Below are positions 1 to 64,000 of a DNA stretch of 64,000 nt, piece by piece; positions within the stretch are counted from its first letter, which is position 1, and every line of letters begins with the position of its first letter. The notes beneath the pieces were generated by a model. The model had not been told where the DNA came from, searched no databases, and saw only the letters and a program-made list of their open reading frames with translations. Where the stretch lies: the NCBI RefSeq assembly GCF_053078305.1, contig NZ_CP166879.1. One strand, 5' to 3'. A program made the translations under genes and the position numbers.

Positions 1-58
1 TGCTCTTTTGCGTCTATAGTCATGATGTCAAATGAACGCGTTTCGACAGGAAATCATC

Positions 59-1384
59 ATGAATAAATATCAGGCAGTGATTATTGGTTTTGGCAAGGCT
101 GGAAAAACATTAGCCGTCACGCTGGCAAAAGCAGGTTGGCGTGTGGCTCTCATCGAACAATCAAATGCAATGTATGGCGGGACCTGTATTAATATCGGCT
201 GCATCCCAACCAAAACATTGGTTCATGACGCACAGCAGCACACAGATTTTGTCCGTGCCATACAGCGTAAAAATGAAGTGGTTAATTTTTTACGTAATAA
301 GAATTTTCATAATCTTGCGGATATGCCCAATATCGACGTGATCGACGGCCAGGCGGAGTTTATCAATAATCATAGCCTGCGTGTTCATCGGCCTGAGGGA
401 AATCTGGAGATTCATGGCGAGAAAATTTTTATTAATACTGGTGCACAAACCGTGGTTCCGCCAATTCCTGGAATTACCACCACGCCAGGAGTATATGACA
501 GCACCGGATTACTTAATCTAAAAGAATTGCCTGGGCATTTAGGTATTTTGGGCGGCGGATATATTGGCGTTGAGTTCGCCTCTATGTTCGCTAATTTTGG
601 CAGCAAGGTAACCATTTTAGAAGCAGCTTCGCTGTTTTTGCCTCGGGAAGAGCGGGATATTGCTGATAATATCGCGACGATTTTACGCGATCAGGGCATC
701 GATATTATCCTCAATGCCCATGTGGAGCGAATCAGTCACCATGAAAATCAAGTGCAAGTGCGTAGCGAGCACGCCCAACTGGCGGTGGATGCACTGTTAA
801 TAGCTTCCGGTCGTCAACCGGCTACCGCTTCGTTACATCCAGAAAATGCCGGTATCGCAGTAAACGAGCGCGGGGCAATTGTCGTTGACAAGCGATTACA
901 TACCACCGCAGACAATATTTGGGCGATGGGAGATGTTACCGGCGGGCTGCAATTTACTTACATATCACTGGATGATTACCGCATTGTACGTGATGAGTTA
1001 CTGGGTGAAGGCAAACGTAGTACTGATGATCGGAAAAATGTGCCTTATTCCGTATTTATGACACCGCCCCTGTCCAGGGTTGGTATGACAGAAGAACAAG
1101 CCAGAGAGAGTGGTGCTGATATTCAGGTGGTGACATTGCCTGTAGCTGCAATTCCGCACGCCAGAGTGATGAACGATACCCGTGGGGTATTAAAAGCGAT
1201 TGTTGATAATAAAACCCAACGTATATTAGGGGCATCACTGCTGTGTGTTGACTCCCACGAGATGATTAATATAGTGAAAATGGTGATGGATGCCGGGCTG
1301 CCTTATAGCATATTACGCGATCAGATATTTACTCATCCGTCGATGAGCGAATCACTCAATGATCTATTTTCATTAGTCAAATAA
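59..1384 (+). CDS. rclA: RclA, FAD-dependent pyridine nucleotide-disulfide oxidoreductase (reactive chlorine stress)
   Basis: ORF 32..1384; GFGKAG dinucleotide-binding motif and redox Cys pair (GGTCINIGC); 441 aa from second Met at 59; followed by rclB and rclC homologues in conserved order. Confidence 0.9.
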   Translation: MNKYQAVIIGFGKAGKTLAVTLAKAGWRVALIEQSNAMYGGTCINIGCIPTKTLVHDAQQHTDFVRAIQRKNEVVNFLRNKNFHNLADMPNIDVIDGQAEFINNHSLRVHRPEGNLEIHGEKIFINTGAQTVVPPIPGITTTPGVYDSTGLLNLKELPGHLGILGGGYIGVEFASMFANFGSKVTILEAASLFLPREERDIADNIATILRDQGIDIILNAHVERISHHENQVQVRSEHAQLAVDALLIASGRQPATASLHPENAGIAVNERGAIVVDKRLHTTADNIWAMGDVTGGLQFTYISLDDYRIVRDELLGEGKRSTDDRKNVPYSVFMTPPLSRVGMTEEQARESGADIQVVTLPVAAIPHARVMNDTRGVLKAIVDNKTQRILGASLLCVDSHEMINIVKMVMDAGLPYSILRDQIFTHPSMSESLNDLFSLVK

Positions 1385-1492
1385 ACTCAAAATCAGACGC
1401 CAGAACAAATATTCTGGCGTCTCAGAGAAAAGAATCTTATTAATTCCCTGTTACTCTATAACTTCTTAATCACTTCATTGATGGTATTTTAT

Positions 1493-1729
1493 ATGTTTAA
1501 AAAATCTGTTTTATTTGCAACACTATTATCTGGCGTTATGGCATTTTCCACCAATGCAGATGATAAAATAATTCTGAAACATATCAGCGTCTCGTCAGTA
1601 TCAGCATCACCGACAGTTCTGGAGGATACCATTGCTGATATAGCCAGAAAATATAATGCTTCATCCTGGAAAGTCACATCGATGCGAATTGATAATAATT
1701 CAACCGCAACAGCAGTATTGTATAAATAA
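1493..1729 (+). CDS. rclB: RclB, small periplasmic DUF1471-family protein
   Basis: ORF 1478..1729; signal peptide MFKKSVLFATLLSGVMA; 78 aa from internal Met; sits between rclA and rclC. Confidence 0.8.
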   Translation: MFKKSVLFATLLSGVMAFSTNADDKIILKHISVSSVSASPTVLEDTIADIARKYNASSWKVTSMRIDNNSTATAVLYK

Positions 1730-1740
1730 GGATGTTCACA

Positions 1741-2334
1741 ATGGAAAAATACCTGCACCTGTTAAGTCGGGGAGATAAAATTGGCCTGACATTGATTCGT
1801 CTGAGTATTGCGATTGTTTTTATGTGGATTGGGTTATTAAAGTTTGTCCCTTACGAGGCAGACAGCATTACACCATTCGTCGCAAACAGTCCACTAATGT
1901 CGTTCTTTTATGAACACCCGGAAGACTATAAACAGTATCTGACTCACGAAGGCGAATACAAACCAGAAGCAAGGGCATGGCAATCGGCCAATAATACCTA
2001 TGGTTTTTCCAACGGCCTTGGCGTCGTGGAGGTGATTATTGCTCTGCTGGTTTTGGCTAATCCTGTCAATCGCTGGTTAGGTTTATTGGGAGGGCTGATG
2101 GCATTTACCACACCGTTGGTAACACTCTCATTTTTAATCACCACCCCGGAGGCATGGGTACCCGCATTGGGTGACGCTCATCATGGTTTCCCTTATTTAT
2201 CCGGTGCTGGTCGCTTGGTATTGAAAGATACTCTGATGCTGGCAGGTGCTGTCATGATAATGGCAGATTCGGCGCGGGAAATTCTTAAACAACGCAGTAA
2301 TGAATCCAGTTCAACGTTAAAAACTGAATATTGA
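1741..2334 (+). CDS. rclC: RclC, inner membrane protein (DUF417)
   Basis: ORF 1732..2334; multiple hydrophobic helices; 197 aa from MEKYLHLL; operon position after rclB. Confidence 0.8.
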   Translation: MEKYLHLLSRGDKIGLTLIRLSIAIVFMWIGLLKFVPYEADSITPFVANSPLMSFFYEHPEDYKQYLTHEGEYKPEARAWQSANNTYGFSNGLGVVEVIIALLVLANPVNRWLGLLGGLMAFTTPLVTLSFLITTPEAWVPALGDAHHGFPYLSGAGRLVLKDTLMLAGAVMIMADSAREILKQRSNESSSTLKTEY

Positions 2335-2493
2335 TAATCCGAACACTGTCTGTTGTTCACTTTTTCAGGCGTCAGGCCCCCTTTCTGATGATGAAGCCTA
2401 ACGCCATATTACCGGAGATATGACAGAGTGAAGATCAATATCACTCCCCTGTTAAAAGATTCTTGTCGTCTCAGGTAAAATACATGATTAATA

Positions 2494-3378
2494 TCAATCA
2501 TGTATTTTTACAGCAAGACAACCACGAACAAATTCAGGATTAAAATGTTTTACCGACTCCCCAACATAACCCAAATCAAGCGAACTAATTTGTGCCATTT
2601 CTTTCTCTGTCAGTGAGAAATCCCAGATAGCAAAATTTTCTTCGATACGCTGTTGATGTGTCGATTTCGGAATAACGACCACTCCCCGTTGAATATTCCA
2701 ACGCAGAATGACTTGAGAAATCGATTTTTGATGGGCATCTGCAATACTCTGAAGCAGATTATTTTCAAAGGGTTTATGTCGTCCACCACCTAACGGAGCC
2801 CATGCTTCAGGCTGCACGTTATAATACTTCATGGTTGCCAGCGCCTCTGGTTGGGCAAAATAGGGATGCAACTCGACCTGGTTGACCATCGGTTTAACTC
2901 TTACCGTTTCACAAAAGTTCGCCAGAACATGAGGATAGAAATTGGAAACCCCAATCGCTTTTAATTTGCCCTCTCCATAGGCATCTTCGAGTGCACGCCA
3001 CGCACTGAAATAATCGCGCATGGCCTGGTGCAATAAATAGAGGTCGAAGTATTCTAGTCCCGATTTTTTTAATGATGCTTCAATACCTGCTGCTGCCGTA
3101 TCCTGATTCAACATATCCTGCACCCACAATTTAGACGTTATAAATAACTCTTCTCGGGTACATAAACATTCGGATATAGCTTCACGAACGGCTTCACCGA
3201 CGGCATCTTCATTACCGTATACCGCTGCAGTGTCGATGAGTCGATACCCCGTGCGGATAGCGTTCAACACTGACTGTTTGCACACGTTTTTATCGGTAAC
3301 CTGAAAAACACCAAATCCCATCATCGGCATTTTCAGATTGTTACTTAATACGGAAAATTCCACTGTCAGTCCCTCCAT
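2494..3378 (-). CDS. aldo-keto reductase (DkgA/2,5-diketo-D-gluconate reductase-like)
   Basis: AKR N-terminal signature MPMMGFGVFQ, LIDTAAVYGNE, SNF; alternative GTG start at 3363 preceded by GGAGG. Confidence 0.85.
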   Translation of the reverse strand: MEGLTVEFSVLSNNLKMPMMGFGVFQVTDKNVCKQSVLNAIRTGYRLIDTAAVYGNEDAVGEAVREAISECLCTREELFITSKLWVQDMLNQDTAAAGIEASLKKSGLEYFDLYLLHQAMRDYFSAWRALEDAYGEGKLKAIGVSNFYPHVLANFCETVRVKPMVNQVELHPYFAQPEALATMKYYNVQPEAWAPLGGGRHKPFENNLLQSIADAHQKSISQVILRWNIQRGVVVIPKSTHQQRIEENFAIWDFSLTEKEMAQISSLDLGYVGESVKHFNPEFVRGCLAVKIHD

Positions 3379-3611
3379 TAAGCATGAACAATGAGTCTAC
3401 GTTAAAACGTAACCTCAAATTAGTATGTGGATTTTGATATCACTTATGCAAAAAATTCATTAATAATGTAGGACTGAAACCTCTCTATTTTCGGGGACAA
3501 CGAAGCAGACGCTACCAGTGCTTTTGCCTTCGCCCTTGCTGTTTTTGATACACTTAGGGCCCAGGGCATAACGAAAATGTGCGATATGACAAAGAATTAA
3601 CGGAGAATGTG

Positions 3612-4469
3612 ATGATCAGGCAGAAGATTCTACAGCAGCTCCTGGAGTGGATTGAGTGCAATCTTGAGCACCCTATTTCAATCGAAGATATCGCACAGAA
3701 ATCTGGCTACAGTAGACGCAATATCCAGCTCCTGTTCAGAAACTTCATGCATGTGCCGCTGGGAGAATACATTCGCAAACGAAGGCTTTGTCGTGCCGCC
3801 ATTCTTGTCCGGCTCACCGCGAAATCTATGCTTGATATTGCACTCTCTTTGCATTTTGATTCACAACAGTCATTCAGCCGCGAATTTAAAAAGTTATTCG
3901 GCTGCTCTCCCCGTCTATACCGCCACCGTGATTATTGGGATCTCGCAAATATCTTCCCTTCTTTTTTAATACGTCAACAGCAAAAGACGGAGTGTAGATT
4001 AGTCAACTTTCCTGAGACACCTATTTTTGGCAATTCATTTAAATATGATATTGAAGTGTCGAATAAATCACCGGATGAAGAAGTCAAACTGCGACGTCAT
4101 CATTTAGCCAGATGTATGAATAATTTTAAGACGGATATCTATTTCGTCTCCACGTTTGAACCGTCAACAAAATCGGTCGATTTACTCACAGTTGAAACTT
4201 TTGCCGGTACGGTATGCAAACAAACCGATTCAGAGATGTCGAAAGAGTGGACAATTAACCGAGGACTGTATGCCTCTTTCCGCTATGAAGGTGAGTGGGA
4301 GCACTACCCTGAATGGGCGCGAAACCTCTATCTGATGGAATTACCCGCCAGGGGGTTAGCCAGAGTGAACGGCAGCGATATTGAGCGCTTTTATTACAAT
4401 GAAGATTTCGTAGAAAAGGATGGCAATGATGTTGTTTGCGAAATATTTATCCCTGTTCGTCCGGTTTAG
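3612..4469 (+). CDS. ykgA: AraC-family transcriptional regulator with GyrI-like effector domain
   Basis: ORF 3579..4469; N-terminal AraC HTH region (IEDIAQKSGYSRRNIQLLFRNF ... FDSQQSFSREFKKLFGCSP), C-terminal ~150 aa non-HTH domain; GGAG RBS before Met at 3612; gene symbol by position, not verified. Confidence 0.7.
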   Translation: MIRQKILQQLLEWIECNLEHPISIEDIAQKSGYSRRNIQLLFRNFMHVPLGEYIRKRRLCRAAILVRLTAKSMLDIALSLHFDSQQSFSREFKKLFGCSPRLYRHRDYWDLANIFPSFLIRQQQKTECRLVNFPETPIFGNSFKYDIEVSNKSPDEEVKLRRHHLARCMNNFKTDIYFVSTFEPSTKSVDLLTVETFAGTVCKQTDSEMSKEWTINRGLYASFRYEGEWEHYPEWARNLYLMELPARGLARVNGSDIERFYYNEDFVEKDGNDVVCEIFIPVRPV

Positions 4470-4589
4470 CTGTCGCTATATCTAAATGAACTTATAACGA
4501 GACTACTGTCAGGCAATTCAATAAATAATGGCGTTGAAGATGTCAACGCCATTATTGTTTATTAGAATGTTACTTTCATATTCTTAATA

Positions 4590-7500
4590 TTAGTTCATCG
4601 CCTCCTCGCCCTTTGCCGTATCGGCATCCACCGCGGTAATGGTCACCGTCACTGGCTTCATTTCGTACCCGCCATACGTGAGGGCGTTAAATGTAAACGT
4701 ATAGACACCTGGCTTGCTGGTACTAAATGTACGCGTGATTTTTCCGCTCACGAAATGGTCATTTTTCGACGGCAGGAACTGATAATCCTTCTCCGTCACC
4801 CCTTCTGGCGTCTGAATGTCGACCCACATATTCCCGCCAACGGGGTTATTTGCCGACATCAGGGTCACCTCCAGCTTCGCGGTCGATTTCCCATCCGCCA
4901 CCAGAGATTGCATATCAGATGATGCGGTGAGCACCGCGTTTTTATCATCCGCGACGAATTTAGATTCGGCAGTTTTCGTTGATACCTGACCGTTGGTCTG
5001 ACTCACTTGCGCCGTGAGTGTATATGTCGCCGCAACAGTAGTGGTGGCGGTGAAAATAGCCTGCCCTTGCTCATTCGTTGTCGCTGTGCCATTCGGTTCC
5101 AGGTTTAACGAAGCCGGGCTGGCAGTCAGCGTCACGTCGCTATCTTTCACCAAATTGTTATTGGCATCAGTCACCGTAACTTTATACGTTTGTTTGGCTT
5201 TGCCGTCCGCCAGCGCATAGTTGCCCATCACCTCAATACCGGAGACGGTTGCGGTAGCCTTATCGGCTACAAACGTTATAGTCTGCGTATCCGAAGGCTG
5301 GCTATTCCCTGCCGATGCCGTGATCTCATACGTTCCGGCAGTCACTGAAACCACCTGCAACTCGGCTTTCCCCTCATCGTTGGCTTTCACCCAGACATTA
5401 TCGCCTGTAAGCGGCTTGACACCCCGGGGCAGATTAAAGGTCACCAGGCTCCCTGGAACAGGGTTACCATTTTTATCCTCAACGTTCGCCGTCAGCGTAA
5501 AGGCATCTTTGCCGTTTGCCACTTTTTGAGCAGCGGTGTCTACCTGCAGGTTTGCCTGACCGGTGCTGGCATCCGCGTTGAATTTCACCGTGACCGTCTT
5601 CTGAGCACCATTCACCGAAGCGGAAATATTGTGTTCTCCCGCAACCGTTGACATAAGCTCAATGTCCACTTTCCCTGCCGCATTGGTTGTTACTGTATTC
5701 CCCGTCTTGCTGGTCACACCCTGCGGTAAAGTCAGCGTAACTTCTTGCCCCTGCAACGGGTTACCATAGCTGTCCACGACGGTCAGGGTTATCTGGTTAG
5801 TAGACTGTCCATTAGCCAGTTGGTTATTAACCTTCACTGTCATATCACGAATCTCAGCCTGAGAAGCGTCCCCTGCAACATTCAGCACCAGTGGCTGAGC
5901 AACGGCATTTTGGCCGTTCACTCGCGGCATCACAGACAACTGACCCGCGGCAGATCCCAGCGTTAAGGTCGCCACGTAGACCCCATTACCTTTCTCTGTC
6001 CAGTTTCCTGCTGAAGGACGCTCACTCCCCGTGCTGGCGGCACCGCTAAACACTGGTGCATCTGGCTTCAGCCCGGTGACCGGGTTCCCGTACGCATCCT
6101 TCACGGTGAAGGTGAGTTCCGTCGTCGTTTTGACGGTCGGAGCCTTATTGTCCGCAACAAGCGTAGAGTTCGCTGATGACATCTCCCCGGCGATGACCGT
6201 CAACTGCGCGGCTTCGGTGGCTGCTGGCTGGCCGTTGAAGAGCGGCATGACGCGAAGCTCGCCCGTCTTTCCACCTGTAGTCAACGTAGCAACATAGGAA
6301 CCGTTACCTTTTTCGGTCCAACTGGAAACGGTCGCCCCTTCAGAGGCGGTCCCCGTCAAACTTGCCGACAACGCAAGACCACTGATAGCGTTGCCATGCG
6401 CATCTTTCGCCACCAGCGTCACGGTTGTGCTTTCGCCGGCTTTTACGTGATCTTCTGCGACAGAGACTTTCGACTGGTTTGAAGATAACGCATCAGCCAC
6501 CACGGTTACTTTTGCCGCATTTGCTGCCGCATCCTGTCCATTTAGCTTCGGCATAACTTCTAATTCACCCGCCGTAGAGCCGAGAGTAATCTGCGCAGTC
6601 CACGTCCCATCACCATTATTTGTCCAGCCCGATGCCGTAGAACCTACAGCAGCGGCACCCGCTAATGACGGCGCTTCCGGCGTGAGGCTGGTCACAGGGT
6701 TGTCATAGGCATCTTTTACCGTCCAGATTGCCGTAACTGTACCCCCAACCACCGGTTTATCAGGATTCAGGGTGATGGACGAATGTGCTGCATCAAGCGG
6801 CCCGGCAACAAACTTCAGCGTTTGTTGTAATGTGCCCAGCTGATACTGCTCGCTGAAAGCACGCACAACAACGTTTCCGGCACGGGTCGAAGAAACCGTG
6901 GCGCTGTAAACCCCTGGTTCTATTTCCGAAATGGCACCAACGGTTACACCATTAGTGTCTTGCGGAACAAATCGCAAGCGGCTGGCTTCTCCCGTCACCG
7001 GATTACCCTCGGAGTCCACCGCAGTCAACGTCAACGTATAGGCTTGCTGACCATCAGCAACCACGTCACCTGACGGCTCGTTAGCGCTCAGGGTGGAGTT
7101 TGCCACATCCATCATCGTGGCCCGCAGTTCTGCAGTGACGGTTTTGCTCATGCCATCAACACTAACAGTAATCGTTGCCTCACCTGACTGCGTTCCGGTA
7201 GTAAAGACAGACTGATACACCCCTGCTTCAGTTTCGGTGAACTCACCCAGTGTTGGCTTTGCCTGTGATTTAGTGGCCTTCAGGGAACGAGTCACAATAT
7301 TTCCAGCCGGTTTGAAAGTTAGTTCAGTCTTGATCTGATCTTTCATGCCCGTGACTGGCTGGCCCTCGGCGTCGCGCAGAGACAGCACCAGCGGTTTTTG
7401 CTCATTACCGTTAGCAAGCATTTGAATACGGCTCTGACCGTCAAGCGTTAACGCCGTGCGATCGGCGCTCATACCAGCTCCGGTAATGACCACCTCTGTC

Positions 7501-8843
7501 TGCACGCGTTTTGAGGTATTGCCTTTGTTATCGTAGGCAACCGCAGAAATCGCATAATAATTGTCTTTGCCTGGACGATAAGCCGGGAGCGTTACTTGCC
7601 ACTGACTACCCTGACCGGTAATTTTGCCACCTTCAGCCAGTAATGACGGCGCTTCCCACTGCACATTTTTCAGTCCGTGAGTTGCTTTGCTGACCACAAG
7701 CCCCAGGGAAAGTGTCTGACCGCCCTTACCTTCAATACGCTCAGGCAGAGCAATACGGATCACTTCAGATTTGCGGTACTCAAGAACGATGTTGTTATTA
7801 CGCTCAACCAGGTCATAGCGGCTGCCTGCCAGTACCCGACGCTCGCGAATGCTATCCGTATCGAGTTGTTTCGCCAAAGGTTCGCCAATTCGGTAGTTAA
7901 CTTCCAGGCCAAAGCGAGTGTCATTCTCACCGCTCTTGCCCTGCTTATGCCCGGCGCTCAGTGTCAGAAGAGGCACTGGCGTGTAATTCACTTCAGCGGT
8001 AATCGCATGTGGATCTTTCTGGCGTTTATCTTTACCAAACAGCCCGACTTCATCGCCATAATACTGTTCATACATCAGGCTTGCGCCAAGCTGCGGCCAG
8101 GCAGGTAAATAGCCCTCTGCGCGGATATCCCAACCATTCGCCGGGCGTTCCTGATAATCCTCAATATCCGGCGATTTTTTCCAGCCAGAAGCCCGAATAT
8201 AACCATTGGCGCTCAGTTTCAGATAATCGCGCCAGTATTCCGCACCAACACCAATGCGGGTATGACTACGGGATAAATCATGGTCGATAAAGGTGTTCAC
8301 CCCCGCCATCCAGTCATTTCCTGAAAAATGACGCCAGCCAAAACCAATATTTGACTGAGTACGATCGTCTGTACGATGTATTGCCCCCTGAGTGAACAAC
8401 ATATTTGTCGGCGTATCATAAATCGGATAAAGCATTTCCAGCGAAGAATCCTTCAGCGAGAAATCTTTATCGACATTCAGTTTGACGCGCGCTGTACCAT
8501 ATTTCCCGAGCCACTCCTGTATTTCCTGGTTAGCTTTAGCGGTGGCCATTCCGGTAATAAAATTACGTGTCGCATCGCTATCTGGCTGACTGCTTAAAAA
8601 TGTCCCGGCATTTGCGGCAAACGACGCGACATTTTTCTCCACGTTATTATCAGCAGTTACCGTAGTATTTCCCATGCTCAACCGTGGCTGAACCGCATGC
8701 TGCGCACGTGCCGCCATTACTGGGGTAAAGGTGACAGCGAGTGGAAAAAGAACCTGAACAGAGATATTTGCCCACGCCACGCAGCGGGCCAGAACTGAAT
8801 AACGAAATCGTGGTTGTTTATGACCTGTTTTATAACGTGACAT
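4590..8843 (-). CDS. eaeH: intimin/invasin-family inverse autotransporter adhesin with repeated Ig-like (Big) domains
   Basis: 1417 aa; N-terminal beta-barrel inverse-autotransporter region followed by many ~90-aa Big-type repeats; position between ykgA and the ykgM region. Confidence 0.85.
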   Translation of the reverse strand: MSRYKTGHKQPRFRYSVLARCVAWANISVQVLFPLAVTFTPVMAARAQHAVQPRLSMGNTTVTADNNVEKNVASFAANAGTFLSSQPDSDATRNFITGMATAKANQEIQEWLGKYGTARVKLNVDKDFSLKDSSLEMLYPIYDTPTNMLFTQGAIHRTDDRTQSNIGFGWRHFSGNDWMAGVNTFIDHDLSRSHTRIGVGAEYWRDYLKLSANGYIRASGWKKSPDIEDYQERPANGWDIRAEGYLPAWPQLGASLMYEQYYGDEVGLFGKDKRQKDPHAITAEVNYTPVPLLTLSAGHKQGKSGENDTRFGLEVNYRIGEPLAKQLDTDSIRERRVLAGSRYDLVERNNNIVLEYRKSEVIRIALPERIEGKGGQTLSLGLVVSKATHGLKNVQWEAPSLLAEGGKITGQGSQWQVTLPAYRPGKDNYYAISAVAYDNKGNTSKRVQTEVVITGAGMSADRTALTLDGQSRIQMLANGNEQKPLVLSLRDAEGQPVTGMKDQIKTELTFKPAGNIVTRSLKATKSQAKPTLGEFTETEAGVYQSVFTTGTQSGEATITVSVDGMSKTVTAELRATMMDVANSTLSANEPSGDVVADGQQAYTLTLTAVDSEGNPVTGEASRLRFVPQDTNGVTVGAISEIEPGVYSATVSSTRAGNVVVRAFSEQYQLGTLQQTLKFVAGPLDAAHSSITLNPDKPVVGGTVTAIWTVKDAYDNPVTSLTPEAPSLAGAAAVGSTASGWTNNGDGTWTAQITLGSTAGELEVMPKLNGQDAAANAAKVTVVADALSSNQSKVSVAEDHVKAGESTTVTLVAKDAHGNAISGLALSASLTGTASEGATVSSWTEKGNGSYVATLTTGGKTGELRVMPLFNGQPAATEAAQLTVIAGEMSSANSTLVADNKAPTVKTTTELTFTVKDAYGNPVTGLKPDAPVFSGAASTGSERPSAGNWTEKGNGVYVATLTLGSAAGQLSVMPRVNGQNAVAQPLVLNVAGDASQAEIRDMTVKVNNQLANGQSTNQITLTVVDSYGNPLQGQEVTLTLPQGVTSKTGNTVTTNAAGKVDIELMSTVAGEHNISASVNGAQKTVTVKFNADASTGQANLQVDTAAQKVANGKDAFTLTANVEDKNGNPVPGSLVTFNLPRGVKPLTGDNVWVKANDEGKAELQVVSVTAGTYEITASAGNSQPSDTQTITFVADKATATVSGIEVMGNYALADGKAKQTYKVTVTDANNNLVKDSDVTLTASPASLNLEPNGTATTNEQGQAIFTATTTVAATYTLTAQVSQTNGQVSTKTAESKFVADDKNAVLTASSDMQSLVADGKSTAKLEVTLMSANNPVGGNMWVDIQTPEGVTEKDYQFLPSKNDHFVSGKITRTFSTSKPGVYTFTFNALTYGGYEMKPVTVTITAVDADTAKGEEAMN

Positions 8844-9393
8844 TGAGATAATTTCCTGATGAACGAATTAACGAACATAGGCAGACACAAATAATGGCGT
8901 CTGCTTGTCAGAAAAACCGGGGATTTCCCGGTTTCCTTTTCCGCAGAAAAGGAAATACCTTTATGTAAGAAAGTACACCGCCACCTAATATATCCAGTGC
9001 CTGTAGCCACTCATCAGGTGGTTGGGCGCGGGATTATATTTTTATTTATGGGTGAAAATTTAGCTTTTTGTGCAAGTCATTAAATAGATACCTAAGTTAA
9101 ATTTTTTACTCTGCGGACAGTGAATAATTCATTATTCAGAGTGAATAATAATGGCCTACCTTTAATTAACAACTATTGGAAATACGTCGAAGTAGGTATA
9201 TACGCCAGGATAAACCGATATATTTTTTATGGATATTCATTTTCCTTTATCGGACTGTAAATTGCGGGGATATCGAACTTGTACTACCCATCGCAACACT
9301 CAAACAGATTTATGAATTTCGTTCATAACCCCTGACAAATCCTGCCGTCTAATCGAGCTCTTCTCTTTACGTTATGCTTCTCATGAACGATAA

Positions 9394-12261
<2,868 letters not shown>

Positions 12262-12401
12262 CTATTATTTTAGCCACATTATTAGTAACAATGATAATCT
12301 GGCTGTATCGAAAATAATTCTAAACTTTCAGGAGATTTATTATGAATAAACGTATCCTCACGATTGCGCCATTCTTCTTACCGATATTCTGACACATATC
12401 A

Positions 12402-13328
12402 TCAATTTTCGAGTTTTACTCTTTTCTCCACCATAAAATCAATAAAAGCACGAACTTTAGAGGGCATTCTCACCCGTGATGAAACATAAATATAAAATCC
12501 AGGAAATGAAACAGCCCAATCCTCAAGAATCGGCTGTAACTTGCCCGCATTGATATGTTCAGCGATTGCAAAATCCAGATGTTGAATGATACCCGTTCCA
12601 TTCAGCGCCATTCGTATCATGCTTTCGTCATCATTAGAAATATACTTACCTGAAACCTCTATTTCGAACTCTTCATTCCCGCCCGCAACATTAGAAAACT
12701 CCCATGCAGAGAGTGCACCGCTACTTTTATGCCGCAACCGAAGGCAATTATGGTTACTCAGTTCCTGAGGCGTTTCAGGAATACCGTGTTCTTTTAAATA
12801 ATCTGGCGATGCCACAGTAACCAGTTTAATAAGCGGAGAAACAGGAACGGCAGTCATATGCTCATCCAGTCCTTGCTCAAGACGTATGCCCACATCACAG
12901 CCGTCCGCAATAATGTTAGATAAACCGTCATCCATAATGAGTTCTATCTTTGTTTTGGGGTAACGAGTAAGAAACTCGCCAATATGAGGCTCAACAAGCA
13001 TCCGTGCTGCAACACGGGAGGAATTTATTCTCAACAGGCCTGTAGGTTCAAGTTGGGTATCACCAACATCTTTCAAAGCATCATCAATTTGCCCCAAAGC
13101 CGACACCAGCACTTCATACAGACGCTGTCCTTCCTCAGTAAGCGACATATTGCGGGTCGTACGGTATATCAGCTTGGTGTTAAGACGTTCCTCAAGAGAT
13201 TTTAAATTCTGGGACAATGCGGCCCGCGTAATACCCATTTCAGAAGCGGCTCTGGAAAAACTGCCGGCACGAACAATCAGCGCAAACCAGGCAAGAGAAG
13301 GCAAAATTGAAGGCTCTATTTTCATCAT
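12402..13328 (-). CDS. LysR-family transcriptional regulator
   Basis: ORF 12402..13391; LysR HTH (FSRAASEMGITRAALSQNLKSLEERL); divergent from hydrolase gene; probable start at internal MMKIEPS. Confidence 0.8.
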   Translation of the reverse strand: MMKIEPSILPSLAWFALIVRAGSFSRAASEMGITRAALSQNLKSLEERLNTKLIYRTTRNMSLTEEGQRLYEVLVSALGQIDDALKDVGDTQLEPTGLLRINSSRVAARMLVEPHIGEFLTRYPKTKIELIMDDGLSNIIADGCDVGIRLEQGLDEHMTAVPVSPLIKLVTVASPDYLKEHGIPETPQELSNHNCLRLRHKSSGALSAWEFSNVAGGNEEFEIEVSGKYISNDDESMIRMALNGTGIIQHLDFAIAEHINAGKLQPILEDWAVSFPGFYIYVSSRVRMPSKVRAFIDFMVEKRVKLEN

Positions 13329-13484
13329 TGTAAACCTTAACTTAACACTGTGATAGATATTAGACCATTGATGATAACCAATACAAGTCATACTATTACG
13401 CCGTTCTCGATATGAACACGAATGCCAGTTGCGGATAATAGAAATGATATTTAAATCTGTTTAGGCAAATCCCCGGAGCTTGAA

Positions 13485-14405
13485 ATGAAAACTGTTTCGA
13501 TAAAACACACTTACTGGGATATAGCTGCTGATATCTATTTCCCTGACGATTTTAATAGTGAAAAAAAGTATCCTGCCATTATCAGCGCCCATCCAATTGG
13601 AAGCTGCAAAGAACAGACATCGGGTAGTGTGTATGGTGCCGCCCTGGCAAAAGCTGGCTTTATCGTCATTGCTTTTGATGCCAGTTTTCAGGGAAGCAGC
13701 GGTGGGGAACCGCGTTATCTGGAAGATCCAACAATGCGAGTAAAAGACTTCAGCATTGTCGTTGATTACCTTACCAGCTTACCTTACGTTGATGCCGGGC
13801 GTATTGGTGTACTGGGTATTTGTGGTGGAGGTGGATATGCCATTAATGCCGCAATGACAGAACGTCGAATTAAAGCTATTGGTACTGTCACGGGTGCAAA
13901 CTACGGGCGTCTTATGCGTGAGGGATTTACAGCGTTTAATCCTATCGGAGCACTCGAAGCAATGGCGCAACAAAGAACAGACGAAGCTAACGGCGCAAAA
14001 CTTCGCGTAGATGATTTACTCCCCTCTTCTCCGGATGCAGCTCTTGAAGCGGGATTAACAGAAATAGACCTTTTTGAAGCCACAGAATATTATCGTTCGC
14101 CACGAGGCTATGCACCTAATGGGGTAAATCGTTCGCTATTCTCACATCAGACTGTTGCCGTGGGTTGGGATGCATTTCATCTTGCAGAAGTCCTGTTAAC
14201 TCAACCAATAATGGTTGTGGTGGGCGATAGAGTGGGCGCATTTGGTGCCTACCGTGACGGCTGCGAAATTATTGGCCGCGCTGCTTCAAAACATAAAGAG
14301 CTGGTCGTGGTTGAAGGTTATTCACATTACGACCTGTATGATAAGCCAGAACCTGTGAAACAGGCACTCGATAAATTAATTCCTTTTTATAAAACACATT
14401 TGTAA
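13485..14405 (+). CDS. alpha/beta hydrolase, dienelactone-hydrolase-like (Cys nucleophile elbow GICGGGG)
   Basis: 306 aa; nucleophile elbow with Cys (LGICGGGGYA) and C-terminal HYDLYD motif. Confidence 0.7.
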   Translation: MKTVSIKHTYWDIAADIYFPDDFNSEKKYPAIISAHPIGSCKEQTSGSVYGAALAKAGFIVIAFDASFQGSSGGEPRYLEDPTMRVKDFSIVVDYLTSLPYVDAGRIGVLGICGGGGYAINAAMTERRIKAIGTVTGANYGRLMREGFTAFNPIGALEAMAQQRTDEANGAKLRVDDLLPSSPDAALEAGLTEIDLFEATEYYRSPRGYAPNGVNRSLFSHQTVAVGWDAFHLAEVLLTQPIMVVVGDRVGAFGAYRDGCEIIGRAASKHKELVVVEGYSHYDLYDKPEPVKQALDKLIPFYKTHL

Positions 14406-14415
14406 TAATTTTACA

Positions 14416-14444
14416 GGGAGATTCCTTATCTCCCTTATATTTAT
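14416..14444 (+). terminator. putative intrinsic terminator after hydrolase gene
   Basis: hairpin gggagat-tcctt-atctccc followed by T-rich tract. Confidence 0.45.
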
Positions 14445-14649
14445 CCTTTATTGACTACACAACAATAATAAAATTACTCAAAAAGAAATTTCATTAAAGA
14501 AACAAAAAAGCAGCAACTCAATTATTAAGATTATTAGAAACCCTTTGAAGGGATTATAAATAAAGCCAGAAATCTTGATTCCAAAGCTGGCAACAACTAA
14601 CCAGTTAAAACATACGCATCAAAATCAGATAAACATTTGAGGTATTGTT

Positions 14650-15792
14650 ATGACAAATAAACACCCATCATTGTTTTCTCCTTTTATGCTGACAGAAAAA
14701 ATAAAGCTACGTAATCGTATCGTTATGGCTCCTATGACGACCTGGTCAGCGAATCCTGATGGAACCATCTCTGAGCAAGAACTCGAATTTTATAAACGCC
14801 GCTCACAAAATGTTGGTTTAGTAATAACAGGATGTACCTATGTCACGCCAAGCGGCATTGGGTTTACTCATGAATTTGCCGCATATGACGACCGTTTCAT
14901 TAACAGCCTTGAAAAGTTAGCAGCGGCAGCCCAAAGTGGGGGTGCTCCGGCTATTTTGCAGATTTTCCACGCCGGTAATAAAGCCATCCCGGAGCTTGTA
15001 CCAAATAACGATGTTATTAGTGCCAGCGCATCAAGCGTAAAAACTGGTGACTTTATGAAGAGAGTGGTACAAAGCAGGGAAATGACTGAAAACGAAATTC
15101 AGGAAACCATTAGAGCATTCGGAGATGTCACAAAAAGGGCGATTAAAGCAGGTTTTGATGGCATTGAACTTCATGGTGCGCACGGATTCCTTCTACAGAA
15201 TTTCTTCTCCCCACTATTTAACCAGCGTAATGACCGATGGGGAGGAGATCTCGAAGGACGTATGCGCTTCCCGCTGGCCGTATTACAGGAAGTAAAAAAT
15301 GTAGTCTATGAATATGCGACAAAGCCCTTTGCCATCGGTTACAGAATATCTCCTGAAGAATCTGCAACAGGGGGGCTGCGGATAGAGGATACTTATAAAC
15401 TCCTTGATCGGCTCATTTCATCCGGTATTTCGTATATACATACCTCGCTGGTCAGTATTAACGATAGCTACCCTGTTGAGTCGCCAAATGGCCCCCGAAC
15501 TATTGAATTGATTTTAAATCATATTGCAGGCAGAGTGCCGGTAATCGCTGCAGGTAAAATACGCACACCGTCTCAGGCTCAAGAAGCAATTTCCACTGGC
15601 CTGCCACTTGTTGCAATCGGTAAAGGGCTGGTGATAAATCCAGAATGGGTGACTTTAGCTGAATCAGGTAGAGGCCATGAAATTCAAACAACCCTTAATC
15701 CACAACTTGTTCCTGAATTAACCATTCCGGATAAACTATGGGATCAAATTCAGGCATCGAAAGGAACTGGCTGGTTTCCGTTAATGGATTAA
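14650..15792 (+). CDS. NADH:flavin oxidoreductase, Old Yellow Enzyme family
   Basis: 380 aa; OYE N-terminus (LFSPFMLTEKIKLRNRIVMAPMTT), HGAHGFLLQNFFSP active-site region. Confidence 0.8.
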   Translation: MTNKHPSLFSPFMLTEKIKLRNRIVMAPMTTWSANPDGTISEQELEFYKRRSQNVGLVITGCTYVTPSGIGFTHEFAAYDDRFINSLEKLAAAAQSGGAPAILQIFHAGNKAIPELVPNNDVISASASSVKTGDFMKRVVQSREMTENEIQETIRAFGDVTKRAIKAGFDGIELHGAHGFLLQNFFSPLFNQRNDRWGGDLEGRMRFPLAVLQEVKNVVYEYATKPFAIGYRISPEESATGGLRIEDTYKLLDRLISSGISYIHTSLVSINDSYPVESPNGPRTIELILNHIAGRVPVIAAGKIRTPSQAQEAISTGLPLVAIGKGLVINPEWVTLAESGRGHEIQTTLNPQLVPELTIPDKLWDQIQASKGTGWFPLMD

Positions 15793-16265
15793 ATATCTAT
15801 TACTCTCCCGAGAGTAAAACTATCAAATCAATGAGTAACCGATACAGCCTCACAAATTCTTTCAGATAATTAACCCGTCACTGCGGCACGTTCTCTCATA
15901 AGGCGTGCCTGCAGTGTAATCCAGTATGTATCCGGCATAGTTGACGGTTTAATAGAGCTCAATTCCTCGCCCAGGTTACCAACAACGATATCTTGTATAA
16001 CACCCCAGGAGATACGACATTATGATGAGATGCGATATGCTCCTCAGCGCCAATCAACGCCAGGACTGGGCCAGTCTTGAGATCAGACTCATTCCCGGAA
16101 CTGACTTCAGGCGACATATATCAATGACGTTGGTGCAATAAAAGATAGCCGATGTAATACATCTATTCAAATTTGTGATACATGTCAAAAAATTGGTTGA
16201 CCAAACTCGTTATTTATATAAGGGCACTTACGAAGTGCGCTCTTTTTTAAAGCGAGGAAGTACCA

Positions 16266-16367
16266 ATGAAAGAGAATAAAGTACAACAAATCAGTCATAA
16301 ACTGATTAATATCGTTGTTTTTGTCGCAATTGTAGAATACGCCTATTTATTTCTCCATTTCTATTAA
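16266..16367 (+). CDS. ykgR: small membrane protein YkgR (33 aa)
   Basis: ATG at 16266 encodes MKENKVQQISHKLINIVVFVAIVEYAYLFLHFY with single hydrophobic helix; not in supplied ORF track (below length cutoff). Confidence 0.65.
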   Translation: MKENKVQQISHKLINIVVFVAIVEYAYLFLHFY

Positions 16368-16701
16368 TAACGGCAATAAACTGTTCACTTCAGTGATATT
16401 TAAAATATGCATCCTCTCCCTTTTTGTAAGTAATTATTATATCCGTGGGAGAGGAATACACGCTGTCAGGTAATCAATCATACTGCGATAAATCATCGGC
16501 CAGTAAAGTGGAGATAACCTCCATTCTCGAAAAATCCATACTCTCAGCGAAACTATCATCAATCACTCATCCAGGCGTTTATGGGAGCGTCGCCAATGGC
16601 TGTTAACAATGCCAGAGTTCCCCGTTGAGGAAATTCCACATACCACTAATGGTCACAGGGATTGGGTGTTGAAATGATCCGGATGAGCATGTATCTTTAT
16701 G

Positions 16702-16719
16702 GTTATGTTATAACATAAC
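16702..16719. promoter_or_regulatory. Zur box (zinc uptake regulator operator) upstream of ykgM
   Basis: perfect 18-bp palindrome gttatgttataacataac centred ~20 bp upstream of ykgM start; matches Zur operator core TGTTATnnATAACA. Confidence 0.7.
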
Positions 16720-16730
16720 AGGTAAAAATG

Positions 16731-16994
16731 ATGAAGCCCAATATCCATCCTGAGTATCGTACTGTGGTGTTCCACGACACCAGTGTTGATGAGTACTTTA
16801 AAATCGGCTCGACTATCAAAACAGACCGTGAGATTGAGCTGGATGGCGTAACGTATCCGTACGTAACAATTGATGTCTCTTCGAAATCGCACCCGTTCTA
16901 TACAGGGAAGCTGAGAACAGTGGCATCAGAAGGAAATGTTGCACGATTCACCCAACGTTTTGGTCGTTTTGTTAGCACGAAAAAGGGGGCGTGA
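16731..16994 (+). CDS. ykgM: 50S ribosomal protein L31 type B (zinc-independent paralogue)
   Basis: ORF 16728..16994; [18 protein letters not shown]... lacks the CxxC zinc ribbon of primary L31; Zur box upstream. Confidence 0.9.
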
Positions 16995-17134
16995 TGAAAG
17001 TTCTTAACTCTCTTCGTACCGCAAAAGAACGCCATCCAGACTGTCAGATTGTGAAGCGAAAAGGACGGCTATATGTGATTTGTAAATCTAATCCACGTTT
17101 TAAGGCCGTTCAGGGTCGTAAGAAAAAACGTTGA
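16994..17134 (+). CDS. ykgO: 50S ribosomal protein L36 paralogue (46 aa)
   Basis: ATG overlapping ykgM stop (TGATG); encodes [46 protein letters not shown]; not in ORF track. Confidence 0.85.
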
Positions 17135-17203
17135 TTCAAAATTCGACGGATTAACGATATTTGTCTGATTAATAATCAGACCGGATTAATGTTGGTGTAT
17201 TTA

Positions 17204-17395
17204 TTACACCAGCATTAATTTTCCTGGGGATGTATCTTCCTGTTCATTTAAGGTCAACTGCCTGACGTTTCTCTCCGAATATTCCATTATATTAATGTTG
17301 ACTTGTTGACCAGCTTCGCCCCTGTATGCTGGCATCAACCCTCTTTTAGACTGAACACGCCACTCAGTTTCCTCCCTTTGCGACGCAGCCTGCAT
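17204..17395 (-). CDS. small hypothetical ORF (possible ykgL-like)
   Basis: 63-aa ORF only; position matches where a small gene lies between ykgO and ecpR in E. coli; no motif support. Confidence 0.2.
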   Translation of the reverse strand: MQAASQREETEWRVQSKRGLMPAYRGEAGQQVNINIMEYSERNVRQLTLNEQEDTSPGKLMLV

Positions 17396-18149
17396 TTACA
17401 CTCAAACTGTTAAGATGATAAATGTGGTAAATCTGTTGGTACTGACATAAAAACGTTTACGCCACAGGAACGGCCTGATCCACCGGTAACCCCGTCGCCG
17501 ACGTTCGAGTGCCAGTTAGAGTAACGCGCACAGATGACTGAATGCAGTGCCCTGGCAAAGAGGCCATCGTTCCGGTGACAACTGGCAGTCTTCGTTTAAC
17601 TTCACTTAATCTGGCTCTTAGGGGGCTTACCGGACAGATGACGTACTTACACCTGTTTAATTTTTCATCACTTATTGGGATGAACACCCATAACCATTTT
17701 GTGCGGCATGTTAATCCATTAAAACACCTTACTGATTGGCAAATCATCTTTAATTATGACTCATGATAGTTTTATATTCTATTTCTTATCATTTAGACTT
17801 GTTTTTTTACTAGTCCATTACACAACACATTAAGACTATTCCTAACACCTCAGGGCAAAGTTCCTGGCTAATATAAAATGCAAGTAAGAATTGAACGTTA
17901 TATTGCCAATAACCTTATGAAACTGAATGTCTTTTTCTTCTTATCAAAAAAGCAATATTTTCATTTTTTGTAAATATTGACTTAACCATGGAATTCATTT
18001 TCTGTTCACATATTGACACTCATCAGGAAAAAAACATAAATTTAAACCTAATCGAAATAATTAAAACTTAATCTCGTTTAACCTATATTGATATGTGCTA
18101 CGTATCTTATTTACTTCCGATTTACTAAAGAAACTGAATGTACCTGTAA

Positions 18150-18761
<612 letters not shown>

Positions 18762-18835
18762 ACTCCAGGCAAGTTAGTTTTAAAAAATGACTCACCGGGA
18801 CTCCATGTCCTCAATTCAACTCGGGAAGAAAAGCA

Positions 18836-19423
18836 ATGAAAAAAAAGGTTCTGGCAATAGCTCTGGTAACGGTGTTTACCGGTATAGGTGTGGCGCAGGC
18901 TGCTGACGTAACAGCTCAGGCTGTAGCGACCTGGTCAGCAACAGCCAAAAAAGACACCACCAGTAAGCTGGTTGTGACGCCACTCGGTAGCCTGGCGTTC
19001 CAGTATGCCGAAGGCATTAAAGGTTTTAACTCACAGAAAGGTCTATTTGACGTGGCTATCGAGGGTGACTCAACGGCTACCGCCTTTAAACTGACCTCAC
19101 GTCTTATCACCAACACCTTAACCCAGTTGGATACCTCAGGTTCTACACTGAATGTGGGCGTGGATTATAACGGCGCGGCAGTCGAAAAAACTGGCGATAC
19201 CGTGATGATCGATACCGCCAACGGCGTACTGGGCGGCAACCTTAGCCCGCTGGCAAACGGTTACAATGCCAGCAATCGTACCACCGCACAGGATGGTTTC
19301 ACTTTCTCCATCATCAGCGGCACCACCAATGGTACCACCGCAGTAACCGATTACAGCACTCTACCGGAGGGCATCTGGAGCGGCGACGTTAGCGTACAGT
19401 TCGACGCGACCTGGACCAGTTAA
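18836..19423 (+). CDS. ecpA: EcpA (MatB), E. coli common pilus major subunit
   Basis: 195 aa; signal peptide [22 protein letters not shown], Thr/Ser-rich pilin. Confidence 0.9.
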
Positions 19424-19480
19424 TCTCTCTGATGTACCAGCAGGGGTAGCCCCCCTGCTTTATTCCTGGACGGAATTGTT

Positions 19481-20149
19481 ATGAAAAAGCACCTTCTGCT
19501 TCTCGCTCTGCTGTTATCCGGAATATCTCCGGCCCAGGCGCTGGATGTCGGCGATATATCATCGTTTATGAACAGTGACAGCAGCACGCTGAGCAAAACG
19601 ATCAAAAACAGTACCGACAGTGGTCGCCTCATCAATATCCGTCTCGAACGGCTCTCTTCACCGCTTGACGACGGGCAGGTTATCTCAATGGACAAGCCGG
19701 ACGAGTTGCTACTCACTCCCGCCAGCTTGCTGCTACCCGCCCAAGCCAGCGAAGTGATCCGCTTCTTCTATAAGGGACCAGCAGATGAAAAAGAGCGCTA
19801 CTACCGCATTGTCTGGTTTGATCAGGCCCTCAGTGATGCGCAGCGCGATAATGCCAACCGCAGCGCTGTGGCCACTGCTTCCGCCCGCATCGGCACCATT
19901 CTGGTCGTCGCCCCCCGCCAGGCAAACTACCACTTTCAGTACGCCAACGGCACCCTGACAAATACAGGAAATGCGACGCTGCGGATCCTCGCCTACGGCC
20001 CCTGCCTGAAAGCCGCCAATGGTAAAGAGTGTAAAGAGAATTACTACCTGATGCCGGGCAAGTCGCGTCGTTTTACCCGCGTGGACACGGCGGATAACAA
20101 AGGACGGGTTGCACTTTGGCAGGGTGATAAGTTCATTCCCGTGAAATAG
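19481..20149 (+). CDS. ecpB: EcpB, periplasmic pilus chaperone
   Basis: 222 aa with signal peptide; operon position. Confidence 0.85.
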
Positions 20150-20174
20150 ATAGCTGTGCAGATGGATAACGACA

Positions 20175-22700
20175 ATGCCTTTACGACGGTTCTCCCCAGG
20201 ACTGAAAGCCCAGTTTGCCTTCGGCATGGTCTTTTTGTTCGTTCAGCCCGATGCCAGCGCTGCTGACATAAGTGCGCAGCAAATAGGTGGGGTGATTATT
20301 CCGCAGGCCTTCAGTCAGGCGCTCCAGGACGGCATGAGCGTCCCGCTTTATATTCATCTCGCCGGTAGCCAGGGTCGCCAGGACGATCAGCGAATCGGCA
20401 GCGCTTTTATCTGGTTGGATGATGGACAGCTACGCATCCGGAAAATACAGCTGGAAGAGAGTGAAGATAACGCCAGTGTCAGCGAACAAACTCGACAGCA
20501 GCTGATGGCTCTGGCGAACGCCCCGTTCAATGAGGCCCTTACCATCCCCCTGACTGACAACGCGCAGCTGGATCTCAGCTTGCGCCAACTGCTGCTGCAG
20601 CTGGTGGTCAAGCGCGAAGCGCTGGGCACTGTACTACGCTCACGTAGCGAAGACATCGGGCAGTCCAGTGTTAACACCCTCAGCAGTAATCTGAGCTATA
20701 ACTTCGGCATCTATAACAACCAGTTGCGTAACGGCGGGAGCAACACATCCAGCTATCTGTCGCTGAATAACGTTACTGCACTGCGCGAACATCATGTGGT
20801 GCTCGACGGCTCGCTGTACGGAATCGGTAGCGGTCAACAGGACAGTGAATTATATAAAGCGATGTATGAACGCGATTTTGCCGGTCACCGATTTGCCGGT
20901 GGAATGCTCGACACCTGGAACTTGCAGTCCTTAGGGCCGATGACCGCCATTTCAGCAGGGAAGATTTACGGCCTTTCCTGGGGAAACCAGGCCAGCTCCA
21001 CCATCTTCGACAGCAGCCAGTCAGCCACGCCAGTGATCGCCTTTTTACCGGCGGCGGGTGAAGTACATCTCACCCGTGATGGGCGGCTACTAAGCGTTCA
21101 GAACTTCACTATGGGCAATCATGAAGTGGATACCCGGGGTCTACCGTACGGTATTTACGATGTGGAAGTTGAGGTGATCGTTAACGGTCGCGTGATCAGC
21201 AAACGCACCCAGCGGGTCAATAAGCTGTTTAGCCGGGGGCGCGGCGTTGGTGCACCACTGGCGTGGCAGGTATGGGGCGGTAGCTTTCATATGGATCGCT
21301 GGTCGGAAAACGGGAAAAAGACGCGACCAGCTAAGGAGAGCTGGCTAGCAGGTGCCTCGACCTCCGGCTCATTGAGTACGCTTAGCTGGGCGGCAACGGG
21401 ATATGGATACGATAATCAGGCGGTGGGTGAAACCCGTCTGACGCTGCCGCTTGGGGGAGCGATCAACGTTAACCTGCAAAATATGCTGGCCAGTGACAGC
21501 TCATGGAGCAACATCGCCAGCATCAGCGCCACTCTACCGGGAGGCTTTAGTTCGCTGTGGGTTAACCAGGAAAAAACCCGCATTGGCAATCAATTGCGAC
21601 GTAGCGATGCCGACAACCGTGCAATCGGCGGCACACTCAACCTGAACTCACTGTGGTCGAAGCTGGGCACATTCAGCATCAGCTACAATGATGACCGCCG
21701 TTACAACAGCCATTATTACACGGCAGATTACTATCAAAATGTCTACAGCGGTCCCTTTGGTTCGCTTGGCCTGCGGGCCGGTATTCAGCGCTATAACAAC
21801 GGCGACAGCAACGCCAATACAGGGAAATATATCGCTCTCGATCTCTCGCTACCACTGGGCAACTGGTTTAGCGCAGGGATGACTCATCAAAACGGCTACA
21901 CCATGGCAAACCTGTCAGCACGCAAGCAGTTTGATGAAGGGACCATTCGCACTGTTGGTGCCAATCTGTCACGAGCCATCTCCGGCGATACCGGTGATGA
22001 CAAAACTCTCAGTGGTGGGGCGTATGCACAGTTCGACGCTCGCTACGCCAGCGGAACGCTGAACGTCAATAGCGCGGCGGACGGCTACGTCAATACCAAT
22101 TTAACCGCCAATGGCAGCGTCGGCTGGCAGGGTAAAAACATTGCTGCCAGCGGGCGGACTGATGGCAACGCTGGGGTGATATTCAACACCGGGCTGGAGG
22201 ACGACGGTCAGATCAGCGCCAAAATCAACGGGCGGATTTTCCCGCTTAACGGCAAGCGTAACTATCTCCCGCTCTCTCCCTATGGAAGATATGAGGTGGA
22301 GTTACAGAACAGCAAAAACTCACTCGACAGTTACGATATCGTCAGCGGTCGCAAAAGTCATCTGACTCTCTATCCAGGCAATGTCGCTGTCATTGAGCCA
22401 GAGGTGAAGCAGATGGTTACCGTCTCCGGTCGTATCCGTGCGGAAGACGGCACACTGCTGGCTAACGCACGGATTAACAACCATATCGGCCGAACCCGAA
22501 CCGATGAAAACGGCGAGTTTGTCATGGACGTGGATAAGAAATACCCCACTATCGATTTTCGCTACAGTGGCAATAAAACCTGCGAAGTGGCACTGGAACT
22601 CAACCAGGCGCGCGGTGCCGTCTGGGTCGGTGATGTGGTCTGCAGCGGCCTCTCATCGTGGGCGGCGGTGACGCAGACAGGAGAAGAGAATGAGAGTTAA
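20175..22700 (+). CDS. ecpC: EcpC, outer membrane usher
   Basis: 841 aa, signal peptide, beta-rich; operon position. Confidence 0.9.
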
Positions 22701-24333
22701 CCTACTGATAGCGATGATAATCTTTGCGCTAATCTGGCCAGTAACTGCGCTCAGAGCGGCAGTGAGCAAAACAACCTGGGCGGATGCACCGGCACGCGAG
22801 TTTGTGTTTGTCGAAAACAACTCAGACGACAACTTTTTCGTCACTCCTGGCGGGGCGCTGGATCCGCGCCTGACCGGTGCCAACCGCTGGACCGGTTTAA
22901 AATACAATGGTTCAGGAACCATCTATCAGCAAAGCCTCGGCTACATTGATAACGGTTACAACACCGGCCTTTATACCAACTGGAAGTTTGATATGTGGCT
23001 GGAAAATTCACCAGTTTCATCTCCTTTAACTGGCTTGCGCTGCATCAACTGGTACGCTGGGTGTAATATGACCACCAGTCTTATCCTGCCGCAAACCACC
23101 GACACCAGTGGATTTTATGGCGCGACGGTGACCAGCGGCGGCGCGAAGTGGATGCACGGCATGTTGTCAGACGCGTTTTACCAGTATCTGCAACAAATGC
23201 CCGTCGGCAGCAGCTTTACAATGACCATCAATGCCTGCCAGACCTCTGTGAACTATGACGCCAGCAGCGGCGCACGCTGTAAGGATCAGGCCTCCGGCAA
23301 CTGGTATGTTCGCAACGTCACCCATACGAAAGCAGCAAACCTACGGTTGATAAATACCCACTCGCTGGCGGAAGTATTTATCAACAGCGACGGAGTACCG
23401 ACTCTGGGCGAAGGGAACGCCGACTGCCGGACGCAAACCATCGGCAGCCGTTCAGGATTAAGTTGTAAGATGGTTAACTATACCCTGCAAACAAACGGAC
23501 TCAGCAACACCTCAATCCATATATTCCCGGCGATCGCCAACTCGTCGTTAGCCTCGGCCATCGGGGCGTACGATATGCAGTTCAGTCTGAATGGCAGTTC
23601 ATGGAAACCGGTGAGCAATACTGCCTATTACTACACCTTCAACGAGATGAAGAGCGCAGACTCGATCTATGTTTTCTTCTCGAGCAACTTCTTTAAGCAG
23701 ATGGTGAACCAGGGAATCAGCGATATCAACACCAAAGATCTATTCAACTTTCGCTTTCAGAACACCACATCACCGGAGTCTGGCTGGTATGAATTTTCTA
23801 CCTCCAACACGCTGATTATCAAACCCCGTGATTTCAGCATCAGTATTATCTCCGATGAATATACTCAGACACCGTCGCGGGAGGGATATGTTGGCAGCGG
23901 CGAGTCGGCACTCGATTTCGGCTATATCGTAACCACCAGCGGTAAAACAGCTGCCGACGAAGTGCTGATCAAGGTGACCGGACCCGCGCAGGTGATTGGC
24001 GGGCGCTCCTATTGTGTCTTCAGCTCCGATGACGGTAAGGCGAAAGTACCGTTCCCGGCGACGCTTTCCTTTATTACCCGCAACGGAGCTACAAAAACCT
24101 ACGATGCCGGGTGCGATGATAGCTGGCGGGATATGACCGATGCGCTGTGGCTGACCACACCGTGGACTGATATCTCTGGCGAAGTGGGGCAGATGGATAA
24201 GACCACAGTCAAATTTTCGATTCCAATGGATAACGCCATTTCGCTGCGTACGGTAGATGATAACGGCTGGTTTGGCGAAGTCAGCGCTTCAGGAGAAATT
24301 CATGTTCAGGCGACGTGGCGTAACATTAACTAA
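22690..24333 (+). CDS. ecpD: EcpD, pilus tip adhesin subunit
   Basis: 547 aa with signal peptide; overlaps ecpC stop; operon position. Confidence 0.85.
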
Positions 24334-25012
24334 GGCCCTGCTGACAGCGGTCTGTATGCTGGCGGCACCTTTGACACAGGCGATTTCGGTCGGCAATCTG
24401 ACATTTTCGCTGCCGTCCGAGACTGACTTTGTCAGCAAACGTGTAGTGAATAACAACAAAAGCGCACGGATATACCGTATTGCCATCAGTGCTATTGATA
24501 GCCCGGGCAGCAGTGAATTGCGCACCCGACCGGTGGATGGTGAACTGCTTTTCGCCCCCCGCCAGCTGGCGTTGCAGGCTGGTGAGAGCGAGTATTTTAA
24601 ATTTTACTATCATGGTCCACAGGATAACCGCGAGCGCTACTACCGGGTCTCATTTCGCGAGGTCCCCACTCGTAACCTGACAAAACGCAGCCCTACCGGC
24701 GGTGAGGTCAGCACGGAGCCGGTGGTGGTGATGGATACCATTCTGGTAGTACGACCACGTCAGGTTCAGTTTAAATGGTCCTTCGACAAGGTGACAGGAA
24801 CGGTAAGTAACACCGGCAACACATGGTTTAAGCTACTGATTAAGCCAGGATGTGATTCGACCGAAGAGGAAGGCGATGCCTGGTATCTACGTCCGGGAGA
24901 CGTGGTTCATCAGCCTGAGTTACGTCAGCCGGGGAATCATTATCTGGTCTATAACGACAAATTCATTAAGATTAGCGATTCCTGTCCGGCTAAGCCCCCT
25001 TCGGCGGACTGA
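24302..25012 (+). CDS. ecpE: EcpE, second pilus chaperone
   Basis: ORF 24257..25012; start assigned to [27 protein letters not shown] signal peptide; overlaps ecpD 3' end. Confidence 0.8.
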
Positions 25013-25324
25013 TACTTATCCATCGGTCGAGGGAAGAATTCCACCTCAGAGACTCAAAAAACGTTTAAATGATGTGGAAGCGATCGTCAATGTCACCTGT
25101 AACGATGGGCTTTCTCATATGCACACCATAGTGTTCAGGAGACACAGAAAGGTATCAGGCTGCCTGCTAACGAGTGGTTTATTCACGAAATAGTACGTAA
25201 AATCGGTAACGGCTGGAAATCATTCAATACTCACACTATCGAAAGTACACCAGCCAACCGCGGTACGTTCTTACATACGATGTACCGCTGTTCTCTTTAC
25301 GATTTATAGCTGTACTGGTGAATT

Positions 25325-25654
25325 ATGAGCAATCTGAATCCATGCATGACGTGTGGTGCCTGTTGTGCATTTTTCCGCGTCTCTTTTTACTGGGCCGAAG
25401 CCGACGATGCTGGCGGTACCATTCCCGCCAGGCTCACTGAACAAATATCCCCTTTTCACCGATGCATGAGCGGTACCAATCAGAAAAACCCCCGATGTAT
25501 TGCCCTTGCAGGAACCCCAGGCAAAAATGCCTGCTGCACGATATATAAAAATCGATCGTCCACGTGCAGAGAATTCGCCATGTCTGGTGAGAACGGAGAA
25601 GTCAATGAGGCTTGCAATCGTGCAAGGGCTAAATACGGGCTGACACCGTTATAA
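25325..25654 (+). CDS. ykgJ: YkgJ, Cys-rich zinc/iron-chelating-domain protein (UPF0153)
   Basis: 109 aa; CMTCGACC ... [17 protein letters not shown] ... STCREF Cys clusters. Confidence 0.8.
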
Positions 25655-25677
25655 ATATACAATAATTAATTGCACTG

Positions 25678-25709
25678 CCCCGCCAGCGATAATAGCGGGG
25701 CTTCGTTTT
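25678..25709 (+). terminator. intrinsic terminator after ykgJ
   Basis: hairpin ccccgc-cagcgataata-gcgggg followed by cttcgtttt. Confidence 0.5.
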
Positions 25710-25854
25710 CAGGGACAACAAAACCCGAAACTTCTTGTATTTGCCAGCAACAATGCCTCTCTTCTGTAGCGTTCTTCGGATCTACATCATCCTGAAGTAG
25801 CGCGATATACTCACTGACTATCTGAATCAGAATATAAAAAGCAATGTTTTTAAC

Positions 25855-25890
25855 CTATAAAAATGGCGCTGTATTTGCGCCATTTTTATC
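25855..25890. terminator. bidirectional intrinsic terminator (3' of yagU)
   Basis: hairpin ggcgctgtatttgcgcc flanked by A-run and T-run. Confidence 0.5.
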
Positions 25891-25900
25891 ATTCAATGCA

Positions 25901-26515
25901 TTATCTGTTTGAGCCTAAGGGGATCTCAGGGTCTGGCTCATGAGTAATTCTGTTTCGTAAATCTCTGCGAATAATTTCAATGGACCAGAACCAGACTAAA
26001 TGTCCAAAAATTTCAGAAACATTCTCATACCACGGGAGATCAAAAAGAGGTGGTGTCAGTCCCATGAGAGGGAATGAAATCATATGAACAAAAAGTTGGG
26101 CTAAAGCACCTGCCAGTAAGCCCTGCCAGAGTTTAATTTTTGGAAATACTTCAGCGACCACACAATAACCGACAGCAAACACTATCGAAAAGATAATGTG
26201 CGTAACACCAACCCAGTTAAAGATATGCCCGGCAAAGGTATAAACAGCCGCATTGGGATCTGTCAGCCCCAGCCAGTCTCGAAGAAAAATATACGGAGGA
26301 TTGAGAAAATTACGCGAGCAATCAATTTGCCCAGCAGCCCTGATTAATGATTCCGGGCCACACGCTGCATTAAACATATCCACCGGGCTACGTGGAGGCA
26401 ATGGAACTTCAGCCCCCCACTTCACAAATGCGGAAACAACGCCAGCAATCAGCCCAATGAATGCAGCAAGACCATAACGTCTGCGGTTCGGTGGAGTTTG
26501 TTCAAATATATTCAT
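25901..26515 (-). CDS. yagU: YagU, inner membrane protein (DUF1440)
   Basis: 204 aa; three to four hydrophobic helices; conserved position next to pao operon. Confidence 0.85.
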
Positions 26516-26932
26516 ATCTACCCTGCTTGTACCATTATGTTATACACCTCTTTAGGAGTATTCATAAAACAAGGCGAATGTAAAGAACTGTATTGTTTTG
26601 TATAACAAGATGGTTGTCTAATCGCCAAAGAATATAAGCACCATCATTTCTCCCTATTTTTATATTAGAAGTGACATAGATTTGCAGGGTGATGCAGAGC
26701 TGACAATCACAGGTTTCCTTATCGGTTTTTGCATCGTACAACTCAAGCAATAAACCAGCTCCCATCATCATCAACATCCCGGCGAACATGAATTTATTAG
26801 CCGGGCTCATAGCTGCATTCGCGTTTTAAGAATAATCCTCCTGCTGTCGCCGACTATGCTTAACGTTTAAAAAAGCATCAGCACTCTCGCAACGCACTCT
26901 TATTTTCCCCTTTAGAATACCGGAGGCCTGGT

Positions 26933-27622
26933 ATGAGCAACCAAGGCGAATACCCCGAAGATAATCGGGTTGGGAAGCACGAGCCGCACGATTTTAGTTT
27001 GACCCGTCGCGATCTGATTAAAGTGAGCGCCGCAACGGCGGCGACCGCCGTGGTTTATCCTCATTCTACGCTTGCGGCAAGCGTTCCGGCAGCTACACCC
27101 GCGCCAGAGATAATGCCCCTGACACTTAAGGTGAACGGCAAAACCGAGCAGCTTGAGGTGGATACCCGAACCACGCTACTGGACGCTTTGCGTGAAAATC
27201 TGCATTTGATCGGTACCAAGAAAGGTTGCGATCACGGACAGTGCGGAGCCTGTACCGTGCTGGTCAATGGTCGCAGGCTTAATGCCTGCCTGACGCTGGC
27301 AGTCATGCATCAGGGGGCCGAGATCACCACCATTGAAGGCCTGGGTTCACCAGATAATCTTCACCCCATGCAGGCGGCCTTTATCAAGCATGATGGCTTC
27401 CAGTGCGGCTACTGCACCTCCGGGCAAATTTGCTCATCAGTAGCGGTGCTAAAAGAGATTCAGGATGGCATTCCCAGTCACGTCACGGTCGATTTGGTTT
27501 CCGCTCCAGAAACAACTGCCGATGAGATCCGTGAACGTATGAGCGGCAACATCTGTCGCTGTGGTGCATACGCTAACATCCTTGCCGCCATTGAAGACGC
27601 TGCGGGGGAGATAAAATCATGA
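26933..27622 (+). CDS. paoA: PaoA, periplasmic aldehyde oxidoreductase 2Fe-2S subunit (Tat signal)
   Basis: 229 aa; twin-arginine signal ([17 protein letters not shown]); two [2Fe-2S] Cys motifs ([10 protein letters not shown]; CGYCTSGQ ... CRCGAY). Confidence 0.9.
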
Positions 27623-28575
27623 AGGCGTTTACCTATGAACGAGTGAACACCCCCGCCGAGGCGGCACTTAGCGCTCAGCGCGTACCCGGCGCAAAATTTA
27701 TCGCGGGCGGGACCAATCTGCTGGACCTGATGAAGCTGGAAATTGAAACGCCCACCCACCTTATCGATGTGAACGGCCTCGGGCTCGATAAGATTGAAGT
27801 GACCGACGCGGGTGGGCTGCGCATCGGCGCACTGGTACGGAACACCGACCTGGCGGCTCACGAGCGCGTGCGTCGTGATTACGCGGTACTCTCCCGCGCC
27901 CTGCTCGCTGGCGCGTCTGGTCAGTTACGCAATCAGGCAACCACCGCAGGTAATCTGCTCCAGCGCACGCGCTGCCCCTATTTTTACGACACCAATCAGC
28001 CCTGCAATAAGCGCCTGCCCGGGAGCGGCTGCGCGGCGCTTGAAGGCTTTAGCCGTCAGCACGCGGTGGTAGGCGTAAGCGAAGCCTGCATTGCCACCCA
28101 TCCGAGCGATATGGCGGTCGCAATGCGGTTGCTGGATGCGGTGGTGGAAACCATCACGCCGGAGGGAAAGACTCGCAGTATCACACTGGCTGATTTTTAT
28201 CACCCACCGGGGAAAACGCCGCACATTGAAACCGCCCTGCTTCCCGGTGAGCTTATCGTTGCGGTGACGTTACCTCCGCCGCTCGGCGGAAAACATATCT
28301 ACCGTAAGGTGCGCGATCGCGCCTCCTACGCCTTTGCCCTGGTATCGGTCGCAGCGATTATTCAGCCTGACAGCAGCGGGCGCGTCGCGCTGGGTGGAGT
28401 AGCACATAAGCCCTGGCGCATTGAGGCTGCGGATGCTCAGCTATCCCAGGGGGCACAGGCCGTGTATGACGCGCTGTTCGCCAGCGCCCATCCCACCGCT
28501 GAAAACACCTTTAAACTCCTGTTGGCGAAGCGAACGCTTGCCTCCGTACTGGCTGAAGCGAGGGCACAAGCATGA
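27619..28575 (+). CDS. paoB: PaoB, FAD-binding subunit of aldehyde oxidoreductase
   Basis: 318 aa; CO-dehydrogenase-flavoprotein-like ([13 protein letters not shown]); translationally coupled to paoA and paoC. Confidence 0.9.
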
Positions 28576-30770
28576 AATTTGATAAACCCGCAGGGGAAAA
28601 CCCGATCGATCAGCTGAAGGTTGTCGGTCGTCCCCATGACCGCATCGACGGACCGCTGAAAACTACCGGCACGGCACGCTACGCCTACGAATGGTTTGAA
28701 GAAGCTCCCAACGCCGCCTATGGCTATATCGTCGGTTCCGCCATTGCCAAAGGACGCCTCACCGCCCTTGATACGGACGCCGCGCAAAAAGCGCCGGGCG
28801 TACTGGCTGTCATTACCGCCAGTAACGCCGGGGCACTCGGCAAAGGCGACAAAAACACCGCCAGGCTGTTAGGCGGCCCCACTATTGAGCACTATCATCA
28901 GGCCATTGCGCTGGTAGTGGCCGAGACCTTCGAACAGGCGCGAGCGGCGGCCTCGCTGGTGCAGGCGCACTATCGCCGTAATAAAGGAGCTTACTCCCTG
29001 GCGGACGAAAAACAGGCCGTCAATCAGCCGCCGGAAGGCACGCCCGACAAAAACGTCGGTGACTTTGACGGGGCTTTCTCCTCCGCTGCGGTGAAGATTG
29101 ATGCTACCTACACGACCCCGGACCAGAGCCATATGGCGATGGAGCCGCATGCCTCGATGGCCGTCTGGGATGGAAATAAGCTTACTCTCTGGACCTCAAA
29201 TCAGATGATTGACTGGTGCCGCACCGATCTGGCAAAAACGCTGAAAGTGCCCGTGGAGAATGTGCGTATTATCTCCCCGTATATCGGCGGAGGGTTTGGC
29301 GGCAAGCTGTTCCTGAGAAGCGATGCGCTGCTGGCAGCCCTCGCCGCCCGAGCGGTGAAACGTCCGGTTAAAGTGATGCTCCCCCGCCCCACTATTCCCA
29401 ATAACACCACGCACCGCCCCGCAACCCATCAGCATCTGCGTATCGGTGCCGACCAGAGCGGGAAAATCACCGCTATCTCACATGAAAGCTGGTCCGGAAA
29501 CCTGCCCGGCGGTACGCCGGAAACGGCGGTACAGCAAAGCGAATTACTCTACGCCGGGGCAAACCGTCATACCGGCCTGCGGCTCGCCACGCTTGATTTG
29601 CCGGAAGGGAACGCCATGCGTGCGCCCGGCGAAGCCCCCGGTCTGATGGCGCTCGAAATCGCGATCGACGAACTGGCGGAAAAAGCGGGCATCGATCCCG
29701 TCGAGTTTCGCATCCTGAATGACACTCAGGTTGACCCCGCCGACCCGACGCGCCGCTTCTCTCGCCGTCAGCTTATCGAGTGCTTGCGCACCGGAGCGGA
29801 TAAATTTGGCTGGAAGCAGCGCAACGCCACACCCGGACAGGTGCGCGACGGGGAGTGGCTAGTCGGCCACGGCGTCGCGGCGGGCTTTCGCAATAATCTG
29901 CTGGAAAAATCGGGGGCTCGGGTTCACCTCGAACCAAACGGCACCGTTACCGTGGAAACGGACATGACCGACATTGGCACCGGCAGCTACACCATTCTGG
30001 CCCAGACGGCAGCGGAAATGCTTGGCGTACCGCTGGAGCAGGTTGCGGTTCACCTCGGCGATTCCAGTTTCCCGGTTTCTGCGGGTTCTGGTGGACAATG
30101 GGGCGCGAATACCTCCACCTCCGGCGTTTACGCCGCCTGTGTGAAGCTTCGCGAAATGATTGCCTCGGCAGTCGGGTTTGATCCTGAGCAGTCGCAGTTT
30201 GCCGACGGCAAGATTACCAACGGTACCCGAAGCGCCATGCTACATGAGGCCACCGCAGGCGGCAGACTGACAGCGGAAGAGAGCATTGAATTCGGAACAC
30301 TGAGCAAGGAGTACCAGCAGTCGACCTTTGCCGGGCATTTTGTGGAGGTCGGCGTGCATAGCGCGACGGGAGAAGTTCGGGTCCGGCGTATGCTCGCTGT
30401 GTGTGCTGCAGGACGCATCCTGAATCCGAAAACTGCACGCAGCCAGGTCATTGGCGCAATGACTATGGGCATGGGCGCGGCACTGATGGAGGAGCTGGCG
30501 GTGGATGACCGTTTGGGCTACTTCGTTAATCACGATATGGCGGGGTATGAGGTGCCGGTCCATGCGGATATCCCAAAACAGGAGGTGATTTTCCTGGATG
30601 ATACCGACCCCATATCCTCCCCGATGAAGGCCAAAGGTGTCGGTGAGCTGGGCCTGTGCGGCGTGAGCGCGGCTATCGCCAACGCGGTGTATAACGCCAC
30701 CGGTATTCGGGTACGCGATTATCCCATCACTCTGGATAAGCTGCTCGATAAGCTGCCGGATGTGGTTTAA
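28572..30770 (+). CDS. paoC: PaoC, molybdopterin-binding catalytic subunit of aldehyde oxidoreductase
   Basis: 732 aa xanthine-dehydrogenase-family Mo-co subunit. Confidence 0.9.
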
Positions 30771-30779
30771 GGAGGAACA

Positions 30780-31736
30780 ATGTCATACCCGCTTTTTGAT
30801 AAAGACGAACACTGGCATAAGCCAGAGCAGGCGTTTCTCACCGATGACCACCGGACCATTCTGCGCTTCGCCGTAGAGGCGCTAATGTCCGGTAAAGGAG
30901 CGGTGCTGGTGACGCTGGTGGAGATACGCGGCGGCGCGGCGCGCCCGCTCGGGGCGCAGATGGTGGTGCGCGAAGATGGTCGTTACTGCGGTTTTGTCTC
31001 TGGCGGCTGCGTGGAGGCCGCTGCCGCTTTTGAAGCGCTGGAGATGATGGGCTCAGGCCGCGATCGCGAAATTCGCTATGGCGAAGGTTCGCCGTGGTTT
31101 GACATCGTTCTGCCCTGCGGCGGTGGGATCACGCTGACGCTCCATAAACTACGCTCGGCACAGCCTCTGCTCGCCGTGCTGAACCGCCTGGAACAGAGAA
31201 AACCGGCGGGGCTGCGCTACGATCCGCAAGCACAATCGCTGGTGTGTCTGCCCACGCAAACCCGGACGGGCTGGAATCTCAATGGCTTTGAGGTGGGGTT
31301 CAGGCCATGCGTCAGGCTGATGATTTACGGACGTTCTCTTGAGGCGCAGGCAACCGCGAGTCTTGCAGCAGCCACAGGCTATGACAGCCATATCTTCGAT
31401 CTTTTTCCGGCCTCAGCCAGCGCTCAGATCGATACCGATACGGCGGTCATTTTGCTGTGCCATGATCTCAACCGAGAGCTGCCAGTGTTGCAGGCCGCGC
31501 GAGAGGCAAAACCCTTTTATCTCGGCGCATTGGGCAGCTATCGAACCCACACGTTACGTCTGCAAAAGCTCCACGAGCTGGGATGGTCCAGGGAGGAGAC
31601 AGCGCAAATCCGGGCACCCGTCGGGATATTTCCCAAAGCCCGGGATGCGCATACTCTGGCACTCTCCGTGCTGGCAGAAGTCGCCTCTGTACGTCTCCAT
31701 CAGGAGGAGGATTCATACCTGCCCCCGTCGTCCTGA
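30780..31736 (+). CDS. paoD: PaoD, XdhC-like molybdenum cofactor insertion chaperone
   Basis: 318 aa XdhC/CoxI family. Confidence 0.85.
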   Translation: MSYPLFDKDEHWHKPEQAFLTDDHRTILRFAVEALMSGKGAVLVTLVEIRGGAARPLGAQMVVREDGRYCGFVSGGCVEAAAAFEALEMMGSGRDREIRYGEGSPWFDIVLPCGGGITLTLHKLRSAQPLLAVLNRLEQRKPAGLRYDPQAQSLVCLPTQTRTGWNLNGFEVGFRPCVRLMIYGRSLEAQATASLAAATGYDSHIFDLFPASASAQIDTDTAVILLCHDLNRELPVLQAAREAKPFYLGALGSYRTHTLRLQKLHELGWSREETAQIRAPVGIFPKARDAHTLALSVLAEVASVRLHQEEDSYLPPSS

Positions 31737-31914
31737 TCCTTGCGGCCGGGCGTGGGAAGCGCTTTCTCACCTCCGGGGGAAATACCATAAATTAAGAGAA
31801 AAATCTGCAGTAGCCGTTTTAGAAAATCACCTAAATCGTTTAAAAGAGCGCCCTACCCATAGTGGGTGCTCATCGCCTTGTGTAACTTATTCAGCAACGC
31901 GCGCCCTCGCCGGA

Positions 31915-33108
31915 CTAAAGCGCACCGGCCTTCTGGCGTGCGGTAACAAAGGTCAGTACGCCCGCGCAAAGGAGCAGCACACTACTCATGGCAAACGTAC
32001 TCTGCCAGCCAAGGCGGTCAAACACGATGCCTCCTGCCGTTGATCCAAGGGCGATTGAGAGCTGAATCACCGCGACCATGAGCCCGCCTCCGGCTTCGGC
32101 GTTGTCAGGCAACGTACGCGCAATCCATGTCCACCATCCGGTTGGCGCGGCGGTGGCCAGCATGCCCCAGAGTCCTAACAGCAGCGAGACCGTCCAGACG
32201 TGATGCCCGGTAAGCATCAGACCGATGGCAATGACGGCCATCAGTCCGGGTATGGCCATCAGCGTGGGGTAGAATTTTCTGTTGAGAAATGTCGAAACAA
32301 CCAGCGTGCCAATAAAACCGGCCACGCCGATAATCAGCAAAATCAACGACAAGCCTAAGGAATTAACCCGTGTCACCGACTCCAGAAACGGGCGCACATA
32401 GGTGAATAGCGCAAACTGCCCCATGAAAAACAGGCCACAAGCTATCATGCCGACCACAACCATGCGGCGGCTAAATAAGCGGAATACCGCGCCACATGAC
32501 GTGTGGCTTTTATTCGCATCCATGCTGGGCAGACTAATGCACTGCCAGATAAAGGCGACAACCGCCATGGGCACCAGGCACAAGAAAGCGCCTCGCCATC
32601 CGACCGTAGCCCCCAGATAGCTTCCCAGCGGCGCGGCCACGACCGTCGCCAGCGCATTACCGGCGTTGAAAATCGCCAGCGCACGCGTGACCTGATGCTG
32701 CGGCACCAGACGAATCGCCGTTGCCGCTGACATCGACCAGAATCCGCCAATGGCCACACCAATCATCGCACGACCGACCATATACATCAGATAACTGGTA
32801 GCCAGCGCAATAATAAGCCCCGATACGGCCATCAGAACCGTCATCCCCAGCAGCAGGAACTTACGATTCATCTTTCCAGCTAGCGTTGAAAGCGTCAGGC
32901 TGGTCAGAACCGCCAGCGCGCCGGAGATAGCAATCCCCTGCCCTGCCAGCCCCTCCGTCACGCCTAAATCGCGGGTAATCGGCGTGAGCAGGCTGACGGG
33001 CATAAATTCAGAAGCAATCAGCACAAACACGCACAGGGTCATGGCAAAAATACCGCCCCAGTATGCGCGCTGATGATGAGGTGATAGTGTTTGGCTTAGT
33101 GTCGACAT
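31915..33108 (-). CDS. MFS transporter (12-TM, sugar-efflux/drug-efflux type)
   Basis: 397 aa; ~12 hydrophobic helices, MFS loop motif GKMNRKFLLLG. Confidence 0.8.
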   Translation of the reverse strand: MSTLSQTLSPHHQRAYWGGIFAMTLCVFVLIASEFMPVSLLTPITRDLGVTEGLAGQGIAISGALAVLTSLTLSTLAGKMNRKFLLLGMTVLMAVSGLIIALATSYLMYMVGRAMIGVAIGGFWSMSAATAIRLVPQHQVTRALAIFNAGNALATVVAAPLGSYLGATVGWRGAFLCLVPMAVVAFIWQCISLPSMDANKSHTSCGAVFRLFSRRMVVVGMIACGLFFMGQFALFTYVRPFLESVTRVNSLGLSLILLIIGVAGFIGTLVVSTFLNRKFYPTLMAIPGLMAVIAIGLMLTGHHVWTVSLLLGLWGMLATAAPTGWWTWIARTLPDNAEAGGGLMVAVIQLSIALGSTAGGIVFDRLGWQSTFAMSSVLLLCAGVLTFVTARQKAGAL

Positions 33109-33183
33109 AGTGAAATTTCACAAAGATCAGGATAAAAGCCACCAGCCTATGGTCGGTGGCTTTGCATCAATTCAGGAGAGGTT

Positions 33184-34320
33184 TTATTTCAGTTTGGTCT
33201 GGAAAAATTGTTCGAACTTCGCGAAAGGTATTTTTCCGGCCACGTTATCGTACAGGTCCACGTGATTTGCCCCTGGTACCACCACCAACTCTTTGTCTTT
33301 ACTGCCAACCGCCTTGTAAGCATCTTCAGCAAAATAGCGTGAATGTGCTTTCTCACCGGTCACAATCAGCGTCGGAATGGTTATTTCACTGGCGTAGCTC
33401 AACAGCGGCATATTCATAAATGACAGCGGCATCGTTGCCGTCCACGCCCCGGTAGAGTTAACGGAACGTTCGTGGAAGCCGCGCGGCATGCGATAGTAGT
33501 CAAAGAACTCTTTCAGTACCGGATGAGGATTTGCCGGCAGCGTTTCTGGCAGAATGCGCTCGCCCGCACTGACCTTGCCGTTGCTGTCGACATTAATATC
33601 ATGACCACCGTGAGCGAACGTTCCGCTCTGCGCATCCTTCCAGCGCTGTTCATTCAGATATTGCAGAACAGCACGACGGTCGGCGGTAGAATAACGGTCT
33701 TCGCCATCCCCCACACCATGGCCCATCGCCCGGCTCATGTCATACATCACGCTGGTAGCAACCGCTTTAACGCGGGTATCCATCGCCACGTCGTTCAGCG
33801 CCATGCCACCCCAGCCACAAATACCGAGCAGCCCGATACGGTTGCGATCTACCTCTTTTTGCAGCCCTAAGAAATCCACCGCCGCGCTGAAATCTTCAGT
33901 GTTGATATCCGGTGAGGCGACGTTCCGCGGATAGCCGCCGCTTTCCCCGGTGTAAGAAGGATCGAACGCCAGGGTAACAAACCCTCGTTCCGCCAGCGTC
34001 TGCGCATACAAGCCGCTGGATTGCTCTTTCACCGCGCCAAATGGCCCACTGACCGCAATCGCCGCCAGCTTGCGATCGCCACGGTCTTTAGGCAGGTAAA
34101 GATCGCCCACTAAGGTGATGCCATATCGGTTCGGGAACGATACTTTACGGTGATCGACTTTCTGGCTCTCGGCGAACGTTTTATCCCATTTATCGGTCAT
34201 GGACACAGGGGCATTAGGATTGGTTGAATCAGCATAACTCATTGTCGTGACTCCACTTAATGATGCGAAAAGCAGCATGGCCGGCATCGCGGTTTTTAGC
34301 GTTCGGGTGAAGGCTTTCAT
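33184..34320 (-). CDS. secreted alpha/beta hydrolase, dienelactone-hydrolase-like (paralogue of the 13485..14405 product)
   Basis: ORF 33184..34341; signal peptide; nucleophile elbow LGICGWGG with Cys; C-terminal NHVDLYD. Confidence 0.7.
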   Translation of the reverse strand: MKAFTRTLKTAMPAMLLFASLSGVTTMSYADSTNPNAPVSMTDKWDKTFAESQKVDHRKVSFPNRYGITLVGDLYLPKDRGDRKLAAIAVSGPFGAVKEQSSGLYAQTLAERGFVTLAFDPSYTGESGGYPRNVASPDINTEDFSAAVDFLGLQKEVDRNRIGLLGICGWGGMALNDVAMDTRVKAVATSVMYDMSRAMGHGVGDGEDRYSTADRRAVLQYLNEQRWKDAQSGTFAHGGHDINVDSNGKVSAGERILPETLPANPHPVLKEFFDYYRMPRGFHERSVNSTGAWTATMPLSFMNMPLLSYASEITIPTLIVTGEKAHSRYFAEDAYKAVGSKDKELVVVPGANHVDLYDNVAGKIPFAKFEQFFQTKLK

Positions 34321-34506
34321 AAAAATCCCCATAAAAAACAACAGAGAGATACAGGTTTCCGACGGACAACGCTGCGGTGCTTTACTTTGATGGGGTCATT
34401 ATAGTGAGCAGAATTAGTGCTGATTAGGGGGCGATTAATGCTAAGATTAATACCATATTGTTATAAATTAATGCGAAGATTGCCGGCATGAAGGGGGGAT
34501 GTTTCA

Positions 34507-35391
34507 ATGGCGAAAAGGGAGAACTACAACGAGCTGTACCTGTTTATGCAGGTGGTGCGAGAAGGCAGCTTTACCGCAGCGGCTCAGCGGCTGGGTCTTG
34601 CTCAGTCAGGAGTCAGCCGTTCTGTTCGCGAGCTTGAAGAAAGGCTGGGTGTCCAGCTGCTAGTGCGCACCACGCGTAAACTGTCGCTGACACAAGCAGG
34701 CGAGCAGCTCTACCAGAAGACGGCATCTGGATTTGAAATGTTAGATCTTGGGCTTGCCACACTGGCGCACTATCGAGAGACGCCCTCCGGCACGGTGCGT
34801 ATCAATGCCAGCCAGCACGCGATTGATAAATGCCTGCTGCCAAAGCTGGCGGTATTTAAACAGCGATATCCTGATATCCGGCTTGAACTGATAAATGAGA
34901 GCCGGTTCGTCGATATCATCGAGGAAAGATTCGATGCAGGTGTCCGCCTGGGGCCTGAAGTCGGCCAGGGTATGGTCGCGGTACGCATCACGCCCGATAT
35001 GGAGATGGCAATTGTGGGGACTCCGGAACATTTTCGTCGCTATGGTTTTCCGCAAACTCCGGCGGATTTAAAGGCGCATCCCTGTATCGCCTATCAGTTT
35101 GCCGACGGCAGCGTATACCAGTGGGAACTCAATCAGGATGATAAAAAAATCACTCATCAACCCGAAGGACAATGGGCCCTATCCGACAGCTATATGGAAG
35201 CAGAAGCCGCCCGGCTGGGCCTCGGATTGGCCTATGTTCCTGTTGAACTGGTCGCGGATGATTTAGAACACGGTAAGCTTATCAGGGTGTTGCAGCGTTA
35301 CAGCCTGCGAATGGAGGGATTGTTTCTCTATTACCCTCATCGCAACGTCTCCCCCGCTCTGCGGATGGTCATTGATACATTGAAAATCTGA
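34507..35391 (+). CDS. LysR-family transcriptional regulator
   Basis: 294 aa; HTH FTAAAQRLGLAQSGVSRSVRELEERL; divergent from hydrolase. Confidence 0.8.
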   Translation: MAKRENYNELYLFMQVVREGSFTAAAQRLGLAQSGVSRSVRELEERLGVQLLVRTTRKLSLTQAGEQLYQKTASGFEMLDLGLATLAHYRETPSGTVRINASQHAIDKCLLPKLAVFKQRYPDIRLELINESRFVDIIEERFDAGVRLGPEVGQGMVAVRITPDMEMAIVGTPEHFRRYGFPQTPADLKAHPCIAYQFADGSVYQWELNQDDKKITHQPEGQWALSDSYMEAEAARLGLGLAYVPVELVADDLEHGKLIRVLQRYSLRMEGLFLYYPHRNVSPALRMVIDTLKI

Positions 35392-35629
35392 ACGTTAACA
35401 ACGACCGACTCTTCACGGTGCAATATTGTGTCAGGTAGTCACTCTGCGTTCAATTCCAGGGTCTGCTTTGAGCGAGAAAGAGCAGACTTATCTGTACAAG
35501 GGGACTATCCAGCAATGGAGATCATCCAAAAGAAAAAACCACCTGGCTCCCCTCGACAACCTTAATCCGGGCATTTAGCCTCAATCAACATTTTCATATC
35601 TGTCAGGTTACTTCATTATGAAAACCGAT

Positions 35630-35880
35630 CAATATCGTTGTTTTTGTTGCAACAGTAGAATACGCGTATTTATCCCTCCATTTCTATTAATAACGGCAAT
35701 AAACTGTTCATTTCACTGATATTTAAAATATGCATCCTTTTCAAGCTGTTCAGCGGCGTAAGAAAACGTATTAAATATGAATTCGACGATTTAACCATTT
35801 CTGTCTGATTGGTAATCATCTGTGATTAATGCTGGTCTATTGATTACGCCAGCATTAACCGCTTAGGGATGTATTCTTCC
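35630..35880 (+). repeat. degenerate paralogous copy of the ykgR and ykgO-3'/downstream segments (ykgM and most of ykgO absent)
   Basis: 35633..35745 aligns with 16300..16415 (ykgR region, frame disrupted); 35745..35880 aligns with 17105..17240 (ykgO 3' end and downstream) at roughly 75% identity by eye. Confidence 0.6.
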
Positions 35881-36093
35881 TGATCATATACAGCCCTCGA
35901 AAAAGAGAGAAAATAAAACTGTGTCCAATATTACTCTACCACTCCAGACCGAAGCATCGGTAGAATTAGCAGAACGACTGGTACAATAGATTGGGATAGC
36001 GTCATTTGTCAGGTATTCCATTGCCTGACAAATGACAATTTTGAGTCAATAGACGTGCTTCTTGATCATGTCTTAAAAATTATACCATGAGCC

Positions 36094-36366
36094 TTATGAA
36101 GCATCATTTTTACTGACTGGTGTTAATTTTGCTATCATATAAACTCTGTTCTTAAAAAACGCGCCCAGAATTTTATATGATTTCCCTTGTTTTTCTGCCT
36201 GTAAAGAAATTTCTTTTTCAGTGCTGTCAATGGTTGAACCGACGGCAGTAATCGTTTTGGCGACGCTACTGAATGATAATAAAGACAGTGTAACAACAAC
36301 AATTAAAGAACAGATAGTATTCACGCTAATTCTCCTGACAATTGAGAGGATGAGTTTTATATACAT
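36094..36366 (-). CDS. small secreted DUF1471-like (YjfY/BhsA-type) protein
   Basis: 90 aa; N-terminal hydrophobic signal, then ITAVGSTIDSTEKEISLQAEKQGKSYKILGAF pattern typical of DUF1471 stress proteins. Confidence 0.45.
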   Translation of the reverse strand: MYIKLILSIVRRISVNTICSLIVVVTLSLLSFSSVAKTITAVGSTIDSTEKEISLQAEKQGKSYKILGAFFKNRVYMIAKLTPVSKNDAS

Positions 36367-36536
36367 AGGTATTAAACATGAGTCATATTTACCCCAAGAG
36401 AAAATACTCCTTCTGTAATTAAACCTTCATCTCCTTCGGGGTGAGCAATACATAATACATCTTGCTATGAAAACACAGGGATATATAAATCTTCCTTCTG
36501 ACCTATTTAATAAAACGTGAATGTAAAAGTTATTCT

Positions 36537-36779
36537 TCAGTTTGCAGATGCAGTGGGTCTGATGGTAATTTCGGTTGTATCAACGCTTTCGGGAGATTCA
36601 ATAATATGCCTTACCGCACGGGCAATATCCGCAGGTTGAAGTGCAACAGAACGGTAGGCGTCCATTGCCTTCATGGTTTCCACATGGGTAATGGTTGAAG
36701 CCAGTTCACTTTCGACAACGCCAGGATTTACGCAGGTCACACGGATTTTCGAGCTTTCCTGCCGTAAGCCATCAGAAAT
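36537..36779 (-). pseudogene. C-terminal fragment of a short-chain dehydrogenase/reductase
   Basis: 67-aa ORF matching only the SDR C-terminus (NPGVVESELASTITHVET ... ADIARAVRHIIESPESV); no N-terminal Rossmann part; abuts a second gene fragment. Confidence 0.55.
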
Positions 36780-36780
36780 A

Positions 36781-37216
36781 GCCCGTACTGCAAATCAGGC
36801 AGCGTGAAATGGTCGTTGCCTCTCCCTCCTATCTCGCAGCCAACAGCACACCTGTTCATCCGCGTGAACTTGTGAATCATAAGTGTATCGGCTGGCGTCA
36901 ATCCCCGGATGTTGCGCCTTATCGCTGGCCATTTGAAGAAAACGGGAGAGCTTTCGACCTTGCGATTGAACCACAGATTACGACTAATGATCTGCGTCTG
37001 ATGTTGAGGCTGGCTCTTGCCGGCGGAGGAATAACAATTGCCACTCAGGAAACTTTCAGGCCGTATATTGAAAGCGGTAAGCTTGTATCTCTGCTTGATG
37101 ACTTTCTTCCACAATTTCCGGGCTTCTATCTGTATTTCCCACAGCGTCGCAATATTGCACCAAAGCTCCGCGCCCTGATTGACCACGTCAAGGAATGGCG
37201 GCAGCAATTGGCTTAA
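36781..37216 (+). pseudogene. C-terminal fragment of a LysR-family regulator (substrate-binding domain only)
   Basis: 135-aa ORF with LysR C-terminal motif FPGFYLYFPQRRNIAPKLRALIDHV but no HTH; junction with SDR fragment near 36780. Confidence 0.55.
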
Positions 37217-37343
37217 ATGTCTGCACCTGCATTGCCTGATGTCAGAACAGTATTTTGATTAATTGCCAGGGTTACAATGGCATAAATACGGCACAGGAGG
37301 AAACGTGGTGTATTTGAATATGGGGTAACTACTTGATTTAAAT

Positions 37344-37389
37344 GGTGCCGATAATAGGAGTCGAACCTACGACCTTCGCATTACGAATT
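37344..37389 (-). repeat. 3' 46-nt fragment of tRNA-Thr(CGU): att direct repeat marking the island boundary
   Basis: reverse complement ATTCGTAATGCGAAGGTCGTAGGTTCGACTCCTATTATCGGCACCA is the anticodon stem to CCA end of tRNA-Thr; the 5' half is absent, so not a functional tRNA. Confidence 0.75.
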
Positions 37390-37553
37390 AGCGAGACCAG
37401 TGATTCAAGATGTTCACAGCTGTTTCAGCATACAATAAAAAATATATAAAAATCAACAAAATACACATAAATGCAGTATCAAGATGTTTCGCCTTGTTTC
37501 TGATGATATCATGTTAAATGTGTACCCCACTGTGTACCCAAAAGGCTGAAGAT

Positions 37554-38873
37554 ATGACTTTTACTATTACACAAGACAGACAATTGGCTTCATTGACCGT
37601 TACTAAAGAAGAAAAAGAAATCTTATTTGCTGTAAAATCTAAAGCTGGGGGAGGACTCTTTATACGCGTTCGTTATGGTAGCGACAATAAAAGCTGGATT
37701 TATCGTTATCGAATAGCTCAAAAGCCAGCTAAATTAACACTAGGTAGTTACCCTGCCATGGGATTAGCTCAAGCTCGTAAAGCTCATGCGGATGCAATTG
37801 AATTAGTAAGAAAAGGTATAGATCCTCGTCATATTAGAAAAAATGAAAAACAAAAAAATGAACAAATGATTATTTACTCTGAATTATGGAAAGATTGGAT
37901 AGAATTCAGAAAGACAAGTAAACCAATTAGCACCAGAACCCTTGCAGATTATGAAGGGACTTATCACCGCCACCTTGAAAAAGCATTAGGAAACCTTCGC
38001 ATTGACGAACTTACCAAAAGCGTTATTTTTGAACATCTCAGTAATGTAAGAAAAACCAGTTCTGAAGCAGTTCGTAAAGGATTAATTATTCTAAATATGA
38101 CTCTTGATCATGCCAACTTACAGGGTATGCTTGAGCATAACCCAGCACGACTGCTCAAACCAGCAATGTTTGGTGCATCGATGAATAAACCTCGCGAGCG
38201 ATGGCTTCCTGAGAATGAACTCCGGATGCTATGGAAGGCTTTGGATGATGCTACTGTTGGAGGAGGCTCCATTGCATCTGGTGGCTATGGAATTTCCTCT
38301 AGTGTGGTATTATCTCATTCTGTCGCAAATGCACTCCGTTTGATTATTTTCACAGGAGTGCGCCGCTCTGAAGCGGCACAAATGCGCTGGGATCAAATTA
38401 ATGGAGAGCGTTGGACCATACCAGCCACTAAAAATGGGAAAAGCCATATTGTTACTTTACATCCGTATATGCTTTCTTTAATAAAAACACAACGTGAATT
38501 CACTGAAGGTGCATATGTTTTTGGTTCTACTAGCAAACCTGGCTTTCCCATCACAAATGACGCTCTGACTCGCGCGTTAGAAAGGGTTCGCTCTAAGTAT
38601 CTAGCCGAACTTACTCCATTTTCTCCTCATGATCTGCGTAGAAGTGTTGCGACTGGATGCGCTGAATACCTTGATGCTCCAGAGCGCCTAATAGAGTTAC
38701 TGTTAAATCATGTACCCAAAGACCGTTTAATACGAACATATCAAGTCGGACAACAAGCTGAAAAATTAAAAAATTTATTTATAGAATGGGGGAATTTTAT
38801 TATGAATAACGTCATTACTGTGCAGCAGAATGCTCCGGATAATGTTATTCATATAAAATTTGGGAACAGATGA
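37554..38873 (+). CDS. intF: tyrosine recombinase, P4-like prophage integrase
   Basis: ORF 37518..38873; N-terminal arm-binding/SAM-like region and C-terminal catalytic domain (HDLRRSVATG ... LLNHV... Y); adjacent to tRNA fragment; symbol by analogy to the CP4-6 integrase. Confidence 0.85.
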   Translation: MTFTITQDRQLASLTVTKEEKEILFAVKSKAGGGLFIRVRYGSDNKSWIYRYRIAQKPAKLTLGSYPAMGLAQARKAHADAIELVRKGIDPRHIRKNEKQKNEQMIIYSELWKDWIEFRKTSKPISTRTLADYEGTYHRHLEKALGNLRIDELTKSVIFEHLSNVRKTSSEAVRKGLIILNMTLDHANLQGMLEHNPARLLKPAMFGASMNKPRERWLPENELRMLWKALDDATVGGGSIASGGYGISSSVVLSHSVANALRLIIFTGVRRSEAAQMRWDQINGERWTIPATKNGKSHIVTLHPYMLSLIKTQREFTEGAYVFGSTSKPGFPITNDALTRALERVRSKYLAELTPFSPHDLRRSVATGCAEYLDAPERLIELLLNHVPKDRLIRTYQVGQQAEKLKNLFIEWGNFIMNNVITVQQNAPDNVIHIKFGNR

Positions 38874-38965
38874 TAAAAATACATGCATGGTCTGAGATAC
38901 CCTGTCTACTCGACCATGCAGTATGGTTCAACTAAATCAGTCACAACAAGAAATGATTAGTTTTA

Positions 38966-39814
38966 TTAGATATTGTATGGGATTATTTCTGGATAATACT
39001 TCGCAATGATGTCATTTAGCCGATCAACCAGTTCTGGTTTTCTGAACGTGATATGCGCGGAGCCCTTCTTAAAGTATCTGATGCTGAACATCTCATCTTC
39101 ATAGCAGGCTTTGCCCTGAACGGAGCGGATGTGATCATCCAGCCGAATAATGATATTTTCCCGGCTGTCGGGGATCGGTTTGCCGCTGAACAGGTGCAGC
39201 ATTCTTTCCAGGTCGGCAAGTCGATCTGCCTGTTGCCCGGTGATAAGATGCAATCCCCACCGGTCCCACCTCACCAGATTGTTGACGATAATTTTACTGC
39301 CAAATTTACAGGGGCAATTGGTTTTGTAATCCCAGCTCAGTCCCCTGAAGACGTTGATGACCCCACGCTCAAACACTTCATCCTTATTCTGGTGTAGCTG
39401 CTCAAACGTACTCAGTATATTCTCTTCACTGATTTCCGGAAAATTATCGTACTCCAGTGACCGGTACCATGTATCACGGGCCTGTGCATCCATTAAGGAA
39501 AGCATCCCTGAACGTTGCATCAGGTCACGCCAGATTTCACGGTCAAGGTTGCGGGTGATGGCTTTCATTGCCGTTTCAGGTTTCTCCATCAGCCAGCAAC
39601 CGCAGCGAAAATCCTGTTTCATGGCCCAGTCCGGAGCAGTTTTACCTCCAATACTTTCTGTCATTGCTGATATTTCAGCCAGTTGCCGGATAAGTGTGTC
39701 GATTTGCAGAAGTGTGCTCTTTCGTACAGCCAAAATGTGGCGGATACTGGTTGAGCAGATAACGTCCGTATGCCCGTTGACCACTTCCGGACGGGCGATT
39801 GTGATGCCTGACAT
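38966..39814 (-). CDS. hypothetical island protein (282 aa), function unknown
   Basis: long ORF with coding-like composition between integrase and a hairpin; CGC and CPC motifs; no family recognised. Confidence 0.5.
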   Translation of the reverse strand: MSGITIARPEVVNGHTDVICSTSIRHILAVRKSTLLQIDTLIRQLAEISAMTESIGGKTAPDWAMKQDFRCGCWLMEKPETAMKAITRNLDREIWRDLMQRSGMLSLMDAQARDTWYRSLEYDNFPEISEENILSTFEQLHQNKDEVFERGVINVFRGLSWDYKTNCPCKFGSKIIVNNLVRWDRWGLHLITGQQADRLADLERMLHLFSGKPIPDSRENIIIRLDDHIRSVQGKACYEDEMFSIRYFKKGSAHITFRKPELVDRLNDIIAKYYPEIIPYNI

Positions 39815-39830
39815 AATCGGTTTTCCTTTC

Positions 39831-39869
39831 TGTTTATAAATGAAAACGCCAGCCGTATTCAGGCTGGCG
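39831..39869 (-). terminator. putative intrinsic terminator downstream of the TA/yeeW-like operon
   Basis: hairpin acgccagcc-gtattca-ggctggcgt followed on minus strand by T-rich tract. Confidence 0.4.
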
Positions 39870-40127
39870 TCGGGGGAATGAAGTGTGGTGAGAAAGATAA
39901 TGAGTGAAACTCACCGGTTCAGGTGCTGAAACTGCAGATGGCGCAGAGTTCGGACATCCTGTCGCGCCTGTTCGATACAGGGCAACAGTGCTGCCGAATC
40001 CGTTTTATCCTCATCGTTGTCAAAGATAATTTCCGATTCGCAGTCAATATTGTCCTGCAGCCACGCAATCAGAATATCCAGCGCCGTTTCTGTGGTTAAT
40101 AATTTCATCCAGTGTCTTTTGTCCTGA

Positions 40128-40616
40128 TTACCAGTCGAAAGTGGGGAACCCCGGCAGACATTCTGCGCTGGCGTCCAGATGAATGAGACTGACGCCATAA
40201 CGCCGGGTGAGTGTGACAACCAGACGACGGAACGTTTTTGACAGGCCCAGGCGCTTAAGCCGCAGAACCGGGTATGACCACGCATCGGTACGTAACAGAT
40301 AGCCGCTGCCTGTAAAATGAATCCATTCTGATTCACCAACGTCACTGGTCTGGTGTGACAGCGAGTACAGCCAGGCGTTGTCCGTTTCCGTGATATGTGC
40401 GGTACTGCAGCGTATGCCGGTAAGGGCAGCAGAGGGGGGTATGCTGTCTGTTGAGGTCCGGTCAGATTCATCAACAACACGAAGGGAGTAGCCATTATCG
40501 CAGACCACGTTAATCAGTTCGGCAAGCTCAACACCATCGACGTCAACGACAATTCGCCCCATGTTCAGTGCCTGTACGTTAACGCTGTCAGCTTCCAGCG
40601 TCAGGGCCAGTTTCAT
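40128..40616 (-). CDS. YeeW-like protein, translationally coupled downstream of the CbtA toxin gene
   Basis: 162-aa ORF starting immediately after toxin stop; identification by position and partial recollection of YeeW sequence. Confidence 0.5.
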
Positions 40617-40990
40617 CGTTTTGCCTCCGGATGCTTGCCCCGGGTAATGTTATTTACCATTCTGTAATTGTTCCGGGTCATCAGGCCGGTCGCCCTGCGA
40701 GCCCGGAGAATATCAATGCTGTTGATTAACTGCGACGGGGCTCCTGCGCTGAATCCCGGCTGGTCGGTACGTACCAGCGCGTATTTTTCAACGAGAAATT
40801 TCACCGCGTCACACAGTGAAATCCCTGCCTCAATATGCTGCTCAATCACACGTTCATCAGCGAACGGTGTGTCATTCAGCGTAAGGCCATAGTGCTGGTC
40901 CAGCAGTCGGGTGAGCAGTGTCTGCCAGATTTCAACAGGAGATGGGCGTGAACTGGCCGACTGCCCGGGTAATACAGGTAATGTTTTCAT
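40613..40990 (-). CDS. cbtA: CbtA/YeeV-family type IV toxin (cytoskeleton-binding toxin)
   Basis: ORF 40613..41131; from internal Met the product [63 protein letters not shown]... matches the CbtA family throughout. Confidence 0.85.
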
Positions 40991-41079
40991 ACTGAAGATT
41001 TTCCTGATATGCAGAGATAAAAAATGGGAAAGTGGCGTGGTGAAAACACCAGGCCGTAGCAGAAGGCTATTCTGGAGGG

Positions 41080-41448
41080 TTAATTTTTCATTTCGGGCGT
41101 CGGATAAACAGCCAGATAAACGTAACCACAACTGCCGAGGGTATCGGCTTTGCAGGTCAGCCCTTTTGCATACAGCGTGACGGTATGCTGATGGCGGGGA
41201 TTCAGTTCACCGCTGGTGAGCATGAGTTCCAGTTGTTTCATCAGCAGCGGAAAGGCCTGGTCCAGGTGGTACGCATCCGCGTCGCTGAACCGGCCTCTGA
41301 TACCGGCGCGGTCGGCAAGGTAATGCAACCGGTTACCCTCCTGCACCAGACGGGCGCCGAAACAGGGCGTCGCGGTGCAGGGTAGCCCCCACCAGGGGCG
41401 GTCGTGATTGTCGTCGGGATGCGTTGTCCCGGGGAGTGTGTCTGACAC
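41080..41448 (-). CDS. cbeA: CbeA/YeeU-family type IV antitoxin
   Basis: ORF 41080..41568; GTG start at 41448 with GAGGA RBS gives (M)[51 protein letters not shown]..., a CbeA-family sequence. Confidence 0.85.
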
Positions 41449-41497
41449 GATAAAATCCTCACAGAAAATCGGTGAATGATAGTTTAACGATGACGGG

Positions 41498-42145
41498 TCA
41501 GCCGGCGCGCAGACCGGCTTCGGTGAAGGTGTATTTGTTGATGAGAAGGGTCTCATCAACAGCGGCATCTGAGGTCAGCCAGTCATACTCGTTTTCCAGT
41601 TGACGGTACAACCAGAAGGCCAGGTCGCGCAGGGCTTCGCTGACTGCGGCTTCCGCATCGGTTGTCATTACCTGACCAGTCGGACTGTTCCGGGTGACGG
41701 TGATATCCATGCTGTACGGATGGCAGTAGCGTCCCCGGAGATTGATTTCAGCCTGAAGCTGCCAGAAGTTACGTTTCTGCACCACCTGCAGGGCATCCGC
41801 GATACGATGAAGCTCACGGTCCTGCGGGGCATATTCCCGGAGCCTCCTGGCTGTTGCTGACTGCCAGTGCCAGCGTCCTTCAAAACAGGCTCCGTCCCCC
41901 TGGCTGCAGAATCCGCTGAACCAGATGCACGGCTCTTCCATAAACCTGCCACTGCTGAGCCGGAAAACGCGCTGGCGGAGGTCAATTCCGAAAATGCCAC
42001 AGACCGCCCTGAAGTCCTCGTACACGTTTTCATACCAGTTGCTGTCAGAATGGTGCACACGGTACCAGTCGCGGGCTTTTTCCCGTGCAGAAGGGCAGGA
42101 AAGTTCATCCAGCGTATACACTGTGGTGGTGATAATGCTGCTCAT
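41498..42145 (-). CDS. hypothetical 215-aa protein inserted between yeeT-like and cbeA (Trp/Cys-rich)
   Basis: long ORF in the module's transcription direction; not part of the canonical yeeS-yeeT-cbeA-cbtA arrangement; several alternative-frame ORFs overlap so the frame is uncertain. Confidence 0.35.
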   Translation of the reverse strand: MSSIITTTVYTLDELSCPSAREKARDWYRVHHSDSNWYENVYEDFRAVCGIFGIDLRQRVFRLSSGRFMEEPCIWFSGFCSQGDGACFEGRWHWQSATARRLREYAPQDRELHRIADALQVVQKRNFWQLQAEINLRGRYCHPYSMDITVTRNSPTGQVMTTDAEAAVSEALRDLAFWLYRQLENEYDWLTSDAAVDETLLINKYTFTEAGLRAG

Positions 42146-42163
42146 CAGAATCCCCTTTCTGAC

Positions 42164-42385
42164 TCAGTTCAGAGTAACGCTCATCAACCGGACATACGGG
42201 CCAAAACTGTCCTTACGGCGTTCAGCAAACACGGCCAGCACACCGGGAATATCCTGCACTTCACGACCGGTATACGTTTCAGCACTGCCGTGCCAGCGGT
42301 ACTTACCGGTACAGAACGGAAAAAGACGGGATGCAGGATGCTGTTGGTGAATACGCATGGCTTCACCACGGGTGATAATTTTCAT
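42164..42385 (-). CDS. yeeT: YeeT-like DUF987 protein (73 aa)
   Basis: MKIITRGEAMRIHQQHP...FPFCTGKYRWHG...GPYVRLMSVTLN matches the YeeT/YkfH family. Confidence 0.8.
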   Translation of the reverse strand: MKIITRGEAMRIHQQHPASRLFPFCTGKYRWHGSAETYTGREVQDIPGVLAVFAERRKDSFGPYVRLMSVTLN

Positions 42386-42453
42386 GATGGGATACCTCTG
42401 AAGACAGAAGATAAAAGTGAAAACAAGTGTGATGTGGTTGTGATGGTGACGGG

Positions 42454-42930
42454 TTAAAGCAGACCGTGTTCAGCAAAGGAGAAAACCTGGCTGCCACCGA
42501 TTATCAGATGGTCCGGCACCCGGATATCCACCAGGGCCAGTGCCTGTACCAGACGTTCCGTAATAAGGCGGTCAGCCTTACTGGGTGTGACTTCACCTGA
42601 CGGGTGATTGTGCGCCAGCACCACGGCAGCGGCATTGTGGTACAGGGCACGTTTAATCACTTCCCGGGGATGGACTTCCGTGCGGTTGATGGTGCCGGTG
42701 AAGAGGGTTTCACCGGCAATCAGCTGATTCTGATTGTTCAGATACAGCACCCGGAACTCTTCCCGCTCCAGTCCCGCCATGTTCAGAATCAGCCACTCCC
42801 GTGCCGCACGGGTGGAGGTGAAGGCCACGCCGGGTTCATGAAGATGGCGGTCCAGGGTTTTCAGGGCCCGCAGAATGAGACTGCGCTCGCCGGGCGTCAT
42901 CTCTCCGGGCAGAAAGGAAAGCTGTTGCAT
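42454..42930 (-). CDS. yeeS: RadC-like JAB-domain protein (YeeS/YkfG family)
   Basis: ORF 42454..42945; JAMM-like motif HNHPSGEVTPSKADRLITERL; conserved island position. Confidence 0.85.
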   Translation of the reverse strand: MQQLSFLPGEMTPGERSLILRALKTLDRHLHEPGVAFTSTRAAREWLILNMAGLEREEFRVLYLNNQNQLIAGETLFTGTINRTEVHPREVIKRALYHNAAAVVLAHNHPSGEVTPSKADRLITERLVQALALVDIRVPDHLIIGGSQVFSFAEHGLL

Positions 42931-42945
42931 TGTGCTTCTCTCCAT

Positions 42946-43452
42946 TCAGTCGATGATGCGCATAATGGCGCTGCATTCCGGATGCTGCAGGGCGTAATCC
43001 CGCAGCCGGTAATAATGGACCGTCATGGCATAACACTCCGTACGACAGGCATGATGACTGTACGTCATCAGACAGGCAGCAATGCCGGCAGCTTCCGGAC
43101 TCATTTCAGCGCGGTTACCGTTCATGGCATTGAACAGCACCCATGTTTCGTCATCATCATCCGGTTCGGGCGCCATAAATGCGCCACCGTTGTTCAGGGT
43201 GTACAGACTCCAGATACCACCGCAGTAGTCTTCACACAGACGGTCCATCCAGCCGAAGATACGGGGCTCCAGGGTCACCCACTGTGGAATGAGGCCAAAG
43301 TGCTGCGGCCAGAAGCTGATGCGCTGTTCATCAGGGACGGGAGTGGCAACCAGTTGAGACTGGTTATTCCCTGATGCAGCGGTCACGGAAACAGAAGGTG
43401 TGGTGGAATTATGCGAAGAGGTTGTCATGAGATTATTCCTTATAAAAAGCAA
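42946..43452 (-). CDS. antirestriction protein (KlcA/ArdB-like, YfjX/YafX family)
   Basis: 168 aa, acidic, Trp-rich; conserved position upstream of radC-like gene. Confidence 0.75.
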   Translation of the reverse strand: MLFIRNNLMTTSSHNSTTPSVSVTAASGNNQSQLVATPVPDEQRISFWPQHFGLIPQWVTLEPRIFGWMDRLCEDYCGGIWSLYTLNNGGAFMAPEPDDDDETWVLFNAMNGNRAEMSPEAAGIAACLMTYSHHACRTECYAMTVHYYRLRDYALQHPECSAIMRIID

Positions 43453-43516
43453 ATGAATGGAAGAAGTCGCGGGGCAGGGACGGACATGTCAGAACTGCGC
43501 TTTCAGGGAAAAGGCA

Positions 43517-44335
43517 TCAGCGCATACTCTCCAGCAGTGTTTCTGCCATCACCCACAACGCCCGGTTGAGCTTAATGTCGGTGTCGATGCTGTGAATGGC
43601 ACGGGTATGGATACGTTTCCCTCTGGCACTGCGACCGGAAATCCCGCCTTTCAGCATATTTTCCTGGATGGTCTGATAAGTACTCCACAGGTCCTTACCG
43701 TAATCCTCCCGGCGTCGTGGTGTCAGAATGTCGGCGGTGGTGACGGGCTGATGTTCGTCACCATAACGGTAAGTCAGCGCCGCCTGTGCCAGCGCCTGAC
43801 GTGCCGGTGGCGGTAAGAGCAGCGACTGCATGGCATCACGCTTTTCCTCAATCCGGTCAAAAACGCCCACCACTTCGTAAGCCCCTTCAATAACTTTCTC
43901 CACCACGTCTCCCCGGTGCGGAACACGCACCTCTCCCAGAGACTGACCGCAGACGCACCCGTTCTGACAAACGAATCTGAAGTAACCCGGCAGCATCTGG
44001 TAGCTGGAGGTACCGTCATGGGAATTGAGCAGGATGATTTCCGGGACATGCTGTCCGTTTATCTCTCCGGCCCGCCGCAGACGCAGCATGTGTTTTGTGT
44101 ATCCCCGGCGGCCCGGGTCACGTACGCGGGTCTGGCAGGCGAAGAATGGCTGAAAACCTTCCCGCTGCAGGCTTTCCAGTACGGTGATGGTGGGGATCCA
44201 GGTATAGTTCTCGCTTCTGGATGTGTGCTTATCTTCCCCGAATACGCTGGGGACGACTTGCATCAGTTCTTCGCGAGTTAAGGGGCGGTCACGGCGTATC
44301 TGGTTCGCATAACCAAAACGACTGGCTAATCGCAT
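43517..44335 (-). CDS. DUF932-family protein (YfjQ/YafZ-like)
   Basis: 272 aa; conserved island position and family-typical sequence (LLNSHDGTSSYQMLPGYFRFVCQNG). Confidence 0.75.
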   Translation of the reverse strand: MRLASRFGYANQIRRDRPLTREELMQVVPSVFGEDKHTSRSENYTWIPTITVLESLQREGFQPFFACQTRVRDPGRRGYTKHMLRLRRAGEINGQHVPEIILLNSHDGTSSYQMLPGYFRFVCQNGCVCGQSLGEVRVPHRGDVVEKVIEGAYEVVGVFDRIEEKRDAMQSLLLPPPARQALAQAALTYRYGDEHQPVTTADILTPRRREDYGKDLWSTYQTIQENMLKGGISGRSARGKRIHTRAIHSIDTDIKLNRALWVMAETLLESMR

Positions 44336-44746
44336 AATTTGCTCCTTATCGGTGGTTAAGATTTGCTGGTGTAATAAATGAAAAAGCCACGTCTCCCGGA
44401 GAAGACGCGGCCTGATGGGTGAAATGAATGACGTTTATTGTCTGAGAAGACCGTCACTGGCGAGCCGCGTATTAAGCACCTTTCCGGCATCGGGTTCAGA
44501 ATTCCGGCTGCGCCAGCGTCGCTGACCTTCCGCGTTGCGGATAACCCGACGGAAATGCATTCCCGGGTCATTCTGGATAAACACATTGCGGTAAGCGGTT
44601 ATGACAGCAACCGCCTGCCCGTATGAGAAAGATCCTTCAGCCAGGACATACTCTGTGTAACCCGGCATATCTGTTTTCTCCTGATAAATAAAAAGCCTCT
44701 GCCACGCGTTGTGACAGAGGCTGAAGCATGAAACTGACTTCAGGGA

Positions 44747-45202
44747 TCAGTTAACGTTTTTTCCGGAAACGGTAATCAGCAGTGGATGGTAGTCCTGGGG
44801 ATCGAAAACCGATAACGGCAGACTGACACGATGGCCGTTACTTTCTTCAGTTGCTTTAATGATTTCGGTTGTGGCGATATTTTCCACGCACTCCGTTTCC
44901 AGAAATGCGTCTGTGGTTCGCGTGGCATTACTGTCACCAAAAGCTTCCGTTTCCATTTTTCTGGTCACCAGCGTCTGACCATATTTGTCTTTGAGTTGCA
45001 GAGTGATGGTGAGGGGGCCAAATCCTTCACCGTTTCCGCCATTATCCAGCCGGAACTGGTAAGCACAAATATTTCCCGGGAGCCATATCGTATCTGTATT
45101 GCGTATACTGATGTAACGATGATCCTGTGCCCGGAGTGGGGCAGACCACGTTAACCCCAGAATGAAGGCGGTAATCATGCAGGTTTTGAACAGGTGAATC
45201 AT
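44747..45202 (-). CDS. small secreted/lipoprotein-like island protein
   Basis: 151 aa with N-terminal signal peptide MIHLFKTCMITAFILGLTWSAPLRA. Confidence 0.5.
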   Translation of the reverse strand: MIHLFKTCMITAFILGLTWSAPLRAQDHRYISIRNTDTIWLPGNICAYQFRLDNGGNGEGFGPLTITLQLKDKYGQTLVTRKMETEAFGDSNATRTTDAFLETECVENIATTEIIKATEESNGHRVSLPLSVFDPQDYHPLLITVSGKNVN

Positions 45203-45277
45203 GGTATTTACCTCTCTGAGTCATGACGATGACACTGACAAATCAGGTGATAAAACGTAAAAGGCGCAGAATAGCCG

Positions 45278-47800
45278 TTATGCCGGTAACTCCGGAGGTA
45301 ATGCTTCTTCCAGTCGGTTAACCATATTGCCGAGATGGGATGCATCATATTCCATGACGGGGCGTTGCCTGATGATACTGACCACCAGTGGTTTGATTAA
45401 CATATTGGTCGCGGCCCGTTGTTGTATACCGGCGGCGAAAATGATCTCCAGAGCATTCTGATCGATAACACGGGCCAGATTCTCGTTCAGATTTTCAATC
45501 TCATGTCCGGTCAGCAGGAAACTGCCGGCAAGCCATGTCACCTGCTCCTGAATCATTGCCAGAATTTTGACGCGATCTTCTTCAACCAGCGCTCCGGCAA
45601 TTTTTCCTGATACAGCGGAGGCAATCATTCCCCCCAGAACACCGCCAACCACACGCCCTGTCAGTGCACCAAATGGTCCCAGTGGACTGAACAGTATCCC
45701 GCCCGCCACTGACCCGACAGCTCCACCTGCAACACCGGAAGATGCCACGGCAAGATTCCTGATGAACTGCGTACCGGAGATCCGTCCCCGCAACATTTTG
45801 ATCATGTCAGGGCCGGTTGTGACAGCTACCAGTGCCAGAGATGTCACCAGCGTACCCTTCATCACTTTGTTCAGGGCACTGATATTTCCTGCACCGGTCC
45901 CCTTCTGAAGAGCCAGTCGGACAGTCGGGCTGGCAGTCGAAAAATCAATGTGCTTCAGCATACCCTGAACAACACTGAGCCGGTGGAGTTGCTGGGTTGT
46001 GACGTAGACAGCCAGTGTGCGGGTGAAGGTTTTTCCTGCCTGGACAGCAGCTGTCTGCAGGGCAGCATCGCGATCGCCGGTGCTGAGCCAGAAGACCGAT
46101 GCCGTCAGGGCAAAACTGATCCCTCCGGCCGCCAGACTGACAACCGAACCCTCGGCAATATCATAAGTGACCGATTCGATGGTCCCGAACCGGGTGATAT
46201 TACGGGCCTGAGTATAAGTCAGATGTCCCCGACGAATCAGCCGGGACGCTTCTGCGGGATCGGTTACACCGGGTACTTTACCTTCGCGGATCTTATTCCT
46301 CATGGTTTCAACAGCGCCGGCATACTGATCACGGGGGACTTCCAGTTGCATGGGGCCATTATTTCCCATGTAACGATACTGTCCGTTTTGTCCGTCGAAT
46401 GCCGCACCGACGCTACGGGCTGCAGTTGAACAATATTTCGTCTGGATTTCTGTTCCGCTGACCAGTCTGTCTGCTCCATTTCTGGCATTATTATCACCGA
46501 GGATCCGTGCGTTTTTCAGACGGACTCTGTCGACAATATGGTTTCCCCGTTCAGCGGCAAACCCATGTCCCTGCCCTCCGGAAGCAAACATTTTCTCATT
46601 TGTACTCCAGGTTTCCGGCAGTTTCATGAGAATCAGACCATTCGCCGTTGCATCGGAAATAAAACCGGTGTAAGAACGTTCATAAATGTCCTGACACAGT
46701 GTTTCTGTTTCGCGACAAAGAGAGGAGCAGTACCATTCCGGATCCGGCTTATGATTTTCCGGGGCATGATGTACTTCTGTCAGCCCGCAGGAGGCACAGA
46801 TACGAAGCTCATCCACGTGATGGAATGATAAAAAACGGCGACCTTCTGAAAAGGGATACCAGTCACCGCCGTCCAGGCAACGATCGAGAAAATCGTCATT
46901 CGCTTCCGGTGATAAATTCAGGCGGTTCCGGAAGAGCGTTTTCAGTTCATCAGGTGTGAATGACAGGTTCTCTTTCAACTGTTCGTTAAACCCTGCCATG
47001 TTTCTTTCATACCAGGCATTGTTCAGTAACCAGTTTCCGTCTGCCAGTTCAAATTCCCTCAGCTCTCCCCGGGAAATCCGTTGAGAAATGAGCGTCAGCC
47101 AGATGCGCTCCGTCAGTGAGTCAGGAAGGCTGTAATCGTTTTGCAAACTGGTCAGCCACGATTTACTGTTGAGCACCGGTTGTTCTTCCAGTGTCTGGCT
47201 GATGGCACAGGTCAGTTTTTTCAGCGCCTGGATCTGGCTGGCCGCCCATAGCAGCGTCACTAATGCAGCCAGCCAGTACAACAACCCGCCCCACCACATC
47301 AGTGACGGTGAAATATCGTACTGTAACGCGATCAATGGTGCGCATGCAGAACACGCCATAAGGAAAAAGGCAGTATAAAAACAGCAGTAATACCCGTTAA
47401 TTTCCTTGCTGATATCTTCTGGTGTGATCCCGTTCTGCTGAATGTTTTTGATCTGCAGGGGAACAGCCAGCAGACCACCGGCGAGAGCAGTGGTCAGAAT
47501 AAATTTCACAGAGTCAAAGGTGTGAGCCTCCAGCGCGATATGTTTACCATCAAGTCCCCACATGAAGCTGATGATCATTCCGGCAATCGTCAGAAATACG
47601 CCTGCCAGCCAGCGAATATGGAACAACCGGGTTATGCGTTCGGTGATATAGCCAGCCAGTAAGGCCGGGCCGAACAGACACAGCAATATGAGCCCTGCCA
47701 GCGCAGAAGCCGTGCTGATTAATGCTCTGAACAAAAGGCGAAGAATGGCAAATCCTGCGATCAGCAGGATCAGCGCGCCGACTATCTGTAACATAGTCAC
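45278..47800 (-). CDS. YeeR-like inner membrane protein (840 aa) with N-terminal TM bundle, central Cys4 zinc-ribbon-like motif and C-terminal Gly-zipper segment
   Basis: about 6 N-terminal hydrophobic helices; CASCGL...(18)...CSSLC; Gly-rich GVAGGAVGSVAGGILF...GGVLGGMIASAVSG; position immediately downstream of Ag43 as for yeeR. Confidence 0.55.
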   Translation of the reverse strand: MTMLQIVGALILLIAGFAILRLLFRALISTASALAGLILLCLFGPALLAGYITERITRLFHIRWLAGVFLTIAGMIISFMWGLDGKHIALEAHTFDSVKFILTTALAGGLLAVPLQIKNIQQNGITPEDISKEINGYYCCFYTAFFLMACSACAPLIALQYDISPSLMWWGGLLYWLAALVTLLWAASQIQALKKLTCAISQTLEEQPVLNSKSWLTSLQNDYSLPDSLTERIWLTLISQRISRGELREFELADGNWLLNNAWYERNMAGFNEQLKENLSFTPDELKTLFRNRLNLSPEANDDFLDRCLDGGDWYPFSEGRRFLSFHHVDELRICASCGLTEVHHAPENHKPDPEWYCSSLCRETETLCQDIYERSYTGFISDATANGLILMKLPETWSTNEKMFASGGQGHGFAAERGNHIVDRVRLKNARILGDNNARNGADRLVSGTEIQTKYCSTAARSVGAAFDGQNGQYRYMGNNGPMQLEVPRDQYAGAVETMRNKIREGKVPGVTDPAEASRLIRRGHLTYTQARNITRFGTIESVTYDIAEGSVVSLAAGGISFALTASVFWLSTGDRDAALQTAAVQAGKTFTRTLAVYVTTQQLHRLSVVQGMLKHIDFSTASPTVRLALQKGTGAGNISALNKVMKGTLVTSLALVAVTTGPDMIKMLRGRISGTQFIRNLAVASSGVAGGAVGSVAGGILFSPLGPFGALTGRVVGGVLGGMIASAVSGKIAGALVEEDRVKILAMIQEQVTWLAGSFLLTGHEIENLNENLARVIDQNALEIIFAAGIQQRAATNMLIKPLVVSIIRQRPVMEYDASHLGNMVNRLEEALPPELPA

Positions 47801-47914
47801 TCCGTGATGAATATCATGTTATTGTTAATGCCAGCGAATGTGGCGTTGAAGATCCGTTGCGCCGGTCCGGGTCCCGGTCATGATGACCGGGACCACAGAG
47901 AGGCGATGGTTCTG

Positions 47915-50900
47915 TCAGAAGGTCACATTCAGTGTGGCCTGACCGTTATACCCTTCAGCGCTGCTGCCGCTGACGCTGTGGGCATAACCGGCCTGAACGC
48001 CCAGGGTGATATTTTCCCGGACACGGGCTTCCAGTCCGGCCTGCAGGTCCAGTGACGTGCCATTCCGGGACGGTGAGAACGTCATGTTACTGCCGGCTGC
48101 AGCTGTACCCATGCTCATGTCCCCCCGGGAGCTGAAGGTGCGGATAACAGAAGGTTGTACCCACCAGTTCACAGGCAGTTCACTCACACCGTGTTTTGTA
48201 CTGTCGCGCAGGGTGTCACGGGATGAGGTGCCTTCACCAAAGGTCATATCGTTGTGGCTGCCCAGACGGAAACCGGCACGCACATGTTGTGCACTGCCAT
48301 ACCCGAACTTCACATAACCGGCGTTATCCTGGCCGTCATCCAGGGAGAGTCCCTGCCAGGTGTACTGCAGTTGCGGCTCCAGCATCAGATTGTCAGTGAT
48401 ACTGAAGGGCAGACCGGTTTCCAGCGAACCCAGCCAGCCCCACCCCCGGGCGCGGAAGTCGTTATTGTCCGTTGACGCTTTCATGCTGTGGCGGGTTCCC
48501 AGGGCCACAATGTCAGCCCACAGGCCGGAGGATGTATGTGTCAGATTCAGGTATCCGCCAAGGCTGCCGGCATCATCCCGGACCGTGCCGGCACGGGAGG
48601 CGTCATCATCCTTAACATCAACGGAAGAATGGCCTGCAGCACCATATATCCCTGCGGTCACAGACATACCGGCAACCTCTGTTCTCAGCAGGTCACCCTC
48701 CAGGCGGACGAAGCCATAGCTGCCGCTGCTTTCCGGCGTGGCCCCACGGGCAATACCGCCGTTGTTATCGTGACCGAGATGGCCGCCCTGAATGCTGAGA
48801 CGGACGCTGTTATTTTCACCGTTTACACCGGTCTGATGGCTGCGTGAGCCTGCCAGAATCCGGTCATAGTCCATTGCCTGTGTCAGCATGGAGGCATACA
48901 GGGGGACTTCTGCACGATAAGCATTTTCACTGCGCAGATACCAGCTCTCATCACTGTCCCGGTTGAGGGAGTAGTTAAAGGCACCGGCCTGCAGCCTGTT
49001 CCCCTGGACAAAGGCCCCTTCCTCCGTGGTGGCACCGTTAATGGCTTCCACCACCTGAATACCCTTACCGCTGGTCGCCAGCCCCGACGCACTGTTGCCA
49101 GCGTTCACCAGGTTCAGGATGGTTTTTCCGGTTGCCCTGCCACCGTCAATGACCAGTCTGTCAGCATTGTTCTGTGCCATATCCGGGCGTACACGCAGGC
49201 TGATGGTGCCATTCTGTCCGTTCAGGTTTTTCACTTTCAGGGTTGCCGGTACGAACTTCCCTGTGCGGGTGGAGGTGAAATGAATCTGTCCGGCATGGCT
49301 GAGGTCATCCACCACCGACTGCACCGTGGCGTTATCGGGGATATTCCAGGTGGCACCGGAGGCGAGAGTGACATTCGTGGGGTCAATGGCACCGTTCAGC
49401 ACAGTGCTGCCGGTCAGCTTCAGGGCTGTACCGCGCTGAGCAATGACATCCGTGGTGACGGTACTGTCGTTCAGCGTCAGCGTGCCTTCATTCAGGTTGA
49501 CGGCTTTCTGGGTGAGTGTGGTGTTGCTGACAGTGAGTGTGCCACTTCCTGATTTTTCCACGCTGCCGTTACCGGTGAGAGAGCCTCCCTGCAGGAGTGC
49601 ATCGCCTTCACGGATGGTCAGGGTATCGTTGTTCACCGTCTTCCCGGAAAGGGTAAGTATGGCGCCGTTATTCAGCGTGGTGGTGCCCGCCAGTGTGCCG
49701 CCCCTGGCGGTGAACAGTCCGCCATTTACCGTGGTATCCGTGGCCGTATCACCGGCGTTCAGCGTGAATGAACTGCCTTTTTCCAGCATCAGGGCATCCG
49801 CCTGACCGCCTCCGATACTGAATGCCTTTCCGTCGCTCCGTGTACCACTGACAGCGGCACCGGAATCGGCCAGCAGTACACCGCCATTCCCCATGGATAC
49901 GGTGGTGGCGGCACCACCGTTGCGGACATCCAGCGTTCCGCCATCATCCACACGGGTATTAGTGGCTGTGTGTCCGCTCAGCACATCCAGACGTCCGCCA
50001 TTTTCCAGTACGACATTATCAGCTTTACCCTCCACAACAGAGAATGCTCCCTGGCGGTTTATGCCGGTAACGGTTGCAGCCGTACTGGTAACCAGTGCGC
50101 CGCCCTGCTTCAGGGTGACATTCGTGGCTGTACCACCGGCGTTCACCTGCAGTTTGCCTTTCTGGTTAACGGTGGTGAAATCCGCCAGACCACCTTCCTT
50201 GACAATCTGCCAGCCGTCACTGTTTACAACCGTGTCAGAGGCTGTGCCTCCGTTGTGCACATACTGGTAACCGCCATTCAGTGTGGTATCCAGCGCATGC
50301 CCGTGTACCGTCTGGTCGCCGCCGGCATAAACCACAGTGGTATTTGCTGTTCCTTCAGCAGCCACAATCTGACGACCATTTTTATTGATAGTGGTACGTA
50401 CGGCATTTCCGCGAACAAACTGCCCGGTATCACCATTTTCTGCATCTGGTCCCCCTTCCGCGCCGGTATTCACAACCGTGTCGGTTGCCATTGCGCCGGA
50501 TTTGACGGCCTGCCAGCCCTTCTCATTAATGACGGTACCCGTTGCAATCCCGCCTTCATGTACCCACTGCTCACCGCCGTTCAGAGTGGTGTTCACTGCC
50601 TGCCCCTGAAGGCTCTGTCCGCCTCCGGCACTGATAACCGTGTCTGAAACACTTCCGCCGGGATTCACTCTCTGAAGACCACCACTGGTGACAGTCGTTT
50701 TGTTGGCTGTACCGCCATCCTGTACCCATTGACCGCCGGTATTGGCCTCATTGTCCGGCCCGTACTCCAGCCCGGTACTGATGGTCATTCCGTTGGTCAT
50801 ACCGAAGACAATCTGGTTGTCATGATTTGTCAGTGTTCCGCCGCTCACGGTTTCTCCCGCCTGTACAACCGTGTCAGCAGCCAGTGCCGGGACTGATGTG

Positions 50901-51034
50901 ACAGCAGCAAGAGACAGCGCAACCGCCACTCCGGCGCGTTTTCCCCGTGAGCGGGCCAGTTCGGAGGCCACCACCAGGGTGCCCGTAATGTGATTCCATA
51001 CCAGCCTGTAGCTGGTGTTCAGATGTCGTTTCAT
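47915..51034 (-). CDS. flu: Antigen 43 (Flu) self-associating autotransporter adhesin
   Basis: ORF 47915..51190; 1039 aa from MKRHLNTSYRLVWNHITGTLVVASELA extended signal peptide, passenger beta-helix repeats, C-terminal beta-barrel ending in aromatic residue. Confidence 0.9.
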   Translation of the reverse strand: MKRHLNTSYRLVWNHITGTLVVASELARSRGKRAGVAVALSLAAVTSVPALAADTVVQAGETVSGGTLTNHDNQIVFGMTNGMTISTGLEYGPDNEANTGGQWVQDGGTANKTTVTSGGLQRVNPGGSVSDTVISAGGGQSLQGQAVNTTLNGGEQWVHEGGIATGTVINEKGWQAVKSGAMATDTVVNTGAEGGPDAENGDTGQFVRGNAVRTTINKNGRQIVAAEGTANTTVVYAGGDQTVHGHALDTTLNGGYQYVHNGGTASDTVVNSDGWQIVKEGGLADFTTVNQKGKLQVNAGGTATNVTLKQGGALVTSTAATVTGINRQGAFSVVEGKADNVVLENGGRLDVLSGHTATNTRVDDGGTLDVRNGGAATTVSMGNGGVLLADSGAAVSGTRSDGKAFSIGGGQADALMLEKGSSFTLNAGDTATDTTVNGGLFTARGGTLAGTTTLNNGAILTLSGKTVNNDTLTIREGDALLQGGSLTGNGSVEKSGSGTLTVSNTTLTQKAVNLNEGTLTLNDSTVTTDVIAQRGTALKLTGSTVLNGAIDPTNVTLASGATWNIPDNATVQSVVDDLSHAGQIHFTSTRTGKFVPATLKVKNLNGQNGTISLRVRPDMAQNNADRLVIDGGRATGKTILNLVNAGNSASGLATSGKGIQVVEAINGATTEEGAFVQGNRLQAGAFNYSLNRDSDESWYLRSENAYRAEVPLYASMLTQAMDYDRILAGSRSHQTGVNGENNSVRLSIQGGHLGHDNNGGIARGATPESSGSYGFVRLEGDLLRTEVAGMSVTAGIYGAAGHSSVDVKDDDASRAGTVRDDAGSLGGYLNLTHTSSGLWADIVALGTRHSMKASTDNNDFRARGWGWLGSLETGLPFSITDNLMLEPQLQYTWQGLSLDDGQDNAGYVKFGYGSAQHVRAGFRLGSHNDMTFGEGTSSRDTLRDSTKHGVSELPVNWWVQPSVIRTFSSRGDMSMGTAAAGSNMTFSPSRNGTSLDLQAGLEARVRENITLGVQAGYAHSVSGSSAEGYNGQATLNVTF

Positions 51035-51214
51035 CAGCTTTTCCTTAGATTGAGGGTGAATAAAAAAGCCGGTACCCACAAACGTGGATACCGGCAGGTA
51101 AAGGGTTACAGTGCCGGAGGTCCGGCTGTGGGAGTTTCTGAATTGTGGTTCTGTTGTTCCCTGAATGTCTTTCTGTACGTATCTGTGCATGTTACTGACA
51201 AAGGTTATTATTAG

Positions 51215-51260
51215 CTTATCGATCGATATAAACGATCGATAAAATAGGTATCGATCGTTT
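51215..51260. promoter_or_regulatory. agn43 phase-variation switch: three Dam GATC sites within the OxyR operator
   Basis: GATC at 51221, 51234 and 51253 in the sequence tcgatcgatataaacgatcgataaaataggtatcgatcg, ~180-225 bp upstream of flu start. Confidence 0.75.
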
Positions 51261-51361
51261 TATTCTATTGTTTGGCTATTGCACGGACAAGAGAGACAGT
51301 AACGAAAACAGCGCTTTTGTGAGCAGACTCAGAGTCAGGGAGGGCATCAGTCACGACAGGT

Positions 51362-52234
51362 TCAGAAGAAAATCCAGTTCCATACCGCACGGGCAACAGA
51401 GACCACCGTGTTACGAACAGCGCGCAGGGCCGTACGGACAACAGAGGCAACACAGACGCTCTCCGCTGTGTCAAATATCCGGTCCACCGCACCGGTAAAC
51501 TGTTCACGGGCCTGAGACCGGACAGATTCCGTGCGCAGCTCGTCCTGCAGTCGGGTCATCAGGGGACTGGCGGCATGGTCGGGAAGCGCTGTCATGAGCG
51601 CACTGACCAGCGTATCCAGTTCCCAGCCGGTGCGGGCCGATACGGCCACAACCGGATGTACGGGCCGGAACAGACGGAATACCGCCTCCGTTTTTTCGCG
51701 AATATTCTGTGCCTGTGCAGGAGAAGGCTGAATACCGGCCATATCCCATTCATGGCAGGGCTCCGTTTTGTCGGCCTGCGTCACCACAAACAGCACCTGC
51801 TGATGTCCGCACTGCAGGATGTGTCGCCAGAAATACTCATCCACAGACAGGGCACGGTCATCGGCTTTAATCAGCCACAGTACCAGGTCAAGTTCAGGCA
51901 GAATGTCACGGTACAGGGCTTCATACTCAGCATCCCTGTCCCGGCTCTCGCCCACCCCGGGCAGGTCAGTGATAACCATGCTGTGACCATGGCCACTCAG
52001 ACGGAAGCGCTGCACTTCCCGGGTGCCAGCGTGAACATCACTGACCGGGGTGACCTCCCCCTGAAACAGTGCATTACAGAGTGAGGATTTACCGGCCCCG
52101 CTTTTACCCATAATGCCAATCACGGGTTCGTGGCTGGTGAGTTTGCGCAGATGTTCCAGGATGTGACGGGAAAGTGAATAAGGCAGGGAGGAGAGTGGTT
52201 TTTCAATTGCCTCAATGGCATCAGACGGATTCAT
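51362..52234 (-). CDS. yeeP: YeeP/YkfA-like island GTPase
   Basis: ORF 51362..52297; Walker A GKSGAGKSS, G3 DLPG, NKxD-like TQADK; start assigned to MNPSDAIE. Confidence 0.8.
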   Translation of the reverse strand: MNPSDAIEAIEKPLSSLPYSLSRHILEHLRKLTSHEPVIGIMGKSGAGKSSLCNALFQGEVTPVSDVHAGTREVQRFRLSGHGHSMVITDLPGVGESRDRDAEYEALYRDILPELDLVLWLIKADDRALSVDEYFWRHILQCGHQQVLFVVTQADKTEPCHEWDMAGIQPSPAQAQNIREKTEAVFRLFRPVHPVVAVSARTGWELDTLVSALMTALPDHAASPLMTRLQDELRTESVRSQAREQFTGAVDRIFDTAESVCVASVVRTALRAVRNTVVSVARAVWNWIFF

Positions 52235-52543
52235 ACATGTATTCCCGGTGAAAAAAAGACAAAACCCCGCGCACCGGAAAGGTGGCGGGGGACTCACGGA
52301 GATAATATATGTCTGAAATTATTTTGATTGTATGGTGTCATGAGATAGCTGAAACCGAGCTATGGATATGCAAATAATAACCTACAGTTTCCGGTTTGAG
52401 GATCGATGAAATCGTTGATTAATGTTAATATACCGCCAATTTTTCAGCGTTCTGATTCTTTCAGTGAATCAACGTATTGGGCTTCCCTGATAGCTGAACG
52501 CTTTAACTTACAATGCTCAGAATTGATAAGAAAAAAGGAATAT

Positions 52544-54667
52544 ATGTCCAGGCTGACTGATTTAATAGCTAAAGCGAAGGCCAAAGACCCACAGTTGGGC
52601 GCTGACCTGGATCGAGAAATCAAGATCCTATCATCACGACTTCCCTTTGGTCTTAATTTCGAACGACATAGCCCTGAAGTTGTCGAGTTGCCATTGCGGC
52701 CTATTCGAAAGGGAGACAAGGTTCGCGTTCTGCCGGAGCGTGGCTCCCCTAAGAAAGGCGATCAGCGGCTATGGCAGGTGAAAGCCATCAACAAGGCGAA
52801 AAAAAACGCTGATATCGAATTGCTGGATACAGTTGTTGTCGAGACTCAGACTGTAGCGCTGAACGATCTTGTCGTTATAGCTGAATTTCGTGACACCATC
52901 TGGCCAGGTCTGGTCAGTACGGGAAAAGTACAGCGCGGTGGTGATAAGCCTTTTCACTCGGTCATTAATGGCGAAAACTATCATGTGCTGAAAGCATTGA
53001 CCTACACGCATAGAGGCAAGGTGGATGCCATTTATATCGATCCTCCGTATAACTCGGGAGCTAAAGACTGGAAATACAATAACGATTACGTTGAGAAGGA
53101 CGATTTATATCGCCACAGTAAATGGTTGGCCTTTATGGAACGCCGCTTGTTGGTAGCTAAAGAGTTACTAAATCCTGCCGACTCAGTTCTCATCATCGCT
53201 ATTGATGAGAAAGAATATTTACGACTTGGGCTATTACTCGAACAAGTGTTCCCAGAGGCCAGTATTGAGATGGTAACGTCTGTGGTAAATCCCCGTGGTC
53301 GTCATCGCCCTGGAAGGTTTGCCCGGTCGGACGAATATGTCTTTTTTGTTCTGTTTGGAAAAGCAACAGTTGGACAAGAGTTAGATCCAGACTTTGCCGG
53401 AGGCAGCCAAGTCCCATGGAGGACCCTGAGACGAAGTGACGCTGCGTCGGCACGAGGTAAGCCAAAAGGCGGTACGGCTCAATTTTATCCGATCTACGTA
53501 AACAGCAATGGAGAAATTGAAGAAATAGGTACACCACTACCGCATGGAATTCCACGTAATACAGTCCAAGAGCGTGAAAATTGTGTTGCAGTATTTCCAA
53601 TACGCGACTCAGGACTTGAAATGAACTGGGGATTAACCTCTTCAGCTCTTAAGGCAATCCACGCTAAAGGCTATGTACGCGTTGGTCGCAGCACGCCTAA
53701 TAAGCCACAAAAATGGGAAATATCATATCTGACATCTGGCAAAATAGATGATATAGAGAGCGGGCGTGCAACTATTGTTGGGCATAATTCTGATGGAAGT
53801 GTTAAAGCGGAATACATTGCGGATAAGTTGAAAACGCCAACCTCAACGTGGATGAGAATCTCTCACAATGCAGAAACAGGTGGAACAAATCTGCTGAAAG
53901 CTCTGTTGCCTGATCGCCGATTTCCTTTCCCAAAATCACTGTATGCAGTTGAAGATGCACTCCGTTTTTTTATTTCAGCAAAAAAAAATGCTGTAGTAGT
54001 AGATTTCTTCAGTGGCTCAGGAACAACCGCCCATGCAGTCATGCGTCTGAACAAACAGGATGGTGGTCGCCGCCAGTGCATCTCCATCACGAACAATGAA
54101 GTCGCTGCCAGCGAACAAAAACAGTTGCGTGAACAGGGGTTACGCCCCGGAGATCCCGAATGGGAAAAATGGGGGATCTGTGATTACATCACAAAGCCGC
54201 GTGTACAGGCAGCTATAACAGGCAAGACACCTGAAGGAGAACCGATTGATGGCGACTATAAGTTTATCGACGAGTTCCCAATGTCTAAAGGCTTTGAGGA
54301 AAACGCTGAATTCTTTACCCTGACTTACGAAGCTGAAAAATCGGTTAGCCATAACCTTGCCTATGCGCGCATTGCGCCGTTACTGTGGTTACGTGCGGGT
54401 GCTCGTGGCAAATGTATTGACAGACTGCCTGCTGAAGGATGGGCGGTGGCTGATACTTATGGCCTGCTATCGGCTGTGGATCAGGCCACGCCTTTCATTG
54501 AAGCCATTAGCCATGCCAGTGACGTACGGGTGGCCTTTATCGTCACTGACGATGACCGCCACTTTCAAGCTGTCACGAGGCGTCTGCCAAAAGGTGTTGA
54601 ACCGGTACGTTTGTACGAATCGTATCTGACCAATTTCAGCTTTACCAATGGGGAATGGACAGAATGA
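52544..54667 (+). CDS. mod: Type III restriction-modification Mod subunit (beta-class N6-adenine DNA methyltransferase)
   Basis: ORF 52406..54667; AGGA RBS before ATG at 52544; motif IV DPPYN precedes motif I FFSGSGTT (beta order); flanking blocks resemble EcoP15I-type Mod as recalled from memory. Confidence 0.8.
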   Translation: MSRLTDLIAKAKAKDPQLGADLDREIKILSSRLPFGLNFERHSPEVVELPLRPIRKGDKVRVLPERGSPKKGDQRLWQVKAINKAKKNADIELLDTVVVETQTVALNDLVVIAEFRDTIWPGLVSTGKVQRGGDKPFHSVINGENYHVLKALTYTHRGKVDAIYIDPPYNSGAKDWKYNNDYVEKDDLYRHSKWLAFMERRLLVAKELLNPADSVLIIAIDEKEYLRLGLLLEQVFPEASIEMVTSVVNPRGRHRPGRFARSDEYVFFVLFGKATVGQELDPDFAGGSQVPWRTLRRSDAASARGKPKGGTAQFYPIYVNSNGEIEEIGTPLPHGIPRNTVQERENCVAVFPIRDSGLEMNWGLTSSALKAIHAKGYVRVGRSTPNKPQKWEISYLTSGKIDDIESGRATIVGHNSDGSVKAEYIADKLKTPTSTWMRISHNAETGGTNLLKALLPDRRFPFPKSLYAVEDALRFFISAKKNAVVVDFFSGSGTTAHAVMRLNKQDGGRRQCISITNNEVAASEQKQLREQGLRPGDPEWEKWGICDYITKPRVQAAITGKTPEGEPIDGDYKFIDEFPMSKGFEENAEFFTLTYEAEKSVSHNLAYARIAPLLWLRAGARGKCIDRLPAEGWAVADTYGLLSAVDQATPFIEAISHASDVRVAFIVTDDDRHFQAVTRRLPKGVEPVRLYESYLTNFSFTNGEWTE

Positions 54668-57237
54668 AATTTACTCTCAAAGGTTATCAGCGCGATGCTG
54701 TACATGATGCTCTGGCAAATCTCAGGAAGGCTCGCCGTTACTGGCATAACGAGAGCGACAAAAGCGCCTTCTCTTTAACTGCTGTAACCGGTGCAGGTAA
54801 GACCGTCATGGCTGCTGCTGTATTTGAAGCATTATTTCATGGCGACGATGAATTTAATTTCGATGCAGATCCCGGTGCGGTAGTGATCTGGTTTAGTGAC
54901 GACCCTGCACTGAACGAGCAAACCCGCTTTCGCTTGATGGAAGCGAGTGACCGTATCAACTACAACGATATGGTGGTAGTTGAACATCCCTTCAGTCGGC
55001 GTAAGTTCCAGGCCGGAAAAATCTATTTTCTTAACACGCAGAAGTTTGGCAAGAATAGTCTGTTAGTACGCGGATTCGATGATAAAGGCGGGCTTTTCGA
55101 GGCAACCCCTGATGCACAGGCTTATACACTGTGGGATACCATCCAGAATACCATCGAAGACCCAGATCTGACTCTCTATCTAGTACTGGACGAAGCGCAC
55201 AGGGGGATGGGGTCGTCAACGCCTTCCGGTGAAGTTGCTAAGAGTACTATTGTGCAACGTCTAATCAATGGTTCGGCTGGAGTGAAAGGTATTCCAGTAG
55301 TGTGGGGTATTTCTGCCACAGTTGAACGTTTCGACAATGCCATTGCCAATGCCGGTCATCATGTCAAACTGCCGAACGTGGTGGTTGACTCAGCTAAAGT
55401 GCAGGAATCGGGACTTATCAAGGACGATATCATTCTGGGTGTGCCTGATGAAGCTGGTGACTTCGATACAGTGTGGGTACGCCGTGCTGCCGACAAACTC
55501 AGGGAAGCGAGCGATGCCTGGGCTGAGTACGCAAGGCAGCAGGAAACCGTACACGAAGTAGTGCCTCTGATGGTATTCCAGGTTCCCAATATGCCAGATC
55601 CGAACGAGGTCGGACACTGGCTGGATACGTTATTCTCCCGTTATCCTGAATTGCCCATTGACAGTGTTGCTCATGTCTTCGGTGAACACACCACACAACG
55701 TTTCGGCCGACATCAGGTGCCTTATATTGAACCGCAGCGGGTGCAGGAATCAACTTGGGTGCGCGTATTGATTGCTAAAGATGCTATCAGCACTGGCTGG
55801 GATTGCCCACGTGCCGAAGTAATGGTTTCCTTCCGTGCAGCCAGCGACAGGACGCATATTACGCAATTGTTGGGGCGTATGGTACGTACTCCATTGGCGA
55901 GACGTATTCCGGGTAATGAGCGTTTAAACTCTGTAGAATGCCTATTGCCCAAGTTTAATACCAATACCGTGAGAGATGTCGTCAATACCTTGTTTAAGGG
56001 CGATGATACCTCTCCTCCAAGTGGACGCATCCTGGTTAACCCTGTGGAGATGAAACCTAACCCGGCTGCTTCAGCTGAAGTATGGGAAGCATTTGAAGCG
56101 CTACCTTCGCAAACCCGCCCACAGAAAGGAGCCAGACCCGCCAGACGTCTGACCGCGCTGGCACAAGAACTGGTTGATGACGGAATTCTTGATGGGGCAG
56201 TCAGGAAAGCCCATGCTGCGTTGCACGCGGTCTTGGACAAATACCAGACAGAAAATGCCGAGAAAATCAAAAACAAACGCAATGCAGTGCTCGTCGTAGA
56301 TGGTAAGGCCTTGGTTGCCAGCCTAAAGAACAAAGCTATGACCTTCAACGAATTCTGGGAAGAGGCGGATGTAGCGGTGATTGATGACGCATACCGGCGT
56401 GCAGCCCGAATCTTCAGCCCAGATGTTTCACGTACCTATGTCGAATATCTGGCCGATAAGGTTGCGGATAGAGAAGATGATGCTGAGGAATATCTGGAAG
56501 CAATCATGGAAGCTCGTGTGACCGTTGCTGGTTTGGGGCTAGTGATGGAGGTGCAGGATTACTTCGATGCTGAAGCCGATAAACTGACGAAGGCGTGGTT
56601 GGTCGTGTACACACCACAGATCAAGTCTTTGAAAGATGAGCGTAAAGAGGCTTACCGTCAAATCGTCGAAATGAGTACCAAACCGCAGGATGTGGATCTG
56701 GTCAGGCCAGAGAACAAGTTTGAAATGACCAGTGTGCGTGAAGGTGAGAAGGAAACTAACCTTCCAGTCTGGAAACACCATTTGTTGTGTGACAAAAGTG
56801 GGAACTATCCGGCTCAGTTTAACCATTGGGAAACCAAGGTTTTTGAGATCGAAACCAAACGTGAAGGATTTGCTTTCTGGTATCGTAATCCACAGTACAC
56901 AGGGCAATCGTCACTGGGAATCGCCTATGTTGAAGCCGAACAGTACAAAATTGTTCGTCCCGATTTCCTGTTCTTTGCCGAACAGGATGGTAAAATGGTT
57001 GTGGATCTTGTAGATCCTCATGGCCTACATTTGGCTGATGCTTTGCCCAAACTGAAAGGAATTGCTTTATATGCCGAACAGCATTCTGATGCTTACAGGC
57101 GAATTGAATCTGTCGCCGAAGTAAAGGGGAAATTACGAGTGTTAGATTTGAAACGGCAGGATGTACAGGATGCTGTTGCTAACGCTGAAAATGCAGAAAC
57201 GTTATTTAGTAGCGGACTTGCTAATGACTACCTGTAA
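54655..57237 (+). CDS. res: Type III restriction enzyme Res subunit (SF2 helicase plus C-terminal nuclease-like region)
   Basis: 860 aa; Walker A TGAGKT, DEAH box LVLDEAH, motif VI QLLGRMVRT; overlaps mod stop by 13 nt; C-terminal region has candidate D...ExK nuclease residues (VFEIETK). Confidence 0.7.
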   Translation: MDRMKFTLKGYQRDAVHDALANLRKARRYWHNESDKSAFSLTAVTGAGKTVMAAAVFEALFHGDDEFNFDADPGAVVIWFSDDPALNEQTRFRLMEASDRINYNDMVVVEHPFSRRKFQAGKIYFLNTQKFGKNSLLVRGFDDKGGLFEATPDAQAYTLWDTIQNTIEDPDLTLYLVLDEAHRGMGSSTPSGEVAKSTIVQRLINGSAGVKGIPVVWGISATVERFDNAIANAGHHVKLPNVVVDSAKVQESGLIKDDIILGVPDEAGDFDTVWVRRAADKLREASDAWAEYARQQETVHEVVPLMVFQVPNMPDPNEVGHWLDTLFSRYPELPIDSVAHVFGEHTTQRFGRHQVPYIEPQRVQESTWVRVLIAKDAISTGWDCPRAEVMVSFRAASDRTHITQLLGRMVRTPLARRIPGNERLNSVECLLPKFNTNTVRDVVNTLFKGDDTSPPSGRILVNPVEMKPNPAASAEVWEAFEALPSQTRPQKGARPARRLTALAQELVDDGILDGAVRKAHAALHAVLDKYQTENAEKIKNKRNAVLVVDGKALVASLKNKAMTFNEFWEEADVAVIDDAYRRAARIFSPDVSRTYVEYLADKVADREDDAEEYLEAIMEARVTVAGLGLVMEVQDYFDAEADKLTKAWLVVYTPQIKSLKDERKEAYRQIVEMSTKPQDVDLVRPENKFEMTSVREGEKETNLPVWKHHLLCDKSGNYPAQFNHWETKVFEIETKREGFAFWYRNPQYTGQSSLGIAYVEAEQYKIVRPDFLFFAEQDGKMVVDLVDPHGLHLADALPKLKGIALYAEQHSDAYRRIESVAEVKGKLRVLDLKRQDVQDAVANAENAETLFSSGLANDYL

Positions 57238-57549
57238 TCTATAGAAATTGCGTAACGAAACTGCATTTCAAATTGGTTGAGACAATCTAACTCTGAGTAT
57301 TGGAGCTTCTCTGTAAGAAGGTCCAATACTTACAAGTCTATTTGGTGACCACAGCCACTATAACTTAAAGCAGTTTAGCAGCTTGTTAACTAAAGAGTTT
57401 TATTGTTTCTTCAACCTGGAATTGCGGAATCCCCTCTTTCGTACAATTAATGATAGGATGTGTCAATATAGTAACTTTTGCAACTTCACCCGAAGTTTTT
57501 TGTAAAATATACTGACCTATTATATGTCACAAAATATGTGATGTGAGGA

Positions 57550-58344
57550 ATGATGAACAGTAACCTGACCAAAATATGTTATCAAGGTGAGACCGGAGAA
57601 AGTGATTTAAGAACGTTGATGCTTGGTGATATTTTATATATCTCATTGCGAGACGTTTTAGTGACACTGAATAAAGAAAATAGAGAAATAAATGCTGATT
57701 ACACAGTAAAATCAATGGCGGGAATAATCAGAGCACAATTACAGGTTCTTGATCCTGACGAGTATATCACGACTGATGCTGAACACAGTGTTTTTGAAGG
57801 TCAAAAAGAGATCTTCGTCACCCAGCCTGGTTTGTATCGAGTCATGTCAAGTGACCGAAGTGCTGCTGGTAAGCGCTTTCAAAAATGGCTATTTCATGAA
57901 GTCATACCATCATTGACTAAACATGGAGTATACCCACCTCCGCCAGAGGCTAAAGGATCAGTTTTAGCTCAAATGGCTGAAATACTTGCACAAAATTCGC
58001 GAGCACTTGCTGACGCAATCCATAAACACGAAAAATTGGCAGAAGATGTCTCACAGGTTAAAGGTAAGGTTGCCGACGTTGAAAGCCGCTTGGAACTGTT
58101 AGAATCAGGTCCTTCCACTATAACTGAAGATATGAAATCCCTTGATGAACGACTTGTTTTCTTGGATATGAGAATGGAGGAAAAGCATTTCACCGAGACA
58201 TTAGCCTGGTGCGAAAATATTTCAGTTCAAAAAAGCAGGAAAGTGATTCGCAAGAATTGTAGAGAGAATTCACTCTTTACTATACAGACTATCGACGAGG
58301 CGATAGCCATCATGACTGAAAGTGGAAAAATAACACAAAATTAA
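57550..58344 (+). CDS. BRO-N domain protein (prophage antirepressor-like) with C-terminal coiled coil
   Basis: 264 aa; BRO-N hallmark QPGLYRVMSSDRSAAGKRFQKWLFHEVIPSLTKHG; heptad-rich C-terminus. Confidence 0.7.
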   Translation: MMNSNLTKICYQGETGESDLRTLMLGDILYISLRDVLVTLNKENREINADYTVKSMAGIIRAQLQVLDPDEYITTDAEHSVFEGQKEIFVTQPGLYRVMSSDRSAAGKRFQKWLFHEVIPSLTKHGVYPPPPEAKGSVLAQMAEILAQNSRALADAIHKHEKLAEDVSQVKGKVADVESRLELLESGPSTITEDMKSLDERLVFLDMRMEEKHFTETLAWCENISVQKSRKVIRKNCRENSLFTIQTIDEAIAIMTESGKITQN

Positions 58345-58685
58345 AGAGTTAGGGGCATGTTATCTGCTGGTTATATTATTGAACGCTGACGTGACACAGG
58401 CTTTTCCGCAAAGAGAAGGCCTATCCAGAGGGTTACTTACGGCTACAACCGAAGTTACGCTCCCTTTTCGTAAATTTTAGTGTCAAGTTTGGTCAGATGC
58501 GTATTCCGAACAAACTGCGATCGATTCAGGTGCCATTTTGCAACAACTACTGAGTTTGCCCAACCAACTCAGATAAAATGTCAGCAACGTTATTAAAGGA
58601 TATTTACCAGGGCAAAGAAATCGTCGTAAAATTATTCAACAAATAATTTTACTGTACTTGCTCAATTTGCAGAAGGAAAATCAGG

Positions 58686-59003
58686 ATGACCAAACCATCA
58701 ACTATAGCCGGAACAGCAGGCGCTTTGGCAACTGCCGGTACTGCAGCCTCAACAGCATCAACCGTTGCAGGTGCATCAGCTGCAACAATTATGTCAGCGA
58801 CAGCAGGAACAACAGGAGCAGCTCTGGCTTCCGTTGCAGGCGCATCCGGTACAGCAGGCGCAGCAGCAATTTCATCAGGTATGGCAGCGATTGGTTCCAC
58901 TGTTGGTGGTGGGATGGCTGCCGGTGCGGTAATTACTGCAGCAGCGCCTGTTGCGATTAGTGCAGCCGTCATTTATGGGCTGGTTAAAATATTCAAAGAT
59001 TAA
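58686..59003 (+). CDS. small Ala/Gly/Thr-rich protein (105 aa) with hydrophobic C-terminal segment; function unknown
   Basis: AAGGA RBS 8 nt upstream of ATG; strong GCx codon periodicity; sequence ...GGGMAAGAVITAAAPVAISAAVIYGLVKIFKD. Confidence 0.45.
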   Translation: MTKPSTIAGTAGALATAGTAASTASTVAGASAATIMSATAGTTGAALASVAGASGTAGAAAISSGMAAIGSTVGGGMAAGAVITAAAPVAISAAVIYGLVKIFKD

Positions 59004-59610
59004 TTGCAGGGGCTTCGTACAGAAACCAGTCGCACCTCCTGACGGTTCCGAAAGCTCGACTGGCAGAGTTGCTGCCTCTTGAGGGATTTACCTTCTCCGG
59101 GTGAGTGATATCTGCCGTCAGGTGTTCGTGCAGCGGGCCATAACCTGCAGTCGGGAGTTGAACGCCTGACGACAGGAAATCAGCCAGGCCAGTCACCACG
59201 CAGGCTGACAACAGGTCAGAACCTGAATCAGCCGGCAGCCATTCCCGTGGTCAGTACTTCGCGGCCTGACACGATCACCAGACTCAGTCCTTCAGAACCA
59301 GACTCCAGTACCTGCCTGGCGGTCGCCCCGGCGCAACAGAATAAATCAACCATCGTCAGACGGCGATCGTTTATATGCCAACGACGTGCCCGAAAAATGC
59401 GTCAATATGAGTTCCCCGGATGCTTACGTTGGTTGCAAAAAATGTAATTTACAATGTGTGTGGATAATTTTAATAGTTTGATTAATATCGTGCGTTAGTT
59501 AAATCAATAACGGGCTAACTACTGTAAAGAGGTTAGTCCGTGTTTTTATTGTAAGCATGACTATTTTTTATTTATTTGTATTAGTCGCGACTTGCTCTGA
59601 CGTATGACTT

Positions 59611-60048
59611 TTAAAGACTATCGTCGTAGGGTGCTTCAGTCAGAATCTTTTGAATTTCATGTCGTGCTTTTAGCTCCCATGAAAGATTCATATTTGCCAT
59701 TAACTCAATAAATTTTGGAAACGCGATACGTCGTCCATCTCTGCCTTCCACCCTGTGTTCTAACTCATATTGAAATGCTATCTTATAAGCGAGTTCTGAC
59801 ATGATCCAATAAAGTAGCTCATCTAGCGAACTAGTTACCTTCCGCGAGAATTCATAACCTCTTTCTGAATGAATGTAATTATATACATTGTTTTCAAATG
59901 TAACATATGGTGTGCCATCACCAATTGGAGCAGAACAAAGATTAACTGAATATCTTGAGAGACCAGCTTTCAAAGTCAATGCGTCAATTTTTTTTTGTAT
60001 TTCATTGATATTCAACAACATGTTAGCGAACCTCACGAATATATCCAT
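59611..60048 (-). CDS. cdiI: CdiI-type immunity protein cognate to the CdiA C-terminal toxin
   Basis: 145-aa ORF immediately downstream of, and overlapping, the cdiA stop; low-GC relative to cdiA body; alternative start 60021 one nt after cdiA stop. Confidence 0.6.
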
Positions 60049-63000
60049 TCTTTAATAGCCATTCCACATTCACTCGTTCTTGCATATTAGGTAATATTTG
60101 AATCCCCCCTCCAGGCTCACCAAAAGCGGGGGCAATCTTTCCTTGTATAGCAGGCAATGGTTTTATTACCTCATATTCATAGTATTTTTCAGCTTTAGTT
60201 CCTGGCGCTAGAGCTCGTTGTTCGTAAGGAGTACCTTTAGGAGCAAGGAAAGAGCCAGTAGGCTCACCATATCTATCTAGGCGTGTGCCTACCGGAATTA
60301 TAGTTTTGATTGGATCACCTTCAAACCCCAAATTCTTGGGCCAATCCCACCCACCATTAGCATTCTTGAATTTGTCGTAGTAAGAATAGCCTCCGGCTTC
60401 AGCATCTGTAATTGCACTTGAAGAGTTAGGGTTTTTAGATACGCTTTCTTTAACGATACCTTGGCCTAATACACTGATTTTATTAGCTGCCGCAGCACCT
60501 AACACTGGCGTCATTGATGCCGCTACAGTCTTCATCCCGTCATAGGTTTCGACGTAGCTTTCAGCCGTCGCTTTATCCACACCGAACTGCGTCATAGCAT
60601 AGTTTACCATTGCATCTTTCACCTGCTGCTGATTTTGTGCATCAACACTGGTGATATTCAGCAGGTTTACTATCTGCCCGTAAGCATCCGGATACATATC
60701 GCTGACTTGGTTATTGTAGTTTCCGGTTTCATAACCTCCTTTAGCAGCAATAACCCTCAGTCTTTCACCGGCACAAGCCACGCTGGCTGCCTGTCCATTA
60801 CTGCATGCAGCGATTACCGCCTTATCACTGCTGATATCTTTTTCAAGCAATGCATCATATTTCTGCTGCGCCTTTTCGCGCTCTGCCGGATCTTTACTGT
60901 TTTTAAGCGTCTGTTTTGCTATCTCAAGCTCTGTCTTTTCAGACACGCTAAGATAATTATTCTCAACCGAGTTCCTGCCTGCCTGTGCCCCCGTACCGGC
61001 AGCACTTGTACTGTTGCCGGCAAGCCCGCCCGCAATACCCGAGGCAATGGTGGCCAGCATGCTGATTTGCTGACGTTCCTGTTCACTCAGGCTATCGGTA
61101 CGACCACCATAGTAGTTATCAATGATATACCGGGCTGCAAGTTCACCGCTGAATGCCCCTGCAGCACCGGAAGCCGCATTGTTTCCGCCCAGTTGTGCGG
61201 CAAGCGCTCCCCAGACTGCGTGAGCCATCAGGTTTGCTTCCCGGTTATCGCCTGTGGCCTGTTTTATAAGCTGTGCCACTGCCGGATTCAGACCGCCAGC
61301 CAGTACCTGCCCCGGATTCCCTGCATTCAGTCCGCCCAGCACGCCCGTGATGGCCTGTACCACCATCTGCGGCGTACTGCCCGTACCGTAGCCTTTCATG
61401 ACCTCTCTGTATTCCGGGGTCTCCCGCAACTGTGCATCGCTCATGCCAGGATGCTCTTTCCTGGCTGCTTTCATCGCTTCAGTTTCGCCATACGTCATGA
61501 CGATGTTACTCATCTGACCGCTAATCTGGCTGATAACCTGCGCTTCCTGCAGACGCTTCTGCTCTTTCTCCCTGTCAAATATCGGTGCAATGCTGCCGTT
61601 GGCGTTTTCCGGGTCCCGGCTGAGCCCGGCAATATCCTGCTTCTGACTCTCATTATCACGGATAATGAGATTTCCGCCGCTGATGGCGGATGACGTGGTA
61701 CCTTCAGCATGTCCACTGCTGCCGGACATACCGGTAAGTGCGTTCGCCGCACCGGCTATTGCATTTGAGGCCACCATCTGGCTGGCTGACATCCCTGAGC
61801 CACCCGATAAACTGATTCCGGTATGGCTGGCTTTATAGTCTGCCTGGTTATGGATATCCGACCAGCCCAGCGTGTTGGTATTGAGGCTGTTTTTGTCATC
61901 CGTTGCCGTGGACGCAATTACCGCACCATTGAGCTGAGTGTGATTCCCAACAGTGACATCAAACCCGTCTTTTCCGGCGTAGATACCACTCTGTTCCCGG
62001 ACAGAATCGTAATTGCTTTTAATTTTGTCCTGACTGATGCTGGCATAGCCGCTGCCGGACATTGAGCCAAACGTGAAGCTTCCACCTGCAGCCACGCTGT
62101 TCTGTCTGCTGTCGTAACGGTCGCTGTCCTGAAGGCTCGAAATGGTCAGGTTATTCCCCACATCCGCTGTGACTTTCTCACCACTGACCTGAGCCCCCGA
62201 CAGGGTGGTATCATGTCCGCTTGTGAGGGAGACATTTTTACCCGCATCCAGCATGGTTTCGGTCCAGGTCGTGCCGTTGCCTTTCTCCCTGCCCTCTGAA
62301 CCATTGATACCGGCGAAGATACTGAGGCCTCCGCCATTGGTTCCACCACCAAAGCTGACGCCCACGCCGCCACCTTTGCTGCTGTTCTTCCCGGTTGTCT
62401 GTCGGGTGTCAGCGGCGGCAGCCAGCAGAATATCGTTCTGTGCATTCAGGCTGGTGTCATTGCCGGACTTAATCTGGCTCCCGGTAATGAGAATATCGCC
62501 GCTGTTGTTATGGTCCTTATTTTTCCCCGTGGCAGTGACGGAGACATTGTTACCGGCGCTGAGGGTTGAGCCGGAGACGATATCGTGCTGATATTTCGTC
62601 TCAGACTTCGACTGCTGATGGTTGAGCGAAATGCTCACGCCGATACCATTATTCGGGTCAGCACTCTGTTGCTGCAATCCGTGGTTAACACTGGCCTGTA
62701 CACCGGACAGAACCGCCTGTGTTCCTTTCAGTGCCGCCAGACGGCTGTCGCTGGTTTCTTTCGCCTCCCGGGCCATGGTGGCAGCATTATTGATGGCACT
62801 GCCCACCGTGCCGGAAAGGGCAACCGTCAGCCCGCTTTTCTTCTGCTCAAATTTTTCGTCCACAGTACGACGGTCATGCCCCGGGTCAACCACCACACTG
62901 TCACCGGTAATGCTGATATCACGGTTCGCAATCACATCCGAACCGCTGATATGAGCCTGTTTGCCCGCGGTAATACTGACATTACCGGCAGTGGAGCCGA

Positions 63001-64000
63001 TGGTACTGGCACTCTGACTCTGCGTTGTCCCGGCCTCACGGCGGTCGTGCGTTGTCTTACTGCTGCCAGTGGTGAAACCAATACCACCGGTACCCATCAG
63101 ACCGGATTTCTTCGTTTCCTTAAAGCGCCAGGACGTATCTGTACTGGTGGCAGCAAGAACATCAACATGGTTACCCGCCGCCAGTGACACATCCCGGTCA
63201 GCCACCACATCCGAACCCTCTACCGTCAGGTTATTACCGGCGTTAACGGTCACGCGGTTTCCCGACAACAGGGAGCCCTTCTCACGGGTGACGCTGTCTT
63301 CCGTGATGGTCCGGGTGGTCTGATGGCTGAGGAGACGGTTACGGGTTTCCCCTGATTCACTGTAGTGATAATCACTTTCCGTGGCAGTACCCAGTACGAT
63401 GTCATGACCGGCATTCACACGGATATCGCCCTTTGCCGTTACAGCGGTCGCAACTGAGGTGATATCCCGTCCGGCAGTAACCGTGATGTCACCGCCACTG
63501 GTCATGTCTGTTCCCTGCTGCCGGACCGAATCATGAACCGTCTTCATGCTGAAAGTGCTGTCGTGGTCACCTGTGCCTGTGGACTCCGCAGCCATGTTCA
63601 CATCCCGTCCGGCGCGGATATCCATACTGTTTTCAGCCATAATACCGGCAGCCTGGCTGTTCACATCACGACCGGCGGAAAGCATCAGACTGTTCCCGGC
63701 AGTGACCGTGGGGGCCACGGCATGAGTTTCATACCACCCGGACCCGCCATAGCGACGACGTTCTCCGGCCTGTATCGCGTTCATGTTCAGGTCATTACCG
63801 GCGGACAGTAACACGCTGTCACCGGCAGAAACGGCGGCACCGGTGATACTGATATCCCCGGCTGCGCCCATAAACAGTGAGTCCGTTGCCCTGACAGCAG
63901 CCAGCGGACCGGTATCCGTTCCGCTGAAATGGTTATATCCGTTGTTCATCGCCCACTGTTCTGTACGGGTGAGGTTACTGATGTTTCCGGTGGCGCTTTC
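60023..64000 (-). CDS. cdiA: CdiA contact-dependent inhibition exoprotein, 3' portion (FHA repeats, pretoxin VENN, C-terminal toxin); 5' end beyond window
   Basis: ORF open to window edge; filamentous-haemagglutinin-type repeats; VENN motif (NSVENNYLS) ~313 aa before C-terminus; C-terminal ~110 aa resemble TNT-type domain. Confidence 0.85.

Follow-up and report, generated by a model that had tools for sequence, protein, structure and literature searches.

The window, that is, the whole 64,000-nucleotide stretch of DNA analysed here, was predicted to carry a full-length eaeH gene at a locus that is disrupted in E. coli K-12. Is this gene really intact, is an intact copy unusual, and does it provide the strain with a functional adhesin?

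An intact fdeC gene

The original prediction of a single uninterrupted inverse autotransporter reading frame of 1417 amino acids holds, both in the ORF list and the translation and in the IAT_beta and Ig-like domains of the product. The coding sequence (4590..8843) consists of 1417 codons plus a stop; it begins with ATG and its only stop codon is the terminal one. By simple arithmetic, 1417 stop-free codons have a chance probability of (61/64)^1417, or ~1e-30, so the length of the frame is far above chance. No strand had been given for the gene; it lies on the minus strand.

The matching region is annotated by RefSeq as "inverse autotransporter adhesin FdeC" in 5146 genomes, and the exact protein of the window is already in NCBI under the same name, on 17 contigs. 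The naming of the gene as eaeH is thereby confirmed. The RefSeq name is fdeC, and eaeH is an older synonym.

The neighbourhood is also the expected one. The order rclABC, aldo/keto reductase, HTH gene, fdeC, aldo/keto reductases is common to the window and the annotated genomes, and the order of reading frames in the window equals the flanking annotations of EDL933, Res13 and STEC17-190. The gene adjoins a ykgA-like HTH gene, has the rcl genes on one side and the ykgR/ecp region on the other, and lies close to genes for reductases and hydrolases; the same cluster around fdeC is given by Nesta et al. 2012 (PMC3324786). There is no contrary evidence to this identification, and we consider it close to certain that the window carries an intact allele of fdeC, a chromosomal E. 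coli adhesin of the inverse autotransporter (type Ve secretion) class.

The ykgA-like gene (3579..4469, plus strand) encodes an AraC-type HTH / GyrI-like regulator, with Pfam matches to HTH_18, HTH_AraC and GyrI-like. Its counterpart in other strains is annotated by RefSeq as an 858-nt CDS, and in K-12 the same gene exists as the pseudogene ykgA, of which the window has the intact form. The fdeC and ykgA-like genes converge, and between them sits a terminator-like hairpin, an inverted repeat with a 14-bp stem (4524..4556), found by a consensus scan in which the number of sites was not above that in shuffles. A tRNA scan of the whole window found none; the island that lies in its second half therefore has no tRNA next to it within the window.

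Truncation in K-12 and frequency across E. coli

In MG1655, eaeH (b0297) is an annotated pseudogene that abuts IS3A, and ykgA (b0300) is an annotated pseudogene as well. When the window is compared with the K-12-lineage locus using blastn, only 3401-4216 and 7968-9394 are aligned. According to blastn and the annotations, the segment 4217..7967 is absent from K-12 and an IS3 element is found in its place. The missing segment starts in the ykgA-like gene, whose 3' end it includes, crosses the intergenic region and takes in codons 293-1417 of fdeC.

The MG1655 locus is orthologous to that of the window, and codons 1-292 and the upstream region are ~97% identical; however, MG1655 has IS3A instead of the remaining fdeC codons and the 3' end of ykgA. 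Also missing from K-12 are the genes of the aldo/keto reductase, LysR and hydrolase types that the window has on the side of the fdeC promoter. The K-12 gene is described as a pseudogene also by Nesta et al. 2012 (PMC3324786), who treat the prevalence of fdeC as well. The disruption that had been stated for K-12 is real; eaeH was truncated there by a deletion that is associated with IS3 and specific to this lineage.

How common is the intact form? At least 80% of the region is contiguous in 4575 of 5426 complete E. coli genomes; the resulting figure of ~84% full-length copies is based on coverage and is an upper bound on the frequency of intact fdeC. An intact gene is thus no peculiarity of this strain. 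Full-length fdeC is the norm in E. coli, the oddity is K-12 and not the strain of the window, and K-12 is confirmed to be an unrepresentative reference at this locus.

Comparison of alleles

We aligned the window gene at the codon level with five other alleles, belonging to a 1417-aa and a 1416-aa class. No frameshift was found against any of the five. There are zero indels between the window and EDL933 or the two other 1417-aa alleles, and the sole length difference is the one net codon that separates the 1416-aa class. In the two comparisons that had been proposed, K-12 is thus truncated and the O157 allele of EDL933 is equal in length to that of the window. Purifying selection is indicated by dN/dS ratios of 0.07-0.23 against these five; within the gene the barrel has the lowest values, 0.06-0.08.

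The nearest allele from a complete genome is that of strain Res13, which is colinear, equal in length and differs at 32 nucleotides and 5 amino acids. The protein of EDL933 O157:H7 (WP_000092594.1) is likewise 1417 aa long and colinear, has the same flanking genes and shows 97.8% amino acid identity, but there are 87 nucleotide and 31 amino acid differences, concentrated at aa 1201-1400. The 5' blocks of the window allele are identical to EDL933 and the 3' half is identical to Res13; judged from these alignments the allele looks mosaic.

The ExPEC strain IHE3034 has this gene too (ECOK1_0290; its crystallised fragment is PDB 4E9L), in the same location and with the same barrel and ten Ig-like domains, but its FdeC is reported as 1416 aa long (PMC3324786), against 1417 aa for the window allele and its class. 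Divergence from the 1416-aa class, of which two alleles were sampled, is greatest in the distal Ig domains and the tip: nucleotide identity is ~80% for aa 1301-1400, and dS is ~0.78 for aa ~1301-1417.

Domain architecture

In a hydropathy scan the N-terminus (~aa 1-45; 8709..8843, minus strand) shows a basic stretch and then, at aa 13-40, a hydrophobic core; it ends in ...PVMA/ARAQ, the putative cleavage site. It is consistent with a long Sec signal peptide, and this stretch is invariant compared with EDL933 and C1. Next comes the barrel, N-terminal to the passenger (aa 76-350; 7794..8618, minus strand). It matches IAT_beta (Pfam PF11924, E 3.7e-110) over profile positions 3-279 of 279. A sequence search of the PDB matches it to two solved barrels, that of invasin (4E1T, 2e-83) and that of intimin (4E1S, 3e-72).

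The passenger, as read from the sequence, is composed of ten Ig-like domains (aa 358-1388). The first of these (aa 358-474; 7422..7772, minus strand) resembles intimin D00 (PDB 6TQD residues 2-121, E 5e-12); scanned alone against Pfam it gives no significant match. It is followed by nine tandem Big_1/Invasin_D3 domains of ~100 aa (aa ~475-1388; 4680..7421, minus strand). An iterative self-HMM found nine repeat units with a spacing of ~100 aa, and Pfam reports Invasin_D3 in nine stretches and Big_1 in six. When the C-terminal 200 aa are scanned with Pfam, the distal tip domain (aa 1311-1388) scores as Invasin_D3/Big_1, with 5e-12 for Invasin_D3, and a search of the last 290 aa against PDB sequences returned nothing significant.

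Part of the passenger (aa 595-1008; 5820..7061, minus strand) is equivalent to the crystallised FdeC fragment (PDB 4E9L, E 7.6e-249). Counted from the alignment there are 19 mismatches among 414 aligned residues, an identity of ~95%. Ten Big domains and TAM-assisted assembly have been reported for FdeC (PMC4943183).

The upstream region

Upstream of the gene lies an AT-rich intergenic region (8844..9408, minus strand), which from its GC, fold and alignment is a putative promoter and leader. GC is 0.38 at 9001-9500, and the identity over seven loci is 94-98%, with hardly any variation in the start codon and the preceding 80 nt. The last 167 nt before the gene (8844-9010) are predicted to be strongly structured (fold z = -4.0), with two hairpins side by side, of which one resembles a terminator and carries a U-run. 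It is conceivable, but improbable, that this predicted structure is a cis-acting leader element (an attenuator or RNA thermometer) behind the temperature- and contact-dependent expression of FdeC. An Rfam scan of the whole window gave no match at or near fdeC.

The consensus scan gave one promoter-like site, at 9172-9145, which is not above chance. In a promoter and terminator scan of 4300-9500 the site counts were no higher than in shuffles, and therefore we claim no promoter for fdeC.

Proposed function and alternative explanations

The mechanism outlined here draws on knowledge of the family and on published work on FdeC. The signal peptide would direct Sec export, the 12-stranded barrel would enter the outer membrane aided by BAM and TAM, and the C-terminal passenger would then be threaded outward and stand on the cell surface as a long stalk. 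For another FdeC allele, experiments have demonstrated insertion in the outer membrane and surface exposure of the passenger (PMC4943183). Judging from experiments on other alleles, the passenger would bind epithelial cells and collagens and promote aggregation: binding to epithelial cells and to collagens I, III, V and VI has been described (PMC3324786), as has aggregation of bacteria, and expression of FdeC in W3110 leads to adhesion (PMC3324786).

Expression would be low in ordinary culture and induced by contact with host cells or by high temperature. Little or no FdeC is expressed in standard culture, and cell contact induces it (PMC3324786); EaeH of ETEC is also activated by cell contact (PMC4309559). 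Expression depends on temperature (PMC11143625), and regulation of fdeC by H-NS and temperature is ascribed to Easton et al. 2014, as cited in PMC11143625. In one APEC strain deletion of fdeC increased adhesion (PMC11143625); the overall outcome therefore varies with strain and condition. According to the literature adhesion also differs between FdeC alleles; we found there no published assay of exactly the window allele.

Since the copy is structurally complete, it is very probably competent. That the strain retains a functional adhesin, as had been proposed, agrees with the intact frame, the low dN/dS and the deposited identical protein; the function itself is best described as plausible. 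One may instead imagine that the frame is intact yet effectively silent, by H-NS-type silencing of the AT-rich upstream region, and that no adhesion occurs in practice. The low GC upstream, the promoter matches that do not exceed chance, and the literature on scant FdeC in standard culture (PMC3324786) and on H-NS and temperature regulation (as cited in PMC11143625) all fit. However, the low dN/dS and the retention in most E. coli genomes point to a protein that is made and selected at some stage of the life cycle, and other alleles have been shown to be expressed upon contact with the host (PMC3324786, PMC4309559). We regard silence as possible but rather unlikely. It is even harder to believe in a pseudogene in disguise, inactivated by a change that preserves the reading frame, such as a missense mutation in the barrel or the linker, or by a misassigned start codon. 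Nothing specific speaks for it. The window allele has five amino acid differences from the nearest complete-genome allele, but the identical protein is found on 17 independent contigs, and conservation is highest in the N-terminus and the barrel. The start codon and its surroundings are nearly invariant in seven loci, and in the ORF list no start precedes the ATG at 8843 after the upstream stop. We regard this reading as very improbable.

The name eaeH stands for "attaching and effacing protein homologue" and suggests a true homologue of intimin (Eae) with a Tir-like receptor. Intimin and Yersinia invasin (InvA) do share with FdeC type Ve secretion, a homologous beta-barrel and an Ig-like stalk; Big_1 domains are common to intimin and the window protein, and NCBIfam intimin_all matches aa 59-480 (E 1e-114). 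However, that match scores 384 bits against a cutoff of 1400. Pfam scans detect no LysM in the whole protein or the N-terminal 55 aa, and no Intimin_C lectin domain in the whole protein or the C-terminal 200 aa. FdeC thus lacks the LysM and the C-terminal C-type-lectin-like receptor-binding domain of intimin and invasin; its tip is Ig-like and its stalk much longer. In addition, the gene lies among rcl and aldo-keto reductase genes and not in a LEE island. By the LysM, Intimin_C and NCBIfam cutoff tests membership of the intimin family is ruled out, and there is practically no chance that the gene is a true intimin homologue.

The gene is then an ordinary intact copy of fdeC, well studied and already known, without novelty. 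In ExPEC and ETEC, FdeC/EaeH has been investigated as a vaccine antigen. For the source strain it means the usual full-length FdeC/EaeH adhesin, which is of little importance beyond annotation. A minor use in strain typing is possible, because fdeC is highly polymorphic and the window allele apparently mosaic.

An intact member of the FdeC group

On the minus strand, 4590..8843 is a single ORF that encodes 1417 amino acids from an ATG start, and the terminal stop is the only one in its translation. By our own arithmetic a stop-free run of this length has a probability of (61/64)^1417, about 1e-30, and is therefore beyond chance. The original prediction, a full-length eaeH adhesin gene, had length and coordinates exactly right and did not state the strand. 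Pfam bears out the inverse autotransporter assignment: a full-length IAT_beta match (E 3.7e-110) covers aa 76-350, and Ig-like repeats of the Big_1 and Invasin_D3 types come after it. Further, the name holds: eaeH is now called fdeC, the remnant in the K-12 strain MG1655 is still labelled eaeH, and Nesta et al. 2012 (PMC3324786) equate FdeC and EaeH at 95% identity.

A megablast search with window 4000-9400 (5.4 kb) against 5426 complete E. coli genomes gave matches in 5146 of them, and the matched feature is annotated as 'fdeC: inverse autotransporter adhesin FdeC'. By exact-sequence lookup, NCBI already lists the identical 1417-aa protein under the name FdeC, on 17 contigs. In the window, rclA, rclB and rclC are followed by an aldo/keto reductase, then an AraC/GyrI-like HTH regulator, which is convergent with fdeC, then fdeC itself, two aldo/keto reductases and LysR regulators; this context is the same in the O157:H7 strain EDL933 and in the best-matching genome, Res13-Sevr-PER07-33 (Res13). 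The gene belongs to the FdeC/EaeH orthologue group of the inverse autotransporter family, and everything in the finding is covered by earlier papers and by RefSeq annotation.

In 4575 of the 5426 genomes, a single place contains at least 80% of the 5.4-kb query; this 84% sets an upper limit to the share of genomes with an intact ORF, since some of the places counted (H14, H48, H50 and H51) contain IS insertions. An intact fdeC is not unusual in E. coli. In published work about 99% of ExPEC and 83% of commensal strains carry the gene (PMC3324786), and a 2024 survey reports 125 FdeC variants in 573 APEC genomes and 630 in 3069 nonpathogenic genomes, some common to both (PMC11143625).

Domain structure

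At the N-terminus a basic stretch precedes a hydrophobic core, placed at aa 13-40 by a hydropathy scan; this would fit the long signal peptides of the family. The beta-barrel (aa 76-350) has matches in two solved structures, the barrels of invasin (4E1T) and intimin (4E1S), and the adjoining Ig-like domain (aa 358-474) matches the intimin fragment 6TQD. Nine more Ig-like units, found by iterative self-HMM, follow, spaced about 100 aa apart, between about aa 470 and 1388, including the tip domain (Pfam Invasin_D3, 5e-12). The total of ten equals the ten Big domains given for FdeC by Heinz et al. 2016 (PMC4943183). The equivalent of the FdeC crystal fragment 4E9L, at aa 595-1008, differs at 19 of 414 residues by our own count.

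Despite the old name 'eae homologue' the protein is not an intimin. It scores 384 against the NCBIfam intimin_all cutoff of 1400 and, while intimin carries LysM and a C-terminal lectin domain, Pfam scans detected neither LysM nor Intimin_C.

Integrity, selection and mosaicism

Alignment to five alleles (EDL933, Res13, STEC17-190, C1 and ST80) reveals no frameshift, the one finding that the original prediction had named as contradicting it, so the claim of an intact gene stands. The gene is 4254 nt in the window, EDL933, Res13 and STEC17-190, the last three without an indel against the window's copy, and the 1416-aa class (C1, ST80) differs in length by one net codon. There are 87 nt and 31 aa differences to EDL933, and 32 nt and 5 aa differences to Res13. 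Against the five alleles the Nei-Gojobori dN/dS is 0.07-0.23 for the whole gene; its minimum is in the barrel (0.06-0.08) and its maximum in the distal Ig domains (0.25-0.45). Such a profile would be expected of a surface protein that works, its membrane anchor being conserved and its exposed tip variable.

The allele appears to be a mosaic, with 100% identity to EDL933 at nt 1-600 and 901-1200 and to Res13 at nt 2101-4200. STEC17-190, the best match to the island that lies in the window's second half (99.8%), is only 96.9% identical in fdeC. Together, these block-wise identities and the discordance with the island suggest recombination inside the adhesin gene. At the tip (4590-4940, aa ~1301-1417) the two length classes, 1417 aa and 1416 aa, are separated by a dS of about 0.78, while the rest of the gene has 0.1-0.25; nucleotide identity at the tip is about 80% and drops to 63% over the final 57 alignment columns. 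The pattern suggests two ancient variants.

The K-12 locus

The original prediction is right that the locus is disrupted in K-12. In MG1655 eaeH (b0297) is an 888-nt pseudogene running into IS3A, with three more pseudogenes (ykgA, ykgQ and ykgP) on its flanks; Nesta et al. (PMC3324786) likewise describe this K-12 pseudogene. Only 3401-4216 and 7968-9394 align to a K-12-lineage chromosome, so 4217-7967, containing the 3' end of a ykgA-like gene and fdeC codons 293-1417, has no counterpart there; an IS3 element stands in its place.

Upstream region, expression and function

The 167 nt before the start codon (8844-9010, minus strand) are predicted to fold at -54 kcal/mol (z = -4.0 against shuffles) into two neighbouring hairpins, the second terminator-like: AAACCGGG-AAATC-CCCGGTTTTT. 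This stretch is nearly invariant, and its last 80 nt are almost unchanged across 7 loci, K-12 among them; strain C1 differs at 3 of the 5 loop positions of the second hairpin and keeps its stem. Rfam gave zero family matches at 8844-9010, and a promoter scan of the fdeC region found nothing exceeding chance. The upstream region is AT-rich (GC 0.38), which would fit H-NS silencing; the title of Easton et al. 2014 names H-NS and temperature as regulating FdeC (via PMC11143625).

Domain composition and integrity are observed here, and the export steps follow family knowledge and the literature (PMC4943183). The protein would be exported by Sec, the barrel would be inserted with help from BAM and TAM, and the C-terminal passenger would then pass out in hairpin fashion to form a long stalk of Ig domains.

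For other alleles, FdeC binds epithelial cells and collagens I, III, V and VI, is expressed only upon host-cell contact, and causes aggregation when constitutive in W3110 (PMC3324786). EHEC FdeC is reported as detectable only at 39 C or above, fdeC deletion in an APEC study gave more adhesion at 42 C, and adhesion differences depended on the allele (PMC11143625). The original prediction of a probably functional adhesin should be read in a limited sense, as the gene's sequence speaks for competence and not for expression.

Other regions of the window

On the promoter side of fdeC, 9409-15792 encodes two aldo/keto reductases, two LysR regulators, an alpha/beta hydrolase and an NADH-flavin oxidoreductase. 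The block is variable, and is the 'fdeC cluster' of Nesta et al. (PMC3324786). It is present in Res13 and, partly degraded, in EDL933; it is missing from K-12 and STEC17-190, where a ykgP remnant and ykgR directly follow fdeC. An Rfam IS009 match (25697-25895, minus strand, 183.6 bits) lies immediately upstream of a 204-aa ORF (25901-26515), the positional counterpart of yagU in STEC17-190. Between paoD and the island integrase, 31915-35391 encodes an MFS transporter (397 aa), an alpha/beta-hydrolase/PETase-like protein (385 aa) and an intact LysR regulator (294 aa); all that STEC17-190 has in this place is a truncated LysR remnant.

The genomic island (~37500-64000) opens with a tyrosine integrase ORF (37518-38873), and a tRNA scan found no tRNA genes within the 64-kb window. 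At least 80% of 39001-64000 is found in one place in only 4 of the 5426 genomes. By annotation transfer from STEC17-190, the cargo includes a CbtA/CbeA toxin-antitoxin pair, antirestriction and RadC genes, a BRO-N protein, an immunity-63 protein, a DNA methyltransferase and DEAD/DEAH helicase pair (52406-57237) and cdiA, a contact-dependent inhibition toxin gene (ORF 60023..63949) cut by the window end. Further, an intact 1091-aa ORF (47915-51190, minus strand) encodes an Ag43-type classical autotransporter adhesin with ESPR, AIDA repeats, autochaperone and beta-domain; an Rfam IS102 sRNA match (51055-51258) overlaps its 5' end and the region just upstream. In STEC17-190, the closest genome, the Ag43 gene is split by an IS66 element.

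Follow-up and report, generated by a model that had tools for sequence, protein, structure and literature searches.

Assignment of a perfect 18-bp palindrome and a type B L31/L36 gene pair to the Zur-repressed ykgM-ykgO operon of Escherichia coli

In Bacillus subtilis, ytiA (rpmEB) encodes a Zur-regulated L31 paralogue that contains no cysteines; it is derepressed when Zur loses its zinc, and its product displaces the zinc form of the protein from ribosomes. The ykgM-ykgO operon of E. coli K-12 is reportedly covered by the 2003 work of Panina, and the ykgM site is said to have been the basis of the original prediction. The K-12 operator, PL31p, shows cooperative, dimer-of-dimers binding of Zur in electrophoretic mobility shift assays (EMSA), with an apparent Kd of 0.025e-18 M2, the tightest of the Zur regulon; the protected region measures roughly 30 bp, and repression by Zur in vivo amounts to 560-fold (PMC4219657). 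The (Zur2)2-DNA crystal structure of Gilston et al. (PMC4219657) is the source of the skeleton RNNNYRNNRYNNYRNNNY and of the motif TGWNAYRWTATAWYRTNWCA that are applied below. Aseev et al. found a chromosomal ykgM-lacZ fusion to be silent in the wild type and almost 1000-fold more active in the presence of zur::kan or of the zinc chelator TPEN (PMC7297116), while a calprotectin study in E. coli Nissle reported an induction of more than 1000-fold (PMC12279244). The ykgM promoter is already in use as a biosensor for zinc and calprotectin (PMC12279244, PMC10410751). At the ykgM-rpmJ2 pair of Yersinia pestis, the Zur footprint overlaps the −10 element, and both binding in EMSA and repression of lacZ have been shown (PMC2706843).

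The window considered here, that is, the whole analysed stretch of 64,000 nucleotides, carries a locus that is almost certainly the E. coli ykgM-ykgO (rpmE2-rpmJ2) operon together with its Zur operator. A 1-kb query taken around it finds a match in 5081 of the 5426 complete E. coli genomes, in which the corresponding features are annotated as ykgM (type B L31), ykgO (type B L36) and ykgL. The best-matching genome, at 99.6% identity, has ykgR upstream and ykgL plus ecpR-ecpABCDE downstream. The coordinates of ykgM (16731-16994) and ykgO (16994-17134) agree with the RefSeq annotation of this nearest genome; in the list of open reading frames, the L31-like frame ends at 16994 and the L36-like frame at 17134. 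Compared with K-12 MG1655, the segment 16666-16858, which comprises promoter and operator, is identical base for base, and the coding regions differ by four substitutions, all of them synonymous; upstream of 16666, substitutions and one 1-nt indel are found. The assignment draws on the sequence identity of operator and proteins with those of K-12, which have been characterised experimentally, on conservation across species and on family membership, and no observation contradicting the explanation as a Zur operon was found. The zur gene itself is absent from the 64-kb window. The locus is the textbook Zur-repressed ykgMO operon, already known. Since the operon of this strain is intact and its operator is identical to that of K-12, the published regulation data should transfer directly.

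The operator is a perfect 18-bp palindrome, GTTATGTTATAACATAAC, located at 16702..16719 (no strand assigned), which was found by script and by motif scan and is identical to the PL31p operator of K-12. The first-pass annotation had claimed such a palindrome, and a script check bears this out: two arms of 9 nt, directly adjoining each other, make the sequence identical to its reverse complement, and the symmetry stops at 16701/16720. Read in the window together with its flanks, the region is TGTATCTTTATG GTTATGTTATAACATAAC AGGTAAAAATGATGAAGCCC. Because each arm is 9 nt long, a repeat search with a 10-nt minimum did not pick up the palindrome at 16702-16719. It is the only perfect palindrome of at least 16 bp in the window; by first-order Markov shuffling, 0.27 palindromes of at least 18 bp would be expected per window. 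The length by itself is only mildly unusual, and the significance of the palindrome comes from its sequence and its position. At a threshold of 14 bp or more, the window holds three palindromes in total, compared with 4.2 expected by chance; two perfect 14-bp examples, AAAGAAATTTCTTT and CCGTGCCGGCACGG, lie elsewhere, at 36203-36216 and 48583-48596.

As regards the sequence of the site, the 20-mer Zur box at 16701-16720 matches the structure-based motif TGWNAYRWTATAWYRTNWCA at 19 of 20 positions, with one mismatch, and is the only match to it in the window at up to two mismatches (0.15 expected). The skeleton RNNNYRNNRYNNYRNNNY is satisfied by the palindrome at 18/18 positions. Two interleaved one-dimer sites of the form RNNNYxxxRNNNY can be recognised, at 16702-16714 and 16707-16719: the sites of dimer 1 are 16702-16706 and 16710-16714, those of dimer 2 are 16707-16711 and 16715-16719, and the central TATA of the box occupies 16709-16712. 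The classical 23-bp Zur consensus, GAAATGTTATA-N-TATAACATTTC, returns zero matches in the window at up to three mismatches, its best match having six mismatches at 16702-16724, in a shifted register. It fits poorly because the ykgM operator is even-centred and the older consensus odd-centred, and the structure-based motif describes the ykgM site better.

Conservation was followed in a scan of one genome per species, which gave 80 loci ranging from Escherichia to Serratia, Photorhabdus, Vibrio and Pseudoalteromonas. In all 80, the 60 nt preceding the L31 paralogue contain a Zur box with 0-3 mismatches, as compared with 5/4199 (0.1%) of the control windows from the same loci that match as well. 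The distance from the end of the box to the start codon ranges from 9 to 29 nt and is mostly 11-13 nt, and an L36 paralogue is situated 3' of the L31 paralogue at every locus (80/80). Across six Escherichia sequences, the 18-bp palindrome is invariant while flanking bases vary, the changes being T to C at position 16700 and, at 16728-16730, ATG to ATA. As other Escherichia have ATA in place of the upstream ATG at 16728, the start codon of ykgM is 16731 and not 16728. Within E. coli, the stretch 16688-16733 is found without any change in 2989 records and with a single differing base in 1804. Collectively, the K-12-identical operator, the motif match, the conservation and the published K-12 data on Zur support the control by a Zur box that had been claimed from the sequence; the finding named in advance as contrary to it, a lack of zinc-dependent regulation, did not emerge from the experiments already carried out on the identical K-12 sequence (PMC4219657, PMC7297116). 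As a separate observation, the one-genome-per-species scan had as its best matches E. albertii, at 95%, and a strain labelled 'E. coli', at 92% (loci L003 and L004), with no E. coli match at 100%; the species representative may lack ykgM, or the scan may have missed the match.

The two genes downstream of the operator encode type B ribosomal proteins. The first, ykgM (rpmE2; 16731..16994, plus strand), specifies the Cys-less bL31B of 87 residues, which is recognised by Pfam Ribosomal_L31 (PF01197; 8.9e-25, 87.1 bits) and passes the type B model NF002462 of NCBIfam, whose cut-off is 86, with 122.9 bits; the K-12 RpmE control remains below that cut-off at 59.6. The second, ykgO (rpmJ2; 16994..17134, plus strand), specifies bL36B of 46 residues, recognised by Pfam Ribosomal_L36 (PF00444; 4.7e-19, 68.6 bits) and passing the type B model NF002021 with 91 bits against a cut-off of 70, below which the K-12 RpmJ control remains at 45.7. 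That the genes form an L31/L36 paralogue pair, as proposed earlier, is therefore confirmed by both the Pfam and the type B NCBIfam models, with the RpmE and RpmJ controls below their cut-offs. Both proteins are identical to their K-12 counterparts. In the solved E. coli ribosome 6i7v, chain D7 equals YkgM and chain C5 equals YkgO at all residues that were modelled.

The description of the pair as zinc-independent holds to a different extent for its two members. Of the CxC...CxxC zinc ligands of RpmE, C16, C18, C37 and C40, none is kept in YkgM: T, V, S and S stand at the aligned positions, and YkgM contains no cysteine anywhere. With all four ligand cysteines lost, zinc independence is clear-cut for YkgM on the sequence alone. 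It is less clear for YkgO, where C11 of RpmJ corresponds to H14 and H33 to F36, while C14 and C27 are kept as C17 and C30. With these two cysteines and His14 present, the CxxC...C...H zinc ribbon appears only partly lost in YkgO, and the term 'zinc-independent' rests, for this protein, on its classification in the literature.

At the junction of the two genes, the TGA stop codon of ykgM (16992-16994) shares one base with the ATG of ykgO (16994-16996). The junction sequence as read is GGGGGCGTGATGAAA, and the junction with TGA and ATG is GCGTGATGAAA. The overlap (TGATG) had been taken in the first-pass annotation as an indication of translational coupling; the 1-nt overlap at 16994 is indeed present, and it makes coupling plausible, being compatible with it but no demonstration of it. 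The literature searched contained no experimental test of translational coupling between ykgM and ykgO. The other reading, according to which ykgO is translated independently from its own Shine-Dalgarno and TGATG merely reflects compact gene packing, is somewhat less probable than coupling and must be regarded as a serious possibility. A strong Shine-Dalgarno sequence, AAGGGGG, can be read inside the 3' end of ykgM at 16983..16989 (plus strand), ending 4 nt before the ATG of ykgO, and GAGG or GGGG is found at the same place in orthologue junctions. Moreover, folding of the junction shows no unusual degree of structure (z = +0.67), which leaves no obvious masking of the ribosome-binding site; the length of the junction varies among orthologues from −4 to +18 nt, a 1-nt overlap of the TGATG type occurring in just 16/80 loci. 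Against independent translation stands the close spacing of the genes, which is kept within −4 to +5 nt in 72/80 species and favours re-initiation by terminating ribosomes. Coupled synthesis of the two proteins is retained as a plausible reading.

Upstream of the operator, a sigma-70 consensus scan finds one sigma-70-like promoter. Its predicted −35 hexamer, TTGAAA (16669..16674, plus strand), is further indicated by a TTG at a fixed distance from the box across species, and its predicted −10 hexamer, TATCTT (16692..16697, plus strand), follows after a 17-nt spacer. The hexamers match the consensus at 9/12 positions; since shuffled sequence contains 2.6 matches of this quality per kb, the consensus scan alone is weak evidence. 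Other genera carry −10-like hexamers 3-5 nt upstream of the box, such as CATAAT in Serratia and TATAAA in Pseudoalteromonas. Between the predicted −10 hexamer and the palindrome there are 4 nt, and another 11 nt separate the palindrome from the start codon of ykgM. It is predicted to span the transcription start site (TSS), from roughly −3 to +16 for a start near 16704, and only the Zur footprint of about 30 bp, not the palindrome itself, would reach the −10 element. The earlier statement that the palindrome overlaps the ykgM promoter is therefore correct with regard to the predicted start site, but not with regard to the hexamers, the nearer of which, the predicted −10, lies 4 nt away. No mapped TSS for E. 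coli ykgM was found in the literature searched; we infer the exact promoter hexamers and start site as well as the occlusion mechanism in E. coli. Directly after the palindrome, a Shine-Dalgarno-like AGGT can be read at 16720..16723 (plus strand), 7 nt before the ATG of ykgM, and orthologues have a purine-rich GAGG or AGG at the equivalent place.

It has also been reported that the B paralogues take over in stationary phase even when zinc is present (PMC7363858), which means that zinc may not be the sole input. A zinc-independent second input, such as a growth-phase signal received in the conserved part of the promoter that precedes the Zur box, would, if true, explain this replacement of bL31A and bL36A in the presence of zinc. 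It is considered unlikely. An ungapped comparison of the 80 loci, anchored on the box, shows conservation of the box, of a few bases immediately in front of it and of the TTG at the −35 position; besides these, no conserved block is seen among the 80 loci, and the sequence points to no specific second regulatory site.

Repression by Zur at the palindrome is taken as the basis of the proposed mechanism. When zinc is sufficient, two Zn-loaded Zur dimers would bind 16702-16719 cooperatively, on opposite faces. With the palindrome placed between the −10 hexamer and the Shine-Dalgarno, over the transcription start, bound Zur would keep RNA polymerase from initiating. As zinc falls, Zur would leave the operator, and transcription of the operon would become several hundred-fold stronger. 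A single mRNA would then give rise to bL31B, with no zinc-binding cysteines, and to bL36B, the synthesis of the two being presumably linked by the 1-nt stop/start overlap and the internal Shine-Dalgarno. In ribosomes, these two proteins take the place of bL31A and bL36A, the forms that contain zinc, and bL31B in addition represses the expression of rpmE.

It is very improbable that the palindrome acts mainly as RNA, that is, as a stem-loop of the 5'-UTR beside the Shine-Dalgarno that controls mRNA stability or translation. A TSS near 16704 would indeed place the palindrome in the transcript, with a 7-bp hairpin directly before the Shine-Dalgarno. However, this hairpin is weak (−6.4 kcal/mol; z = −0.78), and 52/200 shuffles fold as well. 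In other species, the right arm often loses its complementarity, as in ...AACAAAACA, with 7-8/9 pairs, whereas the pattern of Zur contacts is kept, and no compensatory changes are found across species. Furthermore, binding of Zur to the identical K-12 DNA has been published (PMC4219657). The hairpin was therefore rejected as the function of the palindrome, its fold being no better than that of shuffled sequences and the pairing of its arms being lost without compensation.

Less probable still, and effectively refuted, is the view that the palindrome is there by chance, or serves another regulator such as Fur, with zinc control coming from elsewhere: although its length alone is not decisive, with 0.27 perfect 18-bp palindromes expected per 64 kb, the box stands at the same position in 80/80 species versus 0.1% of the controls, it stays invariant within Escherichia while neighbouring bases vary, EMSA and expression data have been published for the identical K-12 sequence, and a Fur box is rejected, since the palindrome departs from the 19-bp Fur consensus at nine or more positions and the nearest approach to that consensus in the region, with seven mismatches, is the 19-mer at 16727-16745 in the start of ykgM.

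Turning from the Zur operator to the 3' side of the operon, a candidate operon terminator is seen at 17163..17221 on the plus strand: it consists of one stem-loop at 17163-17181 and a second one next to it at 17183-17221, after which comes a short U run. The segment folds at −29.2 kcal/mol with z = −6.76 relative to shuffles, an inverted repeat was also found there, and three substitutions in K-12 leave the stem intact. A simple terminator scan made no call downstream of ykgO; we infer the terminator function of these stem-loops from the predicted RNA fold and the inverted repeat. In Rfam, no RNA family was matched in or near the ykgM-ykgO operon. The matches above the gathering score in the window were the IS102 RNA (51055-51258, minus strand, 253 bits) and IS009 (25697-25895, minus strand, 183.6 bits).

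The gene ykgL, at 17163-17395 of the window (minus-strand open reading frame 17204-17395), converges on ykgO, carries a 1-nt indel that shifts its frame relative to K-12 and is flagged as a pseudogene by RefSeq in the nearest genome. In K-12, the 3' end of ykgL runs through the candidate terminator hairpins of ykgMO. In a published RNA-seq study, ykgL is reported to be induced together with ykgM and ykgO (PMC12279244); this co-induction could be an antisense 3'-UTR or read-through signal from ykgMO. On the other side of the operon, ykgR, the gene of a small membrane protein of 33 residues, is located at 16266-16367 (plus strand), about 360 nt upstream of ykgM and on the same strand; the motif scan of the window detected no Zur box near it. 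Upstream of ykgR, at 14650-15792 and further upstream, the window has an intact NADH-dependent flavin oxidoreductase and, judging by the nearest genome, also a hydrolase, LysR regulators, aldo/keto reductases and fdeC. The corresponding region of K-12, with the ykgP and eaeH pseudogenes only (locus L002, 3217-4001), looks like a degraded version of it.

The distribution of the locus within the species provides some further observations. About 6-7% of the complete E. coli genomes (345-366/5426) have no match to the ykgM-ykgO locus. In E. coli UTME-3 (locus L085, 2746-4087), an IS3-family element abuts a 5'-truncated ykgO, annotated there as 'rpmJ', and both ykgM and the operator are gone. All 16 'plasmid' records with ykgM-ykgO (16/16) are from E. 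coli. As judged by record size and source labels, some of them look like F-prime-type plasmids of laboratory K-12 strains, the others are records of 1.3-4.9 Mb filed as plasmids, and none look like natural mobile copies.

The locus is a standard example of zinc-sparing ribosome remodelling, and its value in the present case is that of a correct annotation alone, by which no open question is advanced. Its closest relative is the ykgM-ykgO operon of E. coli K-12, to which it is identical in promoter and operator (16666-16858), in both proteins, in gene order and at the TGATG junction; it differs from K-12 in the frameshifted ykgL and in the oxidoreductase and hydrolase cluster upstream of ykgR, where K-12 has the ykgP and eaeH pseudogenes. 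The ykgM-rpmJ2 locus of Y. pestis has the same gene pair, with the Zur box likewise between the −10 element and the start codon (PMC2706843). However, the Y. pestis box, GATGTTACATTATAACATA, differs in sequence and is not a perfect 18-bp palindrome. With the other Zur operators of E. coli (znuABC, zinT and pliG), the ykgM operator has in common the two-dimer recognition motif based on RNNNY (PMC4219657). Among these four, it is fully symmetric and shows the highest affinity, its apparent Kd being about 330-fold tighter than that of znuC (PMC4219657). The ytiA gene of B. subtilis is the more distant case: unlike ykgM, it is associated with the Gram-positive Zur box consensus and has no linked L36 paralogue.

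Follow-up and report, generated by a model that had tools for sequence, protein, structure and literature searches.

Remnant of a MobA/MocA-like nucleotidyltransferase gene overlapping the 3′ end of paoD in Escherichia coli

The window analysed here, that is, the whole 64,000-nucleotide stretch taken from contig NZ_CP166879.1 of assembly GCF_053078305.1, carries a pao gene cluster, and the site of interest lies at the 3′ end of its paoD gene. Over 1 kb around this site (31300..32300), the window was 100% identical to E. coli strain ES5, whose locus was annotated by PGAP as paoA, paoB, paoC and paoD on the plus strand, followed by an MFS transporter gene convergent with them and by alpha/beta-hydrolase and LysR genes. 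The locus adjoins the thrW/CP4-6 integration hot spot, and the paoABCD operon has been reported to end with paoD (PMC3909100). The following features were located, all positions being those of the window:

30780..31736, plus strand: paoD, intact, 318 aa, an XdhC-family Moco insertion chaperone (ORF list; Pfam XdhC_CoxI and XdhC_C; PGAP annotation of the identical ES5 locus)
31702..31710, plus strand: Shine-Dalgarno-like AGGAGGAGG, within paoD codons and 4 nt upstream of the former start codon, retained (read from the sequence)
31715..31795, plus strand: remnant, very probably, of a paoD-linked MobA/MocA-like (NTP_transf_3) gene, 26 codons (IPAPVVLILAAGRGKRFLTSGGNTIN) plus stop (ortholog HMM, tblastn, blastn and alignments)
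31715..31717, plus strand: former start codon, ATA here, which is ATG in K-12, O157, three other E. coli strains and all close intact orthologs (alignments)
31739..31765, plus strand: LAAGRGKRF codons, the family's N-terminal nucleotide-binding signature, aligning to MocA TAAGLSSRM and ortholog LAAG(R/K)GERF
31785..31786, plus strand: 1-bp deletion CCC>CC, giving ...NTIN-stop instead of ...NTHKL, common to O157:H7 and absent from K-12 and three other lineages (E. coli alignment)
31796..31813, plus strand: EKNLQ-stop, probable last five codons and stop of a downstream alpha/beta-hydrolase gene, likely the right side of the scar (position only)
31915..33042, minus strand: MFS transporter gene, convergent with pao and the first intact gene past the scar (PGAP annotation of ES5, ORF list, 81% DNA identity to the L090 MFS gene)

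The stub is read in frame +2 relative to paoD, whose stop TGA is found at 31734..31736, and it overlaps the 3′ end of that gene by 22 nt before terminating at a TAA (31793..31795). The initial annotation had reported a glycine-rich peptide, VVLILAAGRGKRFLTSGG, encoded after paoD and followed by a stop, and this peptide is indeed present on the plus strand. The interval then assigned to it, 31737..31795, was correct for the stop and displaced for the start of the peptide by about 10 nt, as VVLILAAGRGKRFLTSGG is encoded by 31727..31780, after which the frame continues with NTIN and the TAA. The motif AGGAGGAGG was also found preceding an ATG in L003, L090, L088 and K-12. In a 48-sequence alignment, the A, G and R of the nucleotide-binding loop were invariant, with residues A10, G12, R16 and K26 conserved across all 48 homologues, MocA included. 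The loop pattern (L/T)A(A/G)GxxxR(M/F)G...K is recognizable in the stub, its Lys codon having been lost through the frameshift here and kept in K-12.

A total of 80 loci with PaoD relatives were collected, taking one genome per species, and the region 3′ of paoD was inspected in them. Seventeen enterobacterial loci had an ORF of 180-211 aa starting at or just before the paoD stop, and a profile built from those 17 orthologs revealed the same gene in nine further loci, which makes at least 26 enterobacterial loci. Among the nine was L003, whose PaoD is 90% identical to that of the window. The N-termini of these orthologs resemble M(T/A)SPVV(L/I)ILAAG(R/K)GERFLASGG.THKL, and several rhizobial pao-type loci presented in the same place a full-length gene that is longer and more MocA-like. 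Translated in six frames, the window comprises 3,403 segments between stops, and of these the profile HMM of the 17 intact orthologs matched the stub segment alone (24 bits over profile positions 4-26, E=5.1e-6), the runner-up having E=1.7. Moreover, when three intact orthologs were compared to the full window by tblastn, E-values of 1.4e-8, 2.0e-7 and 3.8e-7 were obtained at 31715..31786. At the DNA level, the blastn identity of the window through paoD was 91.4% with L003 and 92.5% with L090, ending at 31794. L003, L088 and L090 show the very same overlap of the gene start with the paoD 3′ end, and the stub agrees with them in position, strand and frame. The comparison with pao loci retaining an intact downstream gene, which had been suggested along with the initial annotation, thus returned both orthologs and DNA homology up to 31794, and the proposed truncation of a pao accessory gene of MobA/MocA type is supported by syntenic orthologs, with the first 27 codons being orthologous. 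The segment 31715..31795 is therefore read, with a probability of about 0.93, as the non-functional relic of a MobA/MocA-like gene that once followed paoD and was truncated at codon ~28.

With 27 of 184 codons left, a start codon changed from ATG to ATA and a 1-bp frameshift, the copy in the window has the characteristics of a pseudogene or gene remnant. The lesions were read from an alignment of six E. coli lineages, where the ATG>ATA change (31715..31717) was seen only in the window/ES5; the same substitution turns PaoD residue 312, near the PaoD C-terminus, from Cys to Tyr. Once the 1-bp frameshift was repaired, the ortholog HMM score rose from 24 to 37 bits. Strains having both the ATG and the CCC present a 49-aa read-through ORF, which is called a ‘hypothetical protein’ by gene callers. 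Between the stub and its K-12 counterpart, ~5 of 59 positions differed, compared to ~2% in the surrounding kilobase, a small sample that suggests relaxed constraint on the sequence. Furthermore, when 5,426 complete E. coli genomes were searched by blastn with the L003 gene, not one of them retained more than the first ~81 nt of that gene, so the truncation is species-wide in that collection. The window's MFS-bearing arrangement appeared in only 912 complete E. coli genomes, and about three quarters of the pao-bearing E. coli genomes matched 31300..32300 only up to 31790. For 1,828 of the 5,426 genomes, 31300..32300 had no match, the paoD end being absent from about a third of the species.

The right side of the scar was approached through the Salmonella contig represented by L090/L091, in which a 5′-truncated paoD is followed by the intact transferase gene, seven cargo genes, the abhydrolase gene (plus strand), the MFS gene (minus strand) and the hydrolase gene (minus strand). 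The left end of the window matches L090 up to 31794 and the MFS gene from 31927, and the 7.2 kb lying between these points in L090 is absent from the window. Just past the junction, the window reads GAG AAA AAT CTG CAG TAG, that is, EKNLQ and a stop (31796..31813), and the abhydrolase C-termini are ...KQKNLQ in L003, ...KDKDLQ in L090 and ...KEKALQ in L093, each followed by the stop, which in L090 and L093 closely precedes the 3′ end of the same, convergent MFS gene. The match to the hydrolase 3′ end spans only ~16-20 nt and was not significant in a locus-wide Smith-Waterman shuffle, where 84 of 300 shuffles reached it, and blastn-short of the tail 31796..31915 against all loci gave only chance 11-13-mers. 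Position and synteny are what make EKNLQ-stop the probable remains of the abhydrolase gene. The scar would then probably have arisen from a single deletion in the E. coli lineage, one that began at codon ~28 of the transferase gene and spared only the final five or six codons of the abhydrolase gene; the genes between would have been lost with it, leaving the stub beside the 3′ flank of the MFS gene.

The right flank is less similar to L090 than the left one (81% vs. 92.5% identity), so the event could instead have been a replacement by foreign DNA, with an abhydrolase′-MFS-hydrolase-LysR segment recombined into codon ~28 by illegitimate insertion or replacement. Such an origin would also fit with the LysR-hydrolase-MFS module being found in unrelated contexts (L092 and L093) and inverted beside paoD in Frateuria (L028), as well as with the position of the locus next to the thrW/CP4-6 hot spot. 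However, L090 is colinear with the window, in gene order as well as orientation, and its transferase gene is intact, so a simple deletion suffices; neither mobile-element ends nor repeats were seen at the junction. A search of a plasmid collection for a closer MFS flank gave nothing outside E. coli above ~72%. Overall, a foreign replacement is held to be unlikely, although it is the most credible of the alternatives, and the internal deletion is preferred. A separate resemblance was detected between AGCC-GTTTTAGAAAAT (window 31812..31827) and AGCCGGTTTTAGAACAT in L003 (5036..5052, codons 34-39), at nearly the expected offset, with p~0.03 over the whole gene and ~0.001 under positional restriction. 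An extension of the homology to ~31827 was nevertheless set aside, the 37 bits of the HMM after frameshift repair being noted, because this stretch lies past the probable hydrolase stop and aligns partly to the L090/L093 intergenic region. The likeness is probably due to chance; otherwise, the scar would be more complex than one clean deletion.

In K-12, the remnant takes a different form. In strain DH1, the stub has its own ATG and Shine-Dalgarno sequence and runs in frame into a LysR C-terminal fragment (L002 4416..4826), the equivalents in the window being 31715..31790 joined to 36883..37216. The pentanucleotide CATAA occurs at both K-12 deletion endpoints (window 31786..31790 and 36878..36882), so K-12 has undergone a further 5,092-bp microhomology deletion. 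The fusion product is the 136-aa YagP, named in databases ‘putative LysR family substrate binding domain-containing protein’. In K-12 yagP (b0282; LysR-family fragment/pseudogene), the first 26 codons (MPAPVVLILAAGRGECFLASGGNTHK) correspond to the transferase remnant with the original ATG and are fused in frame to the LysR C-terminal ~110 residues, whereas in the window the stub terminates at its TAA, 5 kb from the LysR fragment.

Regarding its present role, the stub as read from its sequence cannot be catalytic, given that one strand and the nucleotide-binding loop are kept and the other 85% of the domain is gone, and that the conserved PADLP, GHP and DIDT blocks are missing. PaoABC obtains its MCD in trans from MocA (b2877), whose gene lies at another chromosomal site. 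The stub would simply belong to the 3′ untranslated region of the pao transcript, probably unexpressed as a protein. Scans of 31200..32300 yielded no RNA family in Rfam, no consensus terminator in the terminator/promoter scan and a z-score of 0 in RNA folding. On the minus strand of 31846..31871, an imperfect hairpin, GAGCACCC-N10-GGGCGCTC followed by TTTT, was observed 44 nt past the MFS stop; it is a plausible terminator of the MFS gene, of a stability no higher than that of shuffled sequence, and the consensus scan missed it because its loop is too long.

The stub could alternatively still be expressed as a functional small protein, either as the 49-aa ORF of the strains with ATG and CCC or as the 136-aa YagP of K-12, by means of the Shine-Dalgarno sequence and coupling to paoD. 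The retention of AGGAGGAGG and of the ATG in K-12, O157 and other lineages would agree with this, as would the prediction by gene callers of the 49-aa and 136-aa ORFs in more than 1,000 contigs each. Nevertheless, the window has an ATA start and a shifted frame, and the C-terminal continuations differ (TIN-stop, the 49-aa read-through and the LysR fusion), so that conservation does not extend past ~26 residues; the divergence of the stub from K-12, based on the small sample given above, points in the same direction of relaxed constraint. A retained protein function is thus considered very improbable. Just as improbable is the specific variant in which the 26 N-terminal residues, if translated, could contact PaoD and modulate the cofactor hand-over as a small regulatory protein; were it true, the copy in the window, with its ATA start and frameshift, would represent a secondary loss.

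The Pfam scan of the 32-aa stub peptide gave no NTP_transf_3 (PF12804) match even at E<=10, and returned only a spurious sub-threshold match to LonC_helical, since the peptide is too short; it covers only ~23 of 160 PF12804 profile positions, and the stub itself is not assigned to that family. A tblastn search with canonical E. coli MocA, also suggested with the initial annotation, failed at the site, its best match (E=0.14) being elsewhere in the window, which is due to the pao-linked proteins being only ~20% identical to MocA. The identification of the stub rests entirely on its syntenic orthologs. A fortuitous glycine-rich motif in the out-of-frame paoD 3′ end and spacer, as the shortness of the motif, the silence of Pfam and the missing MocA match might suggest, is practically ruled out by the ortholog tblastn, by the ortholog profile matching only the stub in 64 kb and six frames (E=5e-6 vs. 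1.7), by the syntenic position and frame, including the Shine-Dalgarno sequence and the ATG of other strains, and by the 91-92% DNA identity that runs 58 nt beyond the paoD stop and ends abruptly at 31794.

The relic being the preferred reading, the nature of the lost gene was judged from its intact orthologs. These matched Pfam PF12804 NTP_transf_3 with E-values of 4.7e-26 and 3.8e-24, above the 27-bit cutoff, and PF12804 was the precomputed assignment for all 120 homologues listed. Their best or second-best NCBIfam model was MocA/YgfJ TIGR03310, with scores of 83.3 and 86.8 bits that stayed under the cutoff of 186.45, as did the score of a rhizobial pao-linked protein (126.3 bits). The orthologs being below this equivalog cutoff, ‘MocA-like’ is justified and ‘MocA’ is not. 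For MobA TIGR02665 (cutoff 151.85 bits), the scores were lower than the cutoff too, with 20.3 bits for L005 and 34.7 bits for the rhizobial protein, and L007 had no match to this model at E<=0.01. The two enzymes have different specificity motifs, TAAG in MocA and LAGG in MobA, which were not used as evidence. In databases, the orthologs are named ‘nucleotidyltransferase family protein’ and occasionally ‘CTP:molybdopterin cytidylyltransferase’.

The AlphaFold model of the protein of L003, the closest ortholog, had a pLDDT of 94.1 and a pTM of 0.90. When it was compared to the PDB with Foldseek, the best matches were Rv0371c (2we9) and 3d5n (Sulfolobus), with TM scores of 0.75-0.80, followed by IspD, GlmU and MobA; against MobA 1e5k the TM score was 0.64, in line with a MobA-like alpha/beta nucleotidyltransferase fold. 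Furthermore, dN/dS values of 0.15-0.23 were found among the three closest intact orthologs, and the full-length gene is therefore maintained by selection in these relatives. The enterobacterial pao-linked transferases (L003, L005, L007 and L090) form a compact subgroup that models confidently (pLDDT 94). Compared to MocA and the rhizobial proteins, this subgroup lacks ~19 residues (MocA ~42-62; one strand-helix unit), and it has a 5-residue insert after the GxxR loop.

As to the function, PaoABC uses the MCD cofactor, which PaoD receives from MocA (PMC3909100). The ancestral gene would have encoded a MobA-like nucleotidyltransferase of ~184 aa, translationally coupled to paoD, that would have added CMP to Mo-molybdopterin to form MCD, which PaoD would then have inserted into PaoC. 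The lost gene was most probably a pao-dedicated MCD-forming transferase, with a predicted CTP:Mo-molybdopterin cytidylyltransferase activity, a role that is deduced from the family and the linkage to paoD, PaoABC being an MCD enzyme (PMC3909100).

Among the known systems, E. coli MocA (YgfJ, b2877), taken from strain MG1655, shares with the intact pao-linked proteins the NTP_transf_3 family, the (L/T)AAGxxxR(M/F) loop followed by Lys and the expected role, namely the formation of MCD for xanthine-oxidase-family enzymes and its handing to an XdhC-type chaperone like PaoD (PMC3909100). It differs from them in the low identity (~20%), in the ~19 residues (~42-62) that they lack and in their 5-residue insert after the loop; in addition, MocA is intact and encoded ~2.7 Mb away, whereas the feature described here is a 27-codon stub. 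Pairs of xdhC and mocA, in which a chaperone gene is followed by a co-transcribed MocA homologue, have been described in B. subtilis (pucA-pucB), Arthrobacter pAO1 and O. carboxidovorans (PMC2997495). The same arrangement is intact in the enterobacterial and rhizobial pao loci, unlike the E. coli pao cluster, where only the first 27 codons of the second member survive. Finally, M. tuberculosis Rv0371c (2we9), related to MobA/MocA, ranked first in the Foldseek comparison of the modelled ortholog (E=9e-12, TM 0.76) and also matched an intact ortholog in sequence; with ~20% identity and belonging to a different organism, it is uninformative on the stub, which keeps only the first strand and the loop.

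Taken as a relic, the stub is nothing out of the ordinary, coming from a gene of a known family in a known type of gene pairing, and it appears to be undocumented; no mention of the origin of yagP or of a fifth pao gene was found in the literature searched. E. coli paoABCD would once have had such a fifth gene, a MocA-like nucleotidyltransferase still under purifying selection in relatives, and its loss fits the dependence of E. coli PaoABC on the unlinked MocA. K-12 yagP, labelled only as LysR-like in databases, is explained as a fusion of the stub and a LysR fragment. Moreover, the compact MobA-like subgroup linked to pao in Enterobacter, Leclercia, Cronobacter and other genera offers candidate enzymes. 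The understanding of molybdenum cofactor biosynthesis is unchanged, and the value of the finding lies mainly in the annotation and the evolutionary history of the locus.

Other rearrangements were observed in and around this locus. A second scar is present in the window at 36537..37216, where an SDR oxidoreductase fragment (minus strand) abuts a LysR fragment (plus strand) at 36796/36797, with a ykgR fragment nearby. Both the SDR and the LysR fragments lack their N-terminus, since a divergent gene pair has here lost its two 5′ ends together with the promoter region that they shared; PGAP set pseudogene flags in this stretch. In E. coli MARGA_4 (L087 3338..4689), an IS3-family element, ISEc52, lies in the 3′ part of paoD and splits the gene, as an independent lesion at the locus.

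In Salmonella enterica (L090 1..14148 and L091), the truncated paoD and the transferase gene immediately follow a tyrosine-recombinase gene, with TraI and UvrD-like genes close by; from these neighbours, this end of the pao cluster appears to be located on an integrative or conjugative element, and thus to travel on a mobile element in Salmonella. The 92.5% DNA identity between the Salmonella L090 and E. coli sequences also suggests horizontal movement of the locus. In Frateuria defendens (L028 4958..8578), a module of LysR, PETase-like hydrolase and MFS genes lies beside a paoD homologue and is inverted with respect to E. coli, and the same module was found in unrelated contexts in two metagenomic contigs (L092 and L093). 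Judging from these arrangements, the LysR-hydrolase-MFS module seems to behave as an independent unit that has repeatedly become associated with pao.

What the first reader, a model, noticed from the sequence alone, without database searches (positions are those of the whole stretch)
35630..35880. Second, degenerate copy of the ykgR and ykgO-flank sequences about 19 kb from the intact ykgR-ykgM-ykgO locus
The segments at 16300..16415 and 17105..17240 reappear joined at 35633..35880 with ykgM and most of ykgO missing. The ykgR-like frame is disrupted and no Zur box is seen. This points to an ancient segmental duplication followed by deletion, or to an insertion of ykgM-ykgO into one copy.
Basis: seen in the sequence. 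Interest (0 to 1): 0.4.

Follow-up and report, generated by a model that had tools for sequence, protein, structure and literature searches.

The report
Decayed ykgR-ykgO-ykgL relic near thrW
The second "copy" is a real but dead remnant of the ykgR-ykgM-ykgO-ykgL locus, already flagged in RefSeq as a ykgR pseudogene; with the intact locus it forms direct repeats around a 19-kb gene block that some Escherichia lineages lack.

Summary
Window 35622-35738 matches 16299-16415 (91.5% of 117 bp). Window 35738-35890 matches 17098-17250 (about 76%). The two pieces abut in copy 2, and the 682 bp between them in copy 1 are missing.

Copy 2 contains:
- ykgR codons 12-33, with an in-frame TGA directly upstream
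- the last 11 codons of ykgO
- a decayed ykgO terminator
- a frameshifted tail of ykgL on the minus strand

This shows that ykgM-ykgO were deleted from copy 2, not inserted into copy 1. NCBI's PGAP pipeline already annotates the ykgR part as a pseudogene. About 17% of complete E. coli genomes carry copy 2, always with the same junction.

The two copies are direct repeats 19,323 bp apart. They bracket ykgMO, ykgL, ecpRABCDE, ykgJ, yagU, paoABCD and an MFS/hydrolase/LysR module. In two cryptic-clade lineages and 3 of 5426 E. coli genomes this block is absent. There, one intact ykgR is fused to the copy-2-type downstream sequence.

I favour a model in which copy 2 is the truncated survivor of such a single-copy allele. 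An older tandem duplication followed by deletions remains a serious rival.

This is an ordinary genomic relic of low interest.

The parts
35622..35738 (+). R1': copy-2 homologue of ykgR codons 12-33, the stop codon and 48 nt of 3' sequence. 35622-35690 is the part PGAP annotates as a ykgR pseudogene 'missing N-terminus'.
   Evidence: 91.5% identity over 117 bp to 16299-16415. NF041474 match at 44.6 bits. PGAP annotation in ET350 and others.
35619..35621 (+). In-frame TGA directly upstream of the ykgR remnant. Homology to copy 1 ends here; this is the left junction.
   Evidence: Sequence read; alignments.
35738..35890 (+). R2': homologue of the ykgO 3' end, the ykgO-ykgL intergenic hairpins and the ykgL 3' end.
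   Evidence: 75-76% identity to 17098-17250. 73-76% identity to the equivalent sequence in the E. albertii- and E. marmotae-labelled loci.
35739..35774 (+). Remnant of the last 11 codons and stop of ykgO (FQAVQRRKKTY*).
   Evidence: Read and aligned.
35809..35890 (-). Remnant of the last ~27 codons of ykgL. It is frameshifted and the stop codon is lost.
   Evidence: Translations, compared with ET350 YkgL.
35822..35862 (+). Surviving second hairpin of the ykgO terminator region. The first hairpin is degraded and the U tract is lost.
   Evidence: Folds: copy 1 is -30 kcal/mol (z -6.0) and ends in UUUUCCU; copy 2 is -25 kcal/mol (z -3.8) and ends in AACCGCUUA.
35392..35621 (.). Left flank of copy 2, downstream of the LysR gene. 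It has no homology to the copy-1 region.
   Evidence: No match in the Citrobacter or Klebsiella LysR loci either.
35891..36093 (.). Right flank of copy 2, running up to the 90-aa hypothetical gene. The single-copy alleles share it. It contains a 15-bp-stem hairpin at 36001-36036.
16266..16367 (+). Intact ykgR (33 aa) of copy 1.
   Evidence: NF041474 match at 78 bits. PGAP annotation.
16299..16415 (+). R1: the copy-1 arm of the direct repeat.
16416..17097 (+). 682 bp present only in copy 1: the hairpin after ykgR, the Zur box (16702-16719), ykgM (16731-16994) and ykgO codons 1-35.
   Evidence: This segment is present in 4743 of 5426 complete E. coli genomes.
17098..17250 (+). R2: the ykgO 3' end, two hairpins and the ykgL 3' end of copy 1.
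17251..35391 (.). The rest of the 19.3-kb block between the repeats: ykgL 5' part, ecpRABCDE, ykgJ, yagU, paoABCD, an MFS transporter, an alpha/beta hydrolase and LysR.
   Evidence: ET350 annotation mapped onto the window at 98.9% identity.

Best explanation
What it is. Copy 2 is a non-functional relic, not a working gene or regulatory site. It descends from a ykgR-ykgM-ykgO-ykgL locus that lost 682 bp: the hairpin after ykgR, the Zur box, ykgM and most of ykgO. What remains is the 3' two-thirds of ykgR fused to the last 11 codons of ykgO, a decayed terminator and the tail of ykgL.

Structure. Together with the intact locus it forms a pair of direct repeats 19,323 bp apart. They enclose ykgMO, ykgL, ecpRABCDE, ykgJ, yagU, paoABCD and an MFS/hydrolase/LysR module.

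Favoured history (inferred). First, an allele arose in which an intact ykgR, already stripped of ykgMO, lay directly next to the hypothetical-SDR-LysR-thrW genes. This single-copy allele survives in two cryptic-clade lineages and in rare E. coli. Later, not long before the E. coli radiation, the full-length locus plus the 19-kb block became joined upstream of that allele. One junction was illegitimate and fell at ykgR codon 12. That would fit homology-facilitated illegitimate recombination after DNA exchange between Escherichia lineages. The junction cut off the promoter and first 11 codons of the resident ykgR and left copy 2.

Possible present-day effect. The only effect I can suggest is passive. 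A 117-bp repeat with a 35-bp identical core could support rare recombinational loss of the block.
For: Shown:
- The homology and its significance.
- The ykgO and ykgL tails inside copy 2.
- All copy-2 alleles, and all single-copy alleles, share one ykgMO-deletion junction. Some keep 9 nt of the copy-1 hairpin arm.
- PGAP calls the ykgR part a pseudogene.
- Copy 2 is present in 912 of 5426 complete E. coli genomes, always between the LysR gene and the hypothetical gene.
- Single-copy alleles combine the copy-1 promoter, left flank and intact 33-aa ykgR with the copy-2-type R2' and right flank. They occur in cryptic-clade contigs L014-17 and L032-34, in the E. coli genomes 6EVA, wlxctx60 and GF4-3, and in contig L022.
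- ykgR-ykgM-ykgO is contiguous in the E. albertii- and E. marmotae-labelled loci, so the copy-1 arrangement is ancestral.

For the favoured direction:
- At R1 positions 9 and 33, the derived states C and A are shared by E. coli copy 2 and the E. coli-like single-copy alleles. Copy 1 keeps the outgroup states.
- The single-copy R1 is copy-2-like at its 5' end and copy-1-like at its 3' end. A simple R1 x R1' crossover would give the opposite pattern.
- Only 2-3 changes are fixed in all copy-2 alleles, while those alleles differ from one another by 2-8 of 117 positions. R1' therefore became neutral only shortly before E. coli diversified.
- R2' is 24-27% from every R2, and R1 (8.5%) differs from R2 (24%) with Fisher p = 0.001. 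This fits R1' having been under selection inside a working ykgR for most of that time.
Against: - R1 is short. The argument rests on about six informative sites, and gene conversion or patchy mismatch repair between the repeats could produce the same mosaic.
- The promoter and 5' end of ykgR in the E. coli-like single-copy strains are almost identical to ordinary E. coli copy 1. If that allele is old, its left part must have been homogenised by recombination.
- I could not see what lies next to thrW in E. marmotae or E. albertii. I also found no genome in which the two copy-2 flanks are contiguous without copy 2 (a 40-row sample).
- The species labels of the outgroup contigs come from protein names rather than from genome typing. 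One label (L022, 'E. fergusonii') is probably wrong for this region.
Confidence: 0.5

Rival explanations
1. Old tandem duplication, then deletions. An ancestor of E. coli and the cryptic clades duplicated about 19.3 kb in tandem, from ykgR codon 12 to 230 bp past the LysR gene. Most of the second copy was then deleted, from mid-ykgL to its end, and so were its 682 bp carrying ykgMO. That left copy 2. The single-copy alleles arose later, when recombination between R1 and R1' removed the block.
For: - The two copies are collinear direct repeats exactly one period (19,323 bp) apart.
- Copy 1 in E. coli shows divergence from E. marmotae, E. albertii and E. fergusonii that fits vertical descent (81-89%).
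- The same R1-R2' junction occurs in E. coli and in the clades, so it predates their split.
- R1 has a 35-bp identical core, which is long enough for RecA-dependent recombination.
- The cryptic-clade R1 carries the ancestral, copy-1-like states at positions 9 and 33. That is compatible with a crossover product.
Against: - It predicts equal neutral divergence of R1' and R2'. Observed values are 8.5% against 24% (p = 0.001).
- It predicts many fixed copy-2-specific changes in R1'. Only 2-3 are seen.
- E. coli-like single-copy alleles are copy-2-like at R1 positions 9-33 and copy-1-like at 45-95. Under this model that needs a crossover in the first 8 bp of homology, or multiple conversion events.
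- It needs independent deletions in at least two lineages.
Confidence: 0.35
2. Copy 2 is functional. It might encode the 33-aa alternative-frame ORF at 35618-35719, or a truncated YkgR-like peptide. It might instead act as a terminator or small RNA for the neighbouring LysR gene or hypothetical gene.
For: - The alternative-frame ORF is open in all seven alleles examined.
- One hairpin is retained with z = -3.8.
- The element has persisted in about 17% of complete E. coli genomes.
Against: - The ORF has no convincing Shine-Dalgarno sequence and no family match in NCBIfam.
- It shows several amino-acid replacements, and a lost stop codon, among alleles only ~5% apart.
- The ykgR frame has no start codon and is preceded by a stop.
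- The retained hairpin has lost its U tract, and the terminator scan does not call it.
- There is no Rfam match at gathering threshold anywhere near it.
- Allele diversity of 2-8 per 117 bp equals or exceeds that of the flanks, as expected for neutral sequence.
Confidence: 0.04
3. ykgM-ykgO were inserted into one of two originally short copies.
For: None beyond the bare presence/absence pattern.
Against: - Copy 2 holds the last 11 codons and stop of ykgO, and some alleles hold part of the hairpin arm that lies inside the 'insert'.
- ykgR-ykgM-ykgO is contiguous in the E. albertii- and E. marmotae-labelled loci.
Confidence: 0.01
4. The match is either chance similarity between AT-rich intergenic DNA, or a dispersed mobile repeat such as a MITE, REP or ERIC element.
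For: Both regions are AT-rich.
Against: - Alignment score is 87 against a maximum of 16 in 300 shuffles, with E-values of 3e-43 and 4e-22.
- There are only 1-2 places per genome at the median and 4 at most.
- Plasmid hits are F-prime plasmids or misassigned chromosome.
- There is no Rfam family match.
Confidence: 0.01

Closest known systems
RefSeq/PGAP pseudogene 'small membrane protein YkgR; incomplete; missing N-terminus' (for example NMD37_RS18545 in E. coli ET350)
   Same: It is the same feature. PGAP's coordinates map to window 35622-35690, and it is annotated at this site in every copy-2 genome I opened.
   Different: The annotation covers only the 69-bp ykgR fragment. It does not record the adjoining ykgO and ykgL remnants, the shared deletion junction, or the repeat relationship with the intact locus.
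Intact ykgR-ykgM-ykgO-ykgL locus of E. coli (small membrane protein YkgR, followed by the Zur-repressed paralogues of ribosomal proteins L31 and L36)
   Same: Copy 2 is homologous to its two ends in the same order and orientation.
   Different: Copy 2 lacks the ykgR promoter, start codon and first 11 codons, the Zur box, ykgM, ykgO codons 1-35 and the ykgL 5' two-thirds.
Single-copy 'ykgR without ykgMO' allele in cryptic Escherichia clades and in E. coli 6EVA, wlxctx60 and GF4-3
   Same: It has the same ykgMO-deletion junction, the same R2' and the same right flank (hypothetical gene, SDR, LysR, thrW). It also shares the derived R1 sites C9 and A33 with the E. coli-like alleles.
   Different: In that allele ykgR is intact (33 aa, with its promoter), and the 19.3-kb block with ecp and pao is absent.
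Gene remnants next to thrW in E. coli K-12 (the ptwF tRNA fragment and the yagP LysR pseudogene beside prophage CP4-6). This comparison is from my own knowledge and was not tested here.
   Same: Same chromosomal neighbourhood, and the same kind of debris left by rearrangements at a tRNA integration hotspot.
   Different: K-12 has no copy 2. Only the copy-1 matches are found in K-12 records (rows H26 and H31).
Homology-facilitated illegitimate recombination, and tandem duplication followed by deletion (general mechanisms)
   Same: Both produce a structure with one homologous and one illegitimate junction and a partial direct repeat.
   Different: Neither was observed here. They are inferred from the end product.

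Membership tests
YkgR small membrane protein (NCBIfam NF041474 / Pfam PF28062) | Sequence match to the family model above the curated cut-off | tested here: met
   The 22-aa conceptual fragment scores 44.6 bits (cut-off 40) and covers model positions 14-33. Intact copy 1 scores 78.1 bits.
YkgR small membrane protein (NCBIfam NF041474 / Pfam PF28062) | Complete 33-codon ORF with a start codon and upstream ribosome-binding site | tested here: not met
   Homology begins at codon 12. An in-frame TGA lies at 35619-35621, and there is no start codon in frame. PGAP flags the feature as missing its N-terminus.
Zur-regulated ykgM-ykgO operon | Zur box upstream of the operon | tested here: not met
   The copy-1 box ATGTTATAACATAAC has no match with up to 3 mismatches between 35000 and 37000.
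Zur-regulated ykgM-ykgO operon | ykgM and ykgO coding sequences | tested here: not met
   ykgM is absent, and only the last 11 codons of ykgO remain.
Segmental direct repeat (duplication relic) | Two or more collinear homologous segments in the same orientation, significantly similar and present at low copy number | tested here: met
   R1 and R2 are in the same order and on the same strand, with a period of 19,323 bp. Median copy number is 1-2 per genome.
Dispersed mobile repeat (MITE, REP, ERIC or IS fragment) | Many copies per genome at unrelated sites | tested here: not met
   There are at most 4 places per genome, and the two main sites are fixed. There is no Rfam hit at either copy.
Intrinsic terminator | GC-rich stem followed by a U tract | tested here: not met
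   Copy 2 keeps a stem but its tail reads AACCGCUUA, and the scan does not call it.

The most novel reading that the evidence does not exclude
The ancestor of E. coli had lost ykgM-ykgO and carried the single-copy allele. It then regained ykgM-ykgO in one step, together with the ECP pilus operon, ykgJ, yagU and the Pao aldehyde oxidoreductase, as a 19-kb block. The block was joined by one homologous and one illegitimate crossover, and copy 2 is the scar of that event. If so, several 'core' E. coli traits would be a single re-acquisition.
Probability: 0.25. Interest if true: 0.35.

Novelty: already known. Interest (0 to 1): 0.15.

Why it matters
It matters little for function, because copy 2 is dead DNA that RefSeq already flags as a pseudogene.

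Its modest value is as a marker. It dates and delimits a rearrangement around the thrW hotspot, and it shows that a 19-kb block is bounded by direct repeats and is missing as a unit in some Escherichia lineages. That block holds the zinc-sparing ribosomal paralogues, the common pilus operon and the Pao oxidoreductase.

It is also a small caution for annotation and read mapping. The ykgR, ykgO and ykgL probes cross-hit a second site in about one E. coli genome in six.

Tried and rejected
1. Scan of genome contigs with the 22-mer TATTAATAACGGCNATAAACTG. It returned a single chance hit in a Gastranaerophilales MAG and no Escherichia, although the 22-mer is present in the window and in the E. coli loci I aligned.

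2. Tracing the neighbouring LysR gene into other genera. The LysR/hydrolase(/MFS) module sits at unrelated sites in Citrobacter and Klebsiella with no ykgR-like DNA nearby, so it says nothing about the origin of copy 2.

3. Paralogy of the flanks. LysR/hydrolase pairs lie near both copies but are only 35-42% identical at protein level and inverted relative to ykgR. They are not part of the same duplication. The BhsA-like and NmrA genes beside E. marmotae ykgR are unrelated to the hypothetical and SDR genes beside copy 2.

4. More divergent homologues of the hypothetical protein, used in the hope of finding E. marmotae or E. albertii thrW regions. They turned out to be frameshifted E. coli alleles.

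5. A search for an E. coli genome with the two copy-2 flanks joined directly. None was found among the 40 rows sampled.

6. A search for an intact second ykgM-ykgO. No evidence was found, but secondary places could not be listed.

7. Plasmid copies. These are F-prime plasmids or misassigned chromosome.

8. The alternative-frame ORF and the terminator/RNA readings. Both were rejected as functional explanations.

9. The search for homologous proteins could not take YkgR, which is below its 40-aa minimum.

Full report
**The observation**

I read both regions and compared 8-kb stretches around each with BLASTN.
- Two collinear matches on the same strand stand far above everything else. Window 35622-35738 matches 16299-16415 at 91.5% over 117 ungapped bases (E 3e-43). 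Window 35738-35890 matches 17098-17250 at 75% over 158 columns (E 4e-22).
- A shuffle control gives a best local score of 87, against 9.7 +/- 1.1 (maximum 16) for 300 dinucleotide shuffles of copy 2.
- The two segments abut in copy 2. The 682 bp that separate them in copy 1 (16416-17097) are missing.
- I call the segments R1 and R2 in the intact locus, and R1' and R2' in copy 2.

**Anatomy of copy 2**

Copy 1 holds the following:
- ykgR (16266-16367, 33 aa)
- a 9-bp-stem hairpin (16412-16455)
- the Zur box (16702-16719)
- ykgM and ykgO
- two hairpins, the second followed by a U tract
- the 3' end of ykgL on the opposite strand

Copy 2 begins at ykgR codon 12.
- The preceding in-frame triplet is TGA (35619-35621), and upstream sequence is unrelated.
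- The conceptual fragment still matches the YkgR model NF041474 over positions 14-33 at 44.6 bits.

R2' opens with TTT CAA GCT GTT CAG CGG CGT AAG AAA ACG TAT TAA.
- This corresponds to the last 11 codons and stop of ykgO.
- It continues through a degraded first hairpin and a retained second hairpin that has lost its U tract.
- It ends in a frameshifted homologue of the last ~27 codons of ykgL, with the stop codon lost.

No Zur-box-like site lies near copy 2. Both ends of copy 2 fall inside genes, and it contains a fragment of ykgO. It is therefore derived from a full locus by deletion. It is not a primitive short version into which ykgM-ykgO were later inserted.

**Annotation and distribution**

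- In the E. coli genome closest to the window (ET350, 98.9% identical over 27 kb), PGAP annotates window 35622-35690 as 'small membrane protein YkgR, incomplete, missing N-terminus'. The same annotation appears in every other copy-2 genome I opened.
- The local gene order is paoD, MFS transporter(-), alpha/beta hydrolase(-), LysR(+), copy 2, a 90-aa hypothetical protein(-), SDR(-), LysR(+), thrW(-), proA.
- Copy 2 is present in 912 of 5426 complete E. coli genomes, including O157:H7 and O55:H7. K-12 lacks it.
- Alleles differ by about 5%, but all share the same R1'/R2' junction. Some alleles (L004, 6EVA, the cryptic clades) keep 9 more nucleotides (CCTCTCCCTG-like) that match the first arm of the copy-1 hairpin. 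The window's allele has lost them between CTTTTC repeats.
- The deletion that removed ykgMO therefore happened once.

**The wider structure**

R1/R2 and R1'/R2' are direct repeats with a period of 19,323 bp. Between them lie ykgM, ykgO, ykgL, ecpRABCDE, ykgJ, yagU, paoABCD, the MFS transporter, the hydrolase and LysR.

I used the hypothetical protein next to copy 2 as a handle and found contigs in which this whole block is absent.
- These include a lineage whose protein is named Escherichia sp. KTE114 (L014-17) and a related lineage (L032-34). They are 94% identical to each other and 89-90% identical to E. coli in this region.
- In these contigs an intact 33-aa ykgR has the copy-1 promoter and left flank (AKR genes and a 297-aa LysR). 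It runs straight into the copy-2-type R2' and then into the hypothetical, SDR, LysR and thrW genes.
- The same single-copy arrangement occurs in 3 of 5426 complete E. coli genomes: 6EVA, wlxctx60 and GF4-3. Each has only one ykgR-like place.
- It also occurs in contig L022, which is labelled E. fergusonii but is 95-97% identical to E. coli here.
- Five complete genomes carrying the YkgR variant that UniRef assigns to E. fergusonii are different again. There, ykgR and its hairpin are followed directly by an integrase fragment and thrW, with no R2'.
- Loci labelled E. albertii and E. marmotae have contiguous ykgR-ykgM-ykgO. E. marmotae also has the same left flank, and yagU lies 8 kb downstream. 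The copy-1 arrangement is therefore ancestral.

**Which way did it go?**

Any model needs three illegitimate events: the 682-bp deletion, the R2'|right-flank junction and the left-flank|R1' junction. Two histories remain.

Model 1. A tandem duplication of the 19.3-kb unit in an ancestor was trimmed by deletions. Single-copy alleles were then produced later by R1 x R1' recombination.

Model 2. A single-copy allele arose first from a copy-1-type locus by deletions. Copy 2 formed when the full locus and the block were joined upstream of it.

The evidence leans to Model 2.
- Outgroups show that T9, T27 and T33 (positions within R1) are ancestral. The derived C9 and A33 are shared by E. coli copy 2 and the E. 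coli-like single-copy alleles. G45 and C95 are confined to copy 2, and C27 is confined to E. coli copy 1.
- The single-copy R1 is thus copy-2-like at its 5' end and copy-1-like at its 3' end. A simple crossover that deletes the block would give the reverse.
- Only 2-3 changes are fixed in all copy-2 alleles, although the alleles differ from one another by 2-8 of 117 positions. R1' has therefore been evolving freely only since shortly before E. coli diversified.
- R2' is 24-27% from R2 of E. coli, E. marmotae and E. albertii alike. R1 is significantly less diverged than R2 (8.5% against 24%, Fisher p = 0.001). This is expected if R1' sat in a working ykgR for most of its history.

Against Model 2:
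- The informative sites are few.
- Gene conversion between the repeats could mimic the pattern.
- The 5' part of ykgR in the E. coli-like single-copy strains is nearly identical to ordinary copy 1.
- I could not inspect the thrW side of E. marmotae or E. albertii.

I put Model 2 at about 0.5 and Model 1 at about 0.35.

**Function**

Nothing supports a function for copy 2.
- The ykgR frame lacks a start codon.
- The 33-codon alternative-frame ORF (35618-35719) stays open in seven alleles. However, it has no convincing ribosome-binding site and no family match, and it shows several replacements and one lost stop.
- The retained hairpin is not terminator-like.
- Rfam finds nothing there.
- Allele diversity equals or exceeds that of the flanks.
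- The one plausible consequence is passive. The 117-bp repeat has a 35-bp identical core and could support occasional loss of the block.

**Comparison and verdict**

The ykgR fragment is already annotated in RefSeq, so the feature itself is known. Three things are not recorded, as far as my literature searches show: the ykgO and ykgL remnants, the shared junction, and the repeat-bounded 19-kb block with its single-copy alleles. These are ordinary comparative-genomic detail around a tRNA integration hotspot.

Its 'duplication then deletion' reading is partly supported, and its 'insertion of ykgM-ykgO' alternative is refuted. Interest is low.

Noticed in passing
window 37343-37388 and 37389-64000: Identity to E. 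coli ET350 stops at 37388, inside thrW, and ARAGORN finds no tRNA anywhere in 35000-64000. The window therefore seems to carry only a thrW fragment, followed by more than 26 kb of inserted DNA (an island or prophage at the thrW site). The intact tRNA copy would lie beyond the window.
   Followed up: partly
window 17169-17396 (minus strand): ykgL in the window has a 1-bp deletion relative to ET350 (GGATGTA-TCTTCC against GGATATATTCTTCC). The ORF becomes 63 aa with a different C-terminus, instead of the annotated 75-aa YkgL.
   Followed up: partly
window 12402-14405 and 33184-35391: Divergent LysR / alpha-beta-hydrolase gene pairs lie near both ykgR copies. They are paralogous at 35-42% protein identity and inverted relative to ykgR. 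They are far more diverged than the DNA repeat and so are not part of the same event.
   Followed up: partly
window 16224-16248: A terminator-like hairpin (GCACTTACGAAGTGC followed by a T run) lies immediately upstream of the ykgR ribosome-binding site. It is conserved in the single-copy alleles and in other Escherichia species.
   Followed up: no
window 36001-36036: A perfect 15-bp-stem hairpin (-24.6 kcal/mol, z -6.4) followed by AATTTTGAGT lies between copy 2 and the 90-aa hypothetical gene. It is conserved in the single-copy alleles.
   Followed up: partly
window 25697-25895 and 51055-51258: Rfam matches above gathering score: IS009 RNA between ykgJ and yagU, and IS102 RNA in the region beyond thrW.
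   Followed up: no
L035-L039 (five complete genomes of 4.54-4.72 Mb, YkgR variant V6I): In these genomes, probably E. fergusonii, ykgR and its hairpin are followed directly by an integrase fragment and thrW or a prophage. Everything from ykgM to the LysR next to thrW is missing at this locus, so ykgMO, ecp and pao are absent here.
   Followed up: partly
L027/L028 10499-18040: In the E. marmotae-labelled loci the stretch between ykgO and yagU holds a different ~8-kb block: a Sel1-like repeat protein, an esterase, a methyltransferase, a TetR regulator and an iron-type ABC transporter. It replaces ykgL, the ecp operon and ykgJ.
   Followed up: no
L024 (E. coli GF4-3) about 12273-12320: The R1/R2' junction carries a tandem expansion of a GCTGTTCAA-like unit. 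Together with the 9-bp indel seen among other alleles, this marks the junction as a slippage hotspot.
   Followed up: no
L022 (GCA_048109445.1): This contig is labelled Escherichia fergusonii. In this region it is 95-97% identical to E. coli and only ~89% identical to the genomes that carry the E. fergusonii-type YkgR. Either the label is wrong or the region was exchanged.
   Followed up: partly
Genome-contig collection: An exact 22-mer that is present in the window and in the E. coli loci I aligned was not found in any Escherichia record of the species-representative collection. Either the representative genomes differ at that site or the scan missed them.
   Followed up: no

Follow-up and report, generated by a model that had tools for sequence, protein, structure and literature searches.

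A pseudogene scar beside thrW in Escherichia coli, most likely left by one deletion in a divergent SDR/LysR gene pair

The segment at positions 36537-37216 of the DNA analysed here (a stretch of 64,000 nucleotides, referred to as the window) is best read as a pseudogene scar. In this reading, to which we assign a probability of about 0.93, a single 1,041-bp deletion in a divergent SDR/LysR gene pair left two dead gene remnants, and the island that now lies next to them arrived independently of that deletion. Both remnants are already annotated as pseudogenes by RefSeq, and the segment is a case of ordinary gene decay that is already known. As such it is of low importance; it illustrates, in a case that can be reconstructed completely, how genes decay next to a tRNA integration hotspot.

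In a megablast search against 5,426 complete E. coli genomes, positions 36400-37420 mapped to the E. coli chromosome beside thrW, on the flank opposite to proBA. The gene order at this place is paoABCD, an MFS transporter, an alpha/beta hydrolase, a first LysR gene, a ykgR fragment, a hypothetical gene, the SDR gene, a second LysR gene, thrW, and finally proA and proB. Here strain EC1515, with collinear flanks, has both the SDR gene and the second LysR gene in full length; they encode proteins of 240 aa and 299 aa (protein pair WP_021577018.1 and WP_021577017.1) and are divergent over a 98-bp spacer, and the pair is also whole in O157:H7 (WP_000361969.1 and WP_000687183.1) and in O145:H28. The EC1515 and O157:H7 pairs occupy the orthologous locus, and their flanks are collinear with those of the window; unlike the window, the intact alleles keep the 1,041 bp that hold both N-termini and the 98-bp control region. 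Alignment to intact homologues, which the sequence-only reading had proposed as a check, thus reconstructed the ancestral locus as a divergent SDR-LysR pair.

The flank on the SDR side of the segment contains several other features. A second divergent pair, which is intact, lies at 33184-35391 and consists of an alpha/beta hydrolase gene (33184-34341, minus strand) and a gene for a 294-aa LysR (34507-35391, plus strand); two further LysR paralogues are located near 11728-12198 and 12837-13325 (minus strand). At about 35622-35690 on the plus strand there is a 69-bp remnant, for which the PGAP label in related genomes is 'small membrane protein YkgR, missing N-terminus'. This remnant is a second small pseudogene in the flank, and it is present even in genomes with an intact SDR/LysR pair. 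Between the ykgR fragment and the SDR gene we found a 90-aa ORF with a hydrophobic N-terminus (36094-36366, minus strand), which is listed as 'hypothetical protein' WP_024227134.1 in relatives, was not matched by any Pfam or NCBIfam model, and is conserved in every allele in which this stretch is retained. A terminator-like hairpin with a 15-bp stem and a T-rich tail (36001-36036, plus strand) separates the ykgR fragment from this ORF; it is the only terminator-like site in 36000-37600, which is no more than shuffled sequences yield.

Alignment to EC1515 identified positions 36537-36795 (minus strand) as the C-terminal remnant of the SDR family oxidoreductase, comprising the last 85 of its 240 codons (residues 156-240) and the stop codon. 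The translation reads FAVRAISDGLRQESSKIRVTCVNPGVVESE...TASAN*, and this protein tail (FAVRAIS...TASAN*) is 100% identical to residues 156-240 of the intact EC1515 protein. Against Pfam adh_short_C2 the tail aligned with profile positions 163-216 of 236 (E=0.0026), which is under the gathering score, as expected for a fragment; the intact EC1515 protein is matched by many SDR NCBIfam models, with E-values down to 1e-52. The TGxxxGxG cofactor motif of the Rossmann fold, present as TGASSGIG at residues 8-15 of the intact EC1515 protein, falls within the deleted 1,041 bp and is absent from the window. The catalytic stretch Y151-C-A-S-K155 is located directly upstream of the breakpoint and is deleted as well, with only the last base of the Lys155 codon left. 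For the same stretch in ET350, Santai, ES5, and TUM18780, PGAP gives the label 'SDR family oxidoreductase, incomplete, missing N-terminus'.

Positions 36796-37216 on the plus strand are the C-terminal remnant of the 299-aa LysR-type regulator, the orthologue of the gene from which K-12 yagP derives, and comprise its last 139 codons (codons 161-299) and the stop codon. The translation (...RQREMVVASPSYLAANS...EWRQQLA*) is collinear with the EC1515 LysR from nt 6001 of the EC1515 locus on, and the first in-frame ATG, at 36809 (Met165), starts a 135-aa ORF that is still open. Pfam LysR_substrate (PF03466) matched the tail with E=1.9e-22 but only over profile positions 79-207 of 209, so that the effector-binding domain is incomplete. 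There was no Pfam match to HTH_1 (PF00126) in the tail; the intact neighbouring paralogue at 34507-35391 matches both HTH_1 and LysR_substrate. Comparison with the intact orthologue showed that the HTH domain, the linker, and the first part of the effector-binding domain were in the deleted segment. In related genomes the tail is marked as a pseudogene by PGAP. The sequence-only reading had described an SDR and a LysR C-terminal fragment that lie on opposite strands and meet near 36780; it was right about both fragments and about the strands, and its meeting point was off by about 15 bp, the junction being at 36795|36796.

We aligned the window using MAFFT with eight intact alleles (EC1515, O157:H7, O145:H28, three baboon isolates, a goat isolate, and 88-3493). 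In each of these comparisons (8/8) the window had a single contiguous gap of 1,041 bp, and what had been called a deletion scar on the basis of the letters proved to be one clean gap. The missing DNA consists of 464 nt from the 5' end of the SDR gene (codons 1-155, including both of the motifs named above), all 98 bp of the intergenic spacer, including its one promoter-like site, which is on the SDR strand, and 479 nt from the 5' end of the LysR gene (codons 1-160). The junction (36795-36796) is blunt, with 0 bp of microhomology and no filler. Neither blastn nor tblastn over the whole window detected the deleted DNA or the deleted protein halves elsewhere in it, and only LysR paralogues with 35-39% identity were found. 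Between the two breakpoints, the longest direct common substring was 5 (null mean 6.1), and the longest inverted repeat was 7, a length reached or exceeded by 23% of null pairs; neither value is above chance.

The window and EC1515 align in two blocks, 34000-36795 and 36799-39000. With EC1515 as the sole reference, a 3-bp filler CAG at 36796-36798 was suggested, and this candidate was dropped. CAG is found in six of the eight intact alleles, in which the right breakpoint reads CCGG|CAGGCAGCG, and it is therefore ancestral, so that no filler is present at the junction. EC1515 has TAA in place of the CAG of the window (EC1515 locus 5998-6000), a Lys161/Arg161 polymorphism; CAG/TAA is a standing polymorphism that occurs in two unrelated backgrounds. 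Over the LysR 3' end, EC1515 and the window are identical at 623 of 625 positions, and the 622 of these 625 positions that lie outside the CAG/TAA site are all the same. The left flank of the window is about 3% divergent from EC1515. A LysR tail nearly identical to that of EC1515 but with the other variant at codon 161, next to a left flank about 3% apart, implies that recombination had a boundary in the deleted segment or close to it. Given that the allele closest in the right flank, EC1515, has TAA, there is also a small chance that a 2-nt difference was brought in at the junction.

The collection of 5,426 complete E. coli genomes contains several states of this locus. An intact SDR/LysR pair is present in 389/5,426 genomes, and the exact junction of the window, with its blunt 1,041-bp deletion, in 24/5,426. 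These 24 are independent genomes from various hosts and countries, each with the junction as one uninterrupted alignment, which is far beyond chance. In the K-12 yagP type (2,684/5,426) the end of paoD is joined to LysR nt 562, with about 6.1 kb lost and the microhomology CATAA (K-12 locus 5382-5792), and in the A10 type (180/5,426) the ykgR fragment is joined to LysR nt 670, with about 2 kb lost and the microhomology AA (A10 locus 4652-5231). The ST70 type, found in at least one genome, has a deletion that begins in the SDR gene and ends in a phage integrase fragment abutting an intact thrW (ST70 locus 5084-5896). About 2,100/5,426 genomes have no trace of the pair. Truncated LysR alleles together make up about 53% of the complete E. 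coli genomes, compared to 7% for intact ones, and the same LysR gene was truncated independently at least four times (window, K-12 yagP, A10, and ST70 types). The thrW flank is a recurrent deletion site with at least five independent allele states, and the window allele is a rare one. Full-length homologues that are naturally this short were not found in our comparisons; the only annotated relative of comparable length is K-12 YagP, which itself results from a different deletion.

Directly beyond the remnants, where a tRNA fragment and an island boundary had been noted from the letters, we indeed found both. A 46-nt copy of the 3' end of thrW, tRNA-Thr(CGU), lies at 37343-37388 (minus strand); it is identical to thrW of ET350 at 46/46 positions, and the sequences diverge from 37389 on. 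A complete tRNA was not detected in the window by ARAGORN, positions 35300-37700 had no Rfam match at E<=1, and no second copy of the 46-mer occurs within the 64,000 nt, the island continuing past base 64000. The first gene of the thrW island, which starts 166 bp from the 46-nt copy (37554-38873, plus strand), encodes a P4-type tyrosine integrase (Pfam Arm-DNA-bind_3, Phage_int_M, and Phage_integrase; NCBIfam PRK09692). The matching CDS in EC1515 and STEC17-190, with about 99% DNA identity over the stretch, is annotated as integrase WP_000144688.1. The island (37389-64000) is of the CP4-6/CP4-44 type and extends beyond the window, which contains neither its far end nor the intact thrW. It carries genes for DUF4942, CbtA/CbeA toxin-antitoxin, RadC, antirestriction protein, Ag43, and YeeP-like GTPase, as well as a DNA methyltransferase with a DEAD/DEAH helicase, a BRO-N protein, and an immunity protein with CdiA. 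The copy of this island in STEC17-190 is 99.8% identical but about 2.5 kb longer, owing to an IS66 element that splits agn43; the Ag43 gene of the window therefore appears uninterrupted. The 46-nt thrW copy represents the att duplication produced by the island and corresponds to ptwF of K-12, where the order is intF-ptwF-yagP; the window is arranged in the same way. That thrW is an integration hotspot is recognised (PMC7545054), and a literature search on yagP and thrW yielded general reviews of thrW as a hotspot only, with nothing on the present scar.

Scar and island were also found apart from each other. The sequence of ET350 follows that of the window from the left flank across the junction and the LysR tail as far as 37388, with 99.5% identity over 6,990 bp, and the thrW of ET350 is intact and unoccupied. 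Next to the same scar, ES5 has a different prophage integrase (ES5 locus 4106-5383), TUM18780 an Avs2 (AVAST type 2) anti-phage defence island (TUM18780 locus 4373-6991), and O157:H16 Santai an IS/AraC/phage remnant (Santai locus 6268-7487). As for the island, its 99.8% identical copy in STEC17-190 stands beside a K-12-type flank, and in EC1515 the intact LysR gene adjoins a closely related island (99.8% identity in the 2.2 kb directly following the junction, 96.9% in 5.2 kb). The complete E. coli collection contained no genome with both the scar and the island of the window. Since the scar is combined with an unoccupied thrW as well as with four different insertions, and the island with intact and with K-12-type flanks, we conclude that the deletion and the island are independent.

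The catalytic and DNA-binding halves and the promoter region are lost, and both remnants are therefore non-functional. The remnants are most likely silent, judging from the loss of the promoter region and from a crude consensus match, which returned no promoter-like site in 36400-37600. Over the last 113 LysR codons, which are shared by the alleles, pooled pN/pS was 0.04 among intact alleles, 0.15 between intact and truncated ones, and 0.29 among truncated ones, values that derive from few substitutions and non-independent pairs. This trend is consistent with relaxed constraint after truncation.

Several other origins of the junction can be considered. That the deletion was a by-product of island or prophage traffic at thrW, by imprecise excision or by integrase action at secondary sites, is suggested by the location of the scar at a recognised hotspot, 547 bp from the att copy, and by the ST70 allele, whose deletion does end in an integrase fragment. 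However, both breakpoints in the window are inside chromosomal genes, the att copy and the LysR 3' end between scar and island are untouched, and the breakpoints resemble the 46-nt thrW core no better than chance (maximum common substring 7, equal to the null 95th percentile of 7). As the scar is seen where thrW is unoccupied and where it holds any of four unrelated elements, and the island where the flank has no scar, we consider such an origin extremely unlikely. The past rearrangement at an integration hotspot that had been read from the sequence thus holds as to the location at thrW and the deletion-prone nature of the site; the event was a simple deletion only, with no mechanistic tie to integration. 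There is also only a very small chance that the deletion goes back to an IS that inserted into the SDR-LysR region and subsequently disappeared along with adjoining DNA. The IS normally stays behind after an IS-adjacent deletion, no IS is inside the pair in the 8 intact alleles or in the truncated loci examined, and no IS end, IS remnant, inverted repeat, or target-site duplication was found at the junction, although such events are common near islands, IS21, IS66, and IS3 are present in related islands, and a junction without microhomology would fit ends made by a transposase. An assembly or sequencing artefact that brought the two fragments together is vanishingly improbable, as 24 complete genomes, each assembled independently, contain the same junction within one alignment piece.

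A further alternative concerns the fate of the remnants, namely that the LysR tail is a functional, stand-alone effector-binding-domain protein similar to YagP, which is kept by selection. This would agree with the open reading frame and its in-frame ATG at 36809, with the three independent truncations of the window, K-12, and A10 types, all of which kept the frame and are stop-free over the last 77-139 codons, and with the annotation of K-12 YagP as a protein and not as a pseudogene. The fragment, however, starts in mid-fold, at LysR_substrate profile position 79 of 209, and therefore cannot make up the two-lobed effector pocket; it is also without a promoter-like site or a native 5' region. 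Moreover, pN/pS is higher in the truncated alleles, the gene is wholly absent from about 2,100 of the 5,426 genomes, and the PGAP call is pseudogene, all of which makes a functional protein highly improbable. It is likewise very unlikely, in our estimation, that the recurrent truncation reflects selection and not neutral decay, be it selection against the SDR/LysR module or selection for an expressed YagP-like effector-domain stub that interferes with paralogous LysR regulators.

We therefore return to the pseudogene scar with an independently acquired island, for which the following history can be proposed. The ancestral locus would have contained the genes for the 240-aa SDR and the 299-aa LysR, diverging from the 98-bp intergenic control region. 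One deletion would then have taken SDR codons 1-155, the whole promoter/operator spacer, and LysR codons 1-160, and would have joined the two 3' tails such that they face outward. With the joined tails pointing away from each other, neither is preceded by a promoter of its own. The junction is identical wherever it was found, which argues that the deletion occurred once. Because the junction is blunt and free of repeats, IS ends, and att-like sequence, RecA-independent illegitimate recombination or the end-joining of a break is the probable route. The island would later have integrated into, or been exchanged onto, a chromosome that already carried the scar. In more general terms, the thrW flank holds several old and stable deletion alleles, compared with which the att site changes its occupants far more rapidly (one scar with five neighbours; one island with three flanks). 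The 1,041-bp junction, found in 24 of the 5,426 complete genomes, is a rare lineage marker.

The ancestral pair fits the classical arrangement of a LysR-type regulator (LTTR) and a divergent target gene, with regulator and SDR diverging over a short spacer. As in a classical LTTR, the intact LysR protein has both an HTH_1-type and a LysR_substrate region, and it matches the nearest NCBIfam model, YafC, from end to end (E=3.5e-47), but with 160.7 bits versus a cutoff of 470 bits. Unlike a classical LTTR, the LysR of the window has lost its DNA-binding half and the operator region, and no LTTR function is therefore possible. The closest parallel to this truncated state is K-12 yagP (b0282) at the distal end of the cryptic prophage CP4-6, in which the same LysR gene is cut to its 3' end. 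In K-12 as in the window, the thrW 3' duplicate comes after the LysR 3' end and a P4-type integrase comes after the duplicate, in the same order and orientation. The K-12 truncation is nevertheless a separate event, its join at LysR nt 562 being equal to position 36878 of the window. The K-12 deletion took the MFS transporter, the alpha/beta hydrolase, the first LysR gene, the ykgR fragment, the hypothetical gene, and the whole SDR gene, whereas the window keeps the first five of these and 85 SDR codons. Finally, the K-12 and A10 junctions have 2-5 bp of microhomology, whereas the junction of the window is blunt.

Follow-up and report, generated by a model that had tools for sequence, protein, structure and literature searches.

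Several islands of Escherichia coli K-12 provide points of comparison for the locus described here. CP4-6 occupies the tRNA-Thr(CGU) gene thrW, with proA-thrW on one side and yagP-paoD on the other; the 3' block of thrW is repeated, the integrase gene intF stands at the partial-tRNA end and reads away from the fragment, and the element still excises (PMC3105296). The opposite-divergent (OD) tRNA-integrase shape was described for this ptwF-intF pair, and IntF was shown to repress its own promoter 23-fold (PMC2951348). In KplE1/CPS-53-type modules (Panis et al. 2010), the 5' region of the integrase gene overlaps the att arm, and integrase and directionality factor flank attP, so that they come to lie at opposite ends once integrated. 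CP4-57 (ssrA-intA-alpA-yfjI ... yfjP ... yfjZ-ypjF) has its integrase gene beside the intact target gene, reading in the same direction as that gene and the backbone. CP4-44 (yeeP-isrC-flu-yeeR-yeeS-yeeT-cbeA-cbtA-yeeW) is without an integrase and does not lie at a tRNA boundary. The thrW passages of an E. coli island review and of a paper on a pheV island say nothing on integrase position, and a literature search on ptwF returned unrelated papers only.

The DNA analysed here, referred to as the window, comprises 64,000 nucleotides of contig NZ_CP166879.1, and positions 37333-64000 very probably represent the distal 26.7 kb of one integrative island of approximately 46 kb inserted in thrW (Table 1). 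This extent and length were taken from comparison with two near-identical complete genomes, STEC17-190 (99.6-99.9% identical to the window) and SI-NP020, in which the same gene order is followed by an intact thrW beside proA, the end of the island lying outside the window. The island exhibits presence/absence polymorphism with a precise empty site, as an in-silico LysR-thrW-proA junction aligned without interruption in 948 of 5426 genomes (identity up to 99.8%). We infer that the island is mobile in the present day.

An original prediction, made from the window alone, had interpreted a partial tRNA-Thr as an att repeat rather than a gene. This is borne out by a BLAST search with the complete thrW of a near-identical genome, which gave a perfect 56/56 match on the minus strand (E = 9e-27), and by ARAGORN, which called no tRNA in the 64-kb window, including at attR. 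The tRNA part, running from the anticodon loop to CCA, has the predicted length of 46 nt, but its coordinates were one base off (37344-37389, correctly 37343-37388). When att copies were sought in the window and its relatives using blastn-short, direct repeats of the thrW 3' part were found as attR in the window and at the intact thrW end in STEC17-190 and SI-NP020. Hence no complete tRNA gene overlies the fragment, and the second repeat that had been anticipated does exist, with the intact thrW beside proA approximately 46-48 kb further on in the closest complete genomes. The chromosomal flank outside attR lies on the side that adjoins intF at the thrW site of K-12.

Table 1. Features of the thrW island and its flank within the window
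Feature	Coordinates	Strand	Basis or remarks
Chromosomal flank: C-terminal remnant of yagP-like LysR regulator	36797-37216	+	
attR core	37333-37388	-	56-bp direct repeat: thrW nt 31-76 plus 10 bases downstream of thrW
Integrase-proximal att arm and int 5' region	37389-37553	+	repeated motifs; positions kept in relatives
P4-type tyrosine integrase, apparently intact, 439 aa	37554-38873	+	PF13356 Arm-DNA-bind_3, PF22022, PF00589
Spacer between convergent int and DUF4942 stop codons, 92 bp	38874-38965	.	
DUF4942	38966-39814	-	Pfam
DUF957	39911-40108	-	Pfam
DUF5983/YeeW-like	40128-40616	-	Pfam
CbtA, type IV toxin-antitoxin pair with CbeA	40613-40990	-	
CbeA, type IV toxin-antitoxin pair with CbtA	41080-41448	-	
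Hypothetical 215 aa, DUF987, RadC, antirestriction protein, DUF932, DUF905, IrmA	41498-45202	-	
YeeR-like protein, 838 aa	45278-47794	-	
Ag43 autotransporter	47915-51034	-	
IsrC / IS102 small RNA, between GTPase and Ag43	51055-51258	-	253 bits
YeeP/YkfA-type GTPase, module's first gene	51362-52234	-	
N6_N4 DNA methyltransferase	52544-54667	+	domain match
ResIII DEAD/DEAH helicase	54664-57237	+	domain match
BRO-N protein	57550-58344	+	
Hypothetical protein, 105 aa	58686-59003	+	
Imm63 immunity gene	59611-60021	-	
cdiA	from 60023, cut by window end at 64000	-	

The integrase does adjoin the partial tRNA, as had been proposed, but the start suggested for it, 37518, is an upstream in-frame ATG, and RefSeq relatives begin at 37554. 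The catalytic R...K...HxxR...H...Y residues are visible in its translation (VRRSE, TKNGKSH, HDLRRS, LLNH and RTYQ), as assigned by eye without structural alignment. Among 5426 E. coli genomes, 201 carry the gene, which is at least 99% identical in 199 of these. Between it and the att core, TCAAGATGTT is repeated at 37405 and 37478, and a tandem pair of TGTGTACCC is found at 37519 and 37531, that is 35-15 nt 5' of the int ATG. These are the only two instances of TGTGTACCC in the 64-kb window, where 0.4 would be expected; in relatives, the only further copies lie next to the intact thrW, at 47-66 bp from the core, and therefore both island ends appear to serve one integrase. The matching arm on the thrW side is present in 269 genomes. 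The positions of the arm repeats are conserved in relatives and the motifs are clade-specific. TGTGTACCC and TCAAGATGTT are presumed to be arm-type Int sites, and from their position and conservation only we infer that Int binds them. The interval from the att core to the int ATG (37389-37553) yielded no sigma-70 consensus promoter. The thrW fragment (minus strand) and int (plus strand) are divergent and 165 bp apart, giving the OD shape. By analogy with IntF and IntS, the TGTGTACCC repeats in the two arms would probably subject int to negative autoregulation. As in the KplE1/CPS-53-type modules, the att arm and the 5' region of int overlap and the integrase is separated from its putative directionality factor by integration; the Int here is of the P4 type, and the factor would be AlpA-type rather than TorI-type.

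Next to the integrase lies a GTPase-to-DUF4942 module, all genes of which (38966-52234) are on the minus strand. Its order, read from the integrase, is DUF4942, DUF957, DUF5983, CbtA, CbeA, a hypothetical protein, DUF987, RadC, the antirestriction protein, DUF932, DUF905, IrmA, YeeR-like, Ag43, the IsrC RNA and the GTPase, which places the toxin-antitoxin end closest to int, with the module ending 92 bp from the int stop codon. Both the single orientation and the proximity of the toxin-antitoxin end had been anticipated correctly, as had the cargo of restriction-modification, BRO-N and cdi genes beyond the GTPase. The methyltransferase and ResIII helicase (52544-57237) are a type III-like restriction-modification pair. 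The island extends past the window end (64000), and AlpA (PF05930) and DUF3987 are found at its intact-thrW end. A hairpin at 38881-38925 precedes a U-run on the minus strand and is likely to be the terminator of the module operon. Silencing of int by convergent module transcription was considered as well, and is weakened by this hairpin and U-run, which should terminate minus-strand transcripts before int.

The module is collinear with CP4-44 at 90-96% nucleotide identity, including IsrC (96% to K-12 over the YeeR-like/Ag43 span, 45278-51034), and additionally contains DUF932, DUF905, IrmA, the antirestriction gene, DUF957 and DUF4942. With CP4-57 the island shares a backbone of the same kind, consisting of a P4-type Int, AlpA, DUF3987/YfjI, cargo, GTPase, RadC, a CbtA-family pair and an att repeat, although IntA is 24% identical and in the window's island the integrase/att cassette is inverted relative to the backbone. 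CP4-6 shares the thrW site and flanks, and also has a GTPase-to-toxin module as well as yagJ, a remnant of the window's ResIII gene. However, IntF is only 25% identical to the window integrase, the CP4-6 module, 69-76% identical, occupies the other end of the island and faces the other way, its toxin being next to the intact thrW, and the cargo is unrelated; the low IntF identity and the inverted, diverged module rule out the island being CP4-6 itself. With its toxin-antitoxin end turned toward the integrase, the window's island is the reverse of both CP4-6 and CP4-57. An inverted integrase/att cassette, rather than the fusion of two islands, best accounts for this reversal.

The closest E. 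coli integrase, at 68% identity, belongs to the P0027-type thrW defence island, which carries a type I restriction-modification system, a UvrD-like protein and Zorya. It occupies the same site with the same divergent geometry, shares the arm design in which tandem repeats precede the ATG and recur in the opposite arm, and has its following genes convergent on int, with an HTH/YfjJ end at the intact thrW. Its arm motif differs, being AAGTACGC, present twice in both arms, and its cargo is different and does not include the GTPase-to-toxin module. Scanning species-representative genomes for integrase peptide patterns found no relatives; further members of the integrase clade were gathered from the contigs that encode protein homologues. 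A 46-nt thrW fragment that diverges from int and lies approximately 165 bp upstream of it is found in E. coli P0027-type islands, Pectobacterium, Brenneria, Salmonella and Aeromonas, and this layout is the rule across all the genera checked, Aeromonas to Escherichia; in Aeromonas a whole 7-kb island with intact thrW is visible. The 80-nt 'tRNA-Thr' called by ARAGORN at attR of P0027-type islands was treated as spurious, the Rfam tRNA model giving it no support. K-12 ptwF-intF, whose IntF is unrelated, has the same divergent geometry. As int normally lies beside the leftover tRNA fragment in this clade, the layout is no sign of two fused islands.

The original prediction had taken the layout to suggest a composite or tandem island. 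As a tandem array, the locus would comprise two successive thrW islands, one supplying the integrase at 37554 and the other the GTPase-to-DUF4942 module. True tandems do occur at thrW: E. coli E308 carries an island of the window's type followed by a P0027-type island, another strain a lambdoid prophage followed by a P0027-type island, and in Pectobacterium two integrases lie on either side of one thrW fragment. Furthermore, the toxin-antitoxin end of CP4-57 and CP4-6 forms the island boundary far from int. However, every true tandem examined retains a 46-76-bp thrW fragment between its elements, whereas blastn-short searches of the window and of the two relatives' islands detected no such internal fragment. 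Searches by tblastn with seven different integrases found 37554-38870 and its counterpart in relatives as the only integrase locus, and no integrase remnant in the island of the window or its relatives; the locus thus has neither two or more integrases nor an internal att. The same Int-specific repeat is present in both outer arms, the geometry is normal for the clade, and the int/DUF4942 junction is fixed, being found in 190 of 195 integrase-carrying genomes. The tandem reading is largely refuted already and is very improbable. 'Composite' applies only weakly, to the mosaic of exchangeable modules of which this island, like all such islands, consists, and not in the sense of a fusion of two islands.

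A degraded form of the same idea would make the integrase and attR relics of an earlier occupant, the remainder being another island that has lost its own integrase and the internal att; the present unit would then be immobile as a whole. Some boundaries are compatible with this: homology of the module to thousands of copies elsewhere ends 20-60 bp inside the DUF4942 3' end, homology of the first backbone gene to ileX-type islands ends at the start codon, and a step in GC content separates int (41-45%) from the module (52-59%). In addition, int is co-directional with AlpA and the following genes in the more distant clade members from Aeromonas and Brenneria, which implies that the convergent layout here is derived and that some past rearrangement occurred. 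Nevertheless, two precise deletions without remnants would be required, and the arm at the intact thrW contains the resident integrase's own repeat, which would be unexpected for the end of a foreign island. The sister lineage, with its 68% identical Int, likewise places its HTH/YfjJ end beside the intact thrW, with genes converging on int, indicating that the layout predates the window's island. Such a relic is therefore unlikely, as is the immobility it entails.

The rearrangement might instead have been an in-place inversion of the island body, through inverted IS or module copies, after a CP4-6-like integration. Relative to K-12 CP4-6, the module and the ResIII remnant (K-12 yagJ) are indeed exactly inverted with respect to the flanks. 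By contrast, the levels of identity (25% between integrases, 69-76% between modules) show that the two are distinct elements rather than inversion isomers. Neither in the window nor in its relatives is the body surrounded by an inverted IS pair, the cognate arm directly adjoins the first backbone gene, and an integrase at least 99% identical followed by hyp-AlpA, the canonical order, was seen in none of 195 carriers. There is consequently very little likelihood of this route.

The favoured reading of one island with an inverted cassette would be accounted for as follows. The P4-type integrase probably recombined thrW with an island-borne copy of its 3' end, identical over 56 bp from within the anticodon loop onward. 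This rebuilt an intact tRNA on the proA side, outside the window, while the 3' segment that thrW had carried before was displaced to the yagP side (37333-37388). With int approximately 165 bp inside the leftover fragment and reading away from it, the gene always comes to lie at the partial-tRNA boundary throughout the clade, and the genes for the AlpA-type excision factor, a putative directionality factor, and the DUF3987/YfjI primase come to lie at the opposite, intact-tRNA end. The backbone, hyp-hyp-AlpA-primase ... cargo ... GTPase-Ag43-RadC-CbeA/CbtA-DUF4942, is common to islands at other tRNA genes, among them an ileX island with an unrelated Int. Compared with CP4-6, CP4-57 and the ileX island, only the integrase/att cassette of approximately 2 kb is oriented opposite to the backbone, so that the toxin-antitoxin end adjoins int. 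Such a flip would cause the body to insert in the opposite chromosomal orientation, with the toxin-antitoxin/DUF4942 operon converging on int. That this convergent operon and self-binding by Int could together lock int silent in this lineage and its 68% identical sister, stabilising the island and selecting the layout for retention, is a decidedly doubtful extension.

For annotation, an integrase beside a partial tRNA at thrW is the expected signature of both this integrase clade and the unrelated K-12 IntF, and is no evidence for tandem or degraded islands. Matching arm repeats provide a simple sequence test of whether two ends belong to one integrase; combined with a retained internal thrW fragment, this tells single islands from real tandems at the thrW hotspot. 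The current understanding of tRNA-targeting islands is unchanged by the window island. The attR copies of two close relatives have one or two differences from thrW, such that some copies may be decaying.

At the left end of the island the window carries part of thrW, the tRNA-Thr(CGU) gene, rather than the whole of it: ARAGORN found no tRNA gene in the window, and blastn-short gave a 56/56 perfect match to thrW (E = 9e-27). Aligned with the complete tRNA-Thr(CGU) of a near-identical genome, 37320-37420 (-) is identical from the anticodon loop to the CCA and for 10 bases beyond. The chromosome to the left consists of paoABCD and a LysR remnant; in K-12 this flank of the thrW site adjoins intF and yagP. 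Past the window end, the two complete genomes STEC17-190 and SI-NP020, 99.3-99.9% identical to the window's island part, share one gene order (cdiA, cdiB, DprA, TOTE primase-helicase, Gp2/YfjJ-like, YfjI (DUF3987), AlpA and two hypotheticals), and in both the far island end is an intact tRNA-Thr adjoining proA. Among 5426 complete E. coli genomes, 948 gave an unbroken alignment (up to 99.8% identity) to a synthetic empty site in which the left flank was joined to the 56-bp core, the 5' part of thrW and proA. The att repeats therefore mark the exact island boundaries, and of the roughly 46-kb island the distal 26.7 kb lies in the window. The original prediction that the 46-nt fragment is an att repeat rather than a gene is borne out, although its coordinates (37344-37389) were one base off.

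Features of the island and its flank (window coordinates)
Feature	Position	Strand	Detail
6.3-kb segment	9394-15701
IS009 RNA family match	25697-25895	-	Rfam, 184 bits; chromosomal part
~5-kb chromosomal segment	31791-36877		MFS transporter, alpha/beta hydrolase, LysR regulator
SDR oxidoreductase, C-terminal part	36540-36809
yagP-like LysR, C-terminal part	36797-37213
thrW match	37333-37388		tRNA portion 37343-37388
Integrase	37554-38873	+	PF13356, PF22022, PF00589; catalytic residues present
Hairpin	38881-38925		followed by U-run on minus strand
Module	38966-52234	-	from integrase: DUF4942, DUF957, DUF5983, CbtA, CbeA, hypothetical, DUF987, RadC, antirestriction, DUF932, DUF905, IrmA, YeeR-like, Ag43, IsrC RNA, GTPase
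DUF5983 (YeeW-like) ORF	40128-40616	-	intact
ResIII 3' end	56406-57286
Cargo past GTPase			N6_N4 methyltransferase, ResIII helicase, BRO-N, Imm63 gene, cdiA (cut by window end)

The gene content agrees with what had been read from the sequence: an integrase adjoining the partial tRNA, a GTPase-to-yeeW module wholly on the minus strand with its toxin-antitoxin end toward the integrase, and restriction-modification, BRO-N and cdi cargo past the GTPase. From this layout a composite or tandem island had been proposed. Two islands in succession at thrW should be distinguishable by what lies between them, as each real thrW tandem examined keeps a 46-76-bp thrW fragment between its elements. For instance, E. 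coli E308 (L012, 3660001-3710000) has a window-type island followed by one of the P0027 type, a sister lineage of E. coli thrW islands, and its internal fragment is a hybrid junction joining one island's arm to the other's; another strain has a lambdoid prophage and then a P0027-type island, and a Pectobacterium array has two integrases. By contrast, blastn-short found no further thrW-like fragment >14 nt either in the window or in the islands of the relatives, and tblastn with seven integrases (window Int, IntF, IntA, ileX-island Int, a Pectobacterium P4-like Int, the P0027 type and a prophage Int) found a single integrase locus. The outer arms also share one motif. The 165 bp from att core to int ATG hold TGTGTACCC twice in tandem (37519 and 37531), its only occurrences in 64 kb (0.4 expected), and in the relatives every other copy sits next to the intact thrW, 47-66 bp away from the core and oriented the same way (TGTGTCCCC-TGTGTGTACCCAAA); the two island ends therefore seem to bear arm-type sites for a single integrase. 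In E. coli the sister lineage, with an Int 68% identical, has the same arm design with another motif, AAGTACGC twice in both arms. To the extent that close relatives allow a judgement, a tandem is refuted, and the island is composite only as a mosaic, with GC content stepping from one part to the next, as islands of this kind generally are.

The integrase's position beside partial thrW is not unusual for its family. For every homologue checked (59-78% identity, from Pectobacterium, Brenneria, Salmonella and Aeromonas, plus the E. coli P0027 type), int is preceded at ~165 bp by the 46-nt thrW 3' fragment, which lies on the other strand, and a tandem repeat stands directly before the int ATG. 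In Aeromonas an entire 7-kb island is visible, running from partial fragment through int to intact thrW. The island is a further example of a well-known kind of element.

What sets it apart from CP4-57, CP4-6 and the ileX island is that the module's 3' end comes after int, with AlpA at the far end. CP4-57 runs in a single direction throughout (att, int, alpA, yfjI, cargo, GTPase, toxin-antitoxin, att); in CP4-6, read from intF, int is co-directional with the GTPase-to-toxin module and the toxin lies at the far att; and in the ileX island an integrase of the opposite-divergent (OD) type leads directly into the backbone, whose first gene has 93% nucleotide identity to its counterpart in this island. 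The module is 90-96% identical to that of CP4-44, versus only 69-76% for CP4-6 and CP4-57. Homology with thousands of other module copies ends 20-60 bp inside the DUF4942 3' end, and that with the ileX-type backbone at the start codon of the first backbone gene; the unique part is therefore a ~2-kb cassette of DUF4942 tail, spacer, int, one arm, core and other arm, which is inverted relative to the shared backbone. As the int/DUF4942 junction occurs in 190 of 195 genomes with a full-length integrase, and the sister lineage's genes also converge on int, with the HTH end at the intact thrW, this layout is old and stable.

Int would recombine the 56-bp core of a circular form with thrW, the tRNA being restored by the island-borne copy, and AlpA may serve as directionality factor, as in CP4-57. 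Putative Int sites lie 35-15 nt ahead of the int ATG, which suggests that Int is autorepressed; no sigma-70 consensus promoter was found in the region containing them. CP4-6 of K-12 has the same int/partial-tRNA shape, although its IntF is unrelated (25% identical): ptwF-intF has been classed as the rare OD tRNA-integrase shape, with 23-fold autorepression of the intF promoter (Panis et al. 2010, PMC2951348), and CP4-6 excision persists at about 1e-5 per cell (PMC3105296). The hairpin and U-run in the 92-bp int/DUF4942 spacer, missed by a simple terminator scan, are likely the terminator of the module operon, whose transcription should end there before entering int.

Several further differences were observed. 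The ~5-kb segment separating paoD from the att site is missing in K-12, STEC17-190, SI-NP020 and G3X16-2, and a ~1.05-kb deletion particular to the window (relative to strain EC1515) fuses the C-terminal parts of the SDR oxidoreductase and the yagP-like LysR. The 6.3-kb segment is absent from the otherwise collinear SI-NP020; tblastn found LysR and hydrolase paralogues in it. The annotations of STEC17-190, G3X16-2 and EC1515 give the DUF5983 ORF as a pseudogene, interrupted by a stop codon. K-12 yagJ in CP4-6 (L004, 31400-32283) shares 93% identity with the 3' end of the island's ResIII helicase gene; it is therefore what remains of the same restriction-modification-like cargo, inverted relative to the flanks.

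At other thrW sites, ARAGORN calls an 80-nt 'tRNA-Thr(cgt)' in the attR of P0027-type islands (L006-L009, 9791-9870 (-)), made up of the 46-nt thrW fragment and island sequence; the Rfam tRNA model has no match there, and the call is probably spurious. Two of the thrW arrays are genuinely tandem or else scrambled. In E308 prophage remnants have taken the place of the integrase end of the window-type island, which meets the P0027-type island at the internal thrW fragment. Pectobacterium araliae (L010) has a canonical P4-like integrase and a member of this clade on either side of the same 46-nt fragment, and the sister thrW island of E. coli 2018-11-3CC (L014, 3567001-3617000) is a 26-kb defence island carrying a type I RM system with a DUF4268 gene, a UvrD-like helicase and type I Zorya.
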